Below are positions 1 through 64,000 of a stretch of 64,000 nucleotides of DNA, one piece after another. The notes under the pieces are model-generated. The model worked only from the letters and a program-made list of their open reading frames with translations. It was not told the DNA's origin and did no database searches. This stretch comes from Armatimonadota bacterium. GTDB taxonomy: Bacteria > Armatimonadota > UBA5829 > DSUL01. The stretch is from contig JAXGLP010000001.1 in NCBI GenBank assembly GCA_040769165.1, positions 1,451,702 through 1,515,701 on the forward strand. The letters run 5' to 3'. The number at the start of each line of letters is the position of its first letter. Within the stretch, counting starts at the first letter, position 1. Both the position numbers and the translations under genes were made by a program.

Positions 1-526
1 AGGGCTGGCCCGCGACGGGCTGGAGCGACGGAATCTGAAGCGCGAGCGCGCGGATGTGGATGATCTGCGAAGGCTGATAGATGGGCTTGTCGGTCGTCAG
101 GAGCACGCGCGAAAGGCGCTTGATGCGGATGTCTGAGGTGGCCTCGTCCTTTTCCCCCATTCCCTCGGCCACAACACGCAGGACGTAGTTCCCCTCACGC
201 TTCTCCGGCACGGCAAACGACGCCTCGATGGTCCCCTTGCCGTTCGTGCGCCCGTTGAACAGCGTCTCGAAGTCCTTCGAGTCCTTCTCGGCAAGCGAAA
301 TCCGCACGGGAGCGCCGGCGACCGGGCTACCGCTGAGGTGGTCGGCGGTGATGACGCGCACGGTGGCATTGCTGCCCGCCAGCCACTGATCCTGCCCGAG
401 CACGCGGGTCTCGAGGCGGATGCGCGGAACGGCCGCCTGCGCCATCAGCACACACCAGACGGCCGTGCTCCACACCGCGACCGCGCCGAACGCGACCAGT
501 TTTGTCAGCTTCCTGTCAGCTCTCAT
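1..526 (-). CDS. Alpha-2-macroglobulin family / MG-domain protein, N-terminal part (partial; runs off the window start)
   Basis: Open frame on minus strand from ATG at 526..524 (RBS GAGGAG 6 nt upstream) to position 1. N-terminus MRADRKLTKLVAFGAVAVWSTAVWCVLMAQAA is a signal peptide. Followed by MG-domain-like repeats including the hallmark 'TDKPIYQPSQ'. Not in the ORF track because no stop codon lies within the window. Confidence 0.5.
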   Translation of the reverse strand, partial: MRADRKLTKLVAFGAVAVWSTAVWCVLMAQAAVPRIRLETRVLGQDQWLAGSNATVRVITADHLSGSPVAGAPVRISLAEKDSKDFETLFNGRTNGKGTIEASFAVPEKREGNYVLRVVAEGMGEKDEATSDIRIKRLSRVLLTTDKPIYQPSQIIHIRALALQIPSLQPVAGQP

Positions 527-667
527 GGTTTCTCCTCAAGCCTGCCACTATTTGATGCTTTGATGAGCACCGGGCCGCATTCCTTCAACGGGCGCTTCTC
601 GCTGGCGCGCGCCGTGCGGTATAATGCGGCGGCTCTAAGGCGAAGGGGGACTGGACAGGACAAACGT

Positions 668-1846
668 ATGAGATCAGTGCACACAGTGATTCTGATTGCG
701 GCGTGCGCCGCGATTGTGTCAGCGCAGGGCGCCTGCGCCGCCGCAAAGAAGCAGGGCAAAATGACGAAGGTGAAAGACATCATCATCTACCAGGACAAGA
801 TGTTCTACAGCGCGTTTCCGTCGCTGGTCGCGCGCAAGGACGGCGAGATTCTGTGCGCATTCCGCCGTGCTCCCAACCGCAAGCTACTCTGGGACGGCTG
901 GTACACGCACACGGACGCAAACAGCTATCTTGTGCTCGTACGGTCTAAGGATGGCGGCAAGACCTGGACACATGACCCGGAGCTGATCTTCGCGCATCCG
1001 CTTGGAGGCTCGCAGGACCCCTGCATGGTGCAGCTCAAGGACGGTTCGATCGTCTGCACGAGCTACGCGTGGGCCATGATTCCCCAGCCCGGGCAGGACA
1101 AGATGGGCACGACCCTCTCACACCCCCCCTACTCCTTCCTGGGCGGGTACATCGTGCGCTCCGATGACGGCGGGAAGAGCTGGAAGGGCCCGTTCGTGCC
1201 GCCGGCGCTGCCGGGTGAGGCCTCGAAGGACGCGCTCGGCAAGCCCTGCCCCACCTTCAACCGGGGAGCGATGATCCAGATGAAGGACGGGCGGCTGCTC
1301 TGGGCTGTGGTTCAGATGCAGAGCGTGAAGCTGCACCACTCGTCAGTTCATCTCATTGAGTCCAAAGACCGGGGCGAAACCTGGACATACGTATGCCCCA
1401 TCGCACAGGATGACGCAGTCACCTTCAACGAGACCTCCCTCATAGAAACGTCGAACGGCGATATCGTCGCCTTTCTTAGAACGGACGGATTCGACGGCAA
1501 AGCAACGGTCGCGCGCTCGACAGACGGCGGCAAGAGCTTTCAGAAGTGGGAGGACGGCACGTTCTTCGGGCATCCGTTCCATATGCTCCGGCTGCCAGAC
1601 AAACGGGTGCTGCTTGTGTACGGCTATCGCCAGGCGCCGTTTGGAATACGAGCGCGGGTGCTGAACGCGGAGTGCGCCGACTTTGCGGAGGCCGAGGAGA
1701 TCGTCCTGCGCGAGGACGGCGGAAACAGCGACATCGGCTACCCGTGGTCGGCGATGCTGCCGAACGGCGACGTTTTGGTCTCCTACTACTTCAACGTCAA
1801 AGACGGCCCGAGGCATATTGCGGGCACGATTCTGCGGATGGAGTAG
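668..1846 (+). CDS. BNR/Asp-box repeat beta-propeller protein (sialidase/neuraminidase-like), secreted
   Basis: Start at ATG 668 (MRSVHTVILIAACAAIVSAQGA signal peptide) inside the longer ORF 338..1846. Four Asp-box motifs: SKDGGKTW, SDDGGKSW, SKDRGETW, STDGGKSF. Confidence 0.7.
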   Translation: MRSVHTVILIAACAAIVSAQGACAAAKKQGKMTKVKDIIIYQDKMFYSAFPSLVARKDGEILCAFRRAPNRKLLWDGWYTHTDANSYLVLVRSKDGGKTWTHDPELIFAHPLGGSQDPCMVQLKDGSIVCTSYAWAMIPQPGQDKMGTTLSHPPYSFLGGYIVRSDDGGKSWKGPFVPPALPGEASKDALGKPCPTFNRGAMIQMKDGRLLWAVVQMQSVKLHHSSVHLIESKDRGETWTYVCPIAQDDAVTFNETSLIETSNGDIVAFLRTDGFDGKATVARSTDGGKSFQKWEDGTFFGHPFHMLRLPDKRVLLVYGYRQAPFGIRARVLNAECADFAEAEEIVLREDGGNSDIGYPWSAMLPNGDVLVSYYFNVKDGPRHIAGTILRME

Positions 1847-1867
1847 AGCCTGGCTGGCTGAAGCAAC

Positions 1868-2566
1868 ATGCGGATTCTACTGGTATCCGACGACGAGCGC
1901 TCCATAGCCGGGGTCCGGCGTGAACTGGTGCTGGCCAACCATCAGGTGCTCTGGTGCGCCAGCGACAGCGACTCGCTGGCGGATGCGCTGGCAGCCATGG
2001 CGCCCGAGGCGCTGGTGCTCGACATGGCCGGGTCCGGCCCCGGGGCACGCACAGTTCGCCAGAGACTCGAAAACGAGTTCGCAATCCCTCCCATGCCCAC
2101 ATTCGCCCTCATCCACAGCGAAGCTCTTCCCGACTTCGACCTGGCGTGGGGAGCGGACGACTTCGTGGTTGTCCCGGCGGCGGCCGGTGAACTGGCGGTC
2201 AGAATCCGGCTGCTCTTCTGGACGCAAAGCCGGATTCGCGAAGAGGGGTCTATCAGCTTCGGCGATCTGGTTGTGGATTTCGCGAACTACGAAGTGCGCG
2301 CCAGCAGCCGCGCGCTCGACCTCACATACAAGGAGTTCGAGCTTCTGAAGTATCTGGTAACCCACCGCAGCCGCGTGCATACCCGCGAGTCGCTTCTTGC
2401 CCGGGTGTGGGGCTACGACTACTTCGGAGGCGAGCGCACCGTCGACGTTCACATCCGCAGGCTTCGCGGGAAACTCGGCCCCGAGTACGCCGACGTCATC
2501 GAAACGGTTCGCGGAGTCGGCTACCGCTTCGCGCCCCCGCGGCGCACTGACGGAACAGAAGATTAA
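1868..2566 (+). CDS. OmpR/PhoB-family winged-helix response regulator, atypical receiver (GlnR-like orphan regulator)
   Basis: Receiver domain with DD pair (LLVSDDE) and candidate Asp (LVLDM), but no conserved Lys in the expected position (VVVPAAAG where KP is expected). C-terminal OmpR-type winged helix (TYKEFELLKYL...VDVHIRRLRGKL...VRGVGYRF). Lies directly upstream of amtB-glnK-glnD. Confidence 0.8.
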   Translation: MRILLVSDDERSIAGVRRELVLANHQVLWCASDSDSLADALAAMAPEALVLDMAGSGPGARTVRQRLENEFAIPPMPTFALIHSEALPDFDLAWGADDFVVVPAAAGELAVRIRLLFWTQSRIREEGSISFGDLVVDFANYEVRASSRALDLTYKEFELLKYLVTHRSRVHTRESLLARVWGYDYFGGERTVDVHIRRLRGKLGPEYADVIETVRGVGYRFAPPRRTDGTED

Positions 2567-2600
2567 CATCCCCGAAACACAGCCGTAACATCCGCACCCC
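2563..2600 (+). promoter_or_regulatory. Candidate GlnR-box-like tandem a-site/b-site repeat upstream of amtB
   Basis: TTAAC-n6-GAAAC-n6-GTAAC-n6-ACCCC, read directly from the sequence about 50 nt upstream of the amtB ATG. It resembles the actinobacterial GlnR box gTnAc-n6-GaAAc-n6-GtnAC-n6-GAAAc; the last b-site is degenerate. Confidence 0.3.
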
Positions 2601-2647
2601 AGAATGGCTGCAGGCTGGGGAGACCTCCGGCCCGCGGAGAGTTGCAG

Positions 2648-3886
2648 ATGGTGACGACAGACAGCGGCGATACAGCGTGGATGCTCGCATCCACGGCCAT
2701 GGTGATGCTGATGACACCCGGGCTTGCGCTGTTCTACGCAGGAATGGTGCGGGCGAAGAACGTGCTCGGGACTATGATGCACAGCTTTGTGATGCTCGGA
2801 ATGGTGGGGGTAACGTGGGTTCTGTGGGGCTATGGCCTCTCATTCGGTGGCGACGGAGCGCTGATTGGCAACCTGAGCTGGTTCGGGCTTGCCGGAGTCG
2901 GCGATCTTCCGAATGCGGATTACGCGCCGACTATTCCGCACTCGCTCTTTGCGATGTATCAGGGCATGTTCGCCATAATCACCCCCGCCCTCATCTCGGG
3001 AGCGCTCGCGGAGCGGATGCGATTCGGGGCATTTCTCTGGTTCATGGCGCTGTGGTCCACGGTTGTGTACACGCCAATCGCGCACTGGGTGTGGGGTAAT
3101 GGCGGCTGGCTGAGAACCCTTGGCGCACTCGATTTCGCGGGAGGCACGGTCGTTCATATATCATCGGGCAGCGCGGCTCTCGCCGGAGCAATACTGCTCG
3201 GACGAAGGTTGCGCCTCGGGCACGAGGACCTTGCTCCGCATAACGTCACGATGACGGTTCTGGGGGCGGCGATTCTCTGGTTTGGATGGTTCGGATTCAA
3301 CGCCGGCAGCGCGCTGGCCGCTAACGGCCTCGCGTCGGCGGCGTTCCTGACCACCAACACGGCGGCGGCGGCGGCGACACTGAGCTGGCTGCTCGCGGAG
3401 CGCATTCATACTGGCAAGGCGACGGCGCTGGGAGCGGCGTCCGGCTGTGTGGCGGGGCTGGTTGCCATCACCCCTGCAGCCGGTTTCGTTCCGGCGTGGG
3501 CCGCGGTTATCATAGGTTTTGTGGTGAGTTTCCTGAGCTACGGCGCCATCCGCCTCAAGACCAGGCTGCGCTATGACGACGCTCTGGACGTTGTGGCGGT
3601 CCATCTCACCGGAGGAGCGTTCGGCGCTCTGGCGACCGGGCTGTTTGCCTCCCGAGCCGTGAACCAGAACGGCGCCGACGGGCTTTTCGCCGGAGGGGGC
3701 TTCGCGCTTCTCGGGCGGCAGGCGCTTGCTGTGAGCGCAACTGCGGCCTTCTCGTTTCTGGTGTCGTGGGCAATACTGAGGGCTATCAGTCTTGCAGTCC
3801 CTCTGCGTCTTGACCGCGATGACGAGACCGTCGGGCTGGACCTGTCGCAGCACGGTGAAGTCGGCTACAATCTGGAAGCCGTGTGA
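2648..3886 (+). CDS. amtB: Ammonium transporter (Amt family)
   Basis: Typical Amt sequence (DTAWMLASTAMVMLMTPGLALFYAGMVR..., multiple TM segments). Start taken at ATG 2648, with GGAGAG 7 nt upstream; the track ORF begins at TTG 2642. Confidence 0.9.
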   Translation: MVTTDSGDTAWMLASTAMVMLMTPGLALFYAGMVRAKNVLGTMMHSFVMLGMVGVTWVLWGYGLSFGGDGALIGNLSWFGLAGVGDLPNADYAPTIPHSLFAMYQGMFAIITPALISGALAERMRFGAFLWFMALWSTVVYTPIAHWVWGNGGWLRTLGALDFAGGTVVHISSGSAALAGAILLGRRLRLGHEDLAPHNVTMTVLGAAILWFGWFGFNAGSALAANGLASAAFLTTNTAAAAATLSWLLAERIHTGKATALGAASGCVAGLVAITPAAGFVPAWAAVIIGFVVSFLSYGAIRLKTRLRYDDALDVVAVHLTGGAFGALATGLFASRAVNQNGADGLFAGGGFALLGRQALAVSATAAFSFLVSWAILRAISLAVPLRLDRDDETVGLDLSQHGEVGYNLEAV

Positions 3887-3930
3887 TCCCGGGCGCCGGC
3901 CCGGCGTGTTCATCTTGAAAGGACAGACAG

Positions 3931-4272
3931 TTGACCAAAGTCGAAGCGATCATACGCCCGAACAAGCTGGAGGACGTGAAAGCGGCGCTGGACGCGCTCG
4001 GAGTGCAGGGCATGACGGTAACGCACCTGATGGGCTCGGGCAAGCAGCGCGGGCGGACGCAGCACTACAGGGGACAGGAGTACGTCGTCAACCTCCTCGA
4101 CAAGACGAAGATCGAAACCGTTGTTTCGGACGATCAGGTGGACGAGATCGTCAAAGCCATCACAAAGGCGGCATCGACAGGCGAGATCGGGGACGGCAAG
4201 ATATTCCTGTCGCGCATTGACGACGCCATCAGAATCCGCACGGGCGAATCGGGCGACTCCGCCCTCAGGTAG
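3931..4272 (+). CDS. glnK: PII nitrogen regulatory protein
   Basis: 113 aa, MTKVEAIIRPNKLEDVKAAL...; T-loop with Tyr (HYRGQEY). TTG start with AAAGGA RBS. Immediately downstream of amtB. Confidence 0.9.
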   Translation: MTKVEAIIRPNKLEDVKAALDALGVQGMTVTHLMGSGKQRGRTQHYRGQEYVVNLLDKTKIETVVSDDQVDEIVKAITKAASTGEIGDGKIFLSRIDDAIRIRTGESGDSALR

Positions 4273-4378
4273 CCCGCGCCGCGGAGCCCGGAGCGTGTGA
4301 GCAGCCGCCCCGGATCCCGCGCACGATACCGCATTCACACAACAAGGGCTGCTCGGATAAGGACGGAAGAGTAAAGCA

Positions 4379-7006
4379 GTGGCAGGGCCCAAAGAAGCGC
4401 CTTATGATCAGTCTTGGATTGCACAGGCACGCAAGGACCTGACCTCTCTGGCCATGGTCGAAGACCTTGCCGATTTCGTCACCGCGCGACGGAGCGAGGT
4501 GATCGAGCGCGCGGCGGACCTGCCGGGCGAGGCGCGCACGCGCCTCCTGAGCGATCTGATTGACATGGTCGTTCGCCGCATGCTCGAAGTTGCCTGCGAG
4601 CCCACCGATTCCACGCCGAGCCTGCTTTCGCAGGCGGAACGATCGCTGTCTATTGTGGCGACAGGCGGCTACGGGCGGCGCGAACTGGCCCCGTTCAGCG
4701 ATGTGGATATCAACTTTATCGCCGCCTCCGAGGACGATCCGGAAGTCGACGCTATCACCCGGCGCATGTTCCGCCTCATTATGGATGTCCTGCTTTCGGG
4801 GGCGAAGCTGAAGGTCGGATATGCCTACAGGCTAGTCGGAGAAGCCGGTGCCCTGCACCACCAGAATCAGACAGCTCAGCTCGACGCGCGGTTTGTGGCC
4901 GGGAGCCGGGAGGTGTACCAGTCCTTTCAAGACGAGCTTCGCCGCAGCATCCAGCCTGTCGCCTTCATTCACGACAAGATGAAGGAGCGCGAGGCGGTTA
5001 TAGCCAGGCAGGGGACCTCGCTCTATCTTGTGGAGCCGAACATCAAGGAGGGCGAGGGCTCGCTGCGCGATCTTCAGCTCGCGGGTTGGCTGGCTCAGGC
5101 GGCGTACGGATTCGAGAGCCGAACCGTGTGGGAGGATATGCGCATGCACGGATTGCTTTCGACAGCCGAGACAGCCGAGGCCGCCGAGGCAAGGGAGTTC
5201 TTTTCGCGGTTGCGCTGGGAGATGCACGTTGCGGCGGGCAAGCAGGCGGACACACTGACAGTGCCAAAGCAGGAAAGCGCGGCGGCGAGTCTGGGATATG
5301 CGGACACCCCGGAGGAGTCCGGCGTCGAGAAGCTGATGCGCGACTACTACCGGCATGCCGAGGTGGCCCGGCGAACGGCAGAGAAGGTGGTGAGGCGGGC
5401 AACGGGGCTGCAGCTCGAACTCGAGCACGGCCTCGACGCAAGGGACGGCAGGATTATCCTGCAGAATCCCGAGGCGTTCCAGAACGATCCCGCGGCCTGC
5501 ATTCGCGCATTCGCATACTGCCAGCGCTATGGGCTCACCTTCGACCAGCCCGTGATTGACGCGATACGCGCGGCGACCGCGAGTTGCCCCGCGCCGATTC
5601 ACGACCCCGAAGCCGCGAAGCTGTTCCTTATGATTCTGGGCGGCGCCAACGTCGCCACGACGCTGACGAGCATGGCACACTGCGGGGTGCTGCAGTGGTT
5701 CGTTCCGGAGTTCGGGCGCGTTATGCGGCTGGTGCCGTATGATCCGGCGCACGAGTTCACGGTAGGATGGCATTCGCTCACGGTTGTGCAGCACTGCGAG
5801 CGCCTCGGCACGAGCGGCGACGAGGACATGCGCAGGCTGTACTCAACGCTTCGCCAGCCCGAACTGCTGTATCTGCTGGCGCTTGTGCACGACAGCGGCA
5901 AGGCCGTACGGGGCGAGGAGCATGCCGAATCCGGCGCCCGGATAGCGGCGATGGCCGGGAAGCGGCTCGGACTGGACACGGAATCCGTTGAACGGCTGCA
6001 GTTCCTCGTCCGCAATCACCAGCTTATGTCGGACACCGCGCGGCTGCGCGACCTGACACTGAGAAAGACGGTTGACGATTTCACGGCAGTCGTGGACGAG
6101 GTTGATACCCTCACGATGCTTTTCATCTTCACGAATGCGGACATTCTGTCTGTCGGTTCCAGGGCGTGGAGCGAGGTGCAGGGTCGTTTCCTGCGCGAGT
6201 TGTATTTCCGCGCGGAGCGCGCCATTCTCACCCGCGCCCCCATTTCCGACACGGACGAGGACATGGCTTTGCATCGCAGCAGAGTGCGGCGCGAACTCTC
6301 GATCACGTCCCTGCCCGAGAAAGCCGTCGACGAGCACATAGCCCTGATGCCCGCGATGTATCTCCTCAACACCGGCCCCGAGGAGATGGCCGCGCACATC
6401 GCCGCGATTCAGCGGGCTCGCAACGGGCAGCCCTCGGCTGACCTTCGCACGGAGCCGGGATCGGGCTTCACGGAACTCACCGTGTGCGCGCTGGACGACC
6501 CGGAGCCGGGCCTGCTTTCGAAGATTGCCGGGGCACTGTGGGCGATCGACGTAAATGTCCACGCGGCTCAGGTGTTCACCCGGAAGGGGCAGGACAAGGT
6601 CGCGCTCGACCAGCTCTATGTTGACTTCGAGGGCAAGCCCCTGCCCGAGTTCAAGAAGGCTCAGGTTGAGAAGGAGCTTACGGAAGTGCTGAGGGGCGAC
6701 CAGACCGTGCACGGGCTTCTCGCCGAGCGGAACAAGGAGCTGAAGCCCGACTACAGTTCGCTGTCGCTCGAGGTGCTGAACCATCTGTCTGAGCAGCACA
6801 CGGTCATTGAGGTGCACGCAAGCGATCAGCCGGGGCTGCTGTACCGGTTCACCCGCGCAATCGCCAGCCTGGGCTGGGATATTCATTCGGCGAGGGTGAG
6901 CACATGGGGCGCCGAAGCCCGGGACGCGTTTTACGTGACGGCTCGCGGCGGCAAACTGGGCCCCGACGCCGCCGATCGGCTCGAGGAGGCTCTGAAACGG
7001 GCCTGA
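4379..7006 (+). CDS. glnD: [Protein-PII] uridylyltransferase/uridylyl-removing enzyme
   Basis: 875 aa. N-terminal nucleotidyltransferase (GGYGRRELAPFSDVDINF), HD domain (HDSGK), two C-terminal ACT-like regions. GTG start assumed; the exact start is uncertain. Confidence 0.85.
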   Translation: MAGPKEAPYDQSWIAQARKDLTSLAMVEDLADFVTARRSEVIERAADLPGEARTRLLSDLIDMVVRRMLEVACEPTDSTPSLLSQAERSLSIVATGGYGRRELAPFSDVDINFIAASEDDPEVDAITRRMFRLIMDVLLSGAKLKVGYAYRLVGEAGALHHQNQTAQLDARFVAGSREVYQSFQDELRRSIQPVAFIHDKMKEREAVIARQGTSLYLVEPNIKEGEGSLRDLQLAGWLAQAAYGFESRTVWEDMRMHGLLSTAETAEAAEAREFFSRLRWEMHVAAGKQADTLTVPKQESAAASLGYADTPEESGVEKLMRDYYRHAEVARRTAEKVVRRATGLQLELEHGLDARDGRIILQNPEAFQNDPAACIRAFAYCQRYGLTFDQPVIDAIRAATASCPAPIHDPEAAKLFLMILGGANVATTLTSMAHCGVLQWFVPEFGRVMRLVPYDPAHEFTVGWHSLTVVQHCERLGTSGDEDMRRLYSTLRQPELLYLLALVHDSGKAVRGEEHAESGARIAAMAGKRLGLDTESVERLQFLVRNHQLMSDTARLRDLTLRKTVDDFTAVVDEVDTLTMLFIFTNADILSVGSRAWSEVQGRFLRELYFRAERAILTRAPISDTDEDMALHRSRVRRELSITSLPEKAVDEHIALMPAMYLLNTGPEEMAAHIAAIQRARNGQPSADLRTEPGSGFTELTVCALDDPEPGLLSKIAGALWAIDVNVHAAQVFTRKGQDKVALDQLYVDFEGKPLPEFKKAQVEKELTEVLRGDQTVHGLLAERNKELKPDYSSLSLEVLNHLSEQHTVIEVHASDQPGLLYRFTRAIASLGWDIHSARVSTWGAEARDAFYVTARGGKLGPDAADRLEEALKRA

Positions 7007-7032
7007 GCGGGCCCGGCCGAGAGGTTGGACTG

Positions 7033-7371
7033 ATGAAACTCGTGATGGCGGTCATCCGGCCGCACAAACTGCAGGAGGTGAAGAACGCCCTATCGGAGAT
7101 AGGCCTGGCAGGCCTGACTGTGACAGAAGTGCGGGGGCACGGAAGGCAACGCGGCCAAGTCGAGAAGTACCGCGGTCTTGAGTATTCAATCGATCTGCTG
7201 CCCAAAGTGAAAATCGAAGTTGTCTGCAGCGACTCTCAATCCGAGGACGTGATTGAGATCATCGTGCGCGCGGCAAGAACAGGCGAAGTCGGGGACGGGA
7301 AAGTATTCGTCCTCCCTGTCGAGGAGTCGGTAAGAGTCCGAACCGGCGACAGGGGTCCCGGGTCGCTCTGA
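7033..7371 (+). CDS. glnB: PII nitrogen regulatory protein
   Basis: MKLVMAVIRPHKLQEVKNALSEIGLAGLTVTEVRGHG...YRGLEY. Start at ATG 7033 inside track ORF 6904..7371. Confidence 0.9.
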   Translation: MKLVMAVIRPHKLQEVKNALSEIGLAGLTVTEVRGHGRQRGQVEKYRGLEYSIDLLPKVKIEVVCSDSQSEDVIEIIVRAARTGEVGDGKVFVLPVEESVRVRTGDRGPGSL

Positions 7372-7425
7372 GCCGTCAGCCGGCAGACACAAGAAGCAAG
7401 GATCGAAAGAAGGAAGAGACCAGCA

Positions 7426-8847
7426 ATGGCAACCACACCGGCAGAAGTTCTGCAGATGATCAGGGACGTCGAAGCGCGCATCGTTGACGTGCGCTTCACC
7501 GACCTCCCGGGCGTCTGGCAGCATTTTTCAATACCAGCAGAGGATCTGGACGAAGCGGCATTCGAGGACGGTCTGGGCTTCGATGGCTCCAGCATCCGGG
7601 GGTTCCAGGACATACAGGAGTCGGACATGACCCTGATGCCCGACCCGAACACCGCCTTCGAGGACACGATGGTGGAGCACCCCACCGTGGCGATTATCTG
7701 CAATGTCCACGACCCCGCCACCGGCGAACGCTACAGCCGCGATCCCCGCTTCATCGCCGCAAAGGCCGAGCAGTATCTGATGTCAACGGGAATAGGCGAC
7801 ACGAGCTACTGGGGCCCCGAAGCCGAGTTCTTTATCTTTGACGACGTCCGCTTCGGACAGACGGCGAACGCGGGTTTCTATTCGGTTGACTCGAGCGAAG
7901 GCATCTGGAACTCCGGCCGCGATGAAATGCCGAATCTCGGCTACAAGATCCGGCACAAGGAAGGCTACTTCCCCTGCCCGCCCATGGACAGCACCCACGA
8001 CCTGAGGAGCGAGATGCTCCTCGCGCTCAGAGACGCGGGTGTAGATGCCGAGATGCACCATCACGAAGTCGGGACGGGGGGACAGGCCGAGATAGACCTC
8101 CGCTACGACACGCTGTTGACGATGGCCGATAAGCTGATGAAGTACAGGTACATCGTCAAGAACATCGCCAACCAGCACGGCAAGACGGTGACGTTCATGC
8201 CCAAGCCCCTGTTCGAGGACAACGGGTCGGGCATGCATGTCCACTCGAGCATCTGGAAGGGCGGGCGCAACGTGTTCTGGGACGAGACCGGCTATGCGGG
8301 GCTTTCGGACACCGCGCGGTACTACATCGGGGGGATTCTGAAACACGCGCCTGCGCTTCTCGCTTTGTGCGCCCCCACGACGAACTCGTACCGCAGGCTC
8401 GTTCCCGGGTACGAAGCGCCGATCAACCTCGTCTATTCGCAGAGGAATCGCAGCGCGGCGGTGAGGATTCCGGCCTACCTGCAGAGCGAGAAATCGAAGC
8501 GGATCGAGTTCCGCTGCCCCGACCCCAGCGCGAACGGGTATCTGTGCCTGGCTTCGATCCTGATGGCGGGTCTGGACGGGGTCCAGAACAGGATTGATCC
8601 CGGCCAGCCGATTGACAAGAACATCTACGACCTGCCGCCGGAGGAATCGAAGACGATTAGAGGCACTCCGGGCGACCTGCATGAGGCGCTCAATGCCCTG
8701 GAGGCCGATCACGAGTTCCTGTTGAAGGGCGACGTGTTCACTCCAGACGTCATTGAGACCTGGATCGGCTACAAGCGAAAGAAAGAGGTGGACGCGGTGC
8801 GCCTGCGGCCGCACCACCACGAGTTCCATCTCTACTTCGACATCTAG
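7426..8847 (+). CDS. glnA: Glutamine synthetase type I
   Basis: 473 aa, canonical GSI sequence throughout. AAGGAAGAG RBS upstream. Confidence 0.95.
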   Translation: MATTPAEVLQMIRDVEARIVDVRFTDLPGVWQHFSIPAEDLDEAAFEDGLGFDGSSIRGFQDIQESDMTLMPDPNTAFEDTMVEHPTVAIICNVHDPATGERYSRDPRFIAAKAEQYLMSTGIGDTSYWGPEAEFFIFDDVRFGQTANAGFYSVDSSEGIWNSGRDEMPNLGYKIRHKEGYFPCPPMDSTHDLRSEMLLALRDAGVDAEMHHHEVGTGGQAEIDLRYDTLLTMADKLMKYRYIVKNIANQHGKTVTFMPKPLFEDNGSGMHVHSSIWKGGRNVFWDETGYAGLSDTARYYIGGILKHAPALLALCAPTTNSYRRLVPGYEAPINLVYSQRNRSAAVRIPAYLQSEKSKRIEFRCPDPSANGYLCLASILMAGLDGVQNRIDPGQPIDKNIYDLPPEESKTIRGTPGDLHEALNALEADHEFLLKGDVFTPDVIETWIGYKRKKEVDAVRLRPHHHEFHLYFDI

Positions 8848-8863
8848 CGACGAGCGCGGAGAT

Positions 8864-8898
8864 TCGAGGAGGCGCGCTCTTTCGAGCGCGCCTCCTCC
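8864..8898. terminator. Bidirectional rho-independent terminator between convergent glnA and the GH42 gene
   Basis: Inverted repeat GAGGAGGCGCGCTC-TTTC-GAGCGCGCCTCCTC seen in the sequence. Confidence 0.5.
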
Positions 8899-11028
8899 TC
8901 ATGCCAGCCAGTAGCCCTCAACGGCGCGCCCCGGAAGCGCGAACTCCAGCCAGCCCCCGCCTGCGCGCGGCTCCGGCTCGTCTCCCAGAAACCCAGACAC
9001 CTGCCCGGAAGCCTTCAGACGGATGACCGCGCGCTCTTCCGATTCGTTCGACACGACCAGGAACCTGCGCGTATCCGCCTGCAGGATATCGGCCCGGCCG
9101 GGCCCCTCGACCAGAACGTCCGGATCTCCAATGCTTTCGCGCACAAGCTCGGCGATGAGATCACCGCAGGCCCCACCGTCCGGCTGAGACGCGCTGTACG
9201 CGAGGGGCGCTCCGGCCAGAAGCGCCCCGCCCTCCCCACTGCGCATCCGGGTTATCGCCGCGCCACCGTTCGGGAGAACGCCAAGGACTTCCGCTTCGCC
9301 CTCGTACTCGGAAACTGCGACGCACACGGGAATGGCGGTCCCGGCGGCCAGACCCCCGACATGGCGGGAAAGTCGAATGGCAAGCCCGCGGCCGCGGCCT
9401 TCGGCCGCCTGCATCATCGCATACGCGTCGAACCCGGTCGTGAGCGGCCAGGTCATGCGTTCGCGGCATCCGAAAAGCTGGTCCAGGCCCATCCCCGGCG
9501 TGACCGTGGAGTGCAGGCTCCGCGCGCTGTCGTAAGCGGCCGGCCAGATCTCGGACACCACTGATCCCCCACGCCTGACGTAGTCACCAAGGGCGCCCGC
9601 GACAGGCTCCGCAAGCCAGTACGGCACGGGCAGATAGAGGCAGCGATACTGCTGATGCAGCCCTGCCGCGAAGTCGGACGGGTGCACGAAATCCACCTGG
9701 TACCCCGCCCGCGCCAGGGCCCGGTACGCGCCGTCAAGGCTTCTCGAATAGAGATCACCCGCAAGGGTACCCGCCCAGCAGAAGATCTGGTTCTCCGGGT
9801 CGGCGAGTAGCGCGGCCTTAGCGGGAAGCGGGCTGGCGGCGAGGAAGAACTCCTCATCGGCAAGCAGGGCGCGCGCGATATGAGACGCAGGCTCAAGCCA
9901 CGGGGCCGGACTGCCGTCAGGGTTGGTCAGCCCCCACGCGGGCGATTCCCCGCCCAGCCTCTCCGGACGATACTGCCAGAACAGAAAGCCCTTGATGCCG
10001 TGCGCGAGCGGGATGAGGATGTGCCGCTTCATCTCAGCGCTCCCAATCGGTCGCGGTCGCGAGAAGGCGCCGCCGGGAAGCGCATGGATCTCCGCGTTGA
10101 TGACCGCCTTTCCCCGAGCCGCGCTGCGGAGCAGATCGGCCGCGAACGGGTCGGAACCAACGCTGTTGCCATGCAGGTCGCCCGGCTCCGCAAGCAGCCA
10201 GTCATCGGACCCGCAGGAAACAAGCGGGAAGATGGGAGGAGGCACGGTGTGGCACACGACCGGATGAACCGTGTCCCACCGCCGGACAGCCTCCTTGCGT
10301 CTCAGCAGTTCGTCCCGCATCGTCTCGGCGAAGAAGAGCCGCCAGTCCATGAAGTCGCGGTAGGTCTGCGGCTGGATGGGCAGTTCCACTTCATCCCACG
10401 ACTGGTAGTTCCGGCTCCACACGCGATTCAGAGTATCCAGCGACGAGTATCGGAGATGGAGCCAGTCGAGGAAGGCAGCGCGCGAACTCGGGCAGGTGCA
10501 GACGAGATCCTCGATCTTCGGCTCGCGCAGGAGACCCACTGTCAGCTCGGGCTCGTTCCACAGGTCCCAAAACGCCAGCGCGGGATGAGGGCCCAGCGCC
10601 TTCGCGGCCTCCTCTACAAAGCGCACCGAGTGTTCCACGGCGGCCTGATGGTGCAGGCAGTGCCCGGGCACGCCGCCGATCTGGCGATACGGTGTGGTTA
10701 CGGGCCCGAGGACCCGCCCATCAGCCGTTACCATGCGGCAGTCCGGATACGCCGCGAACAGCCACGCGGGAGCGCAGTCCATAATCAGGTTGACCACGAC
10801 GCGGAGCCCGTGAGCCTGCGCGGTGTCAAGGAGCAGAGTAAGATCGCTGAAATCGAAGCGGCCCTCGGCCGGGTTGTTCCAGCGCCACTGCGCCCAGACC
10901 TTGATCGTGTTGAATCCCGCGTCGCGCATTCGCCGCAGGTCGGCGTCCCATTCTTCGGGAAGCGGCGTCGGGGCACGGTAATACTGCGCGCCGAATGGCA
11001 TAAACGATAGTATGCGGTTCATGCTCAT
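8899..11028 (-). CDS. Glycoside hydrolase family 42 beta-galactosidase-like
   Basis: 709 aa. N-terminal (beta/alpha)8 region with QYYRAPTPLPEEWDADLRRMRDAGFNTIKV and WNEPE catalytic-acid motif, typical of GH42. Confidence 0.7.
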   Translation of the reverse strand: MSMNRILSFMPFGAQYYRAPTPLPEEWDADLRRMRDAGFNTIKVWAQWRWNNPAEGRFDFSDLTLLLDTAQAHGLRVVVNLIMDCAPAWLFAAYPDCRMVTADGRVLGPVTTPYRQIGGVPGHCLHHQAAVEHSVRFVEEAAKALGPHPALAFWDLWNEPELTVGLLREPKIEDLVCTCPSSRAAFLDWLHLRYSSLDTLNRVWSRNYQSWDEVELPIQPQTYRDFMDWRLFFAETMRDELLRRKEAVRRWDTVHPVVCHTVPPPIFPLVSCGSDDWLLAEPGDLHGNSVGSDPFAADLLRSAARGKAVINAEIHALPGGAFSRPRPIGSAEMKRHILIPLAHGIKGFLFWQYRPERLGGESPAWGLTNPDGSPAPWLEPASHIARALLADEEFFLAASPLPAKAALLADPENQIFCWAGTLAGDLYSRSLDGAYRALARAGYQVDFVHPSDFAAGLHQQYRCLYLPVPYWLAEPVAGALGDYVRRGGSVVSEIWPAAYDSARSLHSTVTPGMGLDQLFGCRERMTWPLTTGFDAYAMMQAAEGRGRGLAIRLSRHVGGLAAGTAIPVCVAVSEYEGEAEVLGVLPNGGAAITRMRSGEGGALLAGAPLAYSASQPDGGACGDLIAELVRESIGDPDVLVEGPGRADILQADTRRFLVVSNESEERAVIRLKASGQVSGFLGDEPEPRAGGGWLEFALPGRAVEGYWLA

Positions 11029-11177
11029 CCCCTTCCGCGCCCGCGCCGCGGCGTCCTACCTCAAGCGACATTGTCTTTGTGCCGAAACTGTGTTGACCGG
11101 CGAAATAGGAAGCTCGTATAATCGGGCGTCACGGTGGCCCGAAACGAGGGTCTATCATACTGAGGAGGCTATCATCC

Positions 11178-11876
11178 ATGAAACCAGCTCTGCTGCGAAT
11201 TCTGATCTCGGGAATGCTTTTCGCTCTGGCGGCGCCAGGGCTTCTTGCCTACAGCATTGTTGACGTGCCGACGGCGAACCAGGCGGCGCTTCACGAGGTC
11301 AATCTGGCGTACTACAGCCTTTCGATCAAGAAGTCCCTGCCGCCCACGCACAAGGACATCTACGTCGCCTATTCGACCGTGGCCCCGGGCCTCGAACTCG
11401 AGTACATTCACGTGGACATCAACAACGGGTTCGGCACTCAGGACCTCGTGAACGCAAGCTATAAGCTTATGCCCGAGACTGCCAAAACGCCTGACGTTGT
11501 CATCGGCGTCAAGAACATCTTCGAGGATGACACTTCACCCAGCCCGGACGAGCAGAAGCGTTCGTTCTATATCGCAACGGCGAAGACACTGAACCCACCC
11601 AGCCCGGACGAGCCGTGGCACCCCGTCGTCCGGCTGCACGTCAACTATGGCACGAAGGAGCATCGGGGTCTGTTCGGCGGCGTGCAGATCGCCATCACTC
11701 CGCGCCTCGGTTTCGCCGCGATGAAGATCACGAACTCCCCCTACAGCAAGATATTCCTCGGAAACGAATACGAGTTCGCGGTTGTCTATTCGCTCGGCCG
11801 CAAAAGCCCGAACCTCAAGGCAGGCACGCTCGGCCACAGCACCTGGGCAGGACTCGACTACAGCCTGCACTACTAG
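11178..11876 (+). CDS. Hypothetical secreted protein, possible small outer-membrane beta-barrel
   Basis: Signal peptide MKPALLRILISGMLFALAAPGLLA. C-terminus ends in alternating hydrophobic residues and terminal aromatic (...WAGLDYSLHY). Internal SPSPDE repeats. Confidence 0.4.
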   Translation: MKPALLRILISGMLFALAAPGLLAYSIVDVPTANQAALHEVNLAYYSLSIKKSLPPTHKDIYVAYSTVAPGLELEYIHVDINNGFGTQDLVNASYKLMPETAKTPDVVIGVKNIFEDDTSPSPDEQKRSFYIATAKTLNPPSPDEPWHPVVRLHVNYGTKEHRGLFGGVQIAITPRLGFAAMKITNSPYSKIFLGNEYEFAVVYSLGRKSPNLKAGTLGHSTWAGLDYSLHY

Positions 11877-11914
11877 TCGGAGTCGAACGGGGAGTTCGCC
11901 TGGCGAACAATGTG

Positions 11915-11950
11915 AGACGTGCCCGGCGCCGGTGCGCCGGGCACGTTGCT
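11915..11950. terminator. Hairpin between convergent genes (candidate bidirectional terminator)
   Basis: ACGTGCCCGGCGC-CGGT-GCGCCGGGCACGT inverted repeat. Confidence 0.4.
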
Positions 11951-11967
11951 CGTTACGAAGACAGCGC

Positions 11968-14900
11968 CTATCTGATGTCCCTGGGCCGTATGGCGGCTTC
12001 ACCTGCCGCATCCAACCCGACCCACCCCGGCTTTGCCACGACAACGATGTCTGACTGGGTCCTCGGCAGGAGCGTACTCACCAGATAGGTCTTGTACGCC
12101 TCACAGCTCGAGATGCCTGTAACCACGACAGCCACCCCCGCAGCAGGAATCTCCATCTCAGGCGCCCAGACAAACACGCCGCGGGTGCCTGTGCCGTCCG
12201 AAACGCCGCTTCCGTCGTCAATGTAGAACCAGTCCCGCCCCTTCAGCGTAACCACTCCGGACGTCTGGATCAGGAGGCCGATGTTGTTCAGACCGAGGCC
12301 TTTGCGTATGCCCCGCTGTGCCACGGAACCTCCAACCATCCAGTCTTCGCCACCAATGTATCCGCCGCGCATGAATACGGGGACTATGTCACCCAGTCCG
12401 GATTGCCTGGCCGCGGCAGCGGCGATGAACCGCTCACCGTCCTCATTAGTGCTGAGTTTTCCGACGATGTCGGCGCGCATGCCTGTGTCTAATGCGTGCC
12501 CATCGAGGTGTACGCGGATGCCGGCATTCCGCCCTTCGTCCTCGACATAGAAGACACCTGGCGCCGCATAGGTTACAGGAAGGCCCTGCAGAAAGACCGG
12601 CGCCCCGTCGGGTTTGGCCTTCCCTTCCGAGAGGGGCATGCCAGATGCACGCACCAGCCCGAATTTTGCCTGCGGTACCACAGCACCCAGCGCGCCTGCC
12701 GGACTTGTTCCGCACCAGGTGAGGGGGTCACCCGCCCCACTATCTGAATGATAGACAAGAGACCTGTTTCCCCCGGGCGAGAAGGCACAGACAAGACCAT
12801 TGCTCGTATAGTCCGTGCTGTTGTGCGAGAAGTCCACGATGAGGTTGTCGTTGCCGTTGTAATCAAACGGAGTGGTGAACGTGAACGTCTTCCAGCCGGT
12901 GGCGGATACCGTCTCACTGGCGGCCTGATACACCGTTGTCCACGGCGTGCATTCCCATGCCGCCGTGGCGTAGGAAGAAGCTGTTGTGTGCTTCATCCGG
13001 ATGTTCCAGTTATCCAGCGTCTGACCCGGAAGCTGCGAGATGTTCAGCGCCAGCGAGACTATCGTCGACGGACCCGCCCCAAGCTCCGATGCGAGGTATA
13101 TTACCTGTGTCCTGGAGTCGTGATACAAGGTGTGCAGCGGGTAGCTCCAGGTCGAGTCACACGTACCGACGGTGATTGTCGAAGGAGTCGTGAACGTGTA
13201 GCACTGGCCCCCGTTGTCGGCGAGCGTGCTGTTGCCGGGCGCATCCGCCGCCTCAACGACGAAGAAGTACTCAGTCTCCCGAGCGAGCCCTTCAACGGTG
13301 ATCGAGTGCGCCGTCGCCAACGACGTCTCACTCTCAACTACCGTATAGGGGCCTCCACAGACTGTACCGACCTTCACGACTCCGATAGCCGGCTCATCGG
13401 TGGTGAACGTGATCACCACGCCAACCTCTTCGGGCAGGCTGGAAATGGCGCTGATCACAGGACCAGCGCAGTCCAGAGATGCAGAACGCGTCTTCGTGAC
13501 GTTCGTGCCGCCCGTACCGTCATCGGCATCAAGATAGGTTACGGACAGCGTCCCCTGATGCGCAGTCTGCAGGGTTCCATCCTCGGGCCCCGCTTCTCCC
13601 GAACCTGTGGAAAGCGGACTCTCCGCATTGCTGAAGACGCCAGGAGTGGCCGGGACTTCGGCAAGAATGACAGTCTCCAGGTCACCGGCGGAACTCTCCG
13701 CGGTCACAGTGGCGGCGCCCATCCCTGCAAGGCCGGCATCTCGCAGCTCTATCACAACATGGTCAGCGCACGAGTAGATATCCCTGTCCAGCGCCAGACG
13801 TCCATCGGAAGGATGGAACCCGGCACTCCCGCTCAATGCCATCAGGACTGACGGCTCAGTCTCGTCGCTGCTCGCGATCACGAGAGTCCCCTCGTATTCG
13901 CCCACGGCGTCCGGCTGGAACTTCACATCGAATGTCACCGGGTCCCCTCCCGCCGGTATGGTGAACGGTGTTGCGGGCAGATTCTCCACGGAGAACACGT
14001 CACCGGCTGCCATTGCCGCGATGTCGGGCTGTTTGGGCAGAATCGGGCCCGGATACACGGGCCTGTCGCCCTCAGGAACGGCGTCAGGCGACAGCTCGCC
14101 TCCGAACGGGTGCGCGCAGTACCACTCCTGTTCCGCGGACATGACGTGGTCTGCCTCAATCGGTGGATCGAGCACGACATTGTCAAAATAGTCGTGCTTC
14201 ACTTCAGCTCCTCTGTAGGCGAATAGACCGATCCGGCCGGGACCGGCAAGACCTGAATCCGTCCCGCTCCACGCCAGGTTGCCGTTGAAGTACACCCGTA
14301 TCTGCGACCCCTGGAAGCTCACGTTCACAAGGTTGGGGGCCTCGCCCGTGGCAAGGTAAGGCGAAGACGTCCAACCGCCACTCAGCCAGGTCTCAGTGCT
14401 TCCGATGAATCGGATCACCCAGAACAAGCCTTGTGCGTTGATACCCACACCGTAAGCACTTCCCACTCCTCCATCGTAGACGAAATCATCCGAGCAGCGG
14501 AAGCACAGGCCCGACACGTAGCTTGTGTATCCGGTTCTGCGAAGGGTGACACTGAGGGACCCGTCTGCCCATTGATCCCCCGCATATAGCGACTGATAGG
14601 ACTGTCCGGAGGCCGTACTGTAGGCACTGTACTCACCCTGCAGGACGGTCCATGTGGGCGGTGGCAGCGGCTCCCATCCCTGAGCGGCCCCGTCTTCGAA
14701 GTCCTCCCGGTACTGGGCACCCGAAATACGCACATTGGAGACCTCCAGATCACCCCGTCCCGTGTTTGCTATCGTCACATGCTCGGTGCGCGCGTTATTG
14801 ATGAATACGGGACCGAAGGGCAGTTGGAGGTCATCCGCGGGCGGCAGGCTGTCCGTTACTTCGATCTCCGGCTGGAGGGGAATCACGTGTAGACTGACCA

Positions 14901-17900
14901 CACGAATCCAGTGGTGCTGAGTTGTCATGTTGGAGAACCGCACCTGTGCAGAGTAGTCCCCGGCTGTCAGGGCATTCACATCCGCTGTCAGAGACACCCT
15001 GACGGTAGCACTCTCACCCGGTGCCAGTACGCCGCCGGCCTGGCTGCACGCAGCCAGCCTCGAGCCCGAGACCGCAGCCCAGGTGAGCGCCTCGGTCCCC
15101 ATATTCTGGAGCGTATAGTCCGCCCCGTCCGGAATGAATGGTCCGCCCACCTGTCCGGTACTGGTGAATCCACTGGAAGGGGAAACCCTGAGCGCGTCGG
15201 CCGGCTCCACACCGAGCCGCAACTGTGGCACCTGTGTGCCCAGGGCGCCAGCCGGGGAACTGCCGCACCATGTGAGGGGGTCACCCGCTCCGCTATCTGA
15301 CTGATAGACAAGTGACCTGCTACCTCCCGGCGAGAAGGCACAGACCAGGCCGTTGCTCGTATAGTCCGTGCCGTTGTGCGAGAAGTCCACAATCAGATTG
15401 TCGGAACCGTTGTACTCGAACGGCGTGGGGAATGTGAACGTCTTCCAGCCGGTTGAGGTTACAGGATAACTGGAAGCCTGAAACACGGTTGTCCACGGCG
15501 AGCACTCCCACAACGCCGATGTGAACGAGGACGCGGGAGTGTGCTTCATCCGGATGTTCCAGTTATCCAGGGCCTGTCCCGGGATCTGTGAAACGTTCAG
15601 AGACAGTGAGGTAATCGTCCAGGGAGCCCCTCCAAGTTCCGAGGCAAGGTAGATTACCTGTGTCCTGGAGTCTTCATAGTAGGTATGCAGCGGGTAGCTG
15701 AACGTTGTGGCGCATGTGCCAACGGTTATTGTGGACGCAGTCGTAAACGGGTAGCACTGGCCGCCGTTGTCATCCGTCGCCACAGTGCCAACCACATCGG
15801 TTGCCTCCACAACGAAAACATAGCCAGTGGCGGGACTCAGCCCTGTCAGTTCAACCGTGTGCGCGGTGCCCCAAATCGGGTCCTCTGCTGCGATGATTTC
15901 CGGCCCACCGCAGACCATGGAGCAGTGCACGCGGCCCAGAGTGGGAACATTGGTGGCAAAGGTGACCGTTGCCGCCACACCGCTACTGGCATTCACGGCC
16001 ACATTCGTAATTGATATCGGCCTGCAGTCCGCAGTGGCCGTATCGGTCTTCGTCTCAGGCAGCCCGCTTCCATTATCAGCATCCTCGTACGAAGCTGTGA
16101 TCAACGCGCCGTCGCCAATCTGAAGAACCCCGTCGCCCTGCACGGGTTCTGCACCGGCCGTTTCTACCTGTCCCGCGAACACGCCCGGCTCTGGCGTCTC
16201 CGCAAGCGTCACAGTCTCTGTATCCCCTGTCGAACTGGAGACAGTCACAGGACATTCTCCGGCAGCCGCAAGATCGGAGTCGAGCACCTTGACAGAGACC
16301 GGCTCGCCACAGCGGTAGGTGACCTTGTCGAGCATGACCACCCCATCGGCCGACGCGCTTACGAGATTGCAGGCGACCAGCGCAAAATCCTGGTCGGTCG
16401 CATCAGCATTTCCCGGAACACCGTCACCACCAATCGAGACACCACGAACGACGATGTCAACAGCGCCGCTGGTCCCGGCGGGCAGCCGCACCAGTTCGTA
16501 GTTGTTGCGTACATCCGGCGCGCCGCCTGTCTGTGAGACATCCTTGTTGAAGACGTTTCCACGGTACAGGACGCCGTCCACGTACACCTCGAGATCAAGA
16601 TTGTTGACGTAGGCAGCCCCGGACAGCGCGCCCGGAGGGTCAGTCCACGCCAGAGACACTACCAGAGGTTCGCCCCCATCAGCCACAACCCCGCCAAGAT
16701 GGTATTGCTCCCCCGGCCCGGTGAGAATCTCCGTCTGGTCAACGACCTTCCTCGGCCTCGCTGCGTCGAAAGCGAAAGCGAGGTTGATGATCCCGAATCC
16801 CTGGCTGTTGCTGGGGAAGTTGTCGTTGGCGTAGAGCCCGGTCATGTGCCGCCCGGAATGAATGATGTAGGCCTTGAGCAGGGCCGGGCTTGGCTCGGCG
16901 ATACCGTACGTCCGCGAAAGGAAGTTATAAACGAGGGAACCGCAACCGGCCGCCGCCGGACACGAGTGGCTCGTTCCCGACGACCAGCAGTACAGAGTCT
17001 GCCCCGCTGGCATGTACTTGTCACAGACGCTGTCGCCAGTGTAGGCCGGGCTGGTAGATGTTGATGCCGCACCCTGAATGTGGGTGCCTGGCGCCTGGAT
17101 CTCCGGCTTGGCGCGGCCATCGTCGCACGGTCCACGGCTGGAGAAGTCTATGACGTCCTGCGCGTTGTTCGCCCCTGATGGTGGAACGTCGCAGCCATCT
17201 GTTATGCCGAGAGTATCGTAGTTCTCGCTGGCGCCGACCGAAATGACGTTCTTCCCGGTGGCGGGGCTGCCGATGCTGTACGACCCTGACCCTTCGTTTC
17301 CAGCGGAGAAGAAGAAGGCCATGGGCTGCTGTCCGGTAACCGTGGGCTGGCAGTCCCGGACAAAGCTATCGTACATCTGCGAGTCCGACGTGTAGTCGCC
17401 ATAGGCGTCAGTACCCCAGGAGTTGCTGCTGATGCGAACTCCCCACGCATACTGGCTGCTGACCATTGCAGCCTCGTTGATCGAAGACGGCCACAGTCCG
17501 CTATCAGAGAACACCTTGGTATGAGCCATCCTGCCGTAGGGCGAGATGCCCAGGCCGTAGTGGAACCCTGCCGCATCCTGAAACGGAGAGCCAGTGCTGT
17601 TGTTGCAGCCGCCCACAATGGAGGTATTGATGTTTCCGTGCCCGTCAACGCCGTTCGGGTTGGTGATCGTTGGAGACCCGCCGGGCGCAATTCCGGCAAA
17701 CACGACGCGTGAAGCAAGAGCGGGATCGCCCAGTTGCCTGAACTCGGAATTTCCCGGTGACGAGGCATTGCCGTTGTCAAAACCATCGTCAGTGACCACA
17801 ACAACGGGGTAGGCTTCAGGATCCGTTGGGAATCCGTACGATTCGAGGAAGGACAGGTAGCCAGGCCCGGTTGGCGCCGTCCTGCCCGCGTTGAGATTGT

Positions 17901-18792
17901 CGGCGAGGATCTGACCCTGCCGCTCGCAGTTGAGGTGTTTCTCGAGATACGGCTCTATCCACACCACCCCCGGCACAGCCGCCAGAGACTCCAGCAGACT
18001 GCCTGCGATTTCTATGGAGACGTTGATATATCGTCCGCTCAGAACCTCGCGCGGCGGAACGATAACAGACTGTGCATCCGCGGCGATCTGGTCTGCCGCC
18101 TGGACGGCATCCTCGCCGTAGTTGAAAACCTGCACGGTGACCCGGACAGGATCCTCCTTGCCACAGGCTTCATCCAGAGCGGGGCTCAGCGCAAACCACG
18201 GATGATACTCACCAACAAAGGCCGTGTAAGGCTCGGACAGGAGCGCTGATGCGAGTCCGGGGGACGACGCTTCGTCAACCCATATGAGATAGGCGTTTTG
18301 TGGAATGTAGTGGACAATGCTGGCCCCCACGGACTTGAGAAGGGCGAGGTCCTCGTCCACAGGCGGCGCGACAAATTGAACCAGCATCAGCCGGCTCTTC
18401 GCCTCAGAGCTGGCCGTCAGGCGTTCGGGCAACGCGAATTCGGGCTTGCGCGTATCTATCTTTTGGCGGCGCAGTTCAATGAAGTTGAAGTCTTCGCGCA
18501 CCACGGCGCCAGTGCTGTTCTCAAGCGTGGACTTCAGACTTGCCGGGGCTTCGTACACCAGATAGGAGTCGCGGCGCGCCAGCAGCTTCGCCCCGGCGGC
18601 ATCCAACCGCGTGATGTCTGCCCGGGCATCGGCCGACACCAGAACACGGACTTTCGTGTCCTGGTCCTCCCCGGCAATCGCCGGCCCAAACGCAACCGCG
18701 AACAGGAAAGCACACGAAAGAGCAAACGCCAGACGATAGCGCTTGCTAGACTTCCAGTAACCGAAGCACTCGACCAAACCGTTGGTCTTCAT
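11968..18792 (-). CDS. Giant secreted subtilisin-like serine protease (peptidase S8), 2274 aa, carrying the shared C-terminal module
   Basis: Signal peptide plus propeptide. S8 catalytic triad motifs VVTDDGFD (Asp), DGHGNINTS (His), SGTSHSCPAAAG (Ser). Then FN3-like and beta-sandwich repeats. C-terminal ~200 aa shared with six other proteins. AAGGAGGGGG RBS. Confidence 0.85.
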   Translation of the reverse strand: MKTNGLVECFGYWKSSKRYRLAFALSCAFLFAVAFGPAIAGEDQDTKVRVLVSADARADITRLDAAGAKLLARRDSYLVYEAPASLKSTLENSTGAVVREDFNFIELRRQKIDTRKPEFALPERLTASSEAKSRLMLVQFVAPPVDEDLALLKSVGASIVHYIPQNAYLIWVDEASSPGLASALLSEPYTAFVGEYHPWFALSPALDEACGKEDPVRVTVQVFNYGEDAVQAADQIAADAQSVIVPPREVLSGRYINVSIEIAGSLLESLAAVPGVVWIEPYLEKHLNCERQGQILADNLNAGRTAPTGPGYLSFLESYGFPTDPEAYPVVVVTDDGFDNGNASSPGNSEFRQLGDPALASRVVFAGIAPGGSPTITNPNGVDGHGNINTSIVGGCNNSTGSPFQDAAGFHYGLGISPYGRMAHTKVFSDSGLWPSSINEAAMVSSQYAWGVRISSNSWGTDAYGDYTSDSQMYDSFVRDCQPTVTGQQPMAFFFSAGNEGSGSYSIGSPATGKNVISVGASENYDTLGITDGCDVPPSGANNAQDVIDFSSRGPCDDGRAKPEIQAPGTHIQGAASTSTSPAYTGDSVCDKYMPAGQTLYCWSSGTSHSCPAAAGCGSLVYNFLSRTYGIAEPSPALLKAYIIHSGRHMTGLYANDNFPSNSQGFGIINLAFAFDAARPRKVVDQTEILTGPGEQYHLGGVVADGGEPLVVSLAWTDPPGALSGAAYVNNLDLEVYVDGVLYRGNVFNKDVSQTGGAPDVRNNYELVRLPAGTSGAVDIVVRGVSIGGDGVPGNADATDQDFALVACNLVSASADGVVMLDKVTYRCGEPVSVKVLDSDLAAAGECPVTVSSSTGDTETVTLAETPEPGVFAGQVETAGAEPVQGDGVLQIGDGALITASYEDADNGSGLPETKTDTATADCRPISITNVAVNASSGVAATVTFATNVPTLGRVHCSMVCGGPEIIAAEDPIWGTAHTVELTGLSPATGYVFVVEATDVVGTVATDDNGGQCYPFTTASTITVGTCATTFSYPLHTYYEDSRTQVIYLASELGGAPWTITSLSLNVSQIPGQALDNWNIRMKHTPASSFTSALWECSPWTTVFQASSYPVTSTGWKTFTFPTPFEYNGSDNLIVDFSHNGTDYTSNGLVCAFSPGGSRSLVYQSDSGAGDPLTWCGSSPAGALGTQVPQLRLGVEPADALRVSPSSGFTSTGQVGGPFIPDGADYTLQNMGTEALTWAAVSGSRLAACSQAGGVLAPGESATVRVSLTADVNALTAGDYSAQVRFSNMTTQHHWIRVVSLHVIPLQPEIEVTDSLPPADDLQLPFGPVFINNARTEHVTIANTGRGDLEVSNVRISGAQYREDFEDGAAQGWEPLPPPTWTVLQGEYSAYSTASGQSYQSLYAGDQWADGSLSVTLRRTGYTSYVSGLCFRCSDDFVYDGGVGSAYGVGINAQGLFWVIRFIGSTETWLSGGWTSSPYLATGEAPNLVNVSFQGSQIRVYFNGNLAWSGTDSGLAGPGRIGLFAYRGAEVKHDYFDNVVLDPPIEADHVMSAEQEWYCAHPFGGELSPDAVPEGDRPVYPGPILPKQPDIAAMAAGDVFSVENLPATPFTIPAGGDPVTFDVKFQPDAVGEYEGTLVIASSDETEPSVLMALSGSAGFHPSDGRLALDRDIYSCADHVVIELRDAGLAGMGAATVTAESSAGDLETVILAEVPATPGVFSNAESPLSTGSGEAGPEDGTLQTAHQGTLSVTYLDADDGTGGTNVTKTRSASLDCAGPVISAISSLPEEVGVVITFTTDEPAIGVVKVGTVCGGPYTVVESETSLATAHSITVEGLARETEYFFVVEAADAPGNSTLADNGGQCYTFTTPSTITVGTCDSTWSYPLHTLYHDSRTQVIYLASELGAGPSTIVSLALNISQLPGQTLDNWNIRMKHTTASSYATAAWECTPWTTVYQAASETVSATGWKTFTFTTPFDYNGNDNLIVDFSHNSTDYTSNGLVCAFSPGGNRSLVYHSDSGAGDPLTWCGTSPAGALGAVVPQAKFGLVRASGMPLSEGKAKPDGAPVFLQGLPVTYAAPGVFYVEDEGRNAGIRVHLDGHALDTGMRADIVGKLSTNEDGERFIAAAAARQSGLGDIVPVFMRGGYIGGEDWMVGGSVAQRGIRKGLGLNNIGLLIQTSGVVTLKGRDWFYIDDGSGVSDGTGTRGVFVWAPEMEIPAAGVAVVVTGISSCEAYKTYLVSTLLPRTQSDIVVVAKPGWVGLDAAGEAAIRPRDIR
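12660..13800 (-). repeat. Internal duplicated unit 2 of the S8 protease gene (approx. aa 1665-2045)
   Basis: Second copy '...ITFTTDEPAIGVVKVGTVCGGP...NLIVDFSHNSTDYTSNGLVCAFSPGGNRSLVYHSDSGAGDPLTWCG'. About 65-70% aa identity to unit 1 by eye. Confidence 0.6.
15210..16350 (-). repeat. Internal duplicated unit 1 of the S8 protease gene (approx. aa 815-1195)
   Basis: Protein segment '...DGVVMLDKVTYRCGEPVSV...VTFATNVPTLGRVHCSMVCGG...NLIVDFSHNGTDYTSNGLVCAFSPGGSRSLVYQSDSGAGDPLTWCG' recurs about 850 aa downstream. The antisense track ORFs 14988..15392 and 12573..12917 share 'WTSRTTARTIRA'. Coordinates approximate. Confidence 0.6.
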
Positions 18793-19123
18793 TCGCTAAC
18801 CCCCTCCTTTGCACAACTGCGAGCATTTCAGTAGCCACCGCTGCTACACCGTGTACGCAACGCATGTCTGTGCGCGCAAGGCACAGTCAGCAGCGTCATC
18901 TCCGCTCCTGACAATGCCACCACAGATAGAGTCCCGCGCCCAGTCAACCAGACTTAATGCTGACCGTCGAAAAACTCTGGAACTAAAATAACAGAAGCAT
19001 GCGCCAGGCTGCAAGAGCGCGGGGGCGATATTTCAATGAATTCTTTTACCAGTTATGCGACAAACACAAGTTGCGAATGTCACACGTGGCATCGAACGAT
19101 AACGATTCTGTGTCTCCACACCG

Positions 19124-19827
<704 letters not shown>

Positions 19828-19831
<4 letters not shown>

Positions 19832-20631
19832 GAAGATCCCTCCGTTCCCGGCGGCGCCTCGCCCAGGTACGCCTCAATCACCCCGGGGTCATTGCGGATG
19901 GCTTCCGGCGCCCCGGCGGCGATGAGCTTTCCATAGTCAAGAACGTAGATCGTCTCGCAGATGCCCATCACGAACCGCATGTCGTGCTCAATGAGTAGAA
20001 TGCTCAGAGAGCGCTCATCCCTGAGCCGCCGCAGGAGGTGCATCAGATCCTGCGTCTCCTGCGTGTTCAACCCGGCCGCGGGCTCGTCGAGCAAGAGCAC
20101 CGAAGGCCCCGGCGCAAGCGCACGCGCAATCTCGAGGCGCCGCTGCTCGCCATAGGGCAGACTTCGGGCGGGCACGTCCTTCCACCGCTCAATGCCGAGC
20201 ATTTCCAGGAGAGATACGGCCTGTGAGCGCAGCTCGCTCTCTCCAGCCCGCTGCCGTGCCCCCGAGAACAGCGCATCGGCAAGGGTCTGCGGCGAGCGCA
20301 GGTGCGAGCCGATGAGCACGTTGTCGAGCGCCGTGAGCGACCCGAACAGGCGGATGTTCTGGAACGTGCGGCAGATGCCATGGCGAGCCACCGCATGTGC
20401 GGGCAGCCCGGCAATCTCCTGCCCCATGAGCCTGATGCTGCCCGAATCCGGCTGGCAAAGCCCGGTAATCAGGTTGAAAACCGTCGTCTTGCCGGCGCCA
20501 TTCGGGCCAATGAGCCCGACAAGCCCACGCCCGGGCAGATCCAGCGAGAGTGCGTCCACGGCTACCAGTCCGCCGAAGCGCTTCGTCAGCTGGCGAATCT
20601 CAAGCAAGGCCACCGCCGGTCTCCTTGCCAC
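19828..20631 (-). CDS. livG: Branched-chain amino acid ABC transporter ATP-binding protein
   Basis: GPNGAGKTT, ...TFQNIRLF...; LivG-like. The start may be the downstream GTG, since the upstream start would overlap livM by ~30 nt. Confidence 0.8.
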
Positions 20632-21583
20632 GCGAACGAAGCGATGCCCAACTGAATTCGGAGGTGCCGAGCAGCCCCTGCGGCCGCACGAGCATGCAGA
20701 TCACCAGCAGCGCGGAGTAGATGACCATGCGGTAATCCGCGAACTCGCGCAGCGTCTCCGGAAGCACCGTCAGCACAACCGCCGCAATCACGGCCCCGGT
20801 CGTGCTGCCCAGCCCGCCCAGAACGACCATAATGATGATCTCGATGCTGCGGATGAAGTTGAACGAATCCGGCTGAAGATATCCGTCGAAGTGCGCATAG
20901 AGCGCTCCCGCGCAGCCGGCCATCGCCGCGCTGAGCACGAACGCCATCACTTTGTAGGATGTAATGTTGATCCCAAGCACGCTGGCCGCGGTCTCGTCGT
21001 CGCGCAGAGCCTGCAGCGCGCGTCCCTGCCGCGAATTCAGCAGGTTTCGCGACAGCCAGACGATGCCCACGGTGAACAGCCCGATCCAGAAGATCGAGTT
21101 GATGGGCGCGATAGAGAAGCCGCGAGCGCCGCCTACCCGGTCAATGTTGATGAAGATCACCCGGATCAGCTCGCCGAATCCAAGAGTCGCAATCGCGAGA
21201 TAGTCGCCGCGCAGGCGCAGCGACGGGAGCCCGACAATAAGCCCCGCGACAGCCGCGGCGACCGATCCGGCCACCACCGCAGCGAGCAGAACAGCACTGT
21301 CCGCGAGCCATGCAGGGAAGCTCGCCAGCCCGAGCGAGGCTTCCATCCACTCCCGGCCGAAATGGCTGAGCGACGCGCCCGTGTATGCCCCCACCGCATA
21401 GAAACCCGCATGCCCGATGGAGAACTGGCCAGCATACCCGTTGATGATGTTCAGGCTCACCGCCAGCATCACGCTGAAGCAGGAGAGCAGGAGCACACGC
21501 GAAACGTAGTGGTTGGGGTCAACGGTAAGCTGAAGCAGAAGCAGCAGCCCCAGGACAAGAAGTGCTTTGCCCCCTCGGAGCAT
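20600..21583 (-). CDS. livM: Branched-chain amino acid ABC transporter permease
   Basis: Polytopic membrane protein with LivM-type motifs (...NIINGYAGQFSIGHAGFYAVGAY...). Confidence 0.8.
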   Translation of the reverse strand: MLRGGKALLVLGLLLLLQLTVDPNHYVSRVLLLSCFSVMLAVSLNIINGYAGQFSIGHAGFYAVGAYTGASLSHFGREWMEASLGLASFPAWLADSAVLLAAVVAGSVAAAVAGLIVGLPSLRLRGDYLAIATLGFGELIRVIFINIDRVGGARGFSIAPINSIFWIGLFTVGIVWLSRNLLNSRQGRALQALRDDETAASVLGINITSYKVMAFVLSAAMAGCAGALYAHFDGYLQPDSFNFIRSIEIIIMVVLGGLGSTTGAVIAAVVLTVLPETLREFADYRMVIYSALLVICMLVRPQGLLGTSEFSWASLRSRGKETGGGLA

Positions 21584-21586
21584 CGG

Positions 21587-22489
21587 CTAGGCCCTGTCCG
21601 TGACGGGCGACCCGAACAGCCCGGTCGGCTTGACGATAAGGACGACGATGAGAATGGCGAACACGATGCCGTCGCGATAGCTGGACGCGAGATACCCGAC
21701 GACCATGATCTCCGCAATCCCCATCAGCAGGCCGCCGGCGATGGCCCCCCAGACATTCCCGATGCCTCCCAGAACCGCCGCCACAAAGGCCTTCAGTCCG
21801 GGCTGGACCCCCATAAACGGCAGGATCTGCGGATTGTTCATCGGGACGAGCACAGCGGCCGCTCCGGCAAGCGCCGACCCGAGCACGAAAGTGAATGAGA
21901 TGACGCGGTCAACGTTCACTCCCATCAACGAAGCGGCCTCTCTATCGAAACTGACCGCGCGCATGGCCCGGCCCATGGACGTGTGGTGGATAATGAACTG
22001 CAGTCCCAGCCCGAGCGCAAGCGAAACGGCAACGATGATAGCCTGCTGATTGCTGATAACGACGCCGCACGCGGAGACGACAGTGCGCGCGGGAACGAGC
22101 TGCGGGAACAGTCTCGGTTCCGACCCGAACGCGAGCTGAGCCGAATACTCGAGGAAGAGCGAGACGCCGATGGCCGCAATCAGAAGTGTCAGCCGCGGCG
22201 CCGCCCGCAGAGGCCGATACACGATCCGCTCAATTCCGTACCCGAGCAGTCCGCTTCCGGACATCGCGATGAGCATAACAACCAGCGCGCCTGCCGGCGA
22301 CCCCATCGCCAGCCCCCCCAGAGCCCCGGCTGTGAAGAACGCGACATACGCTCCCGCCATATACACATCGCCGTGCGCGAAATTGATGAGGCGTAGAATA
22401 CCGTAAACCATCGTGTAGCCGAGAGCAATGAGAGCGTACGCGCTTCCCCACACGATGCCGTTGACGAGTTGCTGAAGGAACTCCTGCAA
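21587..22489 (-). CDS. livH: Branched-chain amino acid ABC transporter permease
   Basis: MQEFLQQLVNGIVWGSAYALIALGYTMVYGILRLINFAHGDVYM..., typical LivH. Confidence 0.85.
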   Translation of the reverse strand: MQEFLQQLVNGIVWGSAYALIALGYTMVYGILRLINFAHGDVYMAGAYVAFFTAGALGGLAMGSPAGALVVMLIAMSGSGLLGYGIERIVYRPLRAAPRLTLLIAAIGVSLFLEYSAQLAFGSEPRLFPQLVPARTVVSACGVVISNQQAIIVAVSLALGLGLQFIIHHTSMGRAMRAVSFDREAASLMGVNVDRVISFTFVLGSALAGAAAVLVPMNNPQILPFMGVQPGLKAFVAAVLGGIGNVWGAIAGGLLMGIAEIMVVGYLASSYRDGIVFAILIVVLIVKPTGLFGSPVTDRA

Positions 22490-22520
22490 CTACGGCGTTC
22501 CCGTCTCCCGGGTCAAGTTG

Positions 22521-23663
22521 TCACTTGCGCGGCTCAATGGTTGTTACGTAGTGAACGGCCTTCCCGCGAATCTGCAGCACCACAGCCGATTTCTCGGCGT
22601 TCCGCTCGGGGTTTATCGTTATCTTGCCGGTAACCGCCGGATAGTCCTTCGTCTGGGCAATCTGCTTGCGGATTGTCGCCGGCTCGAGATCTTCCGAGCG
22701 CCTCATCGCTTCGGCCAGTATCCACGCCGCATCGTAGCCGAGAGCAGCCAGAGAGTTCGGCGCATGCCCGTAGCGCTTCGTGAACGACTGGACGAACTTG
22801 CGTACGTGCGGCTCATCGGAATCGGCGGAGTAGTGGTCGCTATGGTAGCAGCCCTCCAGAGAGTTGCCCGCGCGCTCAATGAGGCTCGCCGACGTCCAGC
22901 CGTCGCCGCCCATCATCGGGACCGTGATACCCAGTTCACGGGCCTTGCGTCCAATAAGAGCGACCTCCGTGTAATACCCCGGGACGTAGATCACATCGGG
23001 GTTCGTCGCGCGTATCTTCGTGAGCTGCGAGCTGAAGTCTATGTCCCCGGCGCGAAAGACCACATCACAGACGATCTTGCCGCCCATCTTCGGGAACTCC
23101 TCTTTGAAGACCTCCGCAAGGCCGGTGCTGTAGTCGGAGCCGTTGTCCCAGAGCACGGCCGCCGTCTTCGCGTTCAGATGCTCCGCGGCAAAACGCGCCA
23201 TCACGTAGCCCTGAAACGGGTCAATGAAGCATACGCGGAAGATGTTGTCGCCCGCTCTGGTAACTTCGGGGTTCGTGGACGAGGGGCTGATCATGGGGAT
23301 CTTGCGCATCTGCGCGACGGGCGCGGCGGCCAGGCTGTTGGAGCTGGCGACATCGCCGAGCAGGGCCACCACGCCGCTCTGGTCAACGAGCTTCGTGACG
23401 GCCGTGCGAGCCTCGGCGGGAATTCCCCGGTCGTCCTCGATGACCAGCTTCATCGGCTTGCCGTTGATGCCCCCCGCGGCGTTGATCTCGTCCACGGCGA
23501 GCTGGATGCCGTCCCTGGTGGTGAGTCCGAAGTCCGCTGTCGGACCCGTGAGAGGCATAAAGACGCCCACGAGCGGCTCGGACGAGCGCTTCGCGCAGCC
23601 TGCCAGGAGCCCCGCCGCAATAGCGGCGCAAAGAAGCGCCGCGCCGTGCCGTCGAATGTGCAT
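22521..23663 (-). CDS. livK: Branched-chain amino acid ABC transporter substrate-binding lipoprotein
   Basis: Start at ATG 23663 (GGAGGAA RBS) inside the longer track ORF. Lipoprotein signal ...LLAGC. Periplasmic binding protein type I fold motifs. Confidence 0.8.
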   Translation of the reverse strand: MHIRRHGAALLCAAIAAGLLAGCAKRSSEPLVGVFMPLTGPTADFGLTTRDGIQLAVDEINAAGGINGKPMKLVIEDDRGIPAEARTAVTKLVDQSGVVALLGDVASSNSLAAAPVAQMRKIPMISPSSTNPEVTRAGDNIFRVCFIDPFQGYVMARFAAEHLNAKTAAVLWDNGSDYSTGLAEVFKEEFPKMGGKIVCDVVFRAGDIDFSSQLTKIRATNPDVIYVPGYYTEVALIGRKARELGITVPMMGGDGWTSASLIERAGNSLEGCYHSDHYSADSDEPHVRKFVQSFTKRYGHAPNSLAALGYDAAWILAEAMRRSEDLEPATIRKQIAQTKDYPAVTGKITINPERNAEKSAVVLQIRGKAVHYVTTIEPRK

Positions 23664-23703
23664 GGTGTTCCTCCCCGTGCTCCGAGGGGGAGGAGGCAGT
23701 GTG

Positions 23704-24576
23704 CTACTCCCCACCCTGCAGAGCCGCCCTGATACTTCTTATGTGCGGTGGAGTGCTCCCGCAGCACCCGCCGACGATTTTGCAGCCCGCGGCCACGAAC
23801 GCTGGAGCATACTCACCAAAGGATTCCGGCGACTGCCCGTACACCGTCGTCCCATCCGGAGCTGTCTCCGGAAGACCCGCGTTCGGCTGGGCGATCAGCG
23901 CACCCGCGCCCGCCGCGCGCAGCGCCTCGATAATAGGGAGCATCTCATCCGGCCCCGTGCTGCAGTTTGCTCCGAATGCCAGCAGCCCCAGCCCGGCAAC
24001 CGCCTCCCAGGCCTGCGCCGGAGAGGTTCCCATCATCGTGCGCCCACCCGAGTCGAAAGTCATTGTCGCGAGCGCCGGGACGCCCAGTCCGCTGGCCGAC
24101 TTCACGGCGATTGCGAGTTCGGCCGCATCGTAGAATGTCTCAAACAATAGCGCATCAGCACCCGCGCTGGCAAGCGCCTCCGCATGTGCCCCGTACAGGG
24201 CGGCCGCGTCCTCCGCCGTCAGGTCTCCATACGGCTCGAGGAGCACGCCCAGAGGGCCGATTGACCCCACGACAGCCGCGTCACCCCCCGCGGCCCGGCG
24301 AGCGATCTCGACCGCCTTCGCATTGAGTTCATCGGCCCGGCACTCAGCGCCATACTGCGCCAGCTTGTGCCGGGAGCCTCCGAAGCTGTTCGTCGTGAGC
24401 AGCTCCGCGCCAGCTTCGATGTAGGCCGTGTGCACAGCTAGAACGTCGTCGGGCCTCTCGGCGTTCCAGAGTTCAGGACACGCGCCCACGCGCAAACCGC
24501 GAGCCTGCAGCATCGTGCCCATCGCCCCATCCGAAATCAGGTAATCCCGCTCGCGCAGCGCGCGTTCAATGTCCAT
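23704..24576 (-). CDS. Homocysteine S-methyltransferase domain protein (MmuM/MetH N-terminal-like)
   Basis: MDIERALRERDYLISDGAMGTMLQ...; Zn-binding Cys pair ...GGCCGSTP near the C-terminus. Confidence 0.75.
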   Translation of the reverse strand: MDIERALRERDYLISDGAMGTMLQARGLRVGACPELWNAERPDDVLAVHTAYIEAGAELLTTNSFGGSRHKLAQYGAECRADELNAKAVEIARRAAGGDAAVVGSIGPLGVLLEPYGDLTAEDAAALYGAHAEALASAGADALLFETFYDAAELAIAVKSASGLGVPALATMTFDSGGRTMMGTSPAQAWEAVAGLGLLAFGANCSTGPDEMLPIIEALRAAGAGALIAQPNAGLPETAPDGTTVYGQSPESFGEYAPAFVAAGCKIVGGCCGSTPPHIRSIRAALQGGE

Positions 24577-24578
24577 CG

Positions 24579-25667
24579 TCAGTTCTCCACAAAGAGCGAT
24601 CGTCCGTCCACGATGTATGCGCTCATCTCGATCTGAGATATCAGGCAGCAGATCGTGGACTCAGCGCCCTGGTTCGAGTTGCGGCCGGTCGCCATCAGAC
24701 CGTCGAAGCATCCTCCGGTGACAGGGTCGTGCACCGGCACACCAAGCGCATTGTGTCCGAAAAACCAGTCAAATGAGACCTTCGCCAACTCCAGATACTT
24801 CGGCGCGCCCGTAACTCGGAACCCCGCCACGGCGGCAAGGATCATCATCATGACGTCCACCGGCTGCTGATCGAACCACGCACGCTCGCGTCCCTTGAAA
24901 TACCACCCGTTGCACCCGACGACCTGCAGCATCCCGTCTATGATGCACTGCTTTTCGAGGAATGCGTAACTCTCCCGAGCCACCTCCAGATACCTGGTGT
25001 TTCCCGTGGTCTCGTACGAGCAAAACAGCGCAAGGGGCATGAGCGCGTTCGAGTAAGTCAGATACGGCTCGAACCACTCCCACCCCGGGCCGGCCTGGTT
25101 CTCATAGTCGCGAACAACCGAATCGGCCAGCGCGCGAACCCTGTCCACGGCCTCGGGCACGTAACCTGCGCCGATGGCCAGCGTCATGCCGAGCAGGCTG
25201 TAGCACCGCCCCCTGAGAGCGCTCATCGTCTCCGGGTAAGGCAGCGCGGGGACGAGCAGCTCGTGCGCAACCTGTTTGACATTGTCGTGGATGTTCGCCG
25301 CCAGGCACTGGCCCAGGCTCCACAGTGTGCGCCCCAGGCAGTCCTCCGACCCCTCACCGTCGAGGAATATCTGCTCAAAGCCCATAAAGTTGTGGAACTT
25401 GCCGTTCGTGAGCTGAGCATAGTGCACGAAACTGAGGTACGTGCTGACCAGGCGCAGAGATCGCCGCGAGCCCGTGATCTCGTGATGCCGCACCGCGGCG
25501 ACGAGCGCGCGGCAGTTGTCGTCCGTGCAGTAGCCCATCCGCCGGTTGGGAATCGAGTAGATGGCGTGCTGGATGACGCCCGTCCGGTCCGTGAGCGTCT
25601 CGAGGTGGCCCAGACTGATCTCGGGGTAGTGCCCGTCAATGAGCGGAGCGGCGTGTGGCGCAGACAT
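24579..25667 (-). CDS. Hypothetical protein; possible (alpha/alpha)6-toroid glycoside-hydrolase-like fold
   Basis: 362-aa ORF coupled by 3 nt to the downstream gene and 21 nt after the GT4 gene. No family recognised with confidence; the fold suggestion is an inference from composition and helical periodicity only. Confidence 0.4.
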   Translation of the reverse strand: MSAPHAAPLIDGHYPEISLGHLETLTDRTGVIQHAIYSIPNRRMGYCTDDNCRALVAAVRHHEITGSRRSLRLVSTYLSFVHYAQLTNGKFHNFMGFEQIFLDGEGSEDCLGRTLWSLGQCLAANIHDNVKQVAHELLVPALPYPETMSALRGRCYSLLGMTLAIGAGYVPEAVDRVRALADSVVRDYENQAGPGWEWFEPYLTYSNALMPLALFCSYETTGNTRYLEVARESYAFLEKQCIIDGMLQVVGCNGWYFKGRERAWFDQQPVDVMMMILAAVAGFRVTGAPKYLELAKVSFDWFFGHNALGVPVHDPVTGGCFDGLMATGRNSNQGAESTICCLISQIEMSAYIVDGRSLFVEN

Positions 25668-25688
25668 GGGTCCAGGTGGCGCGAACGC

Positions 25689-26996
25689 CTAAGCCTGCGC
25701 CCTTTCCGTGTGCTCCTCCACCACCTTCCGGAAAAGCGACAGGTAGTCCACCGCCACGTTGAACCAGGCCGCCCTCCGGCCGTACCTATAAGCGGCGTCC
25801 TCGATCTGAACTCGGCGCTCAGGATTCGCCAGAACCTCGATAATGGCTCTGGCCATGGCATCGGGGTCGCAGAAGTCCACCAGCATGCCGCGGCCGTCGG
25901 CCAGCACCTCCTCGGCGTACAGGTACTTCGTCGAAACGATGGCGCGCCCGCATCCCAGCGCATACGCAAGCGTCCCCGAAACGATCTGGTCCTTGTTGAC
26001 GTACGGCGTTATGTAGACGTCGGTTGCGGAAAGGTAGCGCACCAGTTCGCGAAGGGTGAGGAATCGGTTGTTAAACTTCACGTGCTCGTGGAGGTCGAGT
26101 TCGTCCAGCAAGCCCACGAGCATCTGGCGGTAGCTTTCGCCTTCATGGCTCCGGACGCCGGGATGGGTCTGGCCGAGCACGAGATAAAGCACATCCGGGA
26201 ACTTCTTGCGCACCTCCGCAATGGCGCGTATGGCGTACTCGATGCCCTTGCCCCGGCTGATAAGCCCGAACGTCGAGATGATATCGCGCCCCGGCATCCC
26301 CAGATCGCGCTTCACGATGTCCGCCGGAATCCGGTGCACGTTCGGGACGCCGTGCGGGATGAGAGAAATCTTCTCGGGAGGGATTCCGTACACTTCCTGC
26401 AGGATGTCCGCGCCGAGCTTCACCATCACCACGATGCCACTCGACAGCTCGCCCAGGCGCTGCACGATGCGCTTCTGATTGTCACCCGGGTTCTGGAGGA
26501 TGGTATGCATGGTGAGCACGAACGGCTTGGCCAGCCGCTCGGCGAAGTCGAGCACATACTCCCCGTCCGGCCCGCCGAATATCCCGTATTCGTGCTGCAG
26601 GCTCACGACGCTCGCCGAAGACTCGTTAAGAAAGTCGGCGCCCGCGGTGTGGCTGTCCAGGCTTCGGTCGAATATCTGGAAGCGCACCTCGCGCGGGTAC
26701 TGCTCGATTTCGTCGCCCTTGCTCATCGCCACCACCAGCTTGCGGGAGAATGGCGTGAACTTGTCTATCGCCGACGACAGGTCTTTCGTGAACGTCGCGA
26801 TGCCGCACTCGCGCGGAGGATACGTGGCCACGTAAGCGACATCCATGTTGTTCATGGTGTCGCGCAGGTAGCGGAAAAGCGTCTTGTCCGAAGACTCCAG
26901 CCATCCCACTTCGGCATTCAGCCCGCGCTCATCCTCGATGAACGCTCCCGGACGCGGCCCGCGCTTGCGGATTTTGCTCAGATCCTGTGTTGTCAC
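25689..26996 (-). CDS. Glycosyltransferase family 4 (GT4)
   Basis: 435 aa, GT-B fold. N-terminal domain VATYPPRECGIATF. C-terminal EX7E-like region (...GRAIVSTKYLYAEEVLADGRGMLVD...). Confidence 0.75.
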   Translation of the reverse strand: MTTQDLSKIRKRGPRPGAFIEDERGLNAEVGWLESSDKTLFRYLRDTMNNMDVAYVATYPPRECGIATFTKDLSSAIDKFTPFSRKLVVAMSKGDEIEQYPREVRFQIFDRSLDSHTAGADFLNESSASVVSLQHEYGIFGGPDGEYVLDFAERLAKPFVLTMHTILQNPGDNQKRIVQRLGELSSGIVVMVKLGADILQEVYGIPPEKISLIPHGVPNVHRIPADIVKRDLGMPGRDIISTFGLISRGKGIEYAIRAIAEVRKKFPDVLYLVLGQTHPGVRSHEGESYRQMLVGLLDELDLHEHVKFNNRFLTLRELVRYLSATDVYITPYVNKDQIVSGTLAYALGCGRAIVSTKYLYAEEVLADGRGMLVDFCDPDAMARAIIEVLANPERRVQIEDAAYRYGRRAAWFNVAVDYLSLFRKVVEEHTERAQA

Positions 26997-27371
26997 TTAT
27001 TGAACCACCTCGGAAACAGAAGGCCCCTCAAGCGCCGCACAGGCTGCCTCGACGCTCTCGAAAATCGGGAATACCCTCACCAGGCCTGTGATCTCGAAGA
27101 CCCTGGTCACCTGCGGTTTCGAGCATACGATGAGAATCCGCCCGTGCTGCTCGCTTGCTCTCTTCAAGCCGCCAACAAGCGCGCCCAGTCCGGAGGAGTC
27201 AATATACTCGACGCGTTCCATCGAGATAATGAGATCCTTCCTTCCCGTTCCAAGCGCGCTGATCATTGCTTCTCGGAAGCTGGGAGAGGTATAGGCGTCC
27301 ACCTCGCCCGTCAACTCGAGGACGGAAGTCGGTCCGTCCCGGCGCTCTGATATCTGAAGTTCACCCTGCAA
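26997..27371 (-). CDS. STAS-domain anti-sigma-factor antagonist (SpoIIAA-like)
   Basis: 124 aa, ...LELTGEVDAYTSPSFREAM...VEYIDSSGLGALV... typical STAS. Overlaps the GT4 gene end by 1 nt. Confidence 0.8.
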   Translation of the reverse strand: MQGELQISERRDGPTSVLELTGEVDAYTSPSFREAMISALGTGRKDLIISMERVEYIDSSGLGALVGGLKRASEQHGRILIVCSKPQVTRVFEITGLVRVFPIFESVEAACAALEGPSVSEVVQ

Positions 27372-27474
27372 TGCTCAAACCTCCTTTAGCGGCTGCGGAC
27401 AGCAATCCTCCGCCAGGCCCGTGATTACATAGGCCCGCGGGCTCCGCAGTGAGGCAGAGCGCTTTAGATCGCCG

Positions 27475-28533
27475 TCACTGCCGCCGAATCATCTGCCTGA
27501 GCTCGGTCAGGTTTCCCGCGTTCGCAAGGGCATCCTGCTCGGATATGAGCCCCTGCTTGAAATACTTGTCCAGACACTGGTTCATCGTCTGCATCCCATA
27601 GTAGTCACCCTCGCTGATCGCCGAGTAGAGCTGCCCCGAGCGGCCCTCCTCAATCAGCTTCACCGTTGTCGGGGTGGCTACCAGCACCTCGATAGCCGCA
27701 ATCCGTCCCGGCCCCGGATGCCGCGGGAGCAGCTTCTGGGACACGATGCCCATCAGCGAAGTCGAGAGACGCAGACAGATTTGCATCTTCTGATGCGGCG
27801 GGAACATGTTGATGATGCGCTCCATCGTGTCCCCGGCGCTGGTGGTGTGGACCGTCGAAAAGACCAGGTGCCCTGTTTCCGCCGCGGCCAGCGCAACGTT
27901 CATTGTCTCCACGTCACGCATCTCACCGATGAGGATGATGTCCGGGCTCTGCCGCACCACGTACTTGAGCGCATCGCTAAACGAATCGGTGTCAATGCTG
28001 ACTTCGCGCTGGCTGACGATGGACTTCTTGTCGGGATGCACGAACTCGATCGGGTCTTCGACGGTCACGATGTTGGTCGCCCGGTTCTGGTTGATGAGGT
28101 CAATCATCGCCGCCAGGGTGGTGGATTTCCCCGAACCCGTGGGCCCAGTTACGAGTATCAGCCCCTGCCGCAATCTGGCGAGTTCCGCAACTACCGGAGG
28201 CATACCCAGATCTTCAAGGCTGTACAGTTTGAGGGGAATCAGCCTGAGCACCAGTCCAAGCGTGCCGCGCTGCTGGTAAACGTTCACTCGGAACCTGCAG
28301 AGGTCCCTGTAGGTGAACGCGAGGTCCATCTCGTGCCGCTTCTCGAACAGGGCAATCTGCTCGGGGCTCATAATCCCGTAAGCCACCTCCCGAACTTCTT
28401 CGGGGGTGAGGCTCGCGAGATCGGTGCCGTGGACGCGGCCATCCACGCGAAGCGCAGGCGGGGAGTCGGCCTTCAGGAACAGGTCGGACGCGCGCGCGTC
28501 GTAGGCCATCTTCAGCAGATCGTCAAGCACCAT
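27475..28533 (-). CDS. pilT: Type IV pilus retraction ATPase
   Basis: Start at ATG 28533 inside the longer track ORF. Walker A GPTGSGKST. PilT motifs (VEDPIEF, ...GEMRD...HLVFSTVHT). Confidence 0.85.
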   Translation of the reverse strand: MVLDDLLKMAYDARASDLFLKADSPPALRVDGRVHGTDLASLTPEEVREVAYGIMSPEQIALFEKRHEMDLAFTYRDLCRFRVNVYQQRGTLGLVLRLIPLKLYSLEDLGMPPVVAELARLRQGLILVTGPTGSGKSTTLAAMIDLINQNRATNIVTVEDPIEFVHPDKKSIVSQREVSIDTDSFSDALKYVVRQSPDIILIGEMRDVETMNVALAAAETGHLVFSTVHTTSAGDTMERIINMFPPHQKMQICLRLSTSLMGIVSQKLLPRHPGPGRIAAIEVLVATPTTVKLIEEGRSGQLYSAISEGDYYGMQTMNQCLDKYFKQGLISEQDALANAGNLTELRQMIRRQ

Positions 28534-28760
28534 AGAGAAGCCGGAATCCTTTCGTACAGGCGGGCTGGAGTGCCGGGCGCCGGGCCCCGAATGCGAGCGG
28601 CCGCAAAGCCAAAGAAAAAACGAGAGCCTGACCGCGCAAGCTGAAGCGCTGGCTCCCGTCGAGATCTCTGGACCAGACTGGGACACCCCTCCAGCCAGGG
28701 CCTGACAGATTATAGCCCATGCCCGGCCGCCCCTGCAATCACGTGCGGCTGGCCGCTTAC

Positions 28761-30182
28761 TTACGGACCCAGCATTTCACCCGGCCGCACTGTCGCGTCG
28801 TACTCCTCGGGGGTGACATATCCGAGCGCCACGGCGGCCTCGCGCAGAGACACGCCCTCGCTGTGAGCTTTGTGCGCCACCTCCGCCGCCCGGTCGTAGC
28901 CGATGCGCGGCGAGAGCGCCGTCACAAGCATCAACGAGTTCGCCAGGTGCTCGCCGATGCGGCGGGTGTTTGCCTGCATACCCCGCACAAGATGCCGCTC
29001 GAACGACCGGCACGCGCCCGCCAGCAACCGCGCCGAGTTCAACACGTTGAAGATGATCACGGGCTTGAAGACGTTCAACTCGAAGTTGCCCTGCGACCCC
29101 GCGAAACCGACCGCCACGTCGTTGCCCATCACCTGCACGCACACCATCGTCATCGCCTCGCACTGAGTGGGGTTTACCTTCCCGGGCATGATGGACGACC
29201 CGGGCTCGTTCTCCGGAAGGAGGATCTCACCCAGGCCGCAGCGTGGACCCGAGGCAAGCCAGCGGATGTCGTTGGCGATCTTCATGAGCGAGCACGCGAG
29301 CGTCTTGAGGGCGCCGCTTGCCATGACCAGAGCGTCATGCGCCGCCAGAGCGGCGAACTTGTTCGGGGCGCTTGCGAACGGCAGCGAGGTCTGAGCGGCG
29401 ATGTTGGCCGCTACGCGCCCGGCAAACTCGGGGTGCGTGTTGAGGCCCGTCCCCACTGCTGTTCCACCGGCGGCAATCTCGTAGAGCTTCGGCAGGACGC
29501 CCTCGAGTCTCTCAATATCATCGTCCAGCTGGGACACCCAGCCGGAGAACTCCTGCCCCAGCGTCAGCGGCACCGCATCCATGAGGTGCGTGCGCCCGAT
29601 CTTGATGATGTCCCCGAACTCGCGCGCCTTCGCATCGAGCGAGTCACGGAGTGCTTTCACAGCCGGAAGCAGCTCGCGAACGATCTGCTCGGATGCGGCG
29701 ATGTGCATTGCGGTGGGAAACGTATCGTTCGAGGACTGCGACATGTTCACGTCGTCGTTCGGGTGCACCGGGCTGCGGGTCCCGAGGATTCCTCCCGCCA
29801 GCTGGATGGCCCTGTTCGCGATGACCTCGTTGGCGTTCATGTTCGTCTGCGTCCCGCTGCCGGTCTGCCACACTCGCAAGGGGAAGTGATCGTCCAGCAG
29901 CCCTTGAGTTACCTCGTCAGCGGCCTGCACAATCCAGCGCGCCTTATCGCCGCTCAGCTTGCCCAGACTGGCGTTCACCTCCGCCGCCGCCCGTTTCAGG
30001 ATTCCGAACGCGCGGATCATCTCGCGCGGCATCACATCCGCGCCGATGTCGAAGTGCGCCAGGGAGCGCTGAGTCTGCGCCCCCCAGTAGCGATCGGACG
30101 GGACCTGAACGGTCCCCATACTGTCACACTCGGCCCGGAACTCCCCCGGCTGGCTGTTCGTCGGCTGCATCTTCCTTCGCAT
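28761..30182 (-). CDS. fumC: Fumarate hydratase class II
   Basis: ...[25 protein letters not shown]..., [16 protein letters not shown] signature. Start ambiguous (30194, 30182 or 30170); none has ideal RBS spacing. Confidence 0.9.
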
Positions 30183-30256
30183 CCCCTTCGTCAAGGTCTG
30201 CCGGGCATGCTAACGGACAAGGCCGGGGGCGCGCAAGCCTTGTGCGGCAGTGCTCC

Positions 30257-32485
30257 TCAGAGCGGCATAATGTCCGCCTGGTCGCGCACCCTGAGCACTC
30301 GCACCAGCGCCCCTTCAACCAACTCGCACGAGCTGATGCCGGTGACGCCGACGTAATAGCCCTCCAGCGGAAGCACGACGCCCTCCGGCGCCGCGCACTT
30401 CAGAATCACGCCCGACCCGTCGTCAATGAAGAAGTACCCGCCGGACGATGAGAGCGCTCCCGTCTGAATCAGCCCCCAGGTCCTGACGAGAAGCCCCACG
30501 TTGTTCAGGCCGAAGAACCCCTCGACCCCGCGCTGGCCCGCGCCGGTGGCGGCATCGTAACTCCGATCCCCGCCAACAATCGCCCGGTTCGGCATTCCGA
30601 GCGGCGTCACGGCCTGCACGGCGCGCGACAGCGTCACCCCGTACGCCGCGATCTTGCGCTCACCATCCACCGTCACCATCGAGCCCTCGATGCTCGTGAC
30701 AACAGCGTCGCGGCTCACCTCAGCGCCCCCGATGACACCGATTCCGTAAGCCCTGTCAGAATCCTCGATCCACCAGTCCGAACCGTCAGCGTGTGTCACG
30801 GAGCAGAGGCCCGTGAAGTCCGCCGGCATACCGTCGGGCTGAGATTTCGCGGCCTCGAAGCCGGACTGCGCGGGAAGGGCCACTTCCGACATATCCTCAC
30901 CTGCGCTGCCGTCCGGATCAGTAGCGACAGCCTTCAGGAAGTAGAGCCCCGGCGGCTTCGCCGTTGTGTCCCACATCACCGACCAGCCGTCACTGGGATC
31001 TAAGTCGGCGCCAATCGGCTGCCACCCGTCGCTGGCCGATGCGCGCTCTCCCGCCGGCGGAGGGCTGCCGGTCATCTGAAAGCCGCTCCCCATGGATGCC
31101 GTGAACTGATTCGGCCCCGACGCAGGGTATGTGAGGGTGCCGTTCGGGCTGACCCTGTAGGTCTCGCTTTTGCCGTTCGCCGGGTTCGTGAACGTCACCT
31201 CGTTGTAGGGATTGCCCTTCTCGTCCTTCTTCTGGTTGTCGTCCACCTTGCTCACAGCCATTGCGTGTCCCCAGCCGTTCGGGCCGCGAATGCAGATTCC
31301 CACCCCCTGCACCTTTCCGGCGGGCTCGGTCATGGCTTTCTTGAGCTTCTTCATGTCAATCGGGCCGGTGATCTCGTTGTACTTCCAGTCAAAGCCCGGG
31401 CACTTCTCTTTCAGATTCCCGAGAACCAGTTGGGACCCTGACTTCGCGCCGTCATCGCTCGTGCCGCCAGCCGTTGTGCCTTTCTTGTCGGCAAGGTTGT
31501 AGACCAGAAGCTGCCTCCCCACCGTCTCGGAGTGGTTCGGGTTGTAGGGGTGATTGGTGTAGTAGTTCCTCACCTGCGGATTGGTCCAGAGGATGCTGGC
31601 CTGCGCGCAGGGGTGACACATGTACTTGCCCGGTTTCTCGGGCGGCCAGTTGTACTGGCCCTGAATGAAGCTTACTGTCGGCAGGGAGACAATCACGGGG
31701 GCCTGCTGCTCGAAGAAGAGCACCTGGTTTGCGCCCTGTGCTCCAGATGCTGTGACGGGCACAACTCCATAGCACCTCCCCCCGAAGGGCGGCGAAGTGA
31801 TCTCTGGCACTGGCGGCGTGTGGTCGAGCCACACCTGGCGGCTGCCGAAGTACACTCCGATGGCCGTGTTCATGGTGACGCGGGCAGTGTAGCCCCCTTC
31901 CGCGCACACACCCGTGTCCCAGTAGGCGCTCCAGCCGTCGCCCTCGGGCGCTGGCTCCGTGCCGTAGATCAGATCGGTCCCGTCGTTGTCCACACCGACG
32001 AACACGGTGAGTCCTGTGTCGTTCGAAACAACCTCGAACGCCGCGCTCAACACCTCGACCCGCGGCTGAGCCGCGCATCCCTTCAGCCGGACTTCGCCCG
32101 TTACGGTCTGCCCATTCTCCGGGTACTGGAAGGTCACAAGATCGGGCTGGTTCAGATACCAGTCGTAGCCTATGGCGGGCTCGGTGATGCCATCAGCCGA
32201 ACTGACCCGGAAGTCGTAGACGATTTCCGTTTCGAAGAGGGGCACGGTGACGCTGTGTTCCGTCACAAGCGCGGGGTCGTAAACGACGTGGGGGTACACA
32301 CCCTCGACGCCGTATTCGACAAGCGAGTCGCCCGGCAGGTCTGTATCCCACGATACCACCACAGTCATCGGCGAAGCCGGGGTGGTCTCGGGGAAGCCGG
32401 CGATCTCGACGCCGGAGGCGCAAGTCCGCAGAAGCACCAGCGCAATAGCCGCGCCGGCAAGCCTGGTCGCTCTCATCGCAGTCAT
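30257..32485 (-). CDS. Secreted multidomain protein (742 aa) with possible Cys/His peptidase core and the shared C-terminal module
   Basis: Signal peptide MTAMRATRLAGAAIALVLLRTCASG, GGAGG RBS. Central MCHPCAQAS...GWGHAMAV could be a papain-like Cys/His pair (speculative). C-terminal ~190 aa match the module shared with six other proteins. Contains a Lys-rich, lower-GC patch around 31200-31500. Confidence 0.7.
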   Translation of the reverse strand: MTAMRATRLAGAAIALVLLRTCASGVEIAGFPETTPASPMTVVVSWDTDLPGDSLVEYGVEGVYPHVVYDPALVTEHSVTVPLFETEIVYDFRVSSADGITEPAIGYDWYLNQPDLVTFQYPENGQTVTGEVRLKGCAAQPRVEVLSAAFEVVSNDTGLTVFVGVDNDGTDLIYGTEPAPEGDGWSAYWDTGVCAEGGYTARVTMNTAIGVYFGSRQVWLDHTPPVPEITSPPFGGRCYGVVPVTASGAQGANQVLFFEQQAPVIVSLPTVSFIQGQYNWPPEKPGKYMCHPCAQASILWTNPQVRNYYTNHPYNPNHSETVGRQLLVYNLADKKGTTAGGTSDDGAKSGSQLVLGNLKEKCPGFDWKYNEITGPIDMKKLKKAMTEPAGKVQGVGICIRGPNGWGHAMAVSKVDDNQKKDEKGNPYNEVTFTNPANGKSETYRVSPNGTLTYPASGPNQFTASMGSGFQMTGSPPPAGERASASDGWQPIGADLDPSDGWSVMWDTTAKPPGLYFLKAVATDPDGSAGEDMSEVALPAQSGFEAAKSQPDGMPADFTGLCSVTHADGSDWWIEDSDRAYGIGVIGGAEVSRDAVVTSIEGSMVTVDGERKIAAYGVTLSRAVQAVTPLGMPNRAIVGGDRSYDAATGAGQRGVEGFFGLNNVGLLVRTWGLIQTGALSSSGGYFFIDDGSGVILKCAAPEGVVLPLEGYYVGVTGISSCELVEGALVRVLRVRDQADIMPL

Positions 32486-32615
32486 CCCTCCATTTCTCCG
32501 GCGGGCACGGCCGCCGGAAGGATTCCGGCGGCGTCAGCGCCTGCCAGGACTGCTCAAGCCTGACACAAGACTATTTTACCACAGACCAGGACGCCTGAAG
32601 GCGGGGACGGGAATG

Positions 32616-35600
32616 CTAAAGCACAATCTGATCCGTATCAGAACGCGGCACGATCACGGGCGCGTAGCCGCCTTCCGCCGCCTCGATCCGGACGATGCCC
32701 GTCACGATGACGAAGTCCCCGGCCCCCGCCGGAGCGCTGAGCAGAGAGGCATCAACCTTCAGGCCCGCGCAGGACCCATCGGTGATGGTCAGGTAGCCAT
32801 TGCCCGCGGACAGCACCCTTCCCCAGGTTCTGACGAGCAGCCCGACGTTGTTCAGGCCCGCGCCTCCGGTGGCCCCGCGCTGTCCGGCTCCGGTCGCGCT
32901 GTCGTACAGCCAGTCCTCTCCCCCAACGTGGGAGTTAGTCATGCCGAGAGCTTCGGGCACGCCCACAAATCCGGTCTGCACAACCGACGAAGCCGCCAGA
33001 TACCGTTCCCCGCCGCTCGTGCCCAGGATTCCACACACGACAGCCGCCGCACCGTGCGGCAGTGCTGTGTTGACCACCCTGATGCCGCTGGCGCGGGAGG
33101 GATCCTCGAGGTAGTTCGCCATCGAGAACGCCGCGGTGACGACGGCGTCCGCGATGGCGACCTCCGCCGAATCAGGATAGGCCTTCATCTCGGCAACCGT
33201 GCCTCCCGGCACTTCCGTCAGCGTACAGTCGTCGAAGGCATTGATGTTCCACTCGAGAGGGAGAATCTGCTGAGCATCCAGATACACTGTGATATACGAA
33301 GAAGACGCGCGAGCGCAGACGCAGATCTGCTGCCAGCCGCCGGACGTCGAACGCGGCGACCAGACTATGGACGATGACCCGGAGTCCGTGCCGCCCGCCG
33401 GATCTATCCCCACCCTGTTGTTCGCATTCGCCGCGTCTCCGCCCGCGACGTAGGTCTGGCTGTAAGCGCAGAACCTGTAGAACCTACCCTGCACGACAGG
33501 CACGCGCTGATAGAACCCGCCGCTCTTCGCATCGTAGCTGGCCGCGCTCCCGGCGTAGTTCACCCCGCTTCTCGGATTGAAAGAGAAGTACCAGCCCGGC
33601 CCCTGAATCCCATTGTCTCCAGCGTCATCGAACCGCCCGTACCGCGTCCAGTACGCCTCCTGCGACTCGAAACCGGGGTTTCTCAGCACGCCGGGCTCCG
33701 GAAGAGTATCGAACGTGAAATCGCCGGACACGGCGGACGCGAAGCCCGTCGCGGAAGACACCACCCGGTAATGATAGGTCTGGCCGGGCAGCAGAGGCCC
33801 GAGCGCCAGCGCGTGGGATGTGACGGCCGCGCTCGAAACGGCCGACTGGCCGTAGCTGGTGTTCAGCCCATACTCGACCCTGCTGTCCGAGGGCACGTCC
33901 GTGGTCCACGAGATCGCCGCCCCCGTCTGCGAAATGCCGGAAGCCGTGGGCCCGGACGTGATGAGGATCGTGGGCGCGGATGCCGTCGTGAACTCCACAT
34001 CGCCCGAATAGACGCGGTTGTACCCCGCGGCGCCCGAGCTTGCGCGTGCGTGATACGTTCGGCCCGCCGACAGGCCGGAGACAAGCACGCTGTGACTCGT
34101 GACGCCGCCCGCTCCCGTCGCCGACTGCCCGTAGGCAGCCGTCTCCCCGTACTCGACCACGCTGTCGGACGCCACGTTCGTGCTCCACGTTATATACGCC
34201 GACGTGGCCGTGATGCTTTGCACGGTGGGCCCTGAAGTGATCTGCATGTTCTGCAGGCTCTGGTCCTCCGCGACGCAGATGTCGTCGAACGCGCTCTTGT
34301 TCCACTCGTACGAGCTGTTCTGCGAGTAGTGCAGGAAGACGGTGATATACGGCGAGGACGCCACAGCCTTCACCAGAGACGGTCCATACCTGTTGAACGA
34401 TGTATTCCAGTCGCTCCAGACGACGCCCGCCGCGGACGGATTTACGCCGCCAGCCGGGTCAATGCCGATGCGCCCGCGGCAGTTGCCCGGGTACTCGTTC
34501 TGGCGGTCTCCGCCCGACCAGGAATCGGAGTAGATGTATCCCGACGCCGCGTACTGAACGCCCGGAACCCCCGCCACCCGCTGATATGCCCCACCGTTCT
34601 TGACCCCCCAGCTGGCGACCGCTCCGGCGTACCTGGAGCCGCTGTGGGACGGTATCGCCCAGTTCAGGCTGCTGTACACCGTGAGGCCGTCACCAAAGCC
34701 GACCCAGGGGGAAGCCACCGCGCTTCCCGCGACGCCCGACTCGAAGCCGGGGTTCGTGAGCAGATTGGCGAGCGGGCTGATGTCAACCGTAACCGACGTT
34801 ACGCTGCCCGCCGCAACGGTCTGCGGCGCGCTCACGCCCTGAGTGTGACAGGGTTTCCAGGCTGTGACTGTGTACGAACCCGGCGGCAGGGTAGTAAACG
34901 CGAAGGAGCCGTCGGGCTGAGTCTCCTGCGTGTAATCCCCGGGAGACAGAGTCACGACAGCGCCCCCTGCGCCCGACCCGCCGCTCGTGACCGTGCCCTC
35001 TAGCGTCCCGGCGCTTGCCGACCCGACGCTCATGCAGCACACAAAGCCCTGCAGGTCCGTCGCCGGCATCGGCGCTCCGTTCAGGTGGTACGACCCGGCC
35101 GGGTAGTTGTTGCCGGTGACAAAGCAGTTGAGCCCGCCGGAGCGCGTGATCTTGAGATAGTAAGTCTGTCCCGGCACGACCGGGGCCTCGCTGACGCCGA
35201 ACGGCAGCACCCAGAGAATCGGCTGACGCACGGGAATGGACTTCGGCCCGGCCACCCGCGCGCCGTTCGGGCCGCCTTCCAGAATCTCGGCGGTCCAGCT
35301 CAGGGCGTAGTTCTCGCCGATGGCCCCGTGGAACTGGACGGCCGCCACACGGTCGCCGGTTGCGACGAAAGTCTGCCCGTGGCTGGCAACCCAGCTCGAC
35401 AGGCTGTACGTATCGCTGTCCGCACTGGCATAGTTCGTTGAGTAGTACGCCAGGCTTTTCGTGTGCGGCGCGTCGTTGTCGTAGGAGGTGGAGGTGTTCA
35501 GCGTGCCGTTCAGACTCGTATCGAAGGAGCCGGGCGTATTGCGGTCGGGCTTGTACACAAAGCCCAGCTCGTAGGAATAATGCCCCCAGTTGGGCCAGCG

Positions 35601-35945
35601 CCGGGTGGTCATCACCGGCGCGACGTCGCTCTCCGACCCCAGCGTATCAACGCACTTCATGTCGTACGCCGCATTGGCGACGTCCATCGGGACCTCGAGC
35701 CGCCCGTCCGTATCCGTCGTGCCCAACAGCACATCCCACGTGGTGTATACCTTTACCCCGGGTTTCGGGAAACCGTTCTGATCCCACACCCACACGAAAA
35801 TGGAGTGGTTCATCGCGTTCTCGTGAGAACCAATCTCGCGCCAGAACGCGAGCGAGTACCGTCCGGCGGCAAGCGCCGGAACACAGGCGAGGACGAAAGC
35901 GGCCAGAAGGATGCACAGCAGCGTCAGTCGCAGACTTTGTCGCAC
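32616..35945 (-). CDS. Secreted multidomain protein (1109 aa): carboxypeptidase-regulatory-like domain, two CBM4/9/22-like (NPGFES...) domains, two FN3 purple-acid-phosphatase-N-like domains, shared C-terminal module
   Basis: GTG start with AAAGGAG RBS; signal peptide. Internal repeats 'LTNPGFESGVAGSAVASPW...' / 'LRNPGFESQEAYWTRYGRF...' and 'ITSGPTVQSITATSAYITWSTNVASDSVVEYGETAAYGQSA' / 'ITSGPTASGISQTGAAISWTTDVPSDSRVEYGLNTSYGQSA'. C-terminal module at about 32616-33190. Confidence 0.8.
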   Translation of the reverse strand: MRQSLRLTLLCILLAAFVLACVPALAAGRYSLAFWREIGSHENAMNHSIFVWVWDQNGFPKPGVKVYTTWDVLLGTTDTDGRLEVPMDVANAAYDMKCVDTLGSESDVAPVMTTRRWPNWGHYSYELGFVYKPDRNTPGSFDTSLNGTLNTSTSYDNDAPHTKSLAYYSTNYASADSDTYSLSSWVASHGQTFVATGDRVAAVQFHGAIGENYALSWTAEILEGGPNGARVAGPKSIPVRQPILWVLPFGVSEAPVVPGQTYYLKITRSGGLNCFVTGNNYPAGSYHLNGAPMPATDLQGFVCCMSVGSASAGTLEGTVTSGGSGAGGAVVTLSPGDYTQETQPDGSFAFTTLPPGSYTVTAWKPCHTQGVSAPQTVAAGSVTSVTVDISPLANLLTNPGFESGVAGSAVASPWVGFGDGLTVYSSLNWAIPSHSGSRYAGAVASWGVKNGGAYQRVAGVPGVQYAASGYIYSDSWSGGDRQNEYPGNCRGRIGIDPAGGVNPSAAGVVWSDWNTSFNRYGPSLVKAVASSPYITVFLHYSQNSSYEWNKSAFDDICVAEDQSLQNMQITSGPTVQSITATSAYITWSTNVASDSVVEYGETAAYGQSATGAGGVTSHSVLVSGLSAGRTYHARASSGAAGYNRVYSGDVEFTTASAPTILITSGPTASGISQTGAAISWTTDVPSDSRVEYGLNTSYGQSAVSSAAVTSHALALGPLLPGQTYHYRVVSSATGFASAVSGDFTFDTLPEPGVLRNPGFESQEAYWTRYGRFDDAGDNGIQGPGWYFSFNPRSGVNYAGSAASYDAKSGGFYQRVPVVQGRFYRFCAYSQTYVAGGDAANANNRVGIDPAGGTDSGSSSIVWSPRSTSGGWQQICVCARASSSYITVYLDAQQILPLEWNINAFDDCTLTEVPGGTVAEMKAYPDSAEVAIADAVVTAAFSMANYLEDPSRASGIRVVNTALPHGAAAVVCGILGTSGGERYLAASSVVQTGFVGVPEALGMTNSHVGGEDWLYDSATGAGQRGATGGAGLNNVGLLVRTWGRVLSAGNGYLTITDGSCAGLKVDASLLSAPAGAGDFVIVTGIVRIEAAEGGYAPVIVPRSDTDQIVL

Positions 35946-36271
35946 AGGAAGGCTCCTTTCGCGCCCGGGGGCGCCACTCCACTTGTACCACCGACGCCGT
36001 GCGCTGTCAATCGCGAAAGCGCGAGCGCCTCGCCCGCCCTCCGGCGGCTGCTCCGCGCGCGCCTCGGGGTTGTTGACGGAAAAGGCTTGAAACGGTACAA
36101 AGCTGCAGAAAACTTGTGCGCAGCGGCAGGAGAGTCCAGGCCCGTTGTTGAACGCCCCGCTGATAGCGCACGAGCCAGGGAGTGGGCCGGGCCGGCGCTG
36201 ATCTGGACAGCGCTGGCTATGTGGCGGCTCGTCCGATGATGTGTATCTGTTATGAAAGGTAGACAGGGATC

Positions 36272-38776
36272 ATGAGAAACACACCCTCCATTCGCCCTGC
36301 TCGCTTACTCGGGCTTCTGGTGTGCCTGCTGGCGCTGGGAATGACGGCCGCGCCGTCGTTCGCCAACGTCTTTGCCGCACACCTGAGTGCCGCCGGAAGC
36401 GAGTGGAATTTCGGGACTCAGGGCAACCTGACCATCAACTACAGGCTCAACCAGCCTGCCACGTCCGTAACCATTGAGGTCTTCCGGGCCGCCGACCCGG
36501 CGACAGTGGTGAAGACCATCGCAGGAACGACAACCTGGGGTCTGAACACAGTTGTGTGGGACGGCACCAAGGATGGCGGCGGACTTGCTCCCAAGTCCGG
36601 CGGATACAAGTTCCGGGTCAAGGCTGAAGACGCCGTGGGCGCCAGCTCATGGACGAACATTACTCCGCTCGACGCCGGCGGCGAGATCGGCAGCGCGCAG
36701 TATTACGCGCCGCAGGGAATCGCCATCAACAAGGACCAGACGAGCCCGTTCTTCGGGCAGATCTACATCTCCAGCGCTGAGGACGCAAGCCCGTCCACCA
36801 ACCCGGGCGCGACAGCCATGGGCGACGGGCTGTTCCTGCTAATGAGTGACATGACGTTCCGGGGCGGCAGCGCCGAGACCGCCAAAGCGGCGGCCAACAG
36901 CAGCCTCATCACCGCAACTGCTGCGACACCTGACACCTACCGCTACAGCCCGTGGAAGCTGTCCATCAACCATGACAACTGGAACGAGATTGTCATGGCG
37001 GACTACCTTGACGGCTGGGAGGAAGTCTGGGTGTTCAACGCCGACGGGACGTCGGTTAAGCGGCTGCTGAACAAAGAGACCACCGGTCCGAACGCCGCGG
37101 TTGAGGCCTTCAACCACGGCAATCAGCTCGAGATCGCGATCAAGGGCGTAGGCGACAAGCGCAAGCTGTTCGGCCTCGATGAGGACAAGGACCCGGAGCC
37201 CGCGCACTCCATCACCGGGCCGCAGTTCCTGCGCTGGGACATCGGAACCGTGCAGGAGAACTTTGTTGGCCAGCCGGCGGAACTGCTGAACGGTGGATAC
37301 GTGATCCCGCCGGCGCAGATCGGCGGGGGCACCAGCACCAGCTTCTACACTGCGTTCGGAATGTACATCGGGCAGGTCAGCGGCGACGCCTACATCTGCA
37401 ACCGCCGCTATAACAACGATCTTGGTAATCAGGCCATGTTCAGGGCCGACCTGGACGCCGAAGGCAAGCTGCTTGGCACTGTTTGGGCATGGCAGACCAC
37501 GGAGCTTACCGCGGCAATACAGGCGATTGACCCGACCTTCCCGTGCTGGTGCCGCACGGACTCTATCGCGGTTGATGAAGGCCGCAAGAGAGGCGTGGCG
37601 ATCCGCGACGGATCGACAATCACTGACATAGGATGCCCTGGAACCGTCGCCGGTGGACGCGCTGTCGTGTTCGACACGGACAACGGCGCTGTGCTGGCCG
37701 CGTTCCCGGTCAGCGATACGGGCAACTCGGTCCGCGACTGCGAGTTTGACGCAGCCGGCAACCTGTACACGGGCTGCCAGTCGGACGAGCATGTGCGGAT
37801 GTGGTCACCGCCGGACGGACCGAACAGCTTCACGACCACCTACTACGGCAATGTGGCCACCAGCAACCTGAAAGTGACCGTCGAGCAGGCCGGCGCGCAG
37901 GCTGACCCGACCGGGACCAGCCCCATCAACTTCACCGCCACGTTCAGCGCCCCGGTCACCGGATTCGACTCGGCGGACGTTATCGTCGGCGGCACGGGCG
38001 AGCCGACTGGCGCAACCGTTACCGGCGGCCCGAGCGTTTACAACATCGCGGTCACCGGCATGTCCGGCAACGGCACCGTGACGGCTTCCATCGCCCCGGA
38101 CGCGGCGGTTGACGGCTCGGGCAACCCGAACCAGCCCTCCACCAGCGTGGACAACACCGTGCTGTATCAGGCGCCGGAGACGGTTGGCAAGGCGAAGACG
38201 CGCACGGACGGCACACTGGTCTGGCTGGCGGATGTTGTCGTGACGAAGATCATCGGCAACGACTTCTTCGTTCAGGACAAGGACCGCGCTGCTGGCGTGC
38301 GGGTGGTGGTTTCCGGCGGGACTCCGTCCGTTGCCGTGAACACGCTCGTTAGCCTCACCGGCACCATTGGCACGGCTGGCGCCGAGCGCATCCTCAACGT
38401 CGAACTCGCGAACATCACGGCTGGCGCCGCGTTCACGGCGGTTCCGCTGCAGACGCGCTCTGGCGATGCTGGCGGCGACAAGGTTGCCAGCGGCGCGGGG
38501 CTTCCGGATGACGGCCTGCTTGCCACCATGGCCGGCAAGGTGACCGAGACCGACTTCTACAGCTACGTCTATCTCGATGACGGCTCTGTCGTGTCGAACG
38601 ACTCCACGACCCCGGTGAAGGGCATCAAAATAGACCTGACGACGTCCACCATCGGCATCGTGCCCCTGCCCGATCAGTATGCGAAGGTCACGGGTGTGGT
38701 GCGCGCGCTTCAGGCTGGAGACAAGGTTATTCCTGTCATTCAGCCGCGCGACGACGCGGATATCGCTGTCGAGTAG
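36272..38776 (+). CDS. Secreted FlgD-Ig-like/Big-domain protein, paralog 1 (834 aa) with shared C-terminal module
   Basis: Signal peptide (...AAPSFA|NVFAAHL). N-terminal FlgD-Ig-like domain (VTIEVFRAADPATVVKTI...WDGTKDGGGLAPKSGGYKFRVKAED). Central region with NHL/propeller-like DxGNSVRD...AAGNLY. Bacterial Ig-like domain. C-terminal module at about 38180-38776. Confidence 0.85.
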   Translation: MRNTPSIRPARLLGLLVCLLALGMTAAPSFANVFAAHLSAAGSEWNFGTQGNLTINYRLNQPATSVTIEVFRAADPATVVKTIAGTTTWGLNTVVWDGTKDGGGLAPKSGGYKFRVKAEDAVGASSWTNITPLDAGGEIGSAQYYAPQGIAINKDQTSPFFGQIYISSAEDASPSTNPGATAMGDGLFLLMSDMTFRGGSAETAKAAANSSLITATAATPDTYRYSPWKLSINHDNWNEIVMADYLDGWEEVWVFNADGTSVKRLLNKETTGPNAAVEAFNHGNQLEIAIKGVGDKRKLFGLDEDKDPEPAHSITGPQFLRWDIGTVQENFVGQPAELLNGGYVIPPAQIGGGTSTSFYTAFGMYIGQVSGDAYICNRRYNNDLGNQAMFRADLDAEGKLLGTVWAWQTTELTAAIQAIDPTFPCWCRTDSIAVDEGRKRGVAIRDGSTITDIGCPGTVAGGRAVVFDTDNGAVLAAFPVSDTGNSVRDCEFDAAGNLYTGCQSDEHVRMWSPPDGPNSFTTTYYGNVATSNLKVTVEQAGAQADPTGTSPINFTATFSAPVTGFDSADVIVGGTGEPTGATVTGGPSVYNIAVTGMSGNGTVTASIAPDAAVDGSGNPNQPSTSVDNTVLYQAPETVGKAKTRTDGTLVWLADVVVTKIIGNDFFVQDKDRAAGVRVVVSGGTPSVAVNTLVSLTGTIGTAGAERILNVELANITAGAAFTAVPLQTRSGDAGGDKVASGAGLPDDGLLATMAGKVTETDFYSYVYLDDGSVVSNDSTTPVKGIKIDLTTSTIGIVPLPDQYAKVTGVVRALQAGDKVIPVIQPRDDADIAVE

Positions 38777-38840
38777 CAGTTCCGAAGCGAACTGACTGAT
38801 TCGAATGAGGGGCCCGGAGCGGAAACGCTCCGGGCCTTCT
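36450..38840 (+). repeat. Near-identical ~2.4-kb direct repeat, copy A (paralog 1 body plus terminator)
   Basis: Identical track ORFs at 36552..36842 and 42233..42523 give an offset of 5681 bp. The protein alignment shows roughly 15 substitutions over ~760 aa. Boundaries approximate. Confidence 0.8.
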
Positions 38841-38845
38841 TTCGT
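38809..38845 (+). terminator. Rho-independent terminator after paralog 1
   Basis: GGCCCGGAGCG-GAAA-CGCTCCGGGCC followed by TTCTTTCG. Confidence 0.7.
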
Positions 38846-39076
38846 CCGGGAGCAGTGCGGGCAGGTATTTGTACGGATTGACGGGAGGCGCGAGAAGCAG
38901 TACAAAGAACTAAGAAATGCGTGTCAGCCGCCCATCGCACGAGGATGCGAGCGCGTCGGCCGCATAGGCCAGCGCACTCATGTTCCGTCTTGTGCCAGGC
39001 AGCCGCCGTTCTGGATGGCGCCCGCGGGTGGCTTCCGCTTTGCTTGCTGCCTCTGCATCGAAAGGAAGAGAGGGAC

Positions 39077-41590
39077 ATGAATAGAACCCAGTTCAATCGC
39101 TCCACGGTTTACCCCGTCCTCATTCTCGCTCTGCTCGCTGTCGCCGCGCCGTCCTACGCGAACGTGTATGCGGCGCACCTGGCGCCAGCGGCAAATGAGT
39201 GGGATTTCGGGACTCAGGGCAACCTCACCATCACTTACAGGCTCAACCAGCCTGCCACTTCAGTCACCATCGAGATCTTTCGTGCGGCTGAGCCCGGGAC
39301 GGTGGTGAAGACCATCACCGGGACCACCACGTGGGGTCTCAACACAGTTGTCTGGGACGGTACGAAGGACGGCGGCGGACTCGCCCCGAAATCCGGCGGC
39401 TACAAGTTCCGGGTCAAGGCCGAGGACAACGTCGGCTCCAGTTCGTGGACGAATATCACCCCGCTGGACGGCGGCAATGAGATCGGCAGCGCGCAGTTCT
39501 ACGCGCCCGAGGGCATCGCGATCAACAGGGACCAGAACAGCCCCCGGTTCGGACAGATCTACATATCGAGCGGGTACGACGTTGGCCCGTCGGCCAACCC
39601 CGGGGCGAGCGCGTTCGGTGACGGTCTCTTCCTGCTGATGAGCGACATGACATTCAGAGGAGGCACGGCCGACGGGGCGAAGGCCGCGGCAAACAGCAGC
39701 CTCATCACCAGCCTCTTCGCCGGCACGCCCGCCGACGCAAACAGCTACAGCCCCTACAAGCTGAGCATCAACAACGACAACTCCGACGAGATCGTGATGT
39801 CGGACTACTGGTTCCTGTCGGGGTCGAGCGCCTTCGAGAACGTGTGGGTGTTCAACGGCGACGGCACGTCGGTCAAGCGGCTGCTGAACAGCGATACGAC
39901 GGGACCGACCACAGGCGACGCCTTCAACCACGGCAACCAGACGGAAGCTGCCATCAAGGGCATCGGCGAGTCGCGAAGGCTGTTCGGGCTGGATGCGGAC
40001 AAAGACGCCGGCGTGGCCCATTCCATCACGGGCCCCGACTTTCTCCGCTGGGATATCGGCCAGACACAGGAGAACTTCACCAGCCAGCCTGTCGAGTTGC
40101 TGAACGGAGGCTACGTCATTCCCGTAGCCCAGACAGGGGCGGGAACGAGAACCAGCTTCTACTCTGCCCGAGGGCTCAGCATTGGCCAGGTGAGCGGCGA
40201 CGCGTACATCTGCAACCTTCGCTACAACAACTCGCTTGGGAACCAGGCCATGTTCAGGGCGGACCTCGACGCTGAGGGCAATGTCGCGGGGACCGTCTGG
40301 GCGTGGCAGAATCCGCAGTTGACCACGGCCATTCAGGCGGTTGACCCTACGTTCCCCTGCTGGACGCAGAGCACGGCCATTGCAGTGGATGAAGCCCGCC
40401 AGAGGGGCGCGGCGCTGCGGCTGGGTGCAACGTATACGGATACCGGATGCCCCGGGACTGTGCCGGGCGCCCGCGCTGTCGTCTTTAACACGAATGACGG
40501 GACGGTGCTTGCGGCGTTTCCGATCAGCGACACGGGCAACTCGGCGCGCGACCTGGATTTCGATGCGGCCGGGAACCTGTACACGACCAACCAGGCTGAT
40601 GAACACGTGCGGATGTGGTCGCCTCCGGACGGTCCGAACAGCTTCACGACGACCTACTACGGCAATGTCGCTACCAGTTCGCTGAAGGTTACGGTGGAGC
40701 AGGCCGCCGCGCAGGCTGACCCGACGGGCGCCAGCCCCATTAACTTCACCGCCACGTTCAGCGCGCCCGTTACCGGGTTCACTTCGTCGGATGTGAACCT
40801 CGGCGGCACAGGCGAACCGACAACCGCGACAGTTACCGGCGGCCCGAGCGTTTACAACATTGCGGTCACCGGCATGTCCGGCAACGGCACGGTGACGGCG
40901 TCGGTCGCTCCGGACGCGGCGGTTGACGGCTCCGGCAACCCGAACCAGCCCTCCACGAGCGCGGATAACACGGTGCTGTATCAGGCGCCGGAGTCGGTCG
41001 GCAAAGCCAAGACCCGTTTGGACGGCACGCTGGTCTGGCTGGCCGATGTCGTTGTGACGAAGATCATCGGCAACGACTTCTTCGTGCAGGACAAGGACCG
41101 CGCCGCGGGCGCGCGCATTCTGGTTTCGGGCGGCACGCCGTCCGTGGCCGTTAACACGCTGGTCAGTCTGAGGGGCACGGTGGCAACGGCTGGCGCGGAG
41201 CGCGTCGTGAATGCCGAGCTGGCAAACATCACCAGCGGCGCCGCGTTCACGGCGGTACCGCTTCAGACGCGCTCGAGCGATGCTGGCGGCGACAAGGTTG
41301 CCGGCGGCGCCGGGCTTCCGGATGACGGCCTGCTGGCTACAGTGGCCGGGAGGGTGACCGAGACGGACTTCTACAGCTATGTCTATCTGGACGATGGCTC
41401 TGTTGTGGCCAACGACGCGACAACCACCGCAAAGGGCATCAAGATAGACCTGACGACGTCCACAATCGGCATCGTGCCCATGCCCGATCAGTATGCGAAG
41501 ATCACGGGTGTGGTGCGGGCGCTTCAGGCTGGGGACAAGGTCATTCCTGTCATTCAGCCCCGCGACGACGCGGATATCGCTGTCGAGTAG
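39077..41590 (+). CDS. Secreted FlgD-Ig-like/Big-domain protein, paralog 2 (divergent copy, 837 aa) with shared C-terminal module
   Basis: Start at ATG 39077 (AAAGGAAGAGAGGGAC RBS) inside track ORF 38921..41590. About 70-75% identical to paralogs 1 and 3 in the N-terminal two-thirds, and near-identical in the last ~300 aa. Confidence 0.85.
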   Translation: MNRTQFNRSTVYPVLILALLAVAAPSYANVYAAHLAPAANEWDFGTQGNLTITYRLNQPATSVTIEIFRAAEPGTVVKTITGTTTWGLNTVVWDGTKDGGGLAPKSGGYKFRVKAEDNVGSSSWTNITPLDGGNEIGSAQFYAPEGIAINRDQNSPRFGQIYISSGYDVGPSANPGASAFGDGLFLLMSDMTFRGGTADGAKAAANSSLITSLFAGTPADANSYSPYKLSINNDNSDEIVMSDYWFLSGSSAFENVWVFNGDGTSVKRLLNSDTTGPTTGDAFNHGNQTEAAIKGIGESRRLFGLDADKDAGVAHSITGPDFLRWDIGQTQENFTSQPVELLNGGYVIPVAQTGAGTRTSFYSARGLSIGQVSGDAYICNLRYNNSLGNQAMFRADLDAEGNVAGTVWAWQNPQLTTAIQAVDPTFPCWTQSTAIAVDEARQRGAALRLGATYTDTGCPGTVPGARAVVFNTNDGTVLAAFPISDTGNSARDLDFDAAGNLYTTNQADEHVRMWSPPDGPNSFTTTYYGNVATSSLKVTVEQAAAQADPTGASPINFTATFSAPVTGFTSSDVNLGGTGEPTTATVTGGPSVYNIAVTGMSGNGTVTASVAPDAAVDGSGNPNQPSTSADNTVLYQAPESVGKAKTRLDGTLVWLADVVVTKIIGNDFFVQDKDRAAGARILVSGGTPSVAVNTLVSLRGTVATAGAERVVNAELANITSGAAFTAVPLQTRSSDAGGDKVAGGAGLPDDGLLATVAGRVTETDFYSYVYLDDGSVVANDATTTAKGIKIDLTTSTIGIVPMPDQYAKITGVVRALQAGDKVIPVIQPRDDADIAVE

Positions 41591-41621
41591 GCGTTCATCA
41601 GAGAGCTGACCTGTTCGATTC

Positions 41622-41658
41622 GAGGCCCGGAGCGGAAACGCTCCGGGCCCTCTTTTCC
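41622..41658 (+). terminator. Rho-independent terminator after paralog 2
   Basis: GGCCCGGAGCGGAAACGCTCCGGGCC followed by CTCTTTTCC. Confidence 0.7.
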
Positions 41659-41952
41659 TGGGCTCCTGATACTGTAGAGCACGGCAGAGTGCGGCACGGA
41701 GAAGGTTTTTTGCGTTGATTTTGCCTGCACGAGGCCTGCATGGATTGACTTTGGCGCGGCTGAAGATGTACACATTAGGCAGGGTCCGCGCGCCCGTGGA
41801 GGTCTCAGGAACTCTGCCGGGACGCTGACTGTGGCCGAATCGCGTGGGCTCGAATGTCGTCGAAAGCCCCGCAGGCGCCGTTTGCGGAGGGTGCTTGCAC
41901 GAGGGCTTTATGTCAGTCGTCTGTTAATGGGAAGGAAAGGAAGAGAGGGATC

Positions 41953-44457
41953 ATGACTCGCAAACCCTCTACACTCTTTGCTCGATCGCTGGCGCTGTTG
42001 GTGTGCGCTCTCGCGCTTGGCATGGCGGCCGCGCCGTCTTATGCCAACGTGTATGCCGCGCACCTGGGCGCTGCCGGAAACGAATGGGATTTCGGCACCC
42101 AGGGCAACCTGGCTATCACCTACAGGCTCAATCAGCCTGCGACATCGGTTACCATCGAGATCTACCGCGTTGCCGACCCGGCGACAGTGGTGAAGACCAT
42201 CGCAGGAACGACAACCTGGGGTCTGAACACAGTTGTGTGGGACGGCACCAAGGATGGCGGCGGACTTGCTCCCAAGTCCGGCGGATACAAGTTCCGGGTC
42301 AAGGCTGAAGACGCCGTGGGCGCCAGCTCATGGACGAACATTACTCCGCTCGACGCCGGCGGCGAGATCGGCAGCGCGCAGTATTACGCGCCGCAGGGAA
42401 TCGCCATCAACAAGGACCAGACGAGCCCGTTCTTCGGGCAGATCTACATCTCCAGCGCTGAGGACGCAAGCCCGTCCACCAACCCGGGCGCGACAGCCAT
42501 GGGCGACGGGCTGTTCCTGCTGATGAGTGACATGACGTTCCGGGGCGGCACTGTCGAGACCGCCAAAGCTGCGGCCAACAGCAGCCTCATCACCGCAACA
42601 GCCGCGACACCCGACACCTACAACTACAGCCCTTGGAAGCTGACGATCAACCATGACAACTGGAACGAGATCGTCATGTCGGACTACCTTGACGGCTGGG
42701 AGGAAGTCTGGGTGTTCAACGCCGACGGGACGTCGGTTAAGCGGCTGCTGAACAAAGAGACCACCGGTCCGAACGCCGCGGTTGAGGCCTTCAACCACGG
42801 CAATCAGCTCGAGATCGCGATCAAGGGCGTCGGCGACAAGCGCAAGCTGTTCGGCCTCGATGAGGACAAGGACCCGGAGCCCGCGCACTCCGTCACCGGG
42901 CCGCAGTTCCTGCGCTGGGACATCGGAACCGTGCAGGAGAACTTTGTTGGCCAGCCGGCGGAACTGCTGAACGGTGGATACGTGATCCCGCCGGCGCAGA
43001 TCGGCGGGGGCACCAGCACCAACTTCTACACTGCGTTCGGCATGTACATCGGGCAGGTCAGCGGCGACGCCTACATCTGCAACCGCCGCTATAACAACGA
43101 TCTTGGTAATCAGGCCATGTTCAGGGCCGACCTGGACGCCGAAGGCAAGCTGCTTGGCACTGTTTGGGCATGGCAGACCACGGAGCTTACCGCGGCAATA
43201 CAGGCGATTGACCCGACCTTCCCGTGCTGGTGCCGCACGGACTCTATCGCGGTTGATGAAGGCCGCAAGAGAGGCGTGGCGATCCGCGACGGATCGACAA
43301 TCACTGACATAGGATGCCCTGGAACCGTCGCCGGTGGACGCGCTGTCGTGTTCGACACGGACAACGGCGCTGTGCTGGCCGCGTTCCCGGTCAGCGATAC
43401 GGGCAACTCGGTCCGCGACTGCGAGTTTGACGCAGCCGGCAACCTGTACACGGGCTGCCAGTCGGACGAGCATGTGCGGATGTGGTCACCGCCGGACGGA
43501 CCGAACAGCTTCACGACCACCTACTACGGCAATGTGGCCACCAGCAACCTGAAAGTGACCGTCGAGCAGGCCGGCGCGCAGGCTGACCCGACCGGGACCA
43601 GCCCCATCAACTTCACCGCCACGTTCAGCGCCCCGGTCACCGGATTCGACTCGGCGGACGTTATCGTCGGCGGCACGGGCGAGCCGACTGGCGCAACCGT
43701 TACCGGCGGCCCGAGCGTTTACAACATCGCGGTCACCGGCATGTCCGGCAACGGCACCGTGACGGCTTCCATCGCCCCGGACGCGGCGGTTGACGGCTCG
43801 GGCAACCCGAACCAGCCCTCCACCAGCGTGGACAACACCGTGCTGTATCAGGCGCCGGAGACGGTTGGCAAGGCGAAGACGCGCACGGACGGCACACTGG
43901 TCTGGCTGGCGGATGTTGTCGTGACGAAGATCATCGGCAACGACTTCTTCGTTCAGGACAAGGACCGCGCTGCTGGCGTGCGGGTGGTGGTATCCGGCGG
44001 GACTCCGTCCGTTGCCGTAAACACGCTCGTTAGCCTCACCGGCACCGTGGGCACCGCTGGCGCGGAGCGCATCCTCAACGTGGCCCTGGCGGACATCACT
44101 GCGGGCGCGGCGTTCACGGCGGTTCCGCTGCAGACGCGCTCGAGCGATGCTGGCGGCGACAAGGTTGCCAGCGGCGTCGGCCTTCCGGACGACGGCCTGC
44201 TTGCCACGGTTGCCGGTCAGGTGACCGAGACGGACTTCTACAGCTACGTTTACCTTGATGACGGCTCTGTCGTGGCGAACGACTCCACGACCCCGGTCAA
44301 GGGCATCAAGATAGACCTGACGACGTCCACCATCGGCATCGTGCCCCTGCCTGAGCAGTATGCGAAGGTCACGGGTGTGGTGCGCGCGCTTCAGGCTGGA
44401 GACAAGGTTATTCCTGTCATTCAGCCGCGCGACGATGCGGATATCGCTGTCGAGTAG
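41953..44457 (+). CDS. Secreted FlgD-Ig-like/Big-domain protein, paralog 3 (834 aa) with shared C-terminal module
   Basis: Start at ATG 41953 (GGAAGGAAAGGAAGAGAGGGATC leader) inside track ORF 41854..44457. About 98% identical to paralog 1 after residue ~75; the N-terminal signal-peptide region differs. Confidence 0.85.
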   Translation: MTRKPSTLFARSLALLVCALALGMAAAPSYANVYAAHLGAAGNEWDFGTQGNLAITYRLNQPATSVTIEIYRVADPATVVKTIAGTTTWGLNTVVWDGTKDGGGLAPKSGGYKFRVKAEDAVGASSWTNITPLDAGGEIGSAQYYAPQGIAINKDQTSPFFGQIYISSAEDASPSTNPGATAMGDGLFLLMSDMTFRGGTVETAKAAANSSLITATAATPDTYNYSPWKLTINHDNWNEIVMSDYLDGWEEVWVFNADGTSVKRLLNKETTGPNAAVEAFNHGNQLEIAIKGVGDKRKLFGLDEDKDPEPAHSVTGPQFLRWDIGTVQENFVGQPAELLNGGYVIPPAQIGGGTSTNFYTAFGMYIGQVSGDAYICNRRYNNDLGNQAMFRADLDAEGKLLGTVWAWQTTELTAAIQAIDPTFPCWCRTDSIAVDEGRKRGVAIRDGSTITDIGCPGTVAGGRAVVFDTDNGAVLAAFPVSDTGNSVRDCEFDAAGNLYTGCQSDEHVRMWSPPDGPNSFTTTYYGNVATSNLKVTVEQAGAQADPTGTSPINFTATFSAPVTGFDSADVIVGGTGEPTGATVTGGPSVYNIAVTGMSGNGTVTASIAPDAAVDGSGNPNQPSTSVDNTVLYQAPETVGKAKTRTDGTLVWLADVVVTKIIGNDFFVQDKDRAAGVRVVVSGGTPSVAVNTLVSLTGTVGTAGAERILNVALADITAGAAFTAVPLQTRSSDAGGDKVASGVGLPDDGLLATVAGQVTETDFYSYVYLDDGSVVANDSTTPVKGIKIDLTTSTIGIVPLPEQYAKVTGVVRALQAGDKVIPVIQPRDDADIAVE

Positions 44458-44521
44458 CAGTTCCGAAGCGAACTGACTGATTCGAATGAGGGGCCCGGAG
44501 CGGAGACGCTCCGGGCCCTTG
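42131..44521 (+). repeat. Near-identical ~2.4-kb direct repeat, copy A' (paralog 3 body plus terminator)
   Basis: See copy A. 3' flank CAGTTCCGAAGCGAACTGACTGATTCGAATGAGGGGCCCGGAGCGGA(A/G)ACGCTCCGGGCC is conserved. Confidence 0.8.
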
Positions 44522-44528
44522 TTTTCGC
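44489..44528 (+). terminator. Rho-independent terminator after paralog 3
   Basis: GGGCCCGGAGCGGAGACGCTCCGGGCCC followed by TTGTTTTCG. One substitution relative to the paralog-1 terminator. Confidence 0.7.
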
Positions 44529-44540
44529 CTCAGGAATCCG

Positions 44541-45629
44541 TCAGGAAGCGCGCGTGAGTATGAAATGGGCCATGCCGCCGAGCGTTTCCCGCCAGTCCGC
44601 CCCGATGCGAGCAGCGGCAAGGGCGTCGAGCGCCTCCCGAACAAGGCGCTCAGCCGTCTGCTCGGCATAGCGCCGGGCGCCTGTGCTGGTGACGATCTCT
44701 CTCACCTTCTCGACGTCCGCGGGCGATGCCGCGTCATCGCCCCACACCCGCCTCAGGAGATCGCGCCCGGCTTCGTCCGAAGTCTCATAGGCTCGCGATA
44801 TCAGGAGCGTTGACTTGCCCTCACGAATGTCGGAGTCAACCGGCTTCCCGGTCGCGACTTCATCGCCAAAAAGGCCCAGAATATCGTCCTTGATCTGAAA
44901 GGCCCGGCCAAGTGGTATTCCAAAACTTGTGAACGCCGCGAAGACAGAATCATCCGCGCCCGCGGCGGCCGCGCCGAGGTGAAGCGGGCGCTCGAGGGTG
45001 TACTTTCCGGACTTGAGACTGAGGATGCTCCAGATGTCCTGTTCGGGCGCCGGAGCTGGGCGGCTCGATGCGACCACATCCAGAAACTGACCCTCGATCA
45101 CTTCCTCGCGCATCGTGTTCCAGACGTCCCGGACAGCCTCCCGCCGCTCCGAGTCGAGCCGGGCGCTGTCGATGAGCGTATCGGAGAGCGCCAGCGCGAG
45201 ATCGCCGATTAGCAGGGCCGCCGAGACTCCGAAATGCGCCGCGTCGCCGCGCAGCCCATGTTTGCCGTGCCACGCCTCCCACATCCGGTGCGCGGTCGGC
45301 AGACCCCGGCGCAGATCGGACCTGTCCATTACGTCGTCGTGGGCGAGCGCGAAGACGTGCAGCATCTCCGCGGCAGCCGCCACGGGCATTACATCATCGT
45401 AGCGTGCTCCACCGCCGGCAAGATATCCGGCCTCAACCAGAAACGGCCGAATCCGTTTGCCCGGACGCAGCGCATAGTCCTGAACCCCTGAGAGAAACTC
45501 GTCTAGGCCCCCGTCCCGCGCGGCCGCGATGGCGCGCCGCTCGGCCACGAAGGCCGCAAGCCACGCGTCAAACCGGGTCTGGAAGCCGCGGAGATCCTCC
45601 GCGAACCCTCCGGCGGATGCCGCGCTCAA
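44541..45629 (-). CDS. Polyprenyl diphosphate synthase (trans-isoprenyl diphosphate synthase family)
   Basis: First and second Asp-rich motifs (ALAHDDVMDRSDLRRG and FQIKDDILGLFGD). Confidence 0.75.
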   Translation of the reverse strand: MSAASAGGFAEDLRGFQTRFDAWLAAFVAERRAIAAARDGGLDEFLSGVQDYALRPGKRIRPFLVEAGYLAGGGARYDDVMPVAAAAEMLHVFALAHDDVMDRSDLRRGLPTAHRMWEAWHGKHGLRGDAAHFGVSAALLIGDLALALSDTLIDSARLDSERREAVRDVWNTMREEVIEGQFLDVVASSRPAPAPEQDIWSILSLKSGKYTLERPLHLGAAAAGADDSVFAAFTSFGIPLGRAFQIKDDILGLFGDEVATGKPVDSDIREGKSTLLISRAYETSDEAGRDLLRRVWGDDAASPADVEKVREIVTSTGARRYAEQTAERLVREALDALAAARIGADWRETLGGMAHFILTRAS

Positions 45630-45671
45630 TTGCCGCCTCGCAGGGCCCAGGCAACGTACGAATGTGCGGTG

Positions 45672-48122
45672 TTACGCAAGTTCAAGGATCTCCTCCACAC
45701 TCGGAAGGCCGGACGGCCCAGCGCCGTCGCGCAGCACGGACGACTGCGTGTCCTGATCGTAGTCCACCCAGATGCAGCGATCCACCATGTCGTGTATCGA
45801 ATCAATGTGGGTGATGAGCAGAATCTGCGGGAAGCTGCCCTTCAGGTTGTCGAGAAGAGCGATCACGTTCTCCCGGCGCAACTCGTCGAGAGAACCAAAG
45901 ACCTCGTCCAGAATCAGCAAGCCGAGTTCGATGCCCGCGCGCTCGGCGATCATCTGCGAAACTCCGAGCCGCAGGCACAGATGCAGGATATCCTCCTCGC
46001 CCCCGGAGACAACCGGCTTGTGCTCTCCCTCTTCGTAAAGCCGGGGCGCGAAATCGTCGTCGAGGTCCATCTGGCTGTAGCGCTCGGGTGCAACCTGCGA
46101 CAGGAAATCCGACGCGGCCTCTTCCAGGCGCGGCTTGATCTGAGCGCTGAGGGCGGCGCGCAGCTCATCCAGAGCCTGCACGAGCGCCTCGAGGTGCCGC
46201 TGCTCGGACTTCTTCTCATCGAGCACCTTCAGGCGGGACTTCTGCTCTTCTTCCTGCCTTTCAGTATCCTTGAGCAGTGCCTCCGCAGTCCGAACATCCG
46301 ACTTCAGGCTGACGGCCTCTTCGCGTGCCGTCCGGGCAGCGAACTCAGCCTTCTGGCGGCTCGCGACGAGGTCGTTGTGCGCCTTTTCGTCGAAGGCAAG
46401 CGCGGCGATCTGGGCCTCCACTTCCGCCGCGTTCTTGAGCAGATCGTTAAGGCGCGCGGTCTGTGCGCTCAGGTCACGCTCCACCTCATCGCGCCGAGCC
46501 ACTCGCGCCTGCAACTGGGTGAGGCGGTCGCGCTGTGGCTTGAGTTCCCTGCCGCGACTGCGTACCCGCTCAAGCTCATCCGGATCGAAGTCGCCTTCGA
46601 TTGCGCTCAGCTTCTTCTCGCTCGCCTGCAACTGCGCCCGCAGGTCTGCAAGCTGCGTCTGCTCGCGCTTGAGCTGCTCCCCGGCGGTTTCCGCGCGGGT
46701 GACGGCTTCACGGGCAACGGAAAGGGACTTCTCGGAATCCTCGAACTGCGTCTTGAGGCGTGTCAGTTCGGCAGGCTGTGCTTTGAGGCTCGCAATCTCC
46801 GCGTCCATCTCGCGCACAGATTGGCCGGCAGCCGACAGGTCGCGCTTCATCTGACCCGTGACTTTGTCGAACTCCGCGCCCAGCGGACGCTCACAGGTGG
46901 GGCACACTCCATCAGGCCCGGCCTTCTCGACCTGCCGGAGATGCTCCGCAAGCTCGCTCTGGCGCGCCCGCGCTGTGCGTGCCCCGGCCTCCGCCGACGA
47001 CCTCCGCCGCACGAGATCACTCTGGGCGGCTTCGAGTTCGGAGCGCATCTCCGCGTTCTGCTGTGCCGCCGCCTCCGCCCGCTTGCGCAACTCAATGAGG
47101 GAAGCGAACTGCTCTTCAAGAACCCGTATGCTCTCCAGCGTCCGGGATATCTGAGTTGTCGTCTGGGTTATCGCTGTCCGAATGCCGCTTCTCTGGGCGT
47201 CGGCGGCCTTCAGCTCCAGGAGATGCTCGTTGCGCGTTTTGAGTTCTTCGTATTCCCGGGCGAGGGGTTGCAGCTCCTGCACTTCGGCCTGCGCGGCCTC
47301 GATCCCGTCCCGCTCGCCCTGCACCCGGGCGATGTTCTCGCGAATCACTGCTTCCTGACTGCGCACGAGGTTGAGGTTCGCGCCGAGCGACTCATGGAGT
47401 TTATGTTTGTTCAGGGATGCGTCTACTTCCGGAACAATCTTGTCCAGTTCCGCCTGAGCCTGCAACGCCAGCGCCTCCCCCTCCTCTAGCTTCGCGCGCG
47501 CCTCCTTCACCGCCGCTTTCTGCTCGGCCTTGCGCGCCTTGATGCTTTCGGGGTCCCCCAGCCCCTGCACCAACCCGTCTATCGTGCGGCCGCACTGCAG
47601 CTTCTCGTCATTCGCAAGCGCGCGCGCCTTCGAGAGCCGCTCGTAGCCGAGAAGCTTCCCGATGTAGGCCTCGCGTCCTTTCGAGCTGACATCCTTCAGA
47701 AACGCAAGGTCCTTCTGCCCTGTAAAGAAGCTGGTAAAGAAGGCCTGAGGATCCATGCCCAGCAGCTGCCCAACCTTCTGGGTCACATTCTCCGTGCCGG
47801 TCGCCAGCTGCGTATCGCCGGAGAAGAGTGCGGCATCGTTGAGACGGCGCACCACACGGAAGGGCTGGCCCGCAAGGTCGAAATCGAGGGTCACTTCCGG
47901 AACTTCGCCCCTCTTCGAGCCGCGCGACCGGATGGTGTCCGCCTTGCCGCGCTCCATCCGCTGAACGGCCTTCTGGCCGTAGAGTGCCCACGCGATAGCT
48001 TCGAGGAGCGTGCTCTTGCCCGCCCCGTTGCGGCCGATGATGCCGGTGATCCCGTCCTGAAACAGGATGTCCGTCTCTTTGTGCTGACGGAAGCTGCGCA
48101 GCTTCAGTGAAAGCAGTCTCAC
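45672..48122 (-). CDS. sbcC: DNA double-strand break repair ATPase SbcC/Rad50
   Basis: N-terminal Walker A GRNGAGKSTLLEAI. Long coiled-coil with CPTCERPL zinc hook. C-terminal signature/D-loop LILDEVFGSLD. Confidence 0.85.
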   Translation of the reverse strand: MRLLSLKLRSFRQHKETDILFQDGITGIIGRNGAGKSTLLEAIAWALYGQKAVQRMERGKADTIRSRGSKRGEVPEVTLDFDLAGQPFRVVRRLNDAALFSGDTQLATGTENVTQKVGQLLGMDPQAFFTSFFTGQKDLAFLKDVSSKGREAYIGKLLGYERLSKARALANDEKLQCGRTIDGLVQGLGDPESIKARKAEQKAAVKEARAKLEEGEALALQAQAELDKIVPEVDASLNKHKLHESLGANLNLVRSQEAVIRENIARVQGERDGIEAAQAEVQELQPLAREYEELKTRNEHLLELKAADAQRSGIRTAITQTTTQISRTLESIRVLEEQFASLIELRKRAEAAAQQNAEMRSELEAAQSDLVRRRSSAEAGARTARARQSELAEHLRQVEKAGPDGVCPTCERPLGAEFDKVTGQMKRDLSAAGQSVREMDAEIASLKAQPAELTRLKTQFEDSEKSLSVAREAVTRAETAGEQLKREQTQLADLRAQLQASEKKLSAIEGDFDPDELERVRSRGRELKPQRDRLTQLQARVARRDEVERDLSAQTARLNDLLKNAAEVEAQIAALAFDEKAHNDLVASRQKAEFAARTAREEAVSLKSDVRTAEALLKDTERQEEEQKSRLKVLDEKKSEQRHLEALVQALDELRAALSAQIKPRLEEAASDFLSQVAPERYSQMDLDDDFAPRLYEEGEHKPVVSGGEEDILHLCLRLGVSQMIAERAGIELGLLILDEVFGSLDELRRENVIALLDNLKGSFPQILLITHIDSIHDMVDRCIWVDYDQDTQSSVLRDGAGPSGLPSVEEILELA

Positions 48123-49267
48123 AGTTTCGCCTCCTCTTCGGCGGCCTTCGCCAGATACTGCGAGCCAAGAGCCGAGAGCCGTTTCGGGTCTATTCCGCGG
48201 GGCAGGCCCTCGAGGGCCTCCGCGAACTCACGCCACTCCACCTCCAGCGGCCGGGACGATCCAGCGACGCCATCAGCGGCCGCCTGACCGGCGCGGGCAG
48301 GCGGGCGGAGCGCAAGCTCGAGATGCATCGCCTGGCTCTTGAGTTCACGAAGCCGCCCCCAGTCCAGGTCGCGCTGGATGGAACGCGGAATGCCGTCAAC
48401 GACAACCCGCACAATCCGGTCCTGCAGCCCGTTCAGCCCGGCAAGCTGTGTTTCGATAGCACCCATAATCTCTTCGCCGCAGAGGTCTTCGGCGGCCAAC
48501 GGGGCCAGATCGTGGACTTCGCGAAGTCCGGGCGTCCCGTGAACCTCCACTTCCGGGCCCTCGCTGTCGTAGATCAGATATCCCTTGGAAGGCCCGCGGG
48601 CCTCCTCCCAGATGTTCGTGCTCGTGTATTCGGTGGCGCCAGAGTAGAAGCAGTTCGGCGCGATCTCGGTTCGAATGTGATAGTGCCCGACGGCAATGTA
48701 GTTCCACTCGTCGAAGTACAGCTCGCCCGGGTCAAGCTGCACCGGGTCGTGCATTCCGTACGCCACTCCCCGGACGGTTCCGTGAAGCGCCAGAACATTG
48801 ACGCCGCCTCCTTCCGCCGGGCGAACCTGCGTGTTGCGTTCGTGAAGCGCGAAATAGGGCAGGCAATAGACCCTGCAGCCGAGACCGTCAAACCCTAGGC
48901 CCTCGTACCCGTGATGCCTCACATACACATGCTCGAAAGCATCCGGAAACAGGTCGAGAATGCACCCCGCGTCGGTGGATTTCGGCGTGTCGTGGTTTCC
49001 TCCCACAATCACGATGGGCGTGTCGTATTTCCGCCGGAACCGCGAGAACAGACGGAACGTCTTCTGGATGACCAGGTTGCTCGGGCGCACGGTGTGGAAC
49101 ATATCGCCAGCGATGACGATCAGGTCCACGTTCCTGCCCGTGACATCAACCAGCACCCGCTCGAAGGCGCCGAACACATCATCCTCACGCTGATTGACCC
49201 CCTCCGGCGTCAGGCGCGCGTAGGCGCGATACCCGAGATGCACATCAGAAATGTGGGCTATTCGCAT
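48119..49267 (-). CDS. sbcD: DNA repair nuclease SbcD/Mre11
   Basis: Calcineurin-like phosphoesterase motifs DVHLG, GDMFH, GNHD, ...HGT.... ATGA overlap with sbcC start. Confidence 0.85.
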   Translation of the reverse strand: MRIAHISDVHLGYRAYARLTPEGVNQREDDVFGAFERVLVDVTGRNVDLIVIAGDMFHTVRPSNLVIQKTFRLFSRFRRKYDTPIVIVGGNHDTPKSTDAGCILDLFPDAFEHVYVRHHGYEGLGFDGLGCRVYCLPYFALHERNTQVRPAEGGGVNVLALHGTVRGVAYGMHDPVQLDPGELYFDEWNYIAVGHYHIRTEIAPNCFYSGATEYTSTNIWEEARGPSKGYLIYDSEGPEVEVHGTPGLREVHDLAPLAAEDLCGEEIMGAIETQLAGLNGLQDRIVRVVVDGIPRSIQRDLDWGRLRELKSQAMHLELALRPPARAGQAAADGVAGSSRPLEVEWREFAEALEGLPRGIDPKRLSALGSQYLAKAAEEEAKL

Positions 49268-49270
49268 CTG

Positions 49271-51298
49271 CTATCCCTTCTCGAAAGGATCGTAGTCATC
49301 GCCGCCCGCGGACGCCACGCGCGGCGCTCCGAAGCCGCCCGGTCCCGCCGGGGCAACCTGAGGCTGGCTCTTCGCGAGCTTCTTCAGCACCGCCAGCGGA
49401 TCGGGCGGGCATTCGAGCCTGATCCGGTTCAGCGCATTGATGACCGACTCGCGGTCGGATTCCTCCACCACCGCGCGCACCGCGTCGGTCGTTACCGTGC
49501 GGTCGTACTCGCGGCACACCCGCACCGCGACATCTTCGAGCGAAAGCTCCCCGGCCTCCGGAAACAGCTTGATGCCGTCCGACCCGCGCAGGATGTTCGG
49601 ACGCGGGAACTTCACGAATATCGCCTGGCTGAAGTGCGGATGCCGCACCATAAGTTGCCCCTTGGAAAGCGTCGCGAGCTTCTCGCGCTCAGCCCGGCTT
49701 AGAACCTGATACCCCGGCGTCGAGAGTTCGTCCATATCCATGCGCCCGTACATTGACGTGCCGCAGTTGCCAACGACCCGCTTGTGCACCTGGCTGCGAA
49801 ACTGCTGCGCGCTGAACAGAACCAGCCCGATATAGCGGCCGCGCTCCGAGATATCGAGAAGCGTCTTCTTGAGATATGTCTCCGGTCCGTCGCTCGGGGC
49901 GTACTTGTTCAGCTCGTCAACGACAACGACGCACTTCTCGACGCCTAGCTTCTTCTTCTCGAGATACTCCCGCAGCTTGCTGACGACGCGCGTCACGACA
50001 AGGTCCTGCCCCTGGGCATCCATCTTCGCGATGTCTATGACGTAGATGCTGCCCGGCTTGAACTCGCCCCACGGCAGGTCGGCGCAGCGCTCGTCGCGCT
50101 CGACGAGCAGCCCCCGGTAGCGCGTCACGAGGTTGGAGAGGCGGTTGTACACCTTGCGGATGGTCATCACGTTGTGCGTGCGGAACTGCTCTTCGCCGCG
50201 GCCGCCTTTCTCGTCTTCCAGATGCTTGAGGAGCTGCCGGAACCAGCGCTCGAGGTCCTGAAACGTGCGGACAGGGGGAAGGCAATCGCCATTCGAGAGT
50301 TTGATCCCGTTTTCGTCCCGGATGACCGTCTGGTTGATGTACTGGATGAACGCGTCGGCCTTGGCGTCTATGTCATCGCGGTTGAGAACAACCTCCGCGA
50401 ACTCGAGAATGTCGGTGAGGCCCCAGGCGAGCGCCGAGACGTTGTGCGTCACATCAGGGTTCGACCGGAGGGTGCTGAGGTTGAACTGGTCCTCTTTATA
50501 CGGCGCGTAGTAATGGACATCCCGAAACGCTTCGCAGGGCACGCCGAGCGCGTCGTACATCGCGAAGTCGTCGGGCGTGAGCTGCCCCACCCCGAGCTTC
50601 TCGTACCGCTCCGCCAGATCGGGGTCCTCGGGGCTCTGATCCGGGTAGTCCAGGAACAGCATGTCGTGTCCCTTCACGTTGAAGCAGACACACGCGACGT
50701 TGTCCTGAGTCGCGAAGATGCTTTGAAGCAGAAACTCGATGGCGCTCGTCTTGGTCGCGAGCCCCGAGACGCCCGTCAGCGTAGCGTGGGCCGCCTCGGG
50801 CCCCAGCAGGAACTCGGCGTCGAGCAGCACGGGTGAGAGCATCTCGCCGTTCTGATAGACGCCGATGGGCACGCCGGTCTTTTCGGCATAGGTGTCCATC
50901 CGCAGCGAGCGCTTGACGCAGAAATCGTCCGACAGGTACACCGGGCCCACCGGAACGGGCTGGACAGGCTCCTCCGGGTCTCGCCGGAGCACCGCCGCTG
51001 TGTAGCAACGAACTTCCGGCCTGCGGGTCATCGGCTCGTTGTCGGGCCGCTCCTCCATGCCGATGTAGTCGTGCATGGCTGAGGCCACATCGGTAAATGA
51101 CCACGCCTCGATCACGACGCCGTACACCTGGGTCGCACCCGCGTCAACAACGACCAGCGTCCCGATTCCCACCGGCGACCCCTCGCCCGTCCAGAAGTGG
51201 AACTCGTACGCGGTATTCGGCTTCGCTTCGGTCGCGACGACACGCCCGACCTGCCGCAGATCGGCGCTGAACCCCGCCTTCTCGCCTTCCATAGTCAT
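49271..51298 (-). CDS. herA: HerA-like DNA helicase/ATPase (FtsK-HerA superfamily)
   Basis: N-terminal HAS-barrel-like region (GRVVATEAKPNTAYEFHFWTG...GTLVVVDAGATQVYGVVIE). Walker B VVVVDELNKY. Putative P-loop reads GVSGLATKTS, which is non-canonical by eye. Sits between nurA and sbcD. Confidence 0.65.
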   Translation of the reverse strand: MTMEGEKAGFSADLRQVGRVVATEAKPNTAYEFHFWTGEGSPVGIGTLVVVDAGATQVYGVVIEAWSFTDVASAMHDYIGMEERPDNEPMTRRPEVRCYTAAVLRRDPEEPVQPVPVGPVYLSDDFCVKRSLRMDTYAEKTGVPIGVYQNGEMLSPVLLDAEFLLGPEAAHATLTGVSGLATKTSAIEFLLQSIFATQDNVACVCFNVKGHDMLFLDYPDQSPEDPDLAERYEKLGVGQLTPDDFAMYDALGVPCEAFRDVHYYAPYKEDQFNLSTLRSNPDVTHNVSALAWGLTDILEFAEVVLNRDDIDAKADAFIQYINQTVIRDENGIKLSNGDCLPPVRTFQDLERWFRQLLKHLEDEKGGRGEEQFRTHNVMTIRKVYNRLSNLVTRYRGLLVERDERCADLPWGEFKPGSIYVIDIAKMDAQGQDLVVTRVVSKLREYLEKKKLGVEKCVVVVDELNKYAPSDGPETYLKKTLLDISERGRYIGLVLFSAQQFRSQVHKRVVGNCGTSMYGRMDMDELSTPGYQVLSRAEREKLATLSKGQLMVRHPHFSQAIFVKFPRPNILRGSDGIKLFPEAGELSLEDVAVRVCREYDRTVTTDAVRAVVEESDRESVINALNRIRLECPPDPLAVLKKLAKSQPQVAPAGPGGFGAPRVASAGGDDYDPFEKG

Positions 51299-52305
51299 AT
51301 CAACCTCGCATCCATCTCAACCTGACTGGGCGATATCGCCTTCAGATACTGCTCGCAATCCCTTATCGGGTAGATCATCCTGTCCCACCGGCCGTCGGGG
51401 AGGCTCACGGGGCATCGTTCGGCCAGAATCCACGCCGAGATCGCGTCTGCATGCCTGATCGCCTCCGGCCCCGGCTTGGCCTCCACGCGCACGAGTCCGA
51501 ACGATGGGTCTTGAGCCCTGTCTTCGCGCAGCCGCACGTACCACGAATACGCCGAGTGGAAATCGCCTTTGTGCGTGCGGAAGACGCTCGTCCGGCGCCC
51601 TTCCGGCAGCTCCATAATCCGCCGGTACTCCTCGCCGGTGAAATAGCGCGTCTGGTGGCTTTTGATAAGCCCCACCACCCGTTCGGAACCCGGGCTATCG
51701 AGCGACAGCGGAATGCCGCCGTCCACAAGCAGCCAATCGTGCGGCCCCGCAGCCGGACACCACTGCCGCGTGAGTTCCTGCTCCAGTTCGGCCCGCGCCT
51801 TTCCGACAGCCCTGTGGGCGGCTTCGCGCACAGCGGCGGGATGGTCGCGGTCGGCCGGCTTCATGTCGCGGGGGAAAGACGGTGCGCAGTCGAGACAATC
51901 CAGAGCGTCTTCGAGAAACCGCTCCGGCGGGCACAGTTCGAACGGCATGACGAGCGCCTCGCGGGTGCGGACAAAGCCGCGGAAGGTGGACATACGCCGG
52001 TCGGCGCCGCGCACCCGGACGGCGGCCGCCACGAACGCCCGCACAACTGGCAGGAGATTGTAGGTCAGGACGATCTTCGTCCTCTGCACGCCGTCCAGAA
52101 AGTGAGTCAGACCGGACACGTCCGCGACAGCCACTTCGCGCTGCTCCAGGGACGTGCCTTCCACCACTTCGGCTTCGACGGTGTGCGCTTCGGCGTCCGG
52201 CAGACGCATGCCGTCTTCGTCCCAGATGTGACCAGTAACAGGCCGAACCGAACTGTCGCCGGCGTTCCGGCGCAGGTGATGCTGCAGTTTTTGTCCAAAG
52301 CTCAT
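51295..52305 (-). CDS. nurA: NurA-like 5'-3' nuclease
   Basis: 336 aa, acidic catalytic-type residues, in operonic position with an ATGA overlap to herA. Assignment rests on family resemblance plus the conserved HerA partnership. Confidence 0.55.
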   Translation of the reverse strand: MSFGQKLQHHLRRNAGDSSVRPVTGHIWDEDGMRLPDAEAHTVEAEVVEGTSLEQREVAVADVSGLTHFLDGVQRTKIVLTYNLLPVVRAFVAAAVRVRGADRRMSTFRGFVRTREALVMPFELCPPERFLEDALDCLDCAPSFPRDMKPADRDHPAAVREAAHRAVGKARAELEQELTRQWCPAAGPHDWLLVDGGIPLSLDSPGSERVVGLIKSHQTRYFTGEEYRRIMELPEGRRTSVFRTHKGDFHSAYSWYVRLREDRAQDPSFGLVRVEAKPGPEAIRHADAISAWILAERCPVSLPDGRWDRMIYPIRDCEQYLKAISPSQVEMDARLI

Positions 52306-52404
52306 CGCTGCCTCCCGGGCAGAATGGTATCACACGCGGACATGTTCGAGACCAAACATCCGTTCCCCTGCGTTATCGGGGGCGGAATTCAGAAATCCAG
52401 CGTC

Positions 52405-53298
52405 TCAGGGCGCGAGAATCCGGTCGAGCCCTTCAGCAAACGGCGTTAGGGGCAGATGCAGGGCTTCGACGGCGTGATTTGGCTCCGCTATGTTGTCTTC
52501 TCCGAGCATTATGAGCTGATCGGGAGTGAGCGGAAAGCGTGAAGTGACCCTGGACATTGTGCCCGAGAGCAAACGCATCAGCGCCGCCGGAACGTGCACG
52601 AACGGCTTTCGCGATTTCATCCGCCCCGCGATCACGCGAAGAATGGTCTCGAAGGAGAGGCGCTCCGGACCGCCCAACTCGAACGTATTCCCCGCCATCG
52701 CGGCGGCATCTTCAAGGCAGGCGGCGAACGCGTTGCAGACATCCTCGACGGCAATCGGCTGGAACAGATTCCTGCCGCTGCCGATGACCGGCACGACCGG
52801 CGCCTTTCGCACGAGATCAATCAGCATCGTCGTGAAGCCGTCGCCTTTGCCGAAGATGAGAGACGGCCGAAGTATGGTCCATTCCAGGCCGGAGGCTCGC
52901 GCGGCCTCCTCTGCCCTCCACTTGCTCTGGTGATATCTGCTTGCCGCCCCCGGCCTCGTCCCAGCCGCGCTCATATGCACGATGCGGCGAACTCCGCACG
53001 CGGCGGCGGCCTCGAGCACGTTGTCCGTGCCCAGCACGTGAACCGCCTCGAACGACGCCCGCGAACTCTCGCGAATGATGCCGACAAGGTGAACAACGGC
53101 ATCGCAGTCCTCAAACGCTCGCGCAAGCGAATCCGGGCTCAGGATGTCGCCGCGCGCGACCGTGACCCCCTCCGCCGGAAGCTGCCCCGGACGCGGATCA
53201 GACCGTACAAGGCAGGTCAGGTGATGGCCACGGCCGGCAAGCTCGCGCGCCATCGCGCGGCCTACAAACCCGGTGGCTCCCGTAAGTGCTATCCTCAC
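52405..53298 (-). CDS. NAD-dependent epimerase/dehydratase family protein (NmrA/NDUFA9-like)
   Basis: N-terminal Rossmann motif LTGATGFVGRAMARELAGRGH. SDR-extended fold. Confidence 0.8.
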   Translation of the reverse strand: MRIALTGATGFVGRAMARELAGRGHHLTCLVRSDPRPGQLPAEGVTVARGDILSPDSLARAFEDCDAVVHLVGIIRESSRASFEAVHVLGTDNVLEAAAACGVRRIVHMSAAGTRPGAASRYHQSKWRAEEAARASGLEWTILRPSLIFGKGDGFTTMLIDLVRKAPVVPVIGSGRNLFQPIAVEDVCNAFAACLEDAAAMAGNTFELGGPERLSFETILRVIAGRMKSRKPFVHVPAALMRLLSGTMSRVTSRFPLTPDQLIMLGEDNIAEPNHAVEALHLPLTPFAEGLDRILAP

Positions 53299-54443
53299 CC
53301 GCTGCCTCCATTGCTCGCGGCCAGCATCAGCCGCCCAAGATTGCAGGAAGCCAGCTCCAGCAGATCCGGCGTGCGCCGCAGGGCTTCCTCCAGAGTCATC
53401 GGCCTGTCCGCCGCCGCAATGAGAGCGGTCGCTCCGCGCGCATAGAACGGTTCGGAATCGTCAACCGTGACAGCGCCGGACAGAATGACGCACGGCTTTT
53501 TCGCCTGCCTCGCAAGCTCCAGCACACGACAGACAACCTTGCCGCTCAGCGTCGAAGCGTCGGTCTTGCCTTCGCCCGTGATGACCCAGTCCGCGCGCTC
53601 CATGCGCTCCGGCAGACGGATCGCGTCCGCAATCAGCCCCGCGCCGCTCAGGATACGAGCGCCGCAAAACGCGAGCAGCCCCGCCCCCAGCCCGCCTGCC
53701 GCTCCCGCGCCCTCCGCGTGTTCCACGTCAACGCCCAGACTGCTGCGAAGCACATCAGCATAGCGCGCCAGCGCCCTGTCAAGAAGCTGCACGTCAGCCC
53801 GAGACGCGCCTTTCTGAGGGCCATACACAGCCGATGCGCCGTCATCTCCTGTAAGCGGGTTGCGGACGTCGGACGCGACGTCAATGGGTGTACTGACGAT
53901 GCGGGGGTCGAGCCCGGATACGTCCACCCGCGCCAGAGTCTGAAGAGCCTGCCCGCCGGGCCCGATCTCTTCGCCGTGTTCATCCAGCAGGCGCGCCCCC
54001 AGCGCCGACGCCATTCCCGCGCCGCCGTCGTTGGTGGCGCTTCCGCCGATGCCGATGATGACCCGTTTTGCCCCGCAGTCCAGCGCGCGCAGGATGAGTT
54101 CGCCCACCCCGCGGGTTGTCGCGACAAGCGGGTTCCGCTCGTCCGGCCGAAGAAGTTGCAGGCCGGCGGCTTCGGCCATCTCCAGAACCGCCGTCTCGCC
54201 GTCTTCCAGAAACCCAAAACGCGCCTCCACGGGAGCACCCACGGGTCCGGTGACCCGATGCGTCTGAAGCCGCCGCCCTCGCGCGCACAGAGCGTCCACC
54301 GTGCCCTCGCCGCCATCAGCCATCGGCGCGAGGTCGCTCTGGATGCGCTTCGACGCGCGCGTCAGGCCAGTTTCCATGTGCTCCGCCACAGCCGAGGCAG
54401 AGAGAGCCTCCTTGTAGGAGTCGGGGCAGACGAGTATCTTCAC
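53295..54443 (-). CDS. glxK: Glycerate kinase
   Basis: GTG start at 54443 (AGGGA RBS) inside the longer track ORF. VKILVCPDSYKEALSA...MADGGEGTVDAL matches the GlxK/GckA N-terminus. 4-nt overlap with the epimerase gene. Confidence 0.8.
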   Translation of the reverse strand: MKILVCPDSYKEALSASAVAEHMETGLTRASKRIQSDLAPMADGGEGTVDALCARGRRLQTHRVTGPVGAPVEARFGFLEDGETAVLEMAEAAGLQLLRPDERNPLVATTRGVGELILRALDCGAKRVIIGIGGSATNDGGAGMASALGARLLDEHGEEIGPGGQALQTLARVDVSGLDPRIVSTPIDVASDVRNPLTGDDGASAVYGPQKGASRADVQLLDRALARYADVLRSSLGVDVEHAEGAGAAGGLGAGLLAFCGARILSGAGLIADAIRLPERMERADWVITGEGKTDASTLSGKVVCRVLELARQAKKPCVILSGAVTVDDSEPFYARGATALIAAADRPMTLEEALRRTPDLLELASCNLGRLMLAASNGGSG

Positions 54444-54469
54444 GGCGGCGTCCCTGCCATCTGAGTTCA

Positions 54470-56581
54470 CTACGGCCTCACGATATCCCCCGGAGACCTT
54501 GGCACAAGAACGGGTATGCTGCCGGTGGGGCCGGCCTCGAGTTGCGCGATGCCCGTAACGCGCACCATCGCGCCCAGCGAAGGCGGAGTGCCCGCGACAG
54601 GCGTGATCACCTTGAGACCCGAACCCGAAGCCGACCCGTCGTTGAGCGTGAAGTAGCCGGTACTGCGTATTGTTACGCGGCCCCAGGTGTCCACAAGCAG
54701 CCCTATCGTGCCAAGCCCCTTCGCTGCGGGATCGCCGGACGTCCAGGTAACTTGTGCCGGGCGGCATGCCAGACTACGTATATCGCCCCCGTATTCGATG
54801 TCGGAGACTCTCTGACAGTCGCGCAGGTAACGCTCGCCCGTCGGCTTCGTCCCGAGCACTCCGACGATCTGCACCATTCGCCCGGGCGTGAACACGTCCG
54901 TGGACTCGGCGCGAATGCCCGCGCTGCGATCCTGCTGCTGCACGTAGTTTGCCCCGGCCTGCTGCGAGCTTGCTGTGACGAGCAGCCCCGAAGCGATGAC
55001 GCGGGTGCCATCGACGAACTGACCCGCCTCCCCCAGCCTGCTCATCTGGACGGGCTGCGGAGCAAGCGGGCTGACGGCGAAATCCTCGCGCGACACCGCG
55101 CCGGGAAGCACGCGCACATCACGCCGCGAGGCGATATACCCCGCCCCGTTGATGGCATAGACCGGGTACACCGTCCCGGACGCCGCGGCCGGCATTCCTG
55201 TAATGGTATAGTAGCCGTTGCCGTCCGTCTGAGCGGTATAGGCCGACCCGGGGCGCAGCACGGTGGCGTTGTCTATCGGCTCGCCCGTTATCGCATCCAC
55301 AACTCGCCCGAAGAGCACCCCGTCCGTCGCCAGAGCCGGGTCGCGCCAGGGCATGGCAGGCGTCGGCGCGGGTAGTGCGAACAGCGTGCTGCCGATGTAG
55401 CTGTACCAGGACCAGTCTGTCTCCCCCGTGCCGTCTTCGTTGCTGTCCACGGTCACGGCATACGAGTAGTTGACGGTGCCGTTCGCCCCGGCGTCCAGGC
55501 AGTACTGCATCTGGGTGACGCTGTCCGGCATAGTGTTGAGGTAGTTCGCCTGCCCGCAGAAAACGTGGCGGTCGTGCCGCCAGACGACTACCCTGTTGAT
55601 CCAGTTCCGGTACCAGAGCGCATTGTTGGGGACCGCCTCGCGCTTGTAGTTCATGGGACAGGCAGCGTCGAGCCATCCCTGCGCCATCCAATGCTCCCAG
55701 TTCTGAAAGAGCTTGTATGCGCTGGTTGAGGTGAAGAGCGAAGGGGCATCTCCAAAGGAGATGAGCGCGGCAGTGTGCCTGAGCGGCTGCCGCGGGTTTG
55801 TGGTGATTAGCGGGAGTTCGGCCCGGACGCGCGCTACGAGTTCGTTGATGGTGCGCCGTCTGAAATCATCCCACTGAGCGTCACCCGAGGCGGCTGGCAC
55901 ATCGGTGCGGCCCGTGATCCGCTGAAACCGGCTGAGGCCGGATTTGTTATACGACGCGACGGCCGGGTAGCCTGCATCGGCCGAGGTGTAGCGGATGTAA
56001 TCCCAGTGTATCCCGTCAATCGCGTAGTTCGTCGCCAGCTCCCTGACGATGGAAACGAGATGCTCCTGAACTGCGGGGCAGCCCGGGTCGAGCGTGTACT
56101 TGCCATCCACCGTTGCCACCGAGCCCATCGAGCCAGACGGTACCATTAGCCACTCGGGGTGGCTGGCGAGCAGGCTGTTGCCAGCGGGCGGCCACGATGT
56201 GGACACCCTGTATGCCACCAGCCAGCAATGCACCTCGATGCCGGCGGCGTGCGCCTTCTGGACAAGATACGCCAGCGGGTCTATCCCGCCGGAGATGTCG
56301 GTGGCTTTCGGGACGAGAGAGGAGTTCCAGTAAGCCCCGTGGCCGCCGCCCGCGGTGTCGTGGTAGGCCAGCACTTCGGGGATGATTGCATTGTACTTGC
56401 CCGCCACGGCCCTGGCGACAAGAGAGTCAATCTGAGACGTGCTCTTGAAGCCGGAATGGAAGGCATCCGCCCAGAAAGCCCGGAACACTCCATCGGCGCT
56501 TACTGGCAGGTGAGCAGCAGCCAGGGTAAGCGCAGTAACCAGCGCAGCCATGAGAGAACGAGGGAACTGCTTGACGATCAT
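54470..56581 (-). CDS. Secreted glycoside-hydrolase-like family 10 (GHL10) protein with carboxypeptidase-regulatory-like domain and the shared C-terminal module
   Basis: Start at ATG 56581 (GGAAAGG RBS) inside the longer track ORF; signal peptide MIVKQFPRSLMAALVTALTLAAA. FRAFWADAFHSGFK TIM-barrel start typical of GHL10. C-terminal module at about 54470-55040. Confidence 0.75.
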   Translation of the reverse strand: MIVKQFPRSLMAALVTALTLAAAHLPVSADGVFRAFWADAFHSGFKSTSQIDSLVARAVAGKYNAIIPEVLAYHDTAGGGHGAYWNSSLVPKATDISGGIDPLAYLVQKAHAAGIEVHCWLVAYRVSTSWPPAGNSLLASHPEWLMVPSGSMGSVATVDGKYTLDPGCPAVQEHLVSIVRELATNYAIDGIHWDYIRYTSADAGYPAVASYNKSGLSRFQRITGRTDVPAASGDAQWDDFRRRTINELVARVRAELPLITTNPRQPLRHTAALISFGDAPSLFTSTSAYKLFQNWEHWMAQGWLDAACPMNYKREAVPNNALWYRNWINRVVVWRHDRHVFCGQANYLNTMPDSVTQMQYCLDAGANGTVNYSYAVTVDSNEDGTGETDWSWYSYIGSTLFALPAPTPAMPWRDPALATDGVLFGRVVDAITGEPIDNATVLRPGSAYTAQTDGNGYYTITGMPAAASGTVYPVYAINGAGYIASRRDVRVLPGAVSREDFAVSPLAPQPVQMSRLGEAGQFVDGTRVIASGLLVTASSQQAGANYVQQQDRSAGIRAESTDVFTPGRMVQIVGVLGTKPTGERYLRDCQRVSDIEYGGDIRSLACRPAQVTWTSGDPAAKGLGTIGLLVDTWGRVTIRSTGYFTLNDGSASGSGLKVITPVAGTPPSLGAMVRVTGIAQLEAGPTGSIPVLVPRSPGDIVRP

Positions 56582-56970
56582 AAAGAACCTTTCCGGGGAC
56601 AGGGCAGGCCTGCCACCCCGGCCCGCCGATGCTGTTACTACCATCATATTGTAGCACGATGAGCCCTTCCGGGGGCAGGCAGGTCCACCCAGCGCCGGCC
56701 CCTTTTGTGATTTTGGGGAGGAGAAGCGGACGCGGGCGCGCAAATAGTGGGCAGAACATACGAGTTGTTGGACACCCGTGGGCCATCCGGCGGAAAGTTT
56801 TCGCAGACGGGCTCGGGATTGTTGGAGCAAAGGTCGCAATTCTGGCGTCTATCCTGTAAGATGTACCAGTGCGGCCGGACTTCCCGCCGCGCGGCTCGCG
56901 TTAGAATATGCCCCGCTAAGAGGGCAGATGCCTTGACAGCTGGACCTTCACGTCCCGGTGGAGCCAAAAC

Positions 56971-57702
56971 ATGATTTTGAGAAACACGCTGATACTGTCT
57001 ATTATCGCCCTGATAACAGTGTCCTCGGTCGGTTTCTGCGCTACGAGCAGGACTCCACCCGGGTCGTTTTTGCGGCACCGTGTGTCGAGCACGTCCGATC
57101 TTGTTAATCAGGTTCAGAACGACAAGGTGGTTGGCCTGCGCTACAGGAACTTCTACCACACCGACCGCGACAAAGTCGTGGACGTCTTCAAGGGCCTCCG
57201 CCTCATCCCGCTGCCCGAGACGCGGAAGTTGCGCGTCTATTACTACGATGCTCACGGGCGTGTGGTCAGCGAGGCAAGGACCATACGCAAGGGCACGCCG
57301 GTTTTCGTTGACATTTACGGCAATCCGGTTCTCGAGGTGAAGTGCGGCAACCCGGTGGCGACGAAGCTGCCGGAGGTGAAAGTCTCACAGGCGCTTCCCC
57401 CGCCGCCGGTCAGTTCGTTCACCGTGACTCCCGATGTCTTCCCGGCGGTTCCCGAACTGCCGCCGTTCCCGCCGACAGAGACAACGTTTGCGGAGTTCAT
57501 GGTTCCGGGCCAGCCTGCCGCGGCCGAAGCGGCGCTTCCCGAGGTGCTCGCCCGGCACGGCCGTTCGTTCCCGTTCATTCCTTTCTGGTGGCCGGATGAC
57601 GACGACGACCACCCACCCGTTCCCGAGCCCGTATCGCTGGTTCTGTCCGGAATCGGACTGGCGGGGCTGGGCATCTACCGCAGGTTCGCCCGCGGGCGGT
57701 AG
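56971..57702 (+). CDS. PEP-CTERM sorting-domain protein (hypothetical)
   Basis: Signal peptide. C-terminus VPEPVSLVLSGIGLAGLGIYRRFARGR, i.e. PEP motif, TM helix, then Arg-rich tail (exosortase substrate architecture). Confidence 0.75.
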   Translation: MILRNTLILSIIALITVSSVGFCATSRTPPGSFLRHRVSSTSDLVNQVQNDKVVGLRYRNFYHTDRDKVVDVFKGLRLIPLPETRKLRVYYYDAHGRVVSEARTIRKGTPVFVDIYGNPVLEVKCGNPVATKLPEVKVSQALPPPPVSSFTVTPDVFPAVPELPPFPPTETTFAEFMVPGQPAAAEAALPEVLARHGRSFPFIPFWWPDDDDDHPPVPEPVSLVLSGIGLAGLGIYRRFARGR

Positions 57703-57705
57703 CGC

Positions 57706-57735
57706 CGCGCACATCGGCGCGCGAGGTTTTGCGGC
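57706..57735 (+). terminator. Possible hairpin terminator after the PEP-CTERM gene
   Basis: CGCCGCGC-ACATCG-GCGCGCG followed by AGGTTTTG. Weak. Confidence 0.3.
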
Positions 57736-57819
57736 CTGGTTCCGGCTCTGCCGGGCCAGGCCGTTTCGGCAACTGGCGGGGAGCCGCGCATAAGTCTGGT
57801 GGATCGAGAGGGTTCTGGC

Positions 57820-58782
57820 GTGAAAGCAATACGAGTGCACAGACCGGGCGGCCCGGAAGTGATGGAACTCGAGGATGTGGACATCCGCGAGCCGGACGAG
57901 GGTGAGGTGCTGGTACGCATTCGAGCGGCCGGCGTCAACCCTGTCGATACTTACATCCGCTCGGGCAGCGCGAACTACACCCCGGCTTGCCCCTACACTC
58001 CAGGCACCGACGGCGCGGGGATCATCGAGCGAACGGGCCGGGGCGTCAGGCGGCTCAGGGAAGGCCAGCGGGTCTTCGTGGGAGGCTCGGCCACGGGCAC
58101 GTACGCCGAAATGGCGATCTGCGCCGAGTCGCAGGCGCATGCTCTGCCACCGAAGGTCTCATTCGCGCAGGGGGCGGGCGTGTTCGTGCCTTACGCGACC
58201 GCCTACCACGCTCTTTTCCACAAAGCGCACGGCAGCCCCGAGGAGACGGTGCTGGTCCACGGCGCCACAGGCGGCGTCGGGTCGGCGGCGGTTCAGATCG
58301 CGAAGGCCGCCGGATTCACTGTCATCGCAACGGGCGGCACCGAGCAGGGGCGGCAGATGGTGAAGAACCAGGGCGCTGAACACGTCCTGGACCACAGCCA
58401 GTCCGGCTATCTGGATGCCGCTCACGAGCTGACCGGCGGCCGGGGCGTTGATATCATCCTCGAGATGCTCGCAAACGTGAACCTGGGCCGCGACCTCGGG
58501 GTTCTCGCGAAGGGCGGCCGCGTGGTAGTTATCGGCAGCCGGGGGCCGGTGGAGATCAATCCGCGCGACGCGATGTCTCGCGATGCCACGATTACGGGAA
58601 TGCTGCTCGCGAACAGCTCACCGCGCGAAATGGAGGCGATCGTTGCCGCGCTGGAGGCCGGGCTGGAAAGCGGAGTCCTGTCGCCGGTTACGGGAAAGGA
58701 GCTTCCGCTTGCCGAGGCGGCGCAGGCTCACCGCGATGTCATGGCCGCGGGCGCTTACGGAAAGATCGTGCTGATTCCCTGA
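57820..58782 (+). CDS. qor: NADPH:quinone oxidoreductase (zeta-crystallin-like MDR family)
   Basis: ...GVNPVDTYIRSG...HGATGGVGSAAVQIAKAAG... GTG start at 57820 (GAGAGGG RBS) preferred over GTG 57799. Confidence 0.75.
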   Translation: MKAIRVHRPGGPEVMELEDVDIREPDEGEVLVRIRAAGVNPVDTYIRSGSANYTPACPYTPGTDGAGIIERTGRGVRRLREGQRVFVGGSATGTYAEMAICAESQAHALPPKVSFAQGAGVFVPYATAYHALFHKAHGSPEETVLVHGATGGVGSAAVQIAKAAGFTVIATGGTEQGRQMVKNQGAEHVLDHSQSGYLDAAHELTGGRGVDIILEMLANVNLGRDLGVLAKGGRVVVIGSRGPVEINPRDAMSRDATITGMLLANSSPREMEAIVAALEAGLESGVLSPVTGKELPLAEAAQAHRDVMAAGAYGKIVLIP

Positions 58783-58816
58783 GGGATTGCGAGAGCAGGG
58801 GCTGGAGGTGTAGACA

Positions 58817-59029
58817 ATGGCAGAAAAGGGTCTTGTCTGGGAGCTTCTTTCTGAAACAGGCGGCTCGATTGACACCCAGATTCATCGAGCCAGAGTGCCG
58901 GGCGGGTGGCTTGTGCTCGCGCATGCGTATGACAAGTACGGGCATACGTCCGGCCAGAAGTCGCTGGCGTTGACGTTCTACCCCGACCCGTCCCACGAAT
59001 GGGACGGCGGATCACCCGGCCAAGACTGA
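58817..59029 (+). CDS. Small hypothetical protein (70 aa)
   Basis: Good RBS (GGAGGTG 7 nt upstream), but overlaps the 3' end of mnmG by 18 nt on the opposite strand and has no recognisable family. Confidence 0.25.
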
Positions 59030-60898
59030 CTCGCGGCGCTCGCCGGACGCGGCCTGCGACCTGCGCAGGCGCGACAGGTGCACCATCAGAATGGAGATGT
59101 CGGCGGGCGTCAGCCCGGGAATTCGTGAGGCCTGCCCGAGCGTGGCCGGCCGTATCTGCGAGAGCTTGTCGCGTCCCTCGCGCGAGATGGCCGGGTAGTC
59201 CTGGTAGACCAGATCGGCCGGAATGGCCCACGCCTCGAGGTCGCGGCCACGCGATGCTTCGGCGTTCTGCATCCGGATGTAGCCTTCGTACTTGATCTCG
59301 ATCTCCACCTGCCGCGCCACCTCGGGCGCAACGGCCGCGCCGGAGGCGATATCACCGTATGTGATTTCGGGCCTGCGCAGCAGATCGGCCAGCGAAAGCC
59401 CCTGGGATCGTGACAGATCGAGCCGATGGCAGAGATCCGGTGGAACACGCGTCTCCCTGAGCCGCCGGTGCTCTGCTTCCAGCCACTGCCTGCGCTGCTG
59501 ATACACCTCCCACCTCGCGTCGTCAACGAGTCCGGCCTCCCGTCCGAGGGGGGTGAGGCGCATGTCGGCGTTGTCGTGCCGCAGCAGAAGGCGATACTCG
59601 GCGCGGGAGGTGAGCAGGCGGTAAGGGTCGCTCACGCCCTTTGTCACCAGATCGTCTATCATCACGCCGATGTAGCTCTGGGTGCGGTCCATAATGAAAG
59701 GCGGGCGGGCTTCGAGCTTGAGGCTGGCGTTGATCGCGGCGACAAGGCCCTGACCGGCCGCCTCCTCGTATCCGGACGTCCCGTTGATCTGCCCGGCGAA
59801 GTAGAGCCCGCTGATGCGCTTGGTTTCGAGCGTCGGGTAAAGCTCCGTCGGAGGGACGAAGTCATACTCGACCGCGTAGCCCGGAAGCAGCATCTCGGCG
59901 TTCTCGAGCCCCGGGATCGATCGCAGAAACGCGATCTGCACATCCTCCGGCAGGCTGGTGGACATTCCCTGAACGTAGATGGAGTTCGTGTCCCAGCCCT
60001 CCTGCTCCAGAAAGACCTGGTGGCGCTCGCGGTGCGGGAACTTGACGATCTTGTCCTCGATGGAGGGGCAGTACCTCGGCCCGATGCCGTCAATCCGCCC
60101 GCCGTACATCGCCGACCGTGAGAGGTTGGCTTCGATGATTCTCTTCGTTTCGGGGGTGGTGGCCGTGATCCAGCACGCAAGCAGGTCGTGGCGCTCCCGT
60201 GGAGGTGTGAGGTAGGAGAACGCCAGCGGAGAGGGATCCGACGGCTGAAGCGCGAGGCGGGAGGTGTCGAGCGACTCGCGGGCGACGCGCGCGGTCGTTC
60301 CGGTCTTGAGGCGTCCCAGCGGGAAACCCATCTGGCGCAGGGAGTCCGACAGCTCGTCCGCTCCCGGCTCGCCCCGGCGTCCTTCCCTTGTCTGGACTTC
60401 GCCGCAGTGGCAGAGACCGTTCAAAAATGTGCCCGTGGTGACAATCACGGCATGCGCTTCCAACTCGCGTCCGCTGGCCAGGCGCACACCGCGCACCTGC
60501 CCGTCTTCGTGGAGAATGGCGACAGCGCGGTCTTCAACGAGCGTCAGGCCTGGCTGGCGGTCCACAACCGCTCGCATAGCCCTGCAATACAGCAACGTGT
60601 CGCACTGCGCGCGGAGAGCCTGCACAGCAGGTCCCTTGCCCGTATTGAGCATGCGGCGATGGGTGGTGGTGGCGTCGGCCACGAGCGCCATCTGCCCACC
60701 GAGAGCGTCAATCTCGCGCACGACCTGCCCCTTCGCCGACCCGCCGATGGAGCAGTTGCACGGCATGAGTGCCATCTTGTCCGCGGACAGCGTGACGGCG
60801 CAGGTGTTCGCGCCGAGACGCGCCGCCGCAAGCGCGGCCTCGCAGCCCGCGTGGCCCGCGCCCACAACGACGATGTCAAAAGAGGTCGCGCTGATCAT
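59012..60898 (-). CDS. mnmG: tRNA uridine 5-carboxymethylaminomethyl modification enzyme MnmG/GidA
   Basis: FAD motif [16 protein letters not shown], plus conserved MnmG core and C-terminal domain. Start at ATG 60898, since the long upstream extension of the track ORF is not conserved and a separate gene ends at 60918. Confidence 0.85.
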
Positions 60899-60917
60899 AG
60901 ACGCCGGCAGCCGGGCC

Positions 60918-61295
60918 CTACCCGGCCCTCTTCCTGCGCATGATGTTTCTGACCGCGCCCTGCAGCAGCTTGAGAGCCTCGTCGAATGCGACTTCGCCCT
61001 CCCAGAGTTCATCAACGACATCACGCGGCAGCCACCGCGCGGCAAGGCCGAGGGCGGCAGCCGCGATAAAGGCGTCGTCCACATACCCGAGCACCGGGAC
61101 GGCATCGGGGACGATGTCGAGGGGCGACGCGAGGTACACGCCCAGCCCCACCAGCAGGAACTTGACGCGTTTCGGCACCTTCGGGCTGCGGAAGAGCCTG
61201 AAGACGAACTTTGCCACGTCCCCGACGAGGGTCAGGCTCAGTCTTCCCGCCTGCTTTGCCGATGATTCCCCGGTTTGTGTCTTCTGCGCATTCAT
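60918..61295 (-). CDS. DUF1232 (YkvA-like) small membrane protein
   Basis: ...[34 protein letters not shown]... is the hallmark of DUF1232. Confidence 0.6.
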
Positions 61296-61574
61296 AGTTT
61301 TCCCCGGCCATTATGACCGCGCGGGGCTTCGGGGGACAACACACCCGCAAAGACGATGCCCGACGCCTCGGGAATGAGGGGGCTGAGAAGACATCCCGGA
61401 ACGGCCCCAGGAACTTCCTGTCCGGCGACCAGTCGGTGATGGCAAAGACCACTTCAGGTGCCTCGAGTGCGGCAATGGCATGGTCCGGCCGGCAGGGTCG
61501 CGGGAGCGGAGATCCCGCGACACGACAGGCGGACGGCGTTGGTCACGGCGGCGGCGAAGTGGTAACATCAGGGC

Positions 61575-62795
61575 ATGAGCACGAAATACGCGGGCGCGCT
61601 GTCGGGACAGTTCGACGGCAAGAAACCTTTTCTCATCGTCAGCACCGAGTCTGACGAGCCTTTCGCCATAGACATAGGCGCCTACTGCCGCCAGCGCGTG
61701 GACATCGCGGATATCGTCTCGCTGAAGACGTTCGTAAACACCGAGTTCTGCCCGCGCTTCATCAGCGACGAACAGGACATGGCCGAGATCGGCAACAAGC
61801 TGGCGGGCACGAATGTCGTGCTGGTTTCAACGGTCTCGAGCACGCTCAGCCGCAACGAACTGGCCTGGCGCTCGCTGCTGATAGCCAGAGCGGCGAAGGA
61901 TAACGGGGCAGCGGGAGTCGTGCTCGTGGAACCAGATCTCTTCTTCAGCGCGCAGGACCGGGGCCCCCGTTCCGATCACGGCGACACCGACTACAAGCGC
62001 ACCATCGGGGATTACAAGAAGTTCGACGGGCAGCCCTTCACCAGTCTCTTCTACGCGCAGGCTCTCGCGCTTGCCGGGGTGGACTGCGCGATCACAGTGC
62101 ACAATCACTCTGTCTCCGTCCAGAGGCTGTTCGAAGCCACCCTGAACAGGGGCTTTCTGAACCTGAGCCCGGCCGATGTTTTCGCCGACTACATTCTGAA
62201 ATCCGACGTGACGCCCAGCCTGCACAACGGAACGGGCCTGCTGATGTGCGCCCCAGACCTGGGAGCGCGGGCGTTTGTGAGCGAGGTGGACGACGAGATC
62301 CGGCGGCAGTCTGCCGGAAACGCGAAGACGGGCCTGATCTGGTACACCAAACGCCGAACCGGCGAGCGGTCAGTTTCGAGCATCATAGACGACTGCTCGC
62401 CGTGCGCGGTGGAGGACATCGCCGGACGGGACGTAATCGTCATTGACGACATGGTCCGGACGGGAACCACCATCCGCGAATGCTGCCGCCAGCTTAAAGC
62501 AGCGGGCGCCGGGCGCGTGGTCTACTTCGTCACGCACTTCTACTCGTCGCCCGAAGCCCGCGAGAACCTGAGCAGCGCGGAGATTGACGAGATCGTCACG
62601 ACGAACACGCTCCCGCTGATCCTCAACAGAGACAGGCAGGGGCGTCTGCGGCGCAAGATGACGGTGATCAAAATCGAGAAGTGGATATCGCGCGTCATTC
62701 TTGACGTTCTGGGCAGGCCCACCGACCATCTGAAGGGCCGCATCTACAACGTGGACATCTCAACCAAGAACCCCAGGGCGCATCCGCCCGCGTAA
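61575..62795 (+). CDS. Ribose-phosphate pyrophosphokinase-like protein (divergent Prs/PRTase family)
   Basis: PRPP-binding loop DVIVIDDMVRTGTTI. N-terminal domain with EPDLFFSAQDRG matching the Prs 'YARQDRK' region. Overall divergent, 406 aa. Confidence 0.6.
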   Translation: MSTKYAGALSGQFDGKKPFLIVSTESDEPFAIDIGAYCRQRVDIADIVSLKTFVNTEFCPRFISDEQDMAEIGNKLAGTNVVLVSTVSSTLSRNELAWRSLLIARAAKDNGAAGVVLVEPDLFFSAQDRGPRSDHGDTDYKRTIGDYKKFDGQPFTSLFYAQALALAGVDCAITVHNHSVSVQRLFEATLNRGFLNLSPADVFADYILKSDVTPSLHNGTGLLMCAPDLGARAFVSEVDDEIRRQSAGNAKTGLIWYTKRRTGERSVSSIIDDCSPCAVEDIAGRDVIVIDDMVRTGTTIRECCRQLKAAGAGRVVYFVTHFYSSPEARENLSSAEIDEIVTTNTLPLILNRDRQGRLRRKMTVIKIEKWISRVILDVLGRPTDHLKGRIYNVDISTKNPRAHPPA

Positions 62796-62802
62796 GGCGC
62801 CC

Positions 62803-64000
62803 TCAGACTTCGGGCTCGTCCGGCGGGCGCTGATCGGCAAGTGAGCCGAGAGCCCTTATCTCCGGCCACAGGCCGGCCACAGCCGCCACCACCGCGATTG
62901 TGCCTATCCCGCCCGCGACAACAGAAACGACCGGTCCGAACAACTGCGCCACCAGCCCCGACTCGAACCCCCCGAGTTCGTTCGACGACCCTATGAAGAC
63001 GCCATTGACAGCGGACACCCTCCCTCGGAGCACGTCCGGCGTGCGCACCTGAACGAGCGTGTGCCGGATCACGACGCTGATGTTGTCGAACGCCCCCGCC
63101 AGAAACAGCATCGCAAGCGACAGCAGGAACGAACGCGAGAGCCCGAACACAATCGTAACAGCCCCGAACCCGGCGACCGCGAGAAGCAGCGCGCGCCCGG
63201 CGCGGCGGAACGGCGGACTGTGCGCAACGACGGTCGCCATCACAAGCGCGCCAACGGCCGGGGCGGCCCGCAGCCAGCCGAACCCCTGTGGCCCCACGTG
63301 CAGGATATCCTTGGCGTAGATCGGCAACAGCGTCGTCGCGCCGCCCAGCAGAACGGCGAACATGTCCAGAGCGATAGCTGACAAGATGACTTTCTCACGC
63401 TGTACGAAAGCCAGTCCGGCGGCGAGAGTCTTGAGAGACGGTGGCTCGCCCGGCCTCTGGCGCGGGCGGGCCGGTATCAGCCAGACAAACGCGAAAAACG
63501 TCAGCGCGGCAAGCGCATCCAGTATGTAAACAGGCCAGGCCCGGTGGGCAATGGCGATGATCGCGCCGCCCACGGCCGGGCCGCTCATGCAGGCGATCTC
63601 GAAGGTCGTGCTGCTCCACGCCGCGGCGTTGCCCAGAATCCTGAGCGGAACGAGCTGCGGTATGAGCGCGGCGCGCGCAGGCCCTTTGATGGCGTTCGCG
63701 ATTCCCGCCAGAAGCAGACACAGATACATCAGGAGCACCGGGCCCTGCACGAAGGAGATTGCGGCAAGGCCGAGCGACGCGACCGCCATCAGGAGCTGCC
63801 CGGCGAGCAAGATCAGGCGTCTGTCCATTCGATCGGCGAGGTGTCCGGACGGGAGAAAGAGCGCGATTACCGGCAGCACCTGCACCAGCCCCACATAGCC
63901 CAGCATCATAGGGGAGCGCGTTCGTTCATACAGCTCCCATCCGACGGCGATGGTGAGCATCTGCTGGCCAAAGTTCGCGACAAGGTTCCCCACCACGTAC
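62803..64000 (-). CDS. MFS transporter (EntS/YbdA-like), probably 5'-truncated by the window end
   Basis: Multiple TM helices. MFS signature-like ...PSGHLADRMDRRLILL.... The ORF reaches the last bases of the window. Confidence 0.7.
   Translation of the reverse strand, partial: YVVGNLVANFGQQMLTIAVGWELYERTRSPMMLGYVGLVQVLPVIALFLPSGHLADRMDRRLILLAGQLLMAVASLGLAAISFVQGPVLLMYLCLLLAGIANAIKGPARAALIPQLVPLRILGNAAAWSSTTFEIACMSGPAVGGAIIAIAHRAWPVYILDALAALTFFAFVWLIPARPRQRPGEPPSLKTLAAGLAFVQREKVILSAIALDMFAVLLGGATTLLPIYAKDILHVGPQGFGWLRAAPAVGALVMATVVAHSPPFRRAGRALLLAVAGFGAVTIVFGLSRSFLLSLAMLFLAGAFDNISVVIRHTLVQVRTPDVLRGRVSAVNGVFIGSSNELGGFESGLVAQLFGPVVSVVAGGIGTIAVVAAVAGLWPEIRALGSLADQRPPDEPEV

Follow-up and report, generated by a model that had tools for sequence, protein, structure and literature searches.

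The locus described here raises the question of whether a nurA-herA pair and an mre11-rad50 pair (sbcD and sbcC families), found side by side in a member of the Armatimonadota, form a single system for processing DNA ends, and whether such a system is archaeal or bacterial in type. Recent primary papers describe HerA-NurA as archaeal, with bacterial occurrences limited to a few species of Deinococcus-Thermus (PMC9960219, PMC12977600). It is openly debated whether the system acts in resection or destroys foreign DNA. The function of NurA-HerA in bacteria is disputed, as deletion in D. radiodurans or T. thermophilus leads to modest or even improved damage resistance (PMC9960219). For archaea, a 2026 study argues that HerA-NurA degrades both DNA strands and that its role may be antiviral instead of resection (PMC12977600). 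In the following, the window is the whole stretch of DNA that was analysed (64,000 nucleotides of contig JAXGLP010000001.1).

Arrangement of the four genes

The open reading frame listing of the window gives four minus-strand frames of 336, 675, 382 and 816 aa, and these are exactly the four genes, in the order nurA-herA-sbcD-sbcC, that had been claimed in the initial annotation (Table 1). The junctions read from the sequence are tight. The first two, viz. an ATGA overlap of 4 nt between nurA and herA and a gap of 3 nt (TAG-cag-ATG) between herA and mre11, are as originally described, but the 4-nt overlap between mre11 and rad50, given there as ATGA, is GTGA, with the GTG start of rad50 overlapping the mre11 stop. 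Shine-Dalgarno-like purine runs (GGGAGG, GCGAGG, GAAGGGA and GAGGAGG) are present 6-8 nt 5' of all four starts, and the same four products with the same spacing are found in separate gene calls from three other metagenome contigs carrying an identical HerA. A consensus scan detected no sigma-70-like site on the minus strand in the 99 nt that precede nurA, the sites found in the promoter and terminator scan were no commoner than in shuffled sequence, and Rfam and tRNA scans of the window gave no match. As the upstream neighbours, encoding an epimerase and a glycerate kinase, are on the same strand as nurA, read-through transcription into nurA is possible. The four genes are probably expressed from one transcript, and the geometry of the junctions suggests that they are translationally coupled and co-expressed.

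Table 1. Features of the nurA-herA-mre11-rad50 block, listed in the direction of transcription (positions are those of the window)
Feature	Position	Strand	Description
Spacer 5' of nurA	52306..52404	-	99 nt; carries the nurA Shine-Dalgarno-like GGGAGG; possible promoter region
nurA	51295..52305	-	336 aa, ATG start; bacterial-type NurA nuclease, RNase H-like/PIWI-like fold
herA	49271..51298	-	675 aa, ATG start; bacterial-type HerA translocase, FtsK-HerA superfamily
HerA C-terminal extension (aa 569-675)	49274..49594	-	helical segment, low-complexity linker, acidic-aromatic tip
mre11 (sbcD family)	48119..49267	-	382 aa, ATG start; Mre11 nuclease
rad50 (sbcC family)	45672..48122	-	816 aa, GTG start; ABC-ATPase, coiled coil (predicted), zinc hook
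Rad50 zinc hook, C407-P-T-C410	46893..46904	-	midpoint of the protein (residue 407 of 816)

Identities of the four proteins

The Pfam searches proposed in the initial annotation for recognising NurA and HerA do not by themselves identify either protein, as both score below the curated cut-offs: NurA against PF09376 with 14.7 bits (E 0.021; gathering threshold 21), and HerA against DUF87 (PF01935) with 18.4 bits (cut-off 23.2). The precomputed Pfam assignment is blank for this NurA and for 119 of 120 homologues among the matches listed. The identities of the two proteins were therefore settled by fold comparison and by a search of PDB sequences, and the closest proteins to both are from Deinococcus and Thermotoga. 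The 336-aa and 675-aa proteins are not assigned to unrelated families, and all four family assignments made earlier stand. However, since proteins of this kind fall below the Pfam thresholds and are labelled hypothetical, the link between NurA-HerA and Mre11-Rad50 is invisible to routine annotation.

In the fold comparison the 336-aa protein has the RNase H-like or PIWI-like fold of NurA. Its residues D71, E175 and D195 are invariant, and H217 nearly so, and they sit on the secondary-structure elements expected for NurA (the acidic residues of strand 1, helix 1 and strand 4, and the histidine), with D195 aligning with the DG motif of D. radiodurans NurA (DrNurA). The four residues are candidate catalytic residues and may form one metal site.

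The 675-aa protein matches D. radiodurans HerA (DrHerA; 7f6d_B) with an E value of 4.6e-45 and 157 bits (phmmer against PDB sequences), and the alignment spans residues 16-269 and 353-568, viz. the N-terminal (HAS-barrel) region and the RecA-like domain. Its deviant Walker A motif, GVSGLATKTS (residues 176-185), aligns with GISGVATKTS of DrHerA, such that K183 and T184 correspond to K175 and T176, which in DrHerA bind nucleotide and Mg (PMC9960219). The Walker B motif VVVVDELNKYAP, with D461 and E462, aligns with D487 and E488 of DrHerA (PMC9960219), and residues G176, G179, K183, T184, D461 and E462 are all invariant in 28 homologues. No archaeal HerA matched this protein by sequence in the PDB search, and against the two NCBIfam equivalog models for archaeal HerA (E 6e-5) it scores 21.7 bits (NF040819; cut-off 970) and 19.1 bits (NF040937; cut-off 800).

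Past the end of the DrHerA alignment, HerA continues with an extension of 107 aa, which D. radiodurans HerA lacks and which, when searched alone against the PDB, gave no match. The protein ends in GGDDYDPFEKG, and a [DE]-P-[FY] tip is present within the last 11 residues in 45 of the 46 HerA tails examined from Armatimonadota and Gemmatimonadota. It resembles the C-terminal tip of SSB, DDDIPF. This conserved, SSB-like D-P-F/Y tip of HerA is previously unreported.

Mre11 is recognised by the Pfam Metallophos model (E 1.8e-12), and its five phosphoesterase metal-binding motifs (D8-x-H10, G54-D55-x-x-H58, G90-N-H92-D, H162 and G194-H195-x-H197) are intact and kept in 24-28 of 28 homologues. The best NCBIfam matches are to archaeal Mre11 models (67.4 and 60.5 bits), followed by TIGR00619 (sbcd; 57.7 bits), and these scores are below the cut-offs (500 for Mre11_Sulfo, the model matched with 67.4 bits, and 77.65 for TIGR00619). 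Among PDB sequences the best matches are to Mre11 of P. furiosus and M. jannaschii (E about 3e-14), with T. maritima (1e-7) and then E. coli SbcD (5e-4) more distant. Judged from these comparisons, Mre11 appears to be a divergent lineage, without orthologues in either of the curated groups, archaeal or bacterial.

A similar pattern is seen for Rad50, which has Pfam matches to SMC_N, AAA_23 and SbcC_Walker_B, and which scores 177.6 bits against the archaeal Rad50 model PRK03918 (cut-off 700) and 90.2 bits against TIGR00618 (sbcc; cut-off 478.5). Its PDB matches are to Rad50 of M. jannaschii (E 3e-27), P. furiosus (1.5e-21) and T. maritima (8e-14), and E. coli SbcC was not among them at E<=1e-5. 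The Walker A motif (G30RNGAGKS), the signature (S706-G707-G), the Walker B motif (LLILD739-E740) and the H-loop (H772) are present; among 28 homologues, G30, G35, K36, S706, G707, D739, E740 and H772 show no variation, and position 37 is S or T. The composition of the protein and its GAS/ASRP matches point to a coiled coil. The CPTC at residues 407-410 is the sole CxxC in the protein, and the zinc-hook motif G-x-C-P-[TI]-C-x-R-[PV]-L is found in 28/28 homologues, at residues 400-417 of proteins of 810-841 residues. For both Mre11 and Rad50, archaeal profiles and structures give higher scores than does SbcCD of E. coli, Bacillus or Staphylococcus.

Conservation of the block and comparison with known clusters

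The NurA subfamily is encoded in 508 species genomes, of which the best 80 loci were examined, and the 53 in which the sequence extends at least 7 kb downstream from nurA were considered informative. Long contigs with the block include JBMNES010000001.1 (3.05 Mb), CAVQDB010000005.1 (2.44 Mb), OW818698.1 (8.2 Mb) and JBDHZC010000001.1. The comparison of synteny in relatives, suggested earlier as a check, bears out the block. A same-strand, collinear order of all four genes is present in 31/53 of these related loci, from Armatimonadota and Gemmatimonadota (the four genes are together in 31 of the best 80 loci examined), and due to this recurrence the block is not a chance adjacency. nurA adjoins herA in 38/53 informative loci; 6/53 have only nurA-herA, and 15/53 have nurA alone. 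In cyanobacteria and in some Gemmatimonadota, the neighbours of nurA genes that stand alone were all unrelated housekeeping genes. Of the full clusters, 24 of 27 have mre11 and rad50 overlapping or no more than 10 nt apart. The order is retained across the two phyla between proteins that are 31-55% identical, divergence is correlated among the four proteins (r 0.89-0.95), the gene trees track phylum boundaries, and the genes around the block are housekeeping genes with conserved flanks.

In some relatives other genes lie within the block. In the Gemmatimonadaceae, this is a gene for a conserved signal-peptide protein with weak similarity to DUF6263; in the Longimicrobiales, genes for a flavin reductase and a short-chain dehydrogenase are inserted; and two further loci (L013 and L017) carry unrelated orphans. 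These genes were considered as added components of the system, but as no insert recurs across lineages and the window has none of them, they are treated as passengers. A mobile element was also considered and rejected, as HerA has only 8 distant matches (identity <=31%) in plasmids and phages. A MADS or Lamassu defence system was likewise rejected, since the matches are weak and generic and the other MADS components are absent here. PADLOC (MADS, Lamassu and PARIS/Septu-type ATPases) gave generic ATPase-level matches alone and no full set of components, and no defence genes were found in the window.

The initial annotation had called a single operon of this composition unusual, which is an overstatement, as in two phyla this arrangement predominates for the NurA subfamily, and the order nurA-hepA(herA)-sbcD-sbcC, with sbcD and sbcC downstream of nurA-herA, had already been noted in Oceanithermus profundus (Blesa et al. 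2017, PMC5448004, section 3.1). These authors read that cluster as similar in architecture and function to the archaeal double-strand-break repair system (PMC5448004). By its published description it consists of the same four families in a bacterium, and hence the block described here joins an already described type. However, the O. profundus cluster is from one thermophilic Deinococcota genome and is given two sentences in PMC5448004, where it is not analysed further, whereas the present block is found in dozens of species of apparently mesophilic Armatimonadota and Gemmatimonadota. The distribution is thus much wider than reported, with many species of two further phyla carrying a bacterial-type NurA-HerA in stable linkage with Mre11-Rad50, and bacterial clusters may also have been mentioned in earlier comparative-genomic work.

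The description of the block as archaeal-style is correct in part. As described in the papers that cite Constantinesco et al. 2004 (PMC5448004, PMC9960219), the herA-mre11-rad50-nurA operon of Sulfolobus and Pyrococcus has the four families in one same-strand cluster and shares the sub-order herA-mre11-rad50 with the present block, and Mre11 and Rad50 here are more similar to archaeal proteins. However, nurA is last in the archaeal operon as so described and first here, and HerA and NurA are not of the archaeal type but of the bacterial (Deinococcus/Thermotoga) type. Even within the latter, the sequence identity of NurA to NurA of the D. radiodurans NurA-HerA structures (PDB 7F6D, 7WRW/7WRX; PMC9960219) is only about 20%. 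The linkage of HerA with Mre11-Rad50 thus recurs with a HerA that is distant from the archaeal one, which provides independent comparative evidence that the sub-complexes cooperate.

E. coli SbcCD is a homologous Mre11/Rad50-family pair with adjacent, overlapping genes, but it is distant by the PDB search values given above, it is without linked herA or nurA, and SbcC has 1048 aa as compared to the 816 aa of Rad50 here. The defence pairs TdpAB, HerA-Sir2 and HerA-DUF4297 show similarity far below that to bona fide NurA and lack an Mre11-Rad50 partner, whereas the block has this partner and is without a defence-island context.

Possible function of the block

We consider it fairly probable that the block encodes a complete machine for processing DNA ends, which serves in the resection of double-strand-break ends for recombination. 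By analogy, Mre11-Rad50 would recognise, tether, and nick or trim DNA double-strand ends; a NurA dimer on a HerA hexamer would translocate along the duplex, feeding the unwound strands into the NurA active sites; and this action would yield the 3' single-stranded tail required by RecA. We infer the cooperation of the sub-complexes and their role in recombinational repair from the biochemistry of the P. furiosus and Sulfolobus proteins and from the D. radiodurans NurA-HerA structures; in P. furiosus, Mre11-Rad50 has been shown to stimulate resection by HerA-NurA.

In view of the debate noted earlier, the module could instead guard against foreign DNA rather than repair the chromosome. If so, HerA-NurA, loaded at ends recognised by Mre11-Rad50, would destroy both strands of linear phage or plasmid DNA, similar to RecBCD before Chi. 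We regard this as unlikely. The similarity behind the PADLOC matches is of a generic P-loop/SMC kind, no defence model gives a meaningful match to NurA or Mre11, and MADS consists of eight genes, of which Mad1, 2 and 5 resemble restriction-modification components and regulators (10.1101/2023.03.30.534895), with none of these present here. Further, the neighbourhood is of a housekeeping type with conserved flanks, the trees follow the phyla without the patchiness expected of defence islands, and the family is nearly absent from plasmids and phages. The repair and foreign-DNA roles are, however, not mutually exclusive.

It is very improbable that nurA-herA and sbcDC are independent neighbouring units without functional coupling, e.g. 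with hairpins and protein-blocked ends as the substrates of SbcCD and other substrates for NurA-HerA. nurA-herA does occur without adjacent mre11-rad50 in the 6 informative loci mentioned above and, unlike here, in Deinococcus and Thermus (PMC5448004), and in Gemmatimonadota herA and mre11 may be separated by an unrelated gene for a secreted protein. However, herA and mre11 are only 2-3 nt apart in the window and in 9/27 related full clusters, the common order and co-divergence across two phyla speak against independence, and the recurrence of the herA-mre11-rad50 linkage in archaea with a distantly related HerA is a classic signature from which functional coupling of the sub-complexes may be deduced. 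Some other DNA transaction, such as cell-to-cell export or import of DNA, chromosome segregation or the processing of stalled forks, is scarcely less improbable. Paralogues of HerA and NurA act in transjugation in T. thermophilus (PMC5365140; PMC5448004), HerA belongs among the FtsK-HerA pumping ATPases, and a role in cell division has been raised for archaeal HerA (PMC12977600), but the block has no linked genes for conjugation, competence or division, either in the window or in the relatives examined, and the linkage is specifically with the double-strand-break sensor and nuclease Mre11-Rad50.

Cultured members exist for some of the bacterial lineages that carry the block, and in these its role is open to genetic testing. 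A more speculative proposal, which we put forward as doubtful but possible, is that long-range resection of double-strand breaks in Armatimonadota and Gemmatimonadota is carried out principally by the product of this operon, in place of RecBCD/AddAB, and that the tip of HerA is a new docking element. If this is the case, then whole mesophilic bacterial phyla would run a pathway of archaeal logic, with Mre11-Rad50 and HerA-NurA, and it would be through the D-P-F/Y tip that this machine connects to the SSB interaction network or to Mre11-Rad50.

The nurA-herA-mre11-rad50 cluster and the identity of its products

The ORF listing agrees exactly with the positions at which four minus-strand genes were placed in the initial annotation (see table). 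When the sequence is read directly, the nurA/herA junction is an ATGA overlap, the herA/mre11 junction reads TAG-cag-ATG, and mre11 and rad50 overlap by 4 nt, as was described before, except that this last overlap is GTGA and not ATGA. The GTG start of rad50 has GAGGAGG just upstream, and gene calls made independently on further metagenome contigs with an identical HerA gave the same four products.

Coordinates of the cluster and of other features in the window and in related loci
Feature	Position	Strand	Remarks
nurA	51295..52305	-	336 aa, ORF listing
herA	49271..51298	-	675 aa, ORF listing
HerA C-terminal extension	49274-49594	-	aa 569-675
mre11	48119..49267	-	382 aa, ORF listing
rad50	45672..48122	-	816 aa, GTG start, ORF listing
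Tandem paralogous genes	36272-38776, 38921-41590, 41854-44457	+	834-889 aa
Giant ORF	11968-18792	-	2274 aa
Glycerate kinase, longest ORF	53295-54767	-	490 aa
GHL10 gene	54470-56839	-
Fifth gene	L049:11794-12630, L052:11781-12575, L076:11804-12658, L059:6841-7740		also 7 further Gemmatimonadota loci
nurA-herA intervening genes	L042:9916-13415, L062:9889-13100, L021:2290-4260

Both of the Pfam profiles proposed earlier as a check scored below threshold, viz. NurA (PF09376) with 14.7 bits (cut-off 21) and HerA (DUF87/HerA) with 18.4 bits (cut-off 23.2), and the 336-aa NurA has no match in NCBIfam or PADLOC profile searches. Stronger evidence of other kinds settles the claimed family identities, and the reading given in the initial annotation is supported. 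The 675-aa HerA matches Deinococcus radiodurans HerA (DrHerA; 7F6D chain B) with an E value of 4.6e-45, in an alignment that takes in its N-terminal part and RecA-like domain. The unusual Walker A (GxSGxATKTS) and Walker B (DELNKYAP) are common to both proteins, and in the crystal structure of DrHerA it is the K/T and D/E residues of these motifs that bind nucleotide and Mg (PMC9960219). Mre11 has the full set of phosphoesterase motifs. In Rad50 the Walker A, signature, Walker B and H-loop motifs are joined by the CPTC of a zinc hook at residue 407 of 816, and these Rad50 elements are all conserved across 28 homologues. Both proteins score higher with archaeal profiles and structures than with those of T. 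maritima, and they are far less similar to E. coli SbcCD; because they fall below all curated equivalog cut-offs, they are placed in a separate lineage. However, unlike the archaeal-leaning Mre11/Rad50, HerA and NurA are clearly of the bacterial type, and the description of the cluster as archaeal-style needs to be qualified.

The HerA family to which the window's protein belongs has a C-terminal extension of ~107 aa, which lies beyond the alignment to DrHerA and has no PDB match. In 45 of 46 tails (loci L001-L078 of the related loci described below) this extension ends in a conserved acidic-aromatic tip, [DE]-P-[FY]. Most Armatimonadota have it as D-P-F-x(1-3), with a longer form in L046, and in Gemmatimonadota it reads DDPYGF, EEPY or DDPYA; DDYDPFEKG and DDPFAD are further examples. 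The tip, which we take to resemble the C-terminal docking peptide of SSB, is present with or without adjoining mre11-rad50.

Distribution and linkage in related loci

The protein collection contains 527 cluster representatives of this NurA subfamily, almost all without annotation, and those that are named come chiefly from Armatimonadota, Gemmatimonadota (Longimicrobiales) and Abditibacteriota. When one genome from each species was scanned, it was present in 508 species, the best 80 loci of which (L001-L080) were examined. Of the loci counted as informative, in which nurA is followed by at least 7 kb of sequence (n=53), the collinear same-strand nurA-herA-mre11-rad50 order is kept in 31/53. 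Three of the genes are present in 1/53, nurA-herA only in 6/53, and nurA alone in 15/53; every informative cyanobacterial locus (three) belongs to this last group, as do nine loci from Gemmatimonadota. The lengths of the cluster proteins are strikingly uniform across relatives, mre11 and rad50 overlap or lie at most 10 nt apart in 24 of 27 full clusters, and the herA/mre11 spacing is 2-3 nt in nine relatives. Further, the matrices of pairwise distances correlate among the four proteins (r 0.89-0.95), and the HerA, Mre11 and Rad50 trees each divide cleanly into two clades, one of Gemmatimonadota and one of Armatimonadota, with the window's proteins in the second beside L004. This correlation and the clean split by phylum fit with the block having been inherited as one unit inside each phylum.

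Different departures from the four-gene block were also observed. A nurA without herA next to it is found in cyanobacteria (L043, L050, L054, L057, L060, L065 and L080) and in Gemmatimonadota (L047, L048, L061, L063, L064, L067, L075, L077 and L079). No herA is present in the fetched 8-9 kb downstream in the 12 such loci with at least 7 kb, while the cyanobacterial L043, L050, L054 and L060 are too short for its absence to be judged; around nurA in the four loci inspected lie only housekeeping genes unrelated to it. Gemmatimonadaceae-type clusters have a fifth gene, missing from the window, inserted between herA and mre11, and its product (264-299 aa) begins with what looks like a signal peptide and weakly resembles DUF6263 (E 5e-6 to 7e-5). 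Such a secreted-protein-like gene is an odd passenger within a DNA-repair block. In Longimicrobiales-type loci nurA and herA are 2-5 kb apart with unrelated genes between them (flavin reductase and short-chain dehydrogenase genes plus an ORF without Pfam match in the case of L042), and due to this the nurA/herA overlap is not obligatory.

Proposed function of the cluster and its relation to known systems

The best-supported interpretation of the cluster is that Mre11-Rad50 and HerA-NurA would together carry out DNA-end resection for RecA. Mre11-Rad50 would detect, tether and clip DNA ends, a HerA hexamer bearing a NurA dimer would translocate along the duplex, and HerA-NurA would degrade the 5' strand, so that RecA is provided with a 3' tail; this mechanism is extrapolated from archaeal reconstitutions and from structures and assays of D. 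radiodurans NurA-HerA (PMC3326311, PMC4351679, PMC9960219). The PADLOC matches to the mad8, mad3 and LmuB models reflect generic ATPase similarity, the other components of the eight-gene anti-phage MADS operon are absent from the locus, so that an identity with MADS was rejected, and relatives of this HerA are almost missing from plasmid and phage collections; therefore, a dedicated mobile defence island is unlikely. The cluster may also have a chromosomal, RecBCD-like dual role, in which linear foreign DNA is destroyed as well, and just such a role for HerA-NurA is debated in the current literature (PMC12977600).

Bacterial NurA-HerA has been stated to be limited to "a few bacteria such as Deinococcus-Thermus" (PMC9960219, PMC12977600). 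Among the papers searched that name HerA, NurA, SbcC and SbcD, the only description found of such a bacterial cluster is that of nurA-herA-sbcD-sbcC in Oceanithermus profundus by Blesa et al. 2017 (PMC5448004), and due to this description the four-gene arrangement is not new as such. Its retention in two more, largely mesophilic phyla is new, as is its being hidden from standard annotation. A system of a known kind is thus more widely distributed than reported, with no surprise in kind, and it lends itself to a useful argument from comparison, and may offer tractable organisms, for working out what HerA-NurA does.

Chromosomal surroundings

The cluster is flanked by glycerate kinase and epimerase genes on one side and a polyprenyl synthase on the other, and the same flanking genes are seen in L001, L002 and L004, whose NurA is ~42-50% identical to that of the window. 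The remainder of the window is ordinary chromosome (viz. ammonium transporter, GlnD, glutamine synthetase, ABC binding protein, fumarase, MnmG and glycosidases), and these 64 kb show no genes for defence or of mobile elements. Just past the polyprenyl synthase gene are three tandem paralogous genes, whose products have an N-terminal FlgD Ig-like domain and no other Pfam match. The giant ORF encodes a subtilase (Peptidase_S8) domain with Ig-like and purple-acid-phosphatase-N-like repeats and is probably a large secreted or surface protease. The longest ORF for the glycerate kinase overlaps the upstream GHL10 gene by ~300 nt; because its Pfam match does not begin before residue 111 and the protein is 391 aa long according to other gene callers, the true start is probably internal.
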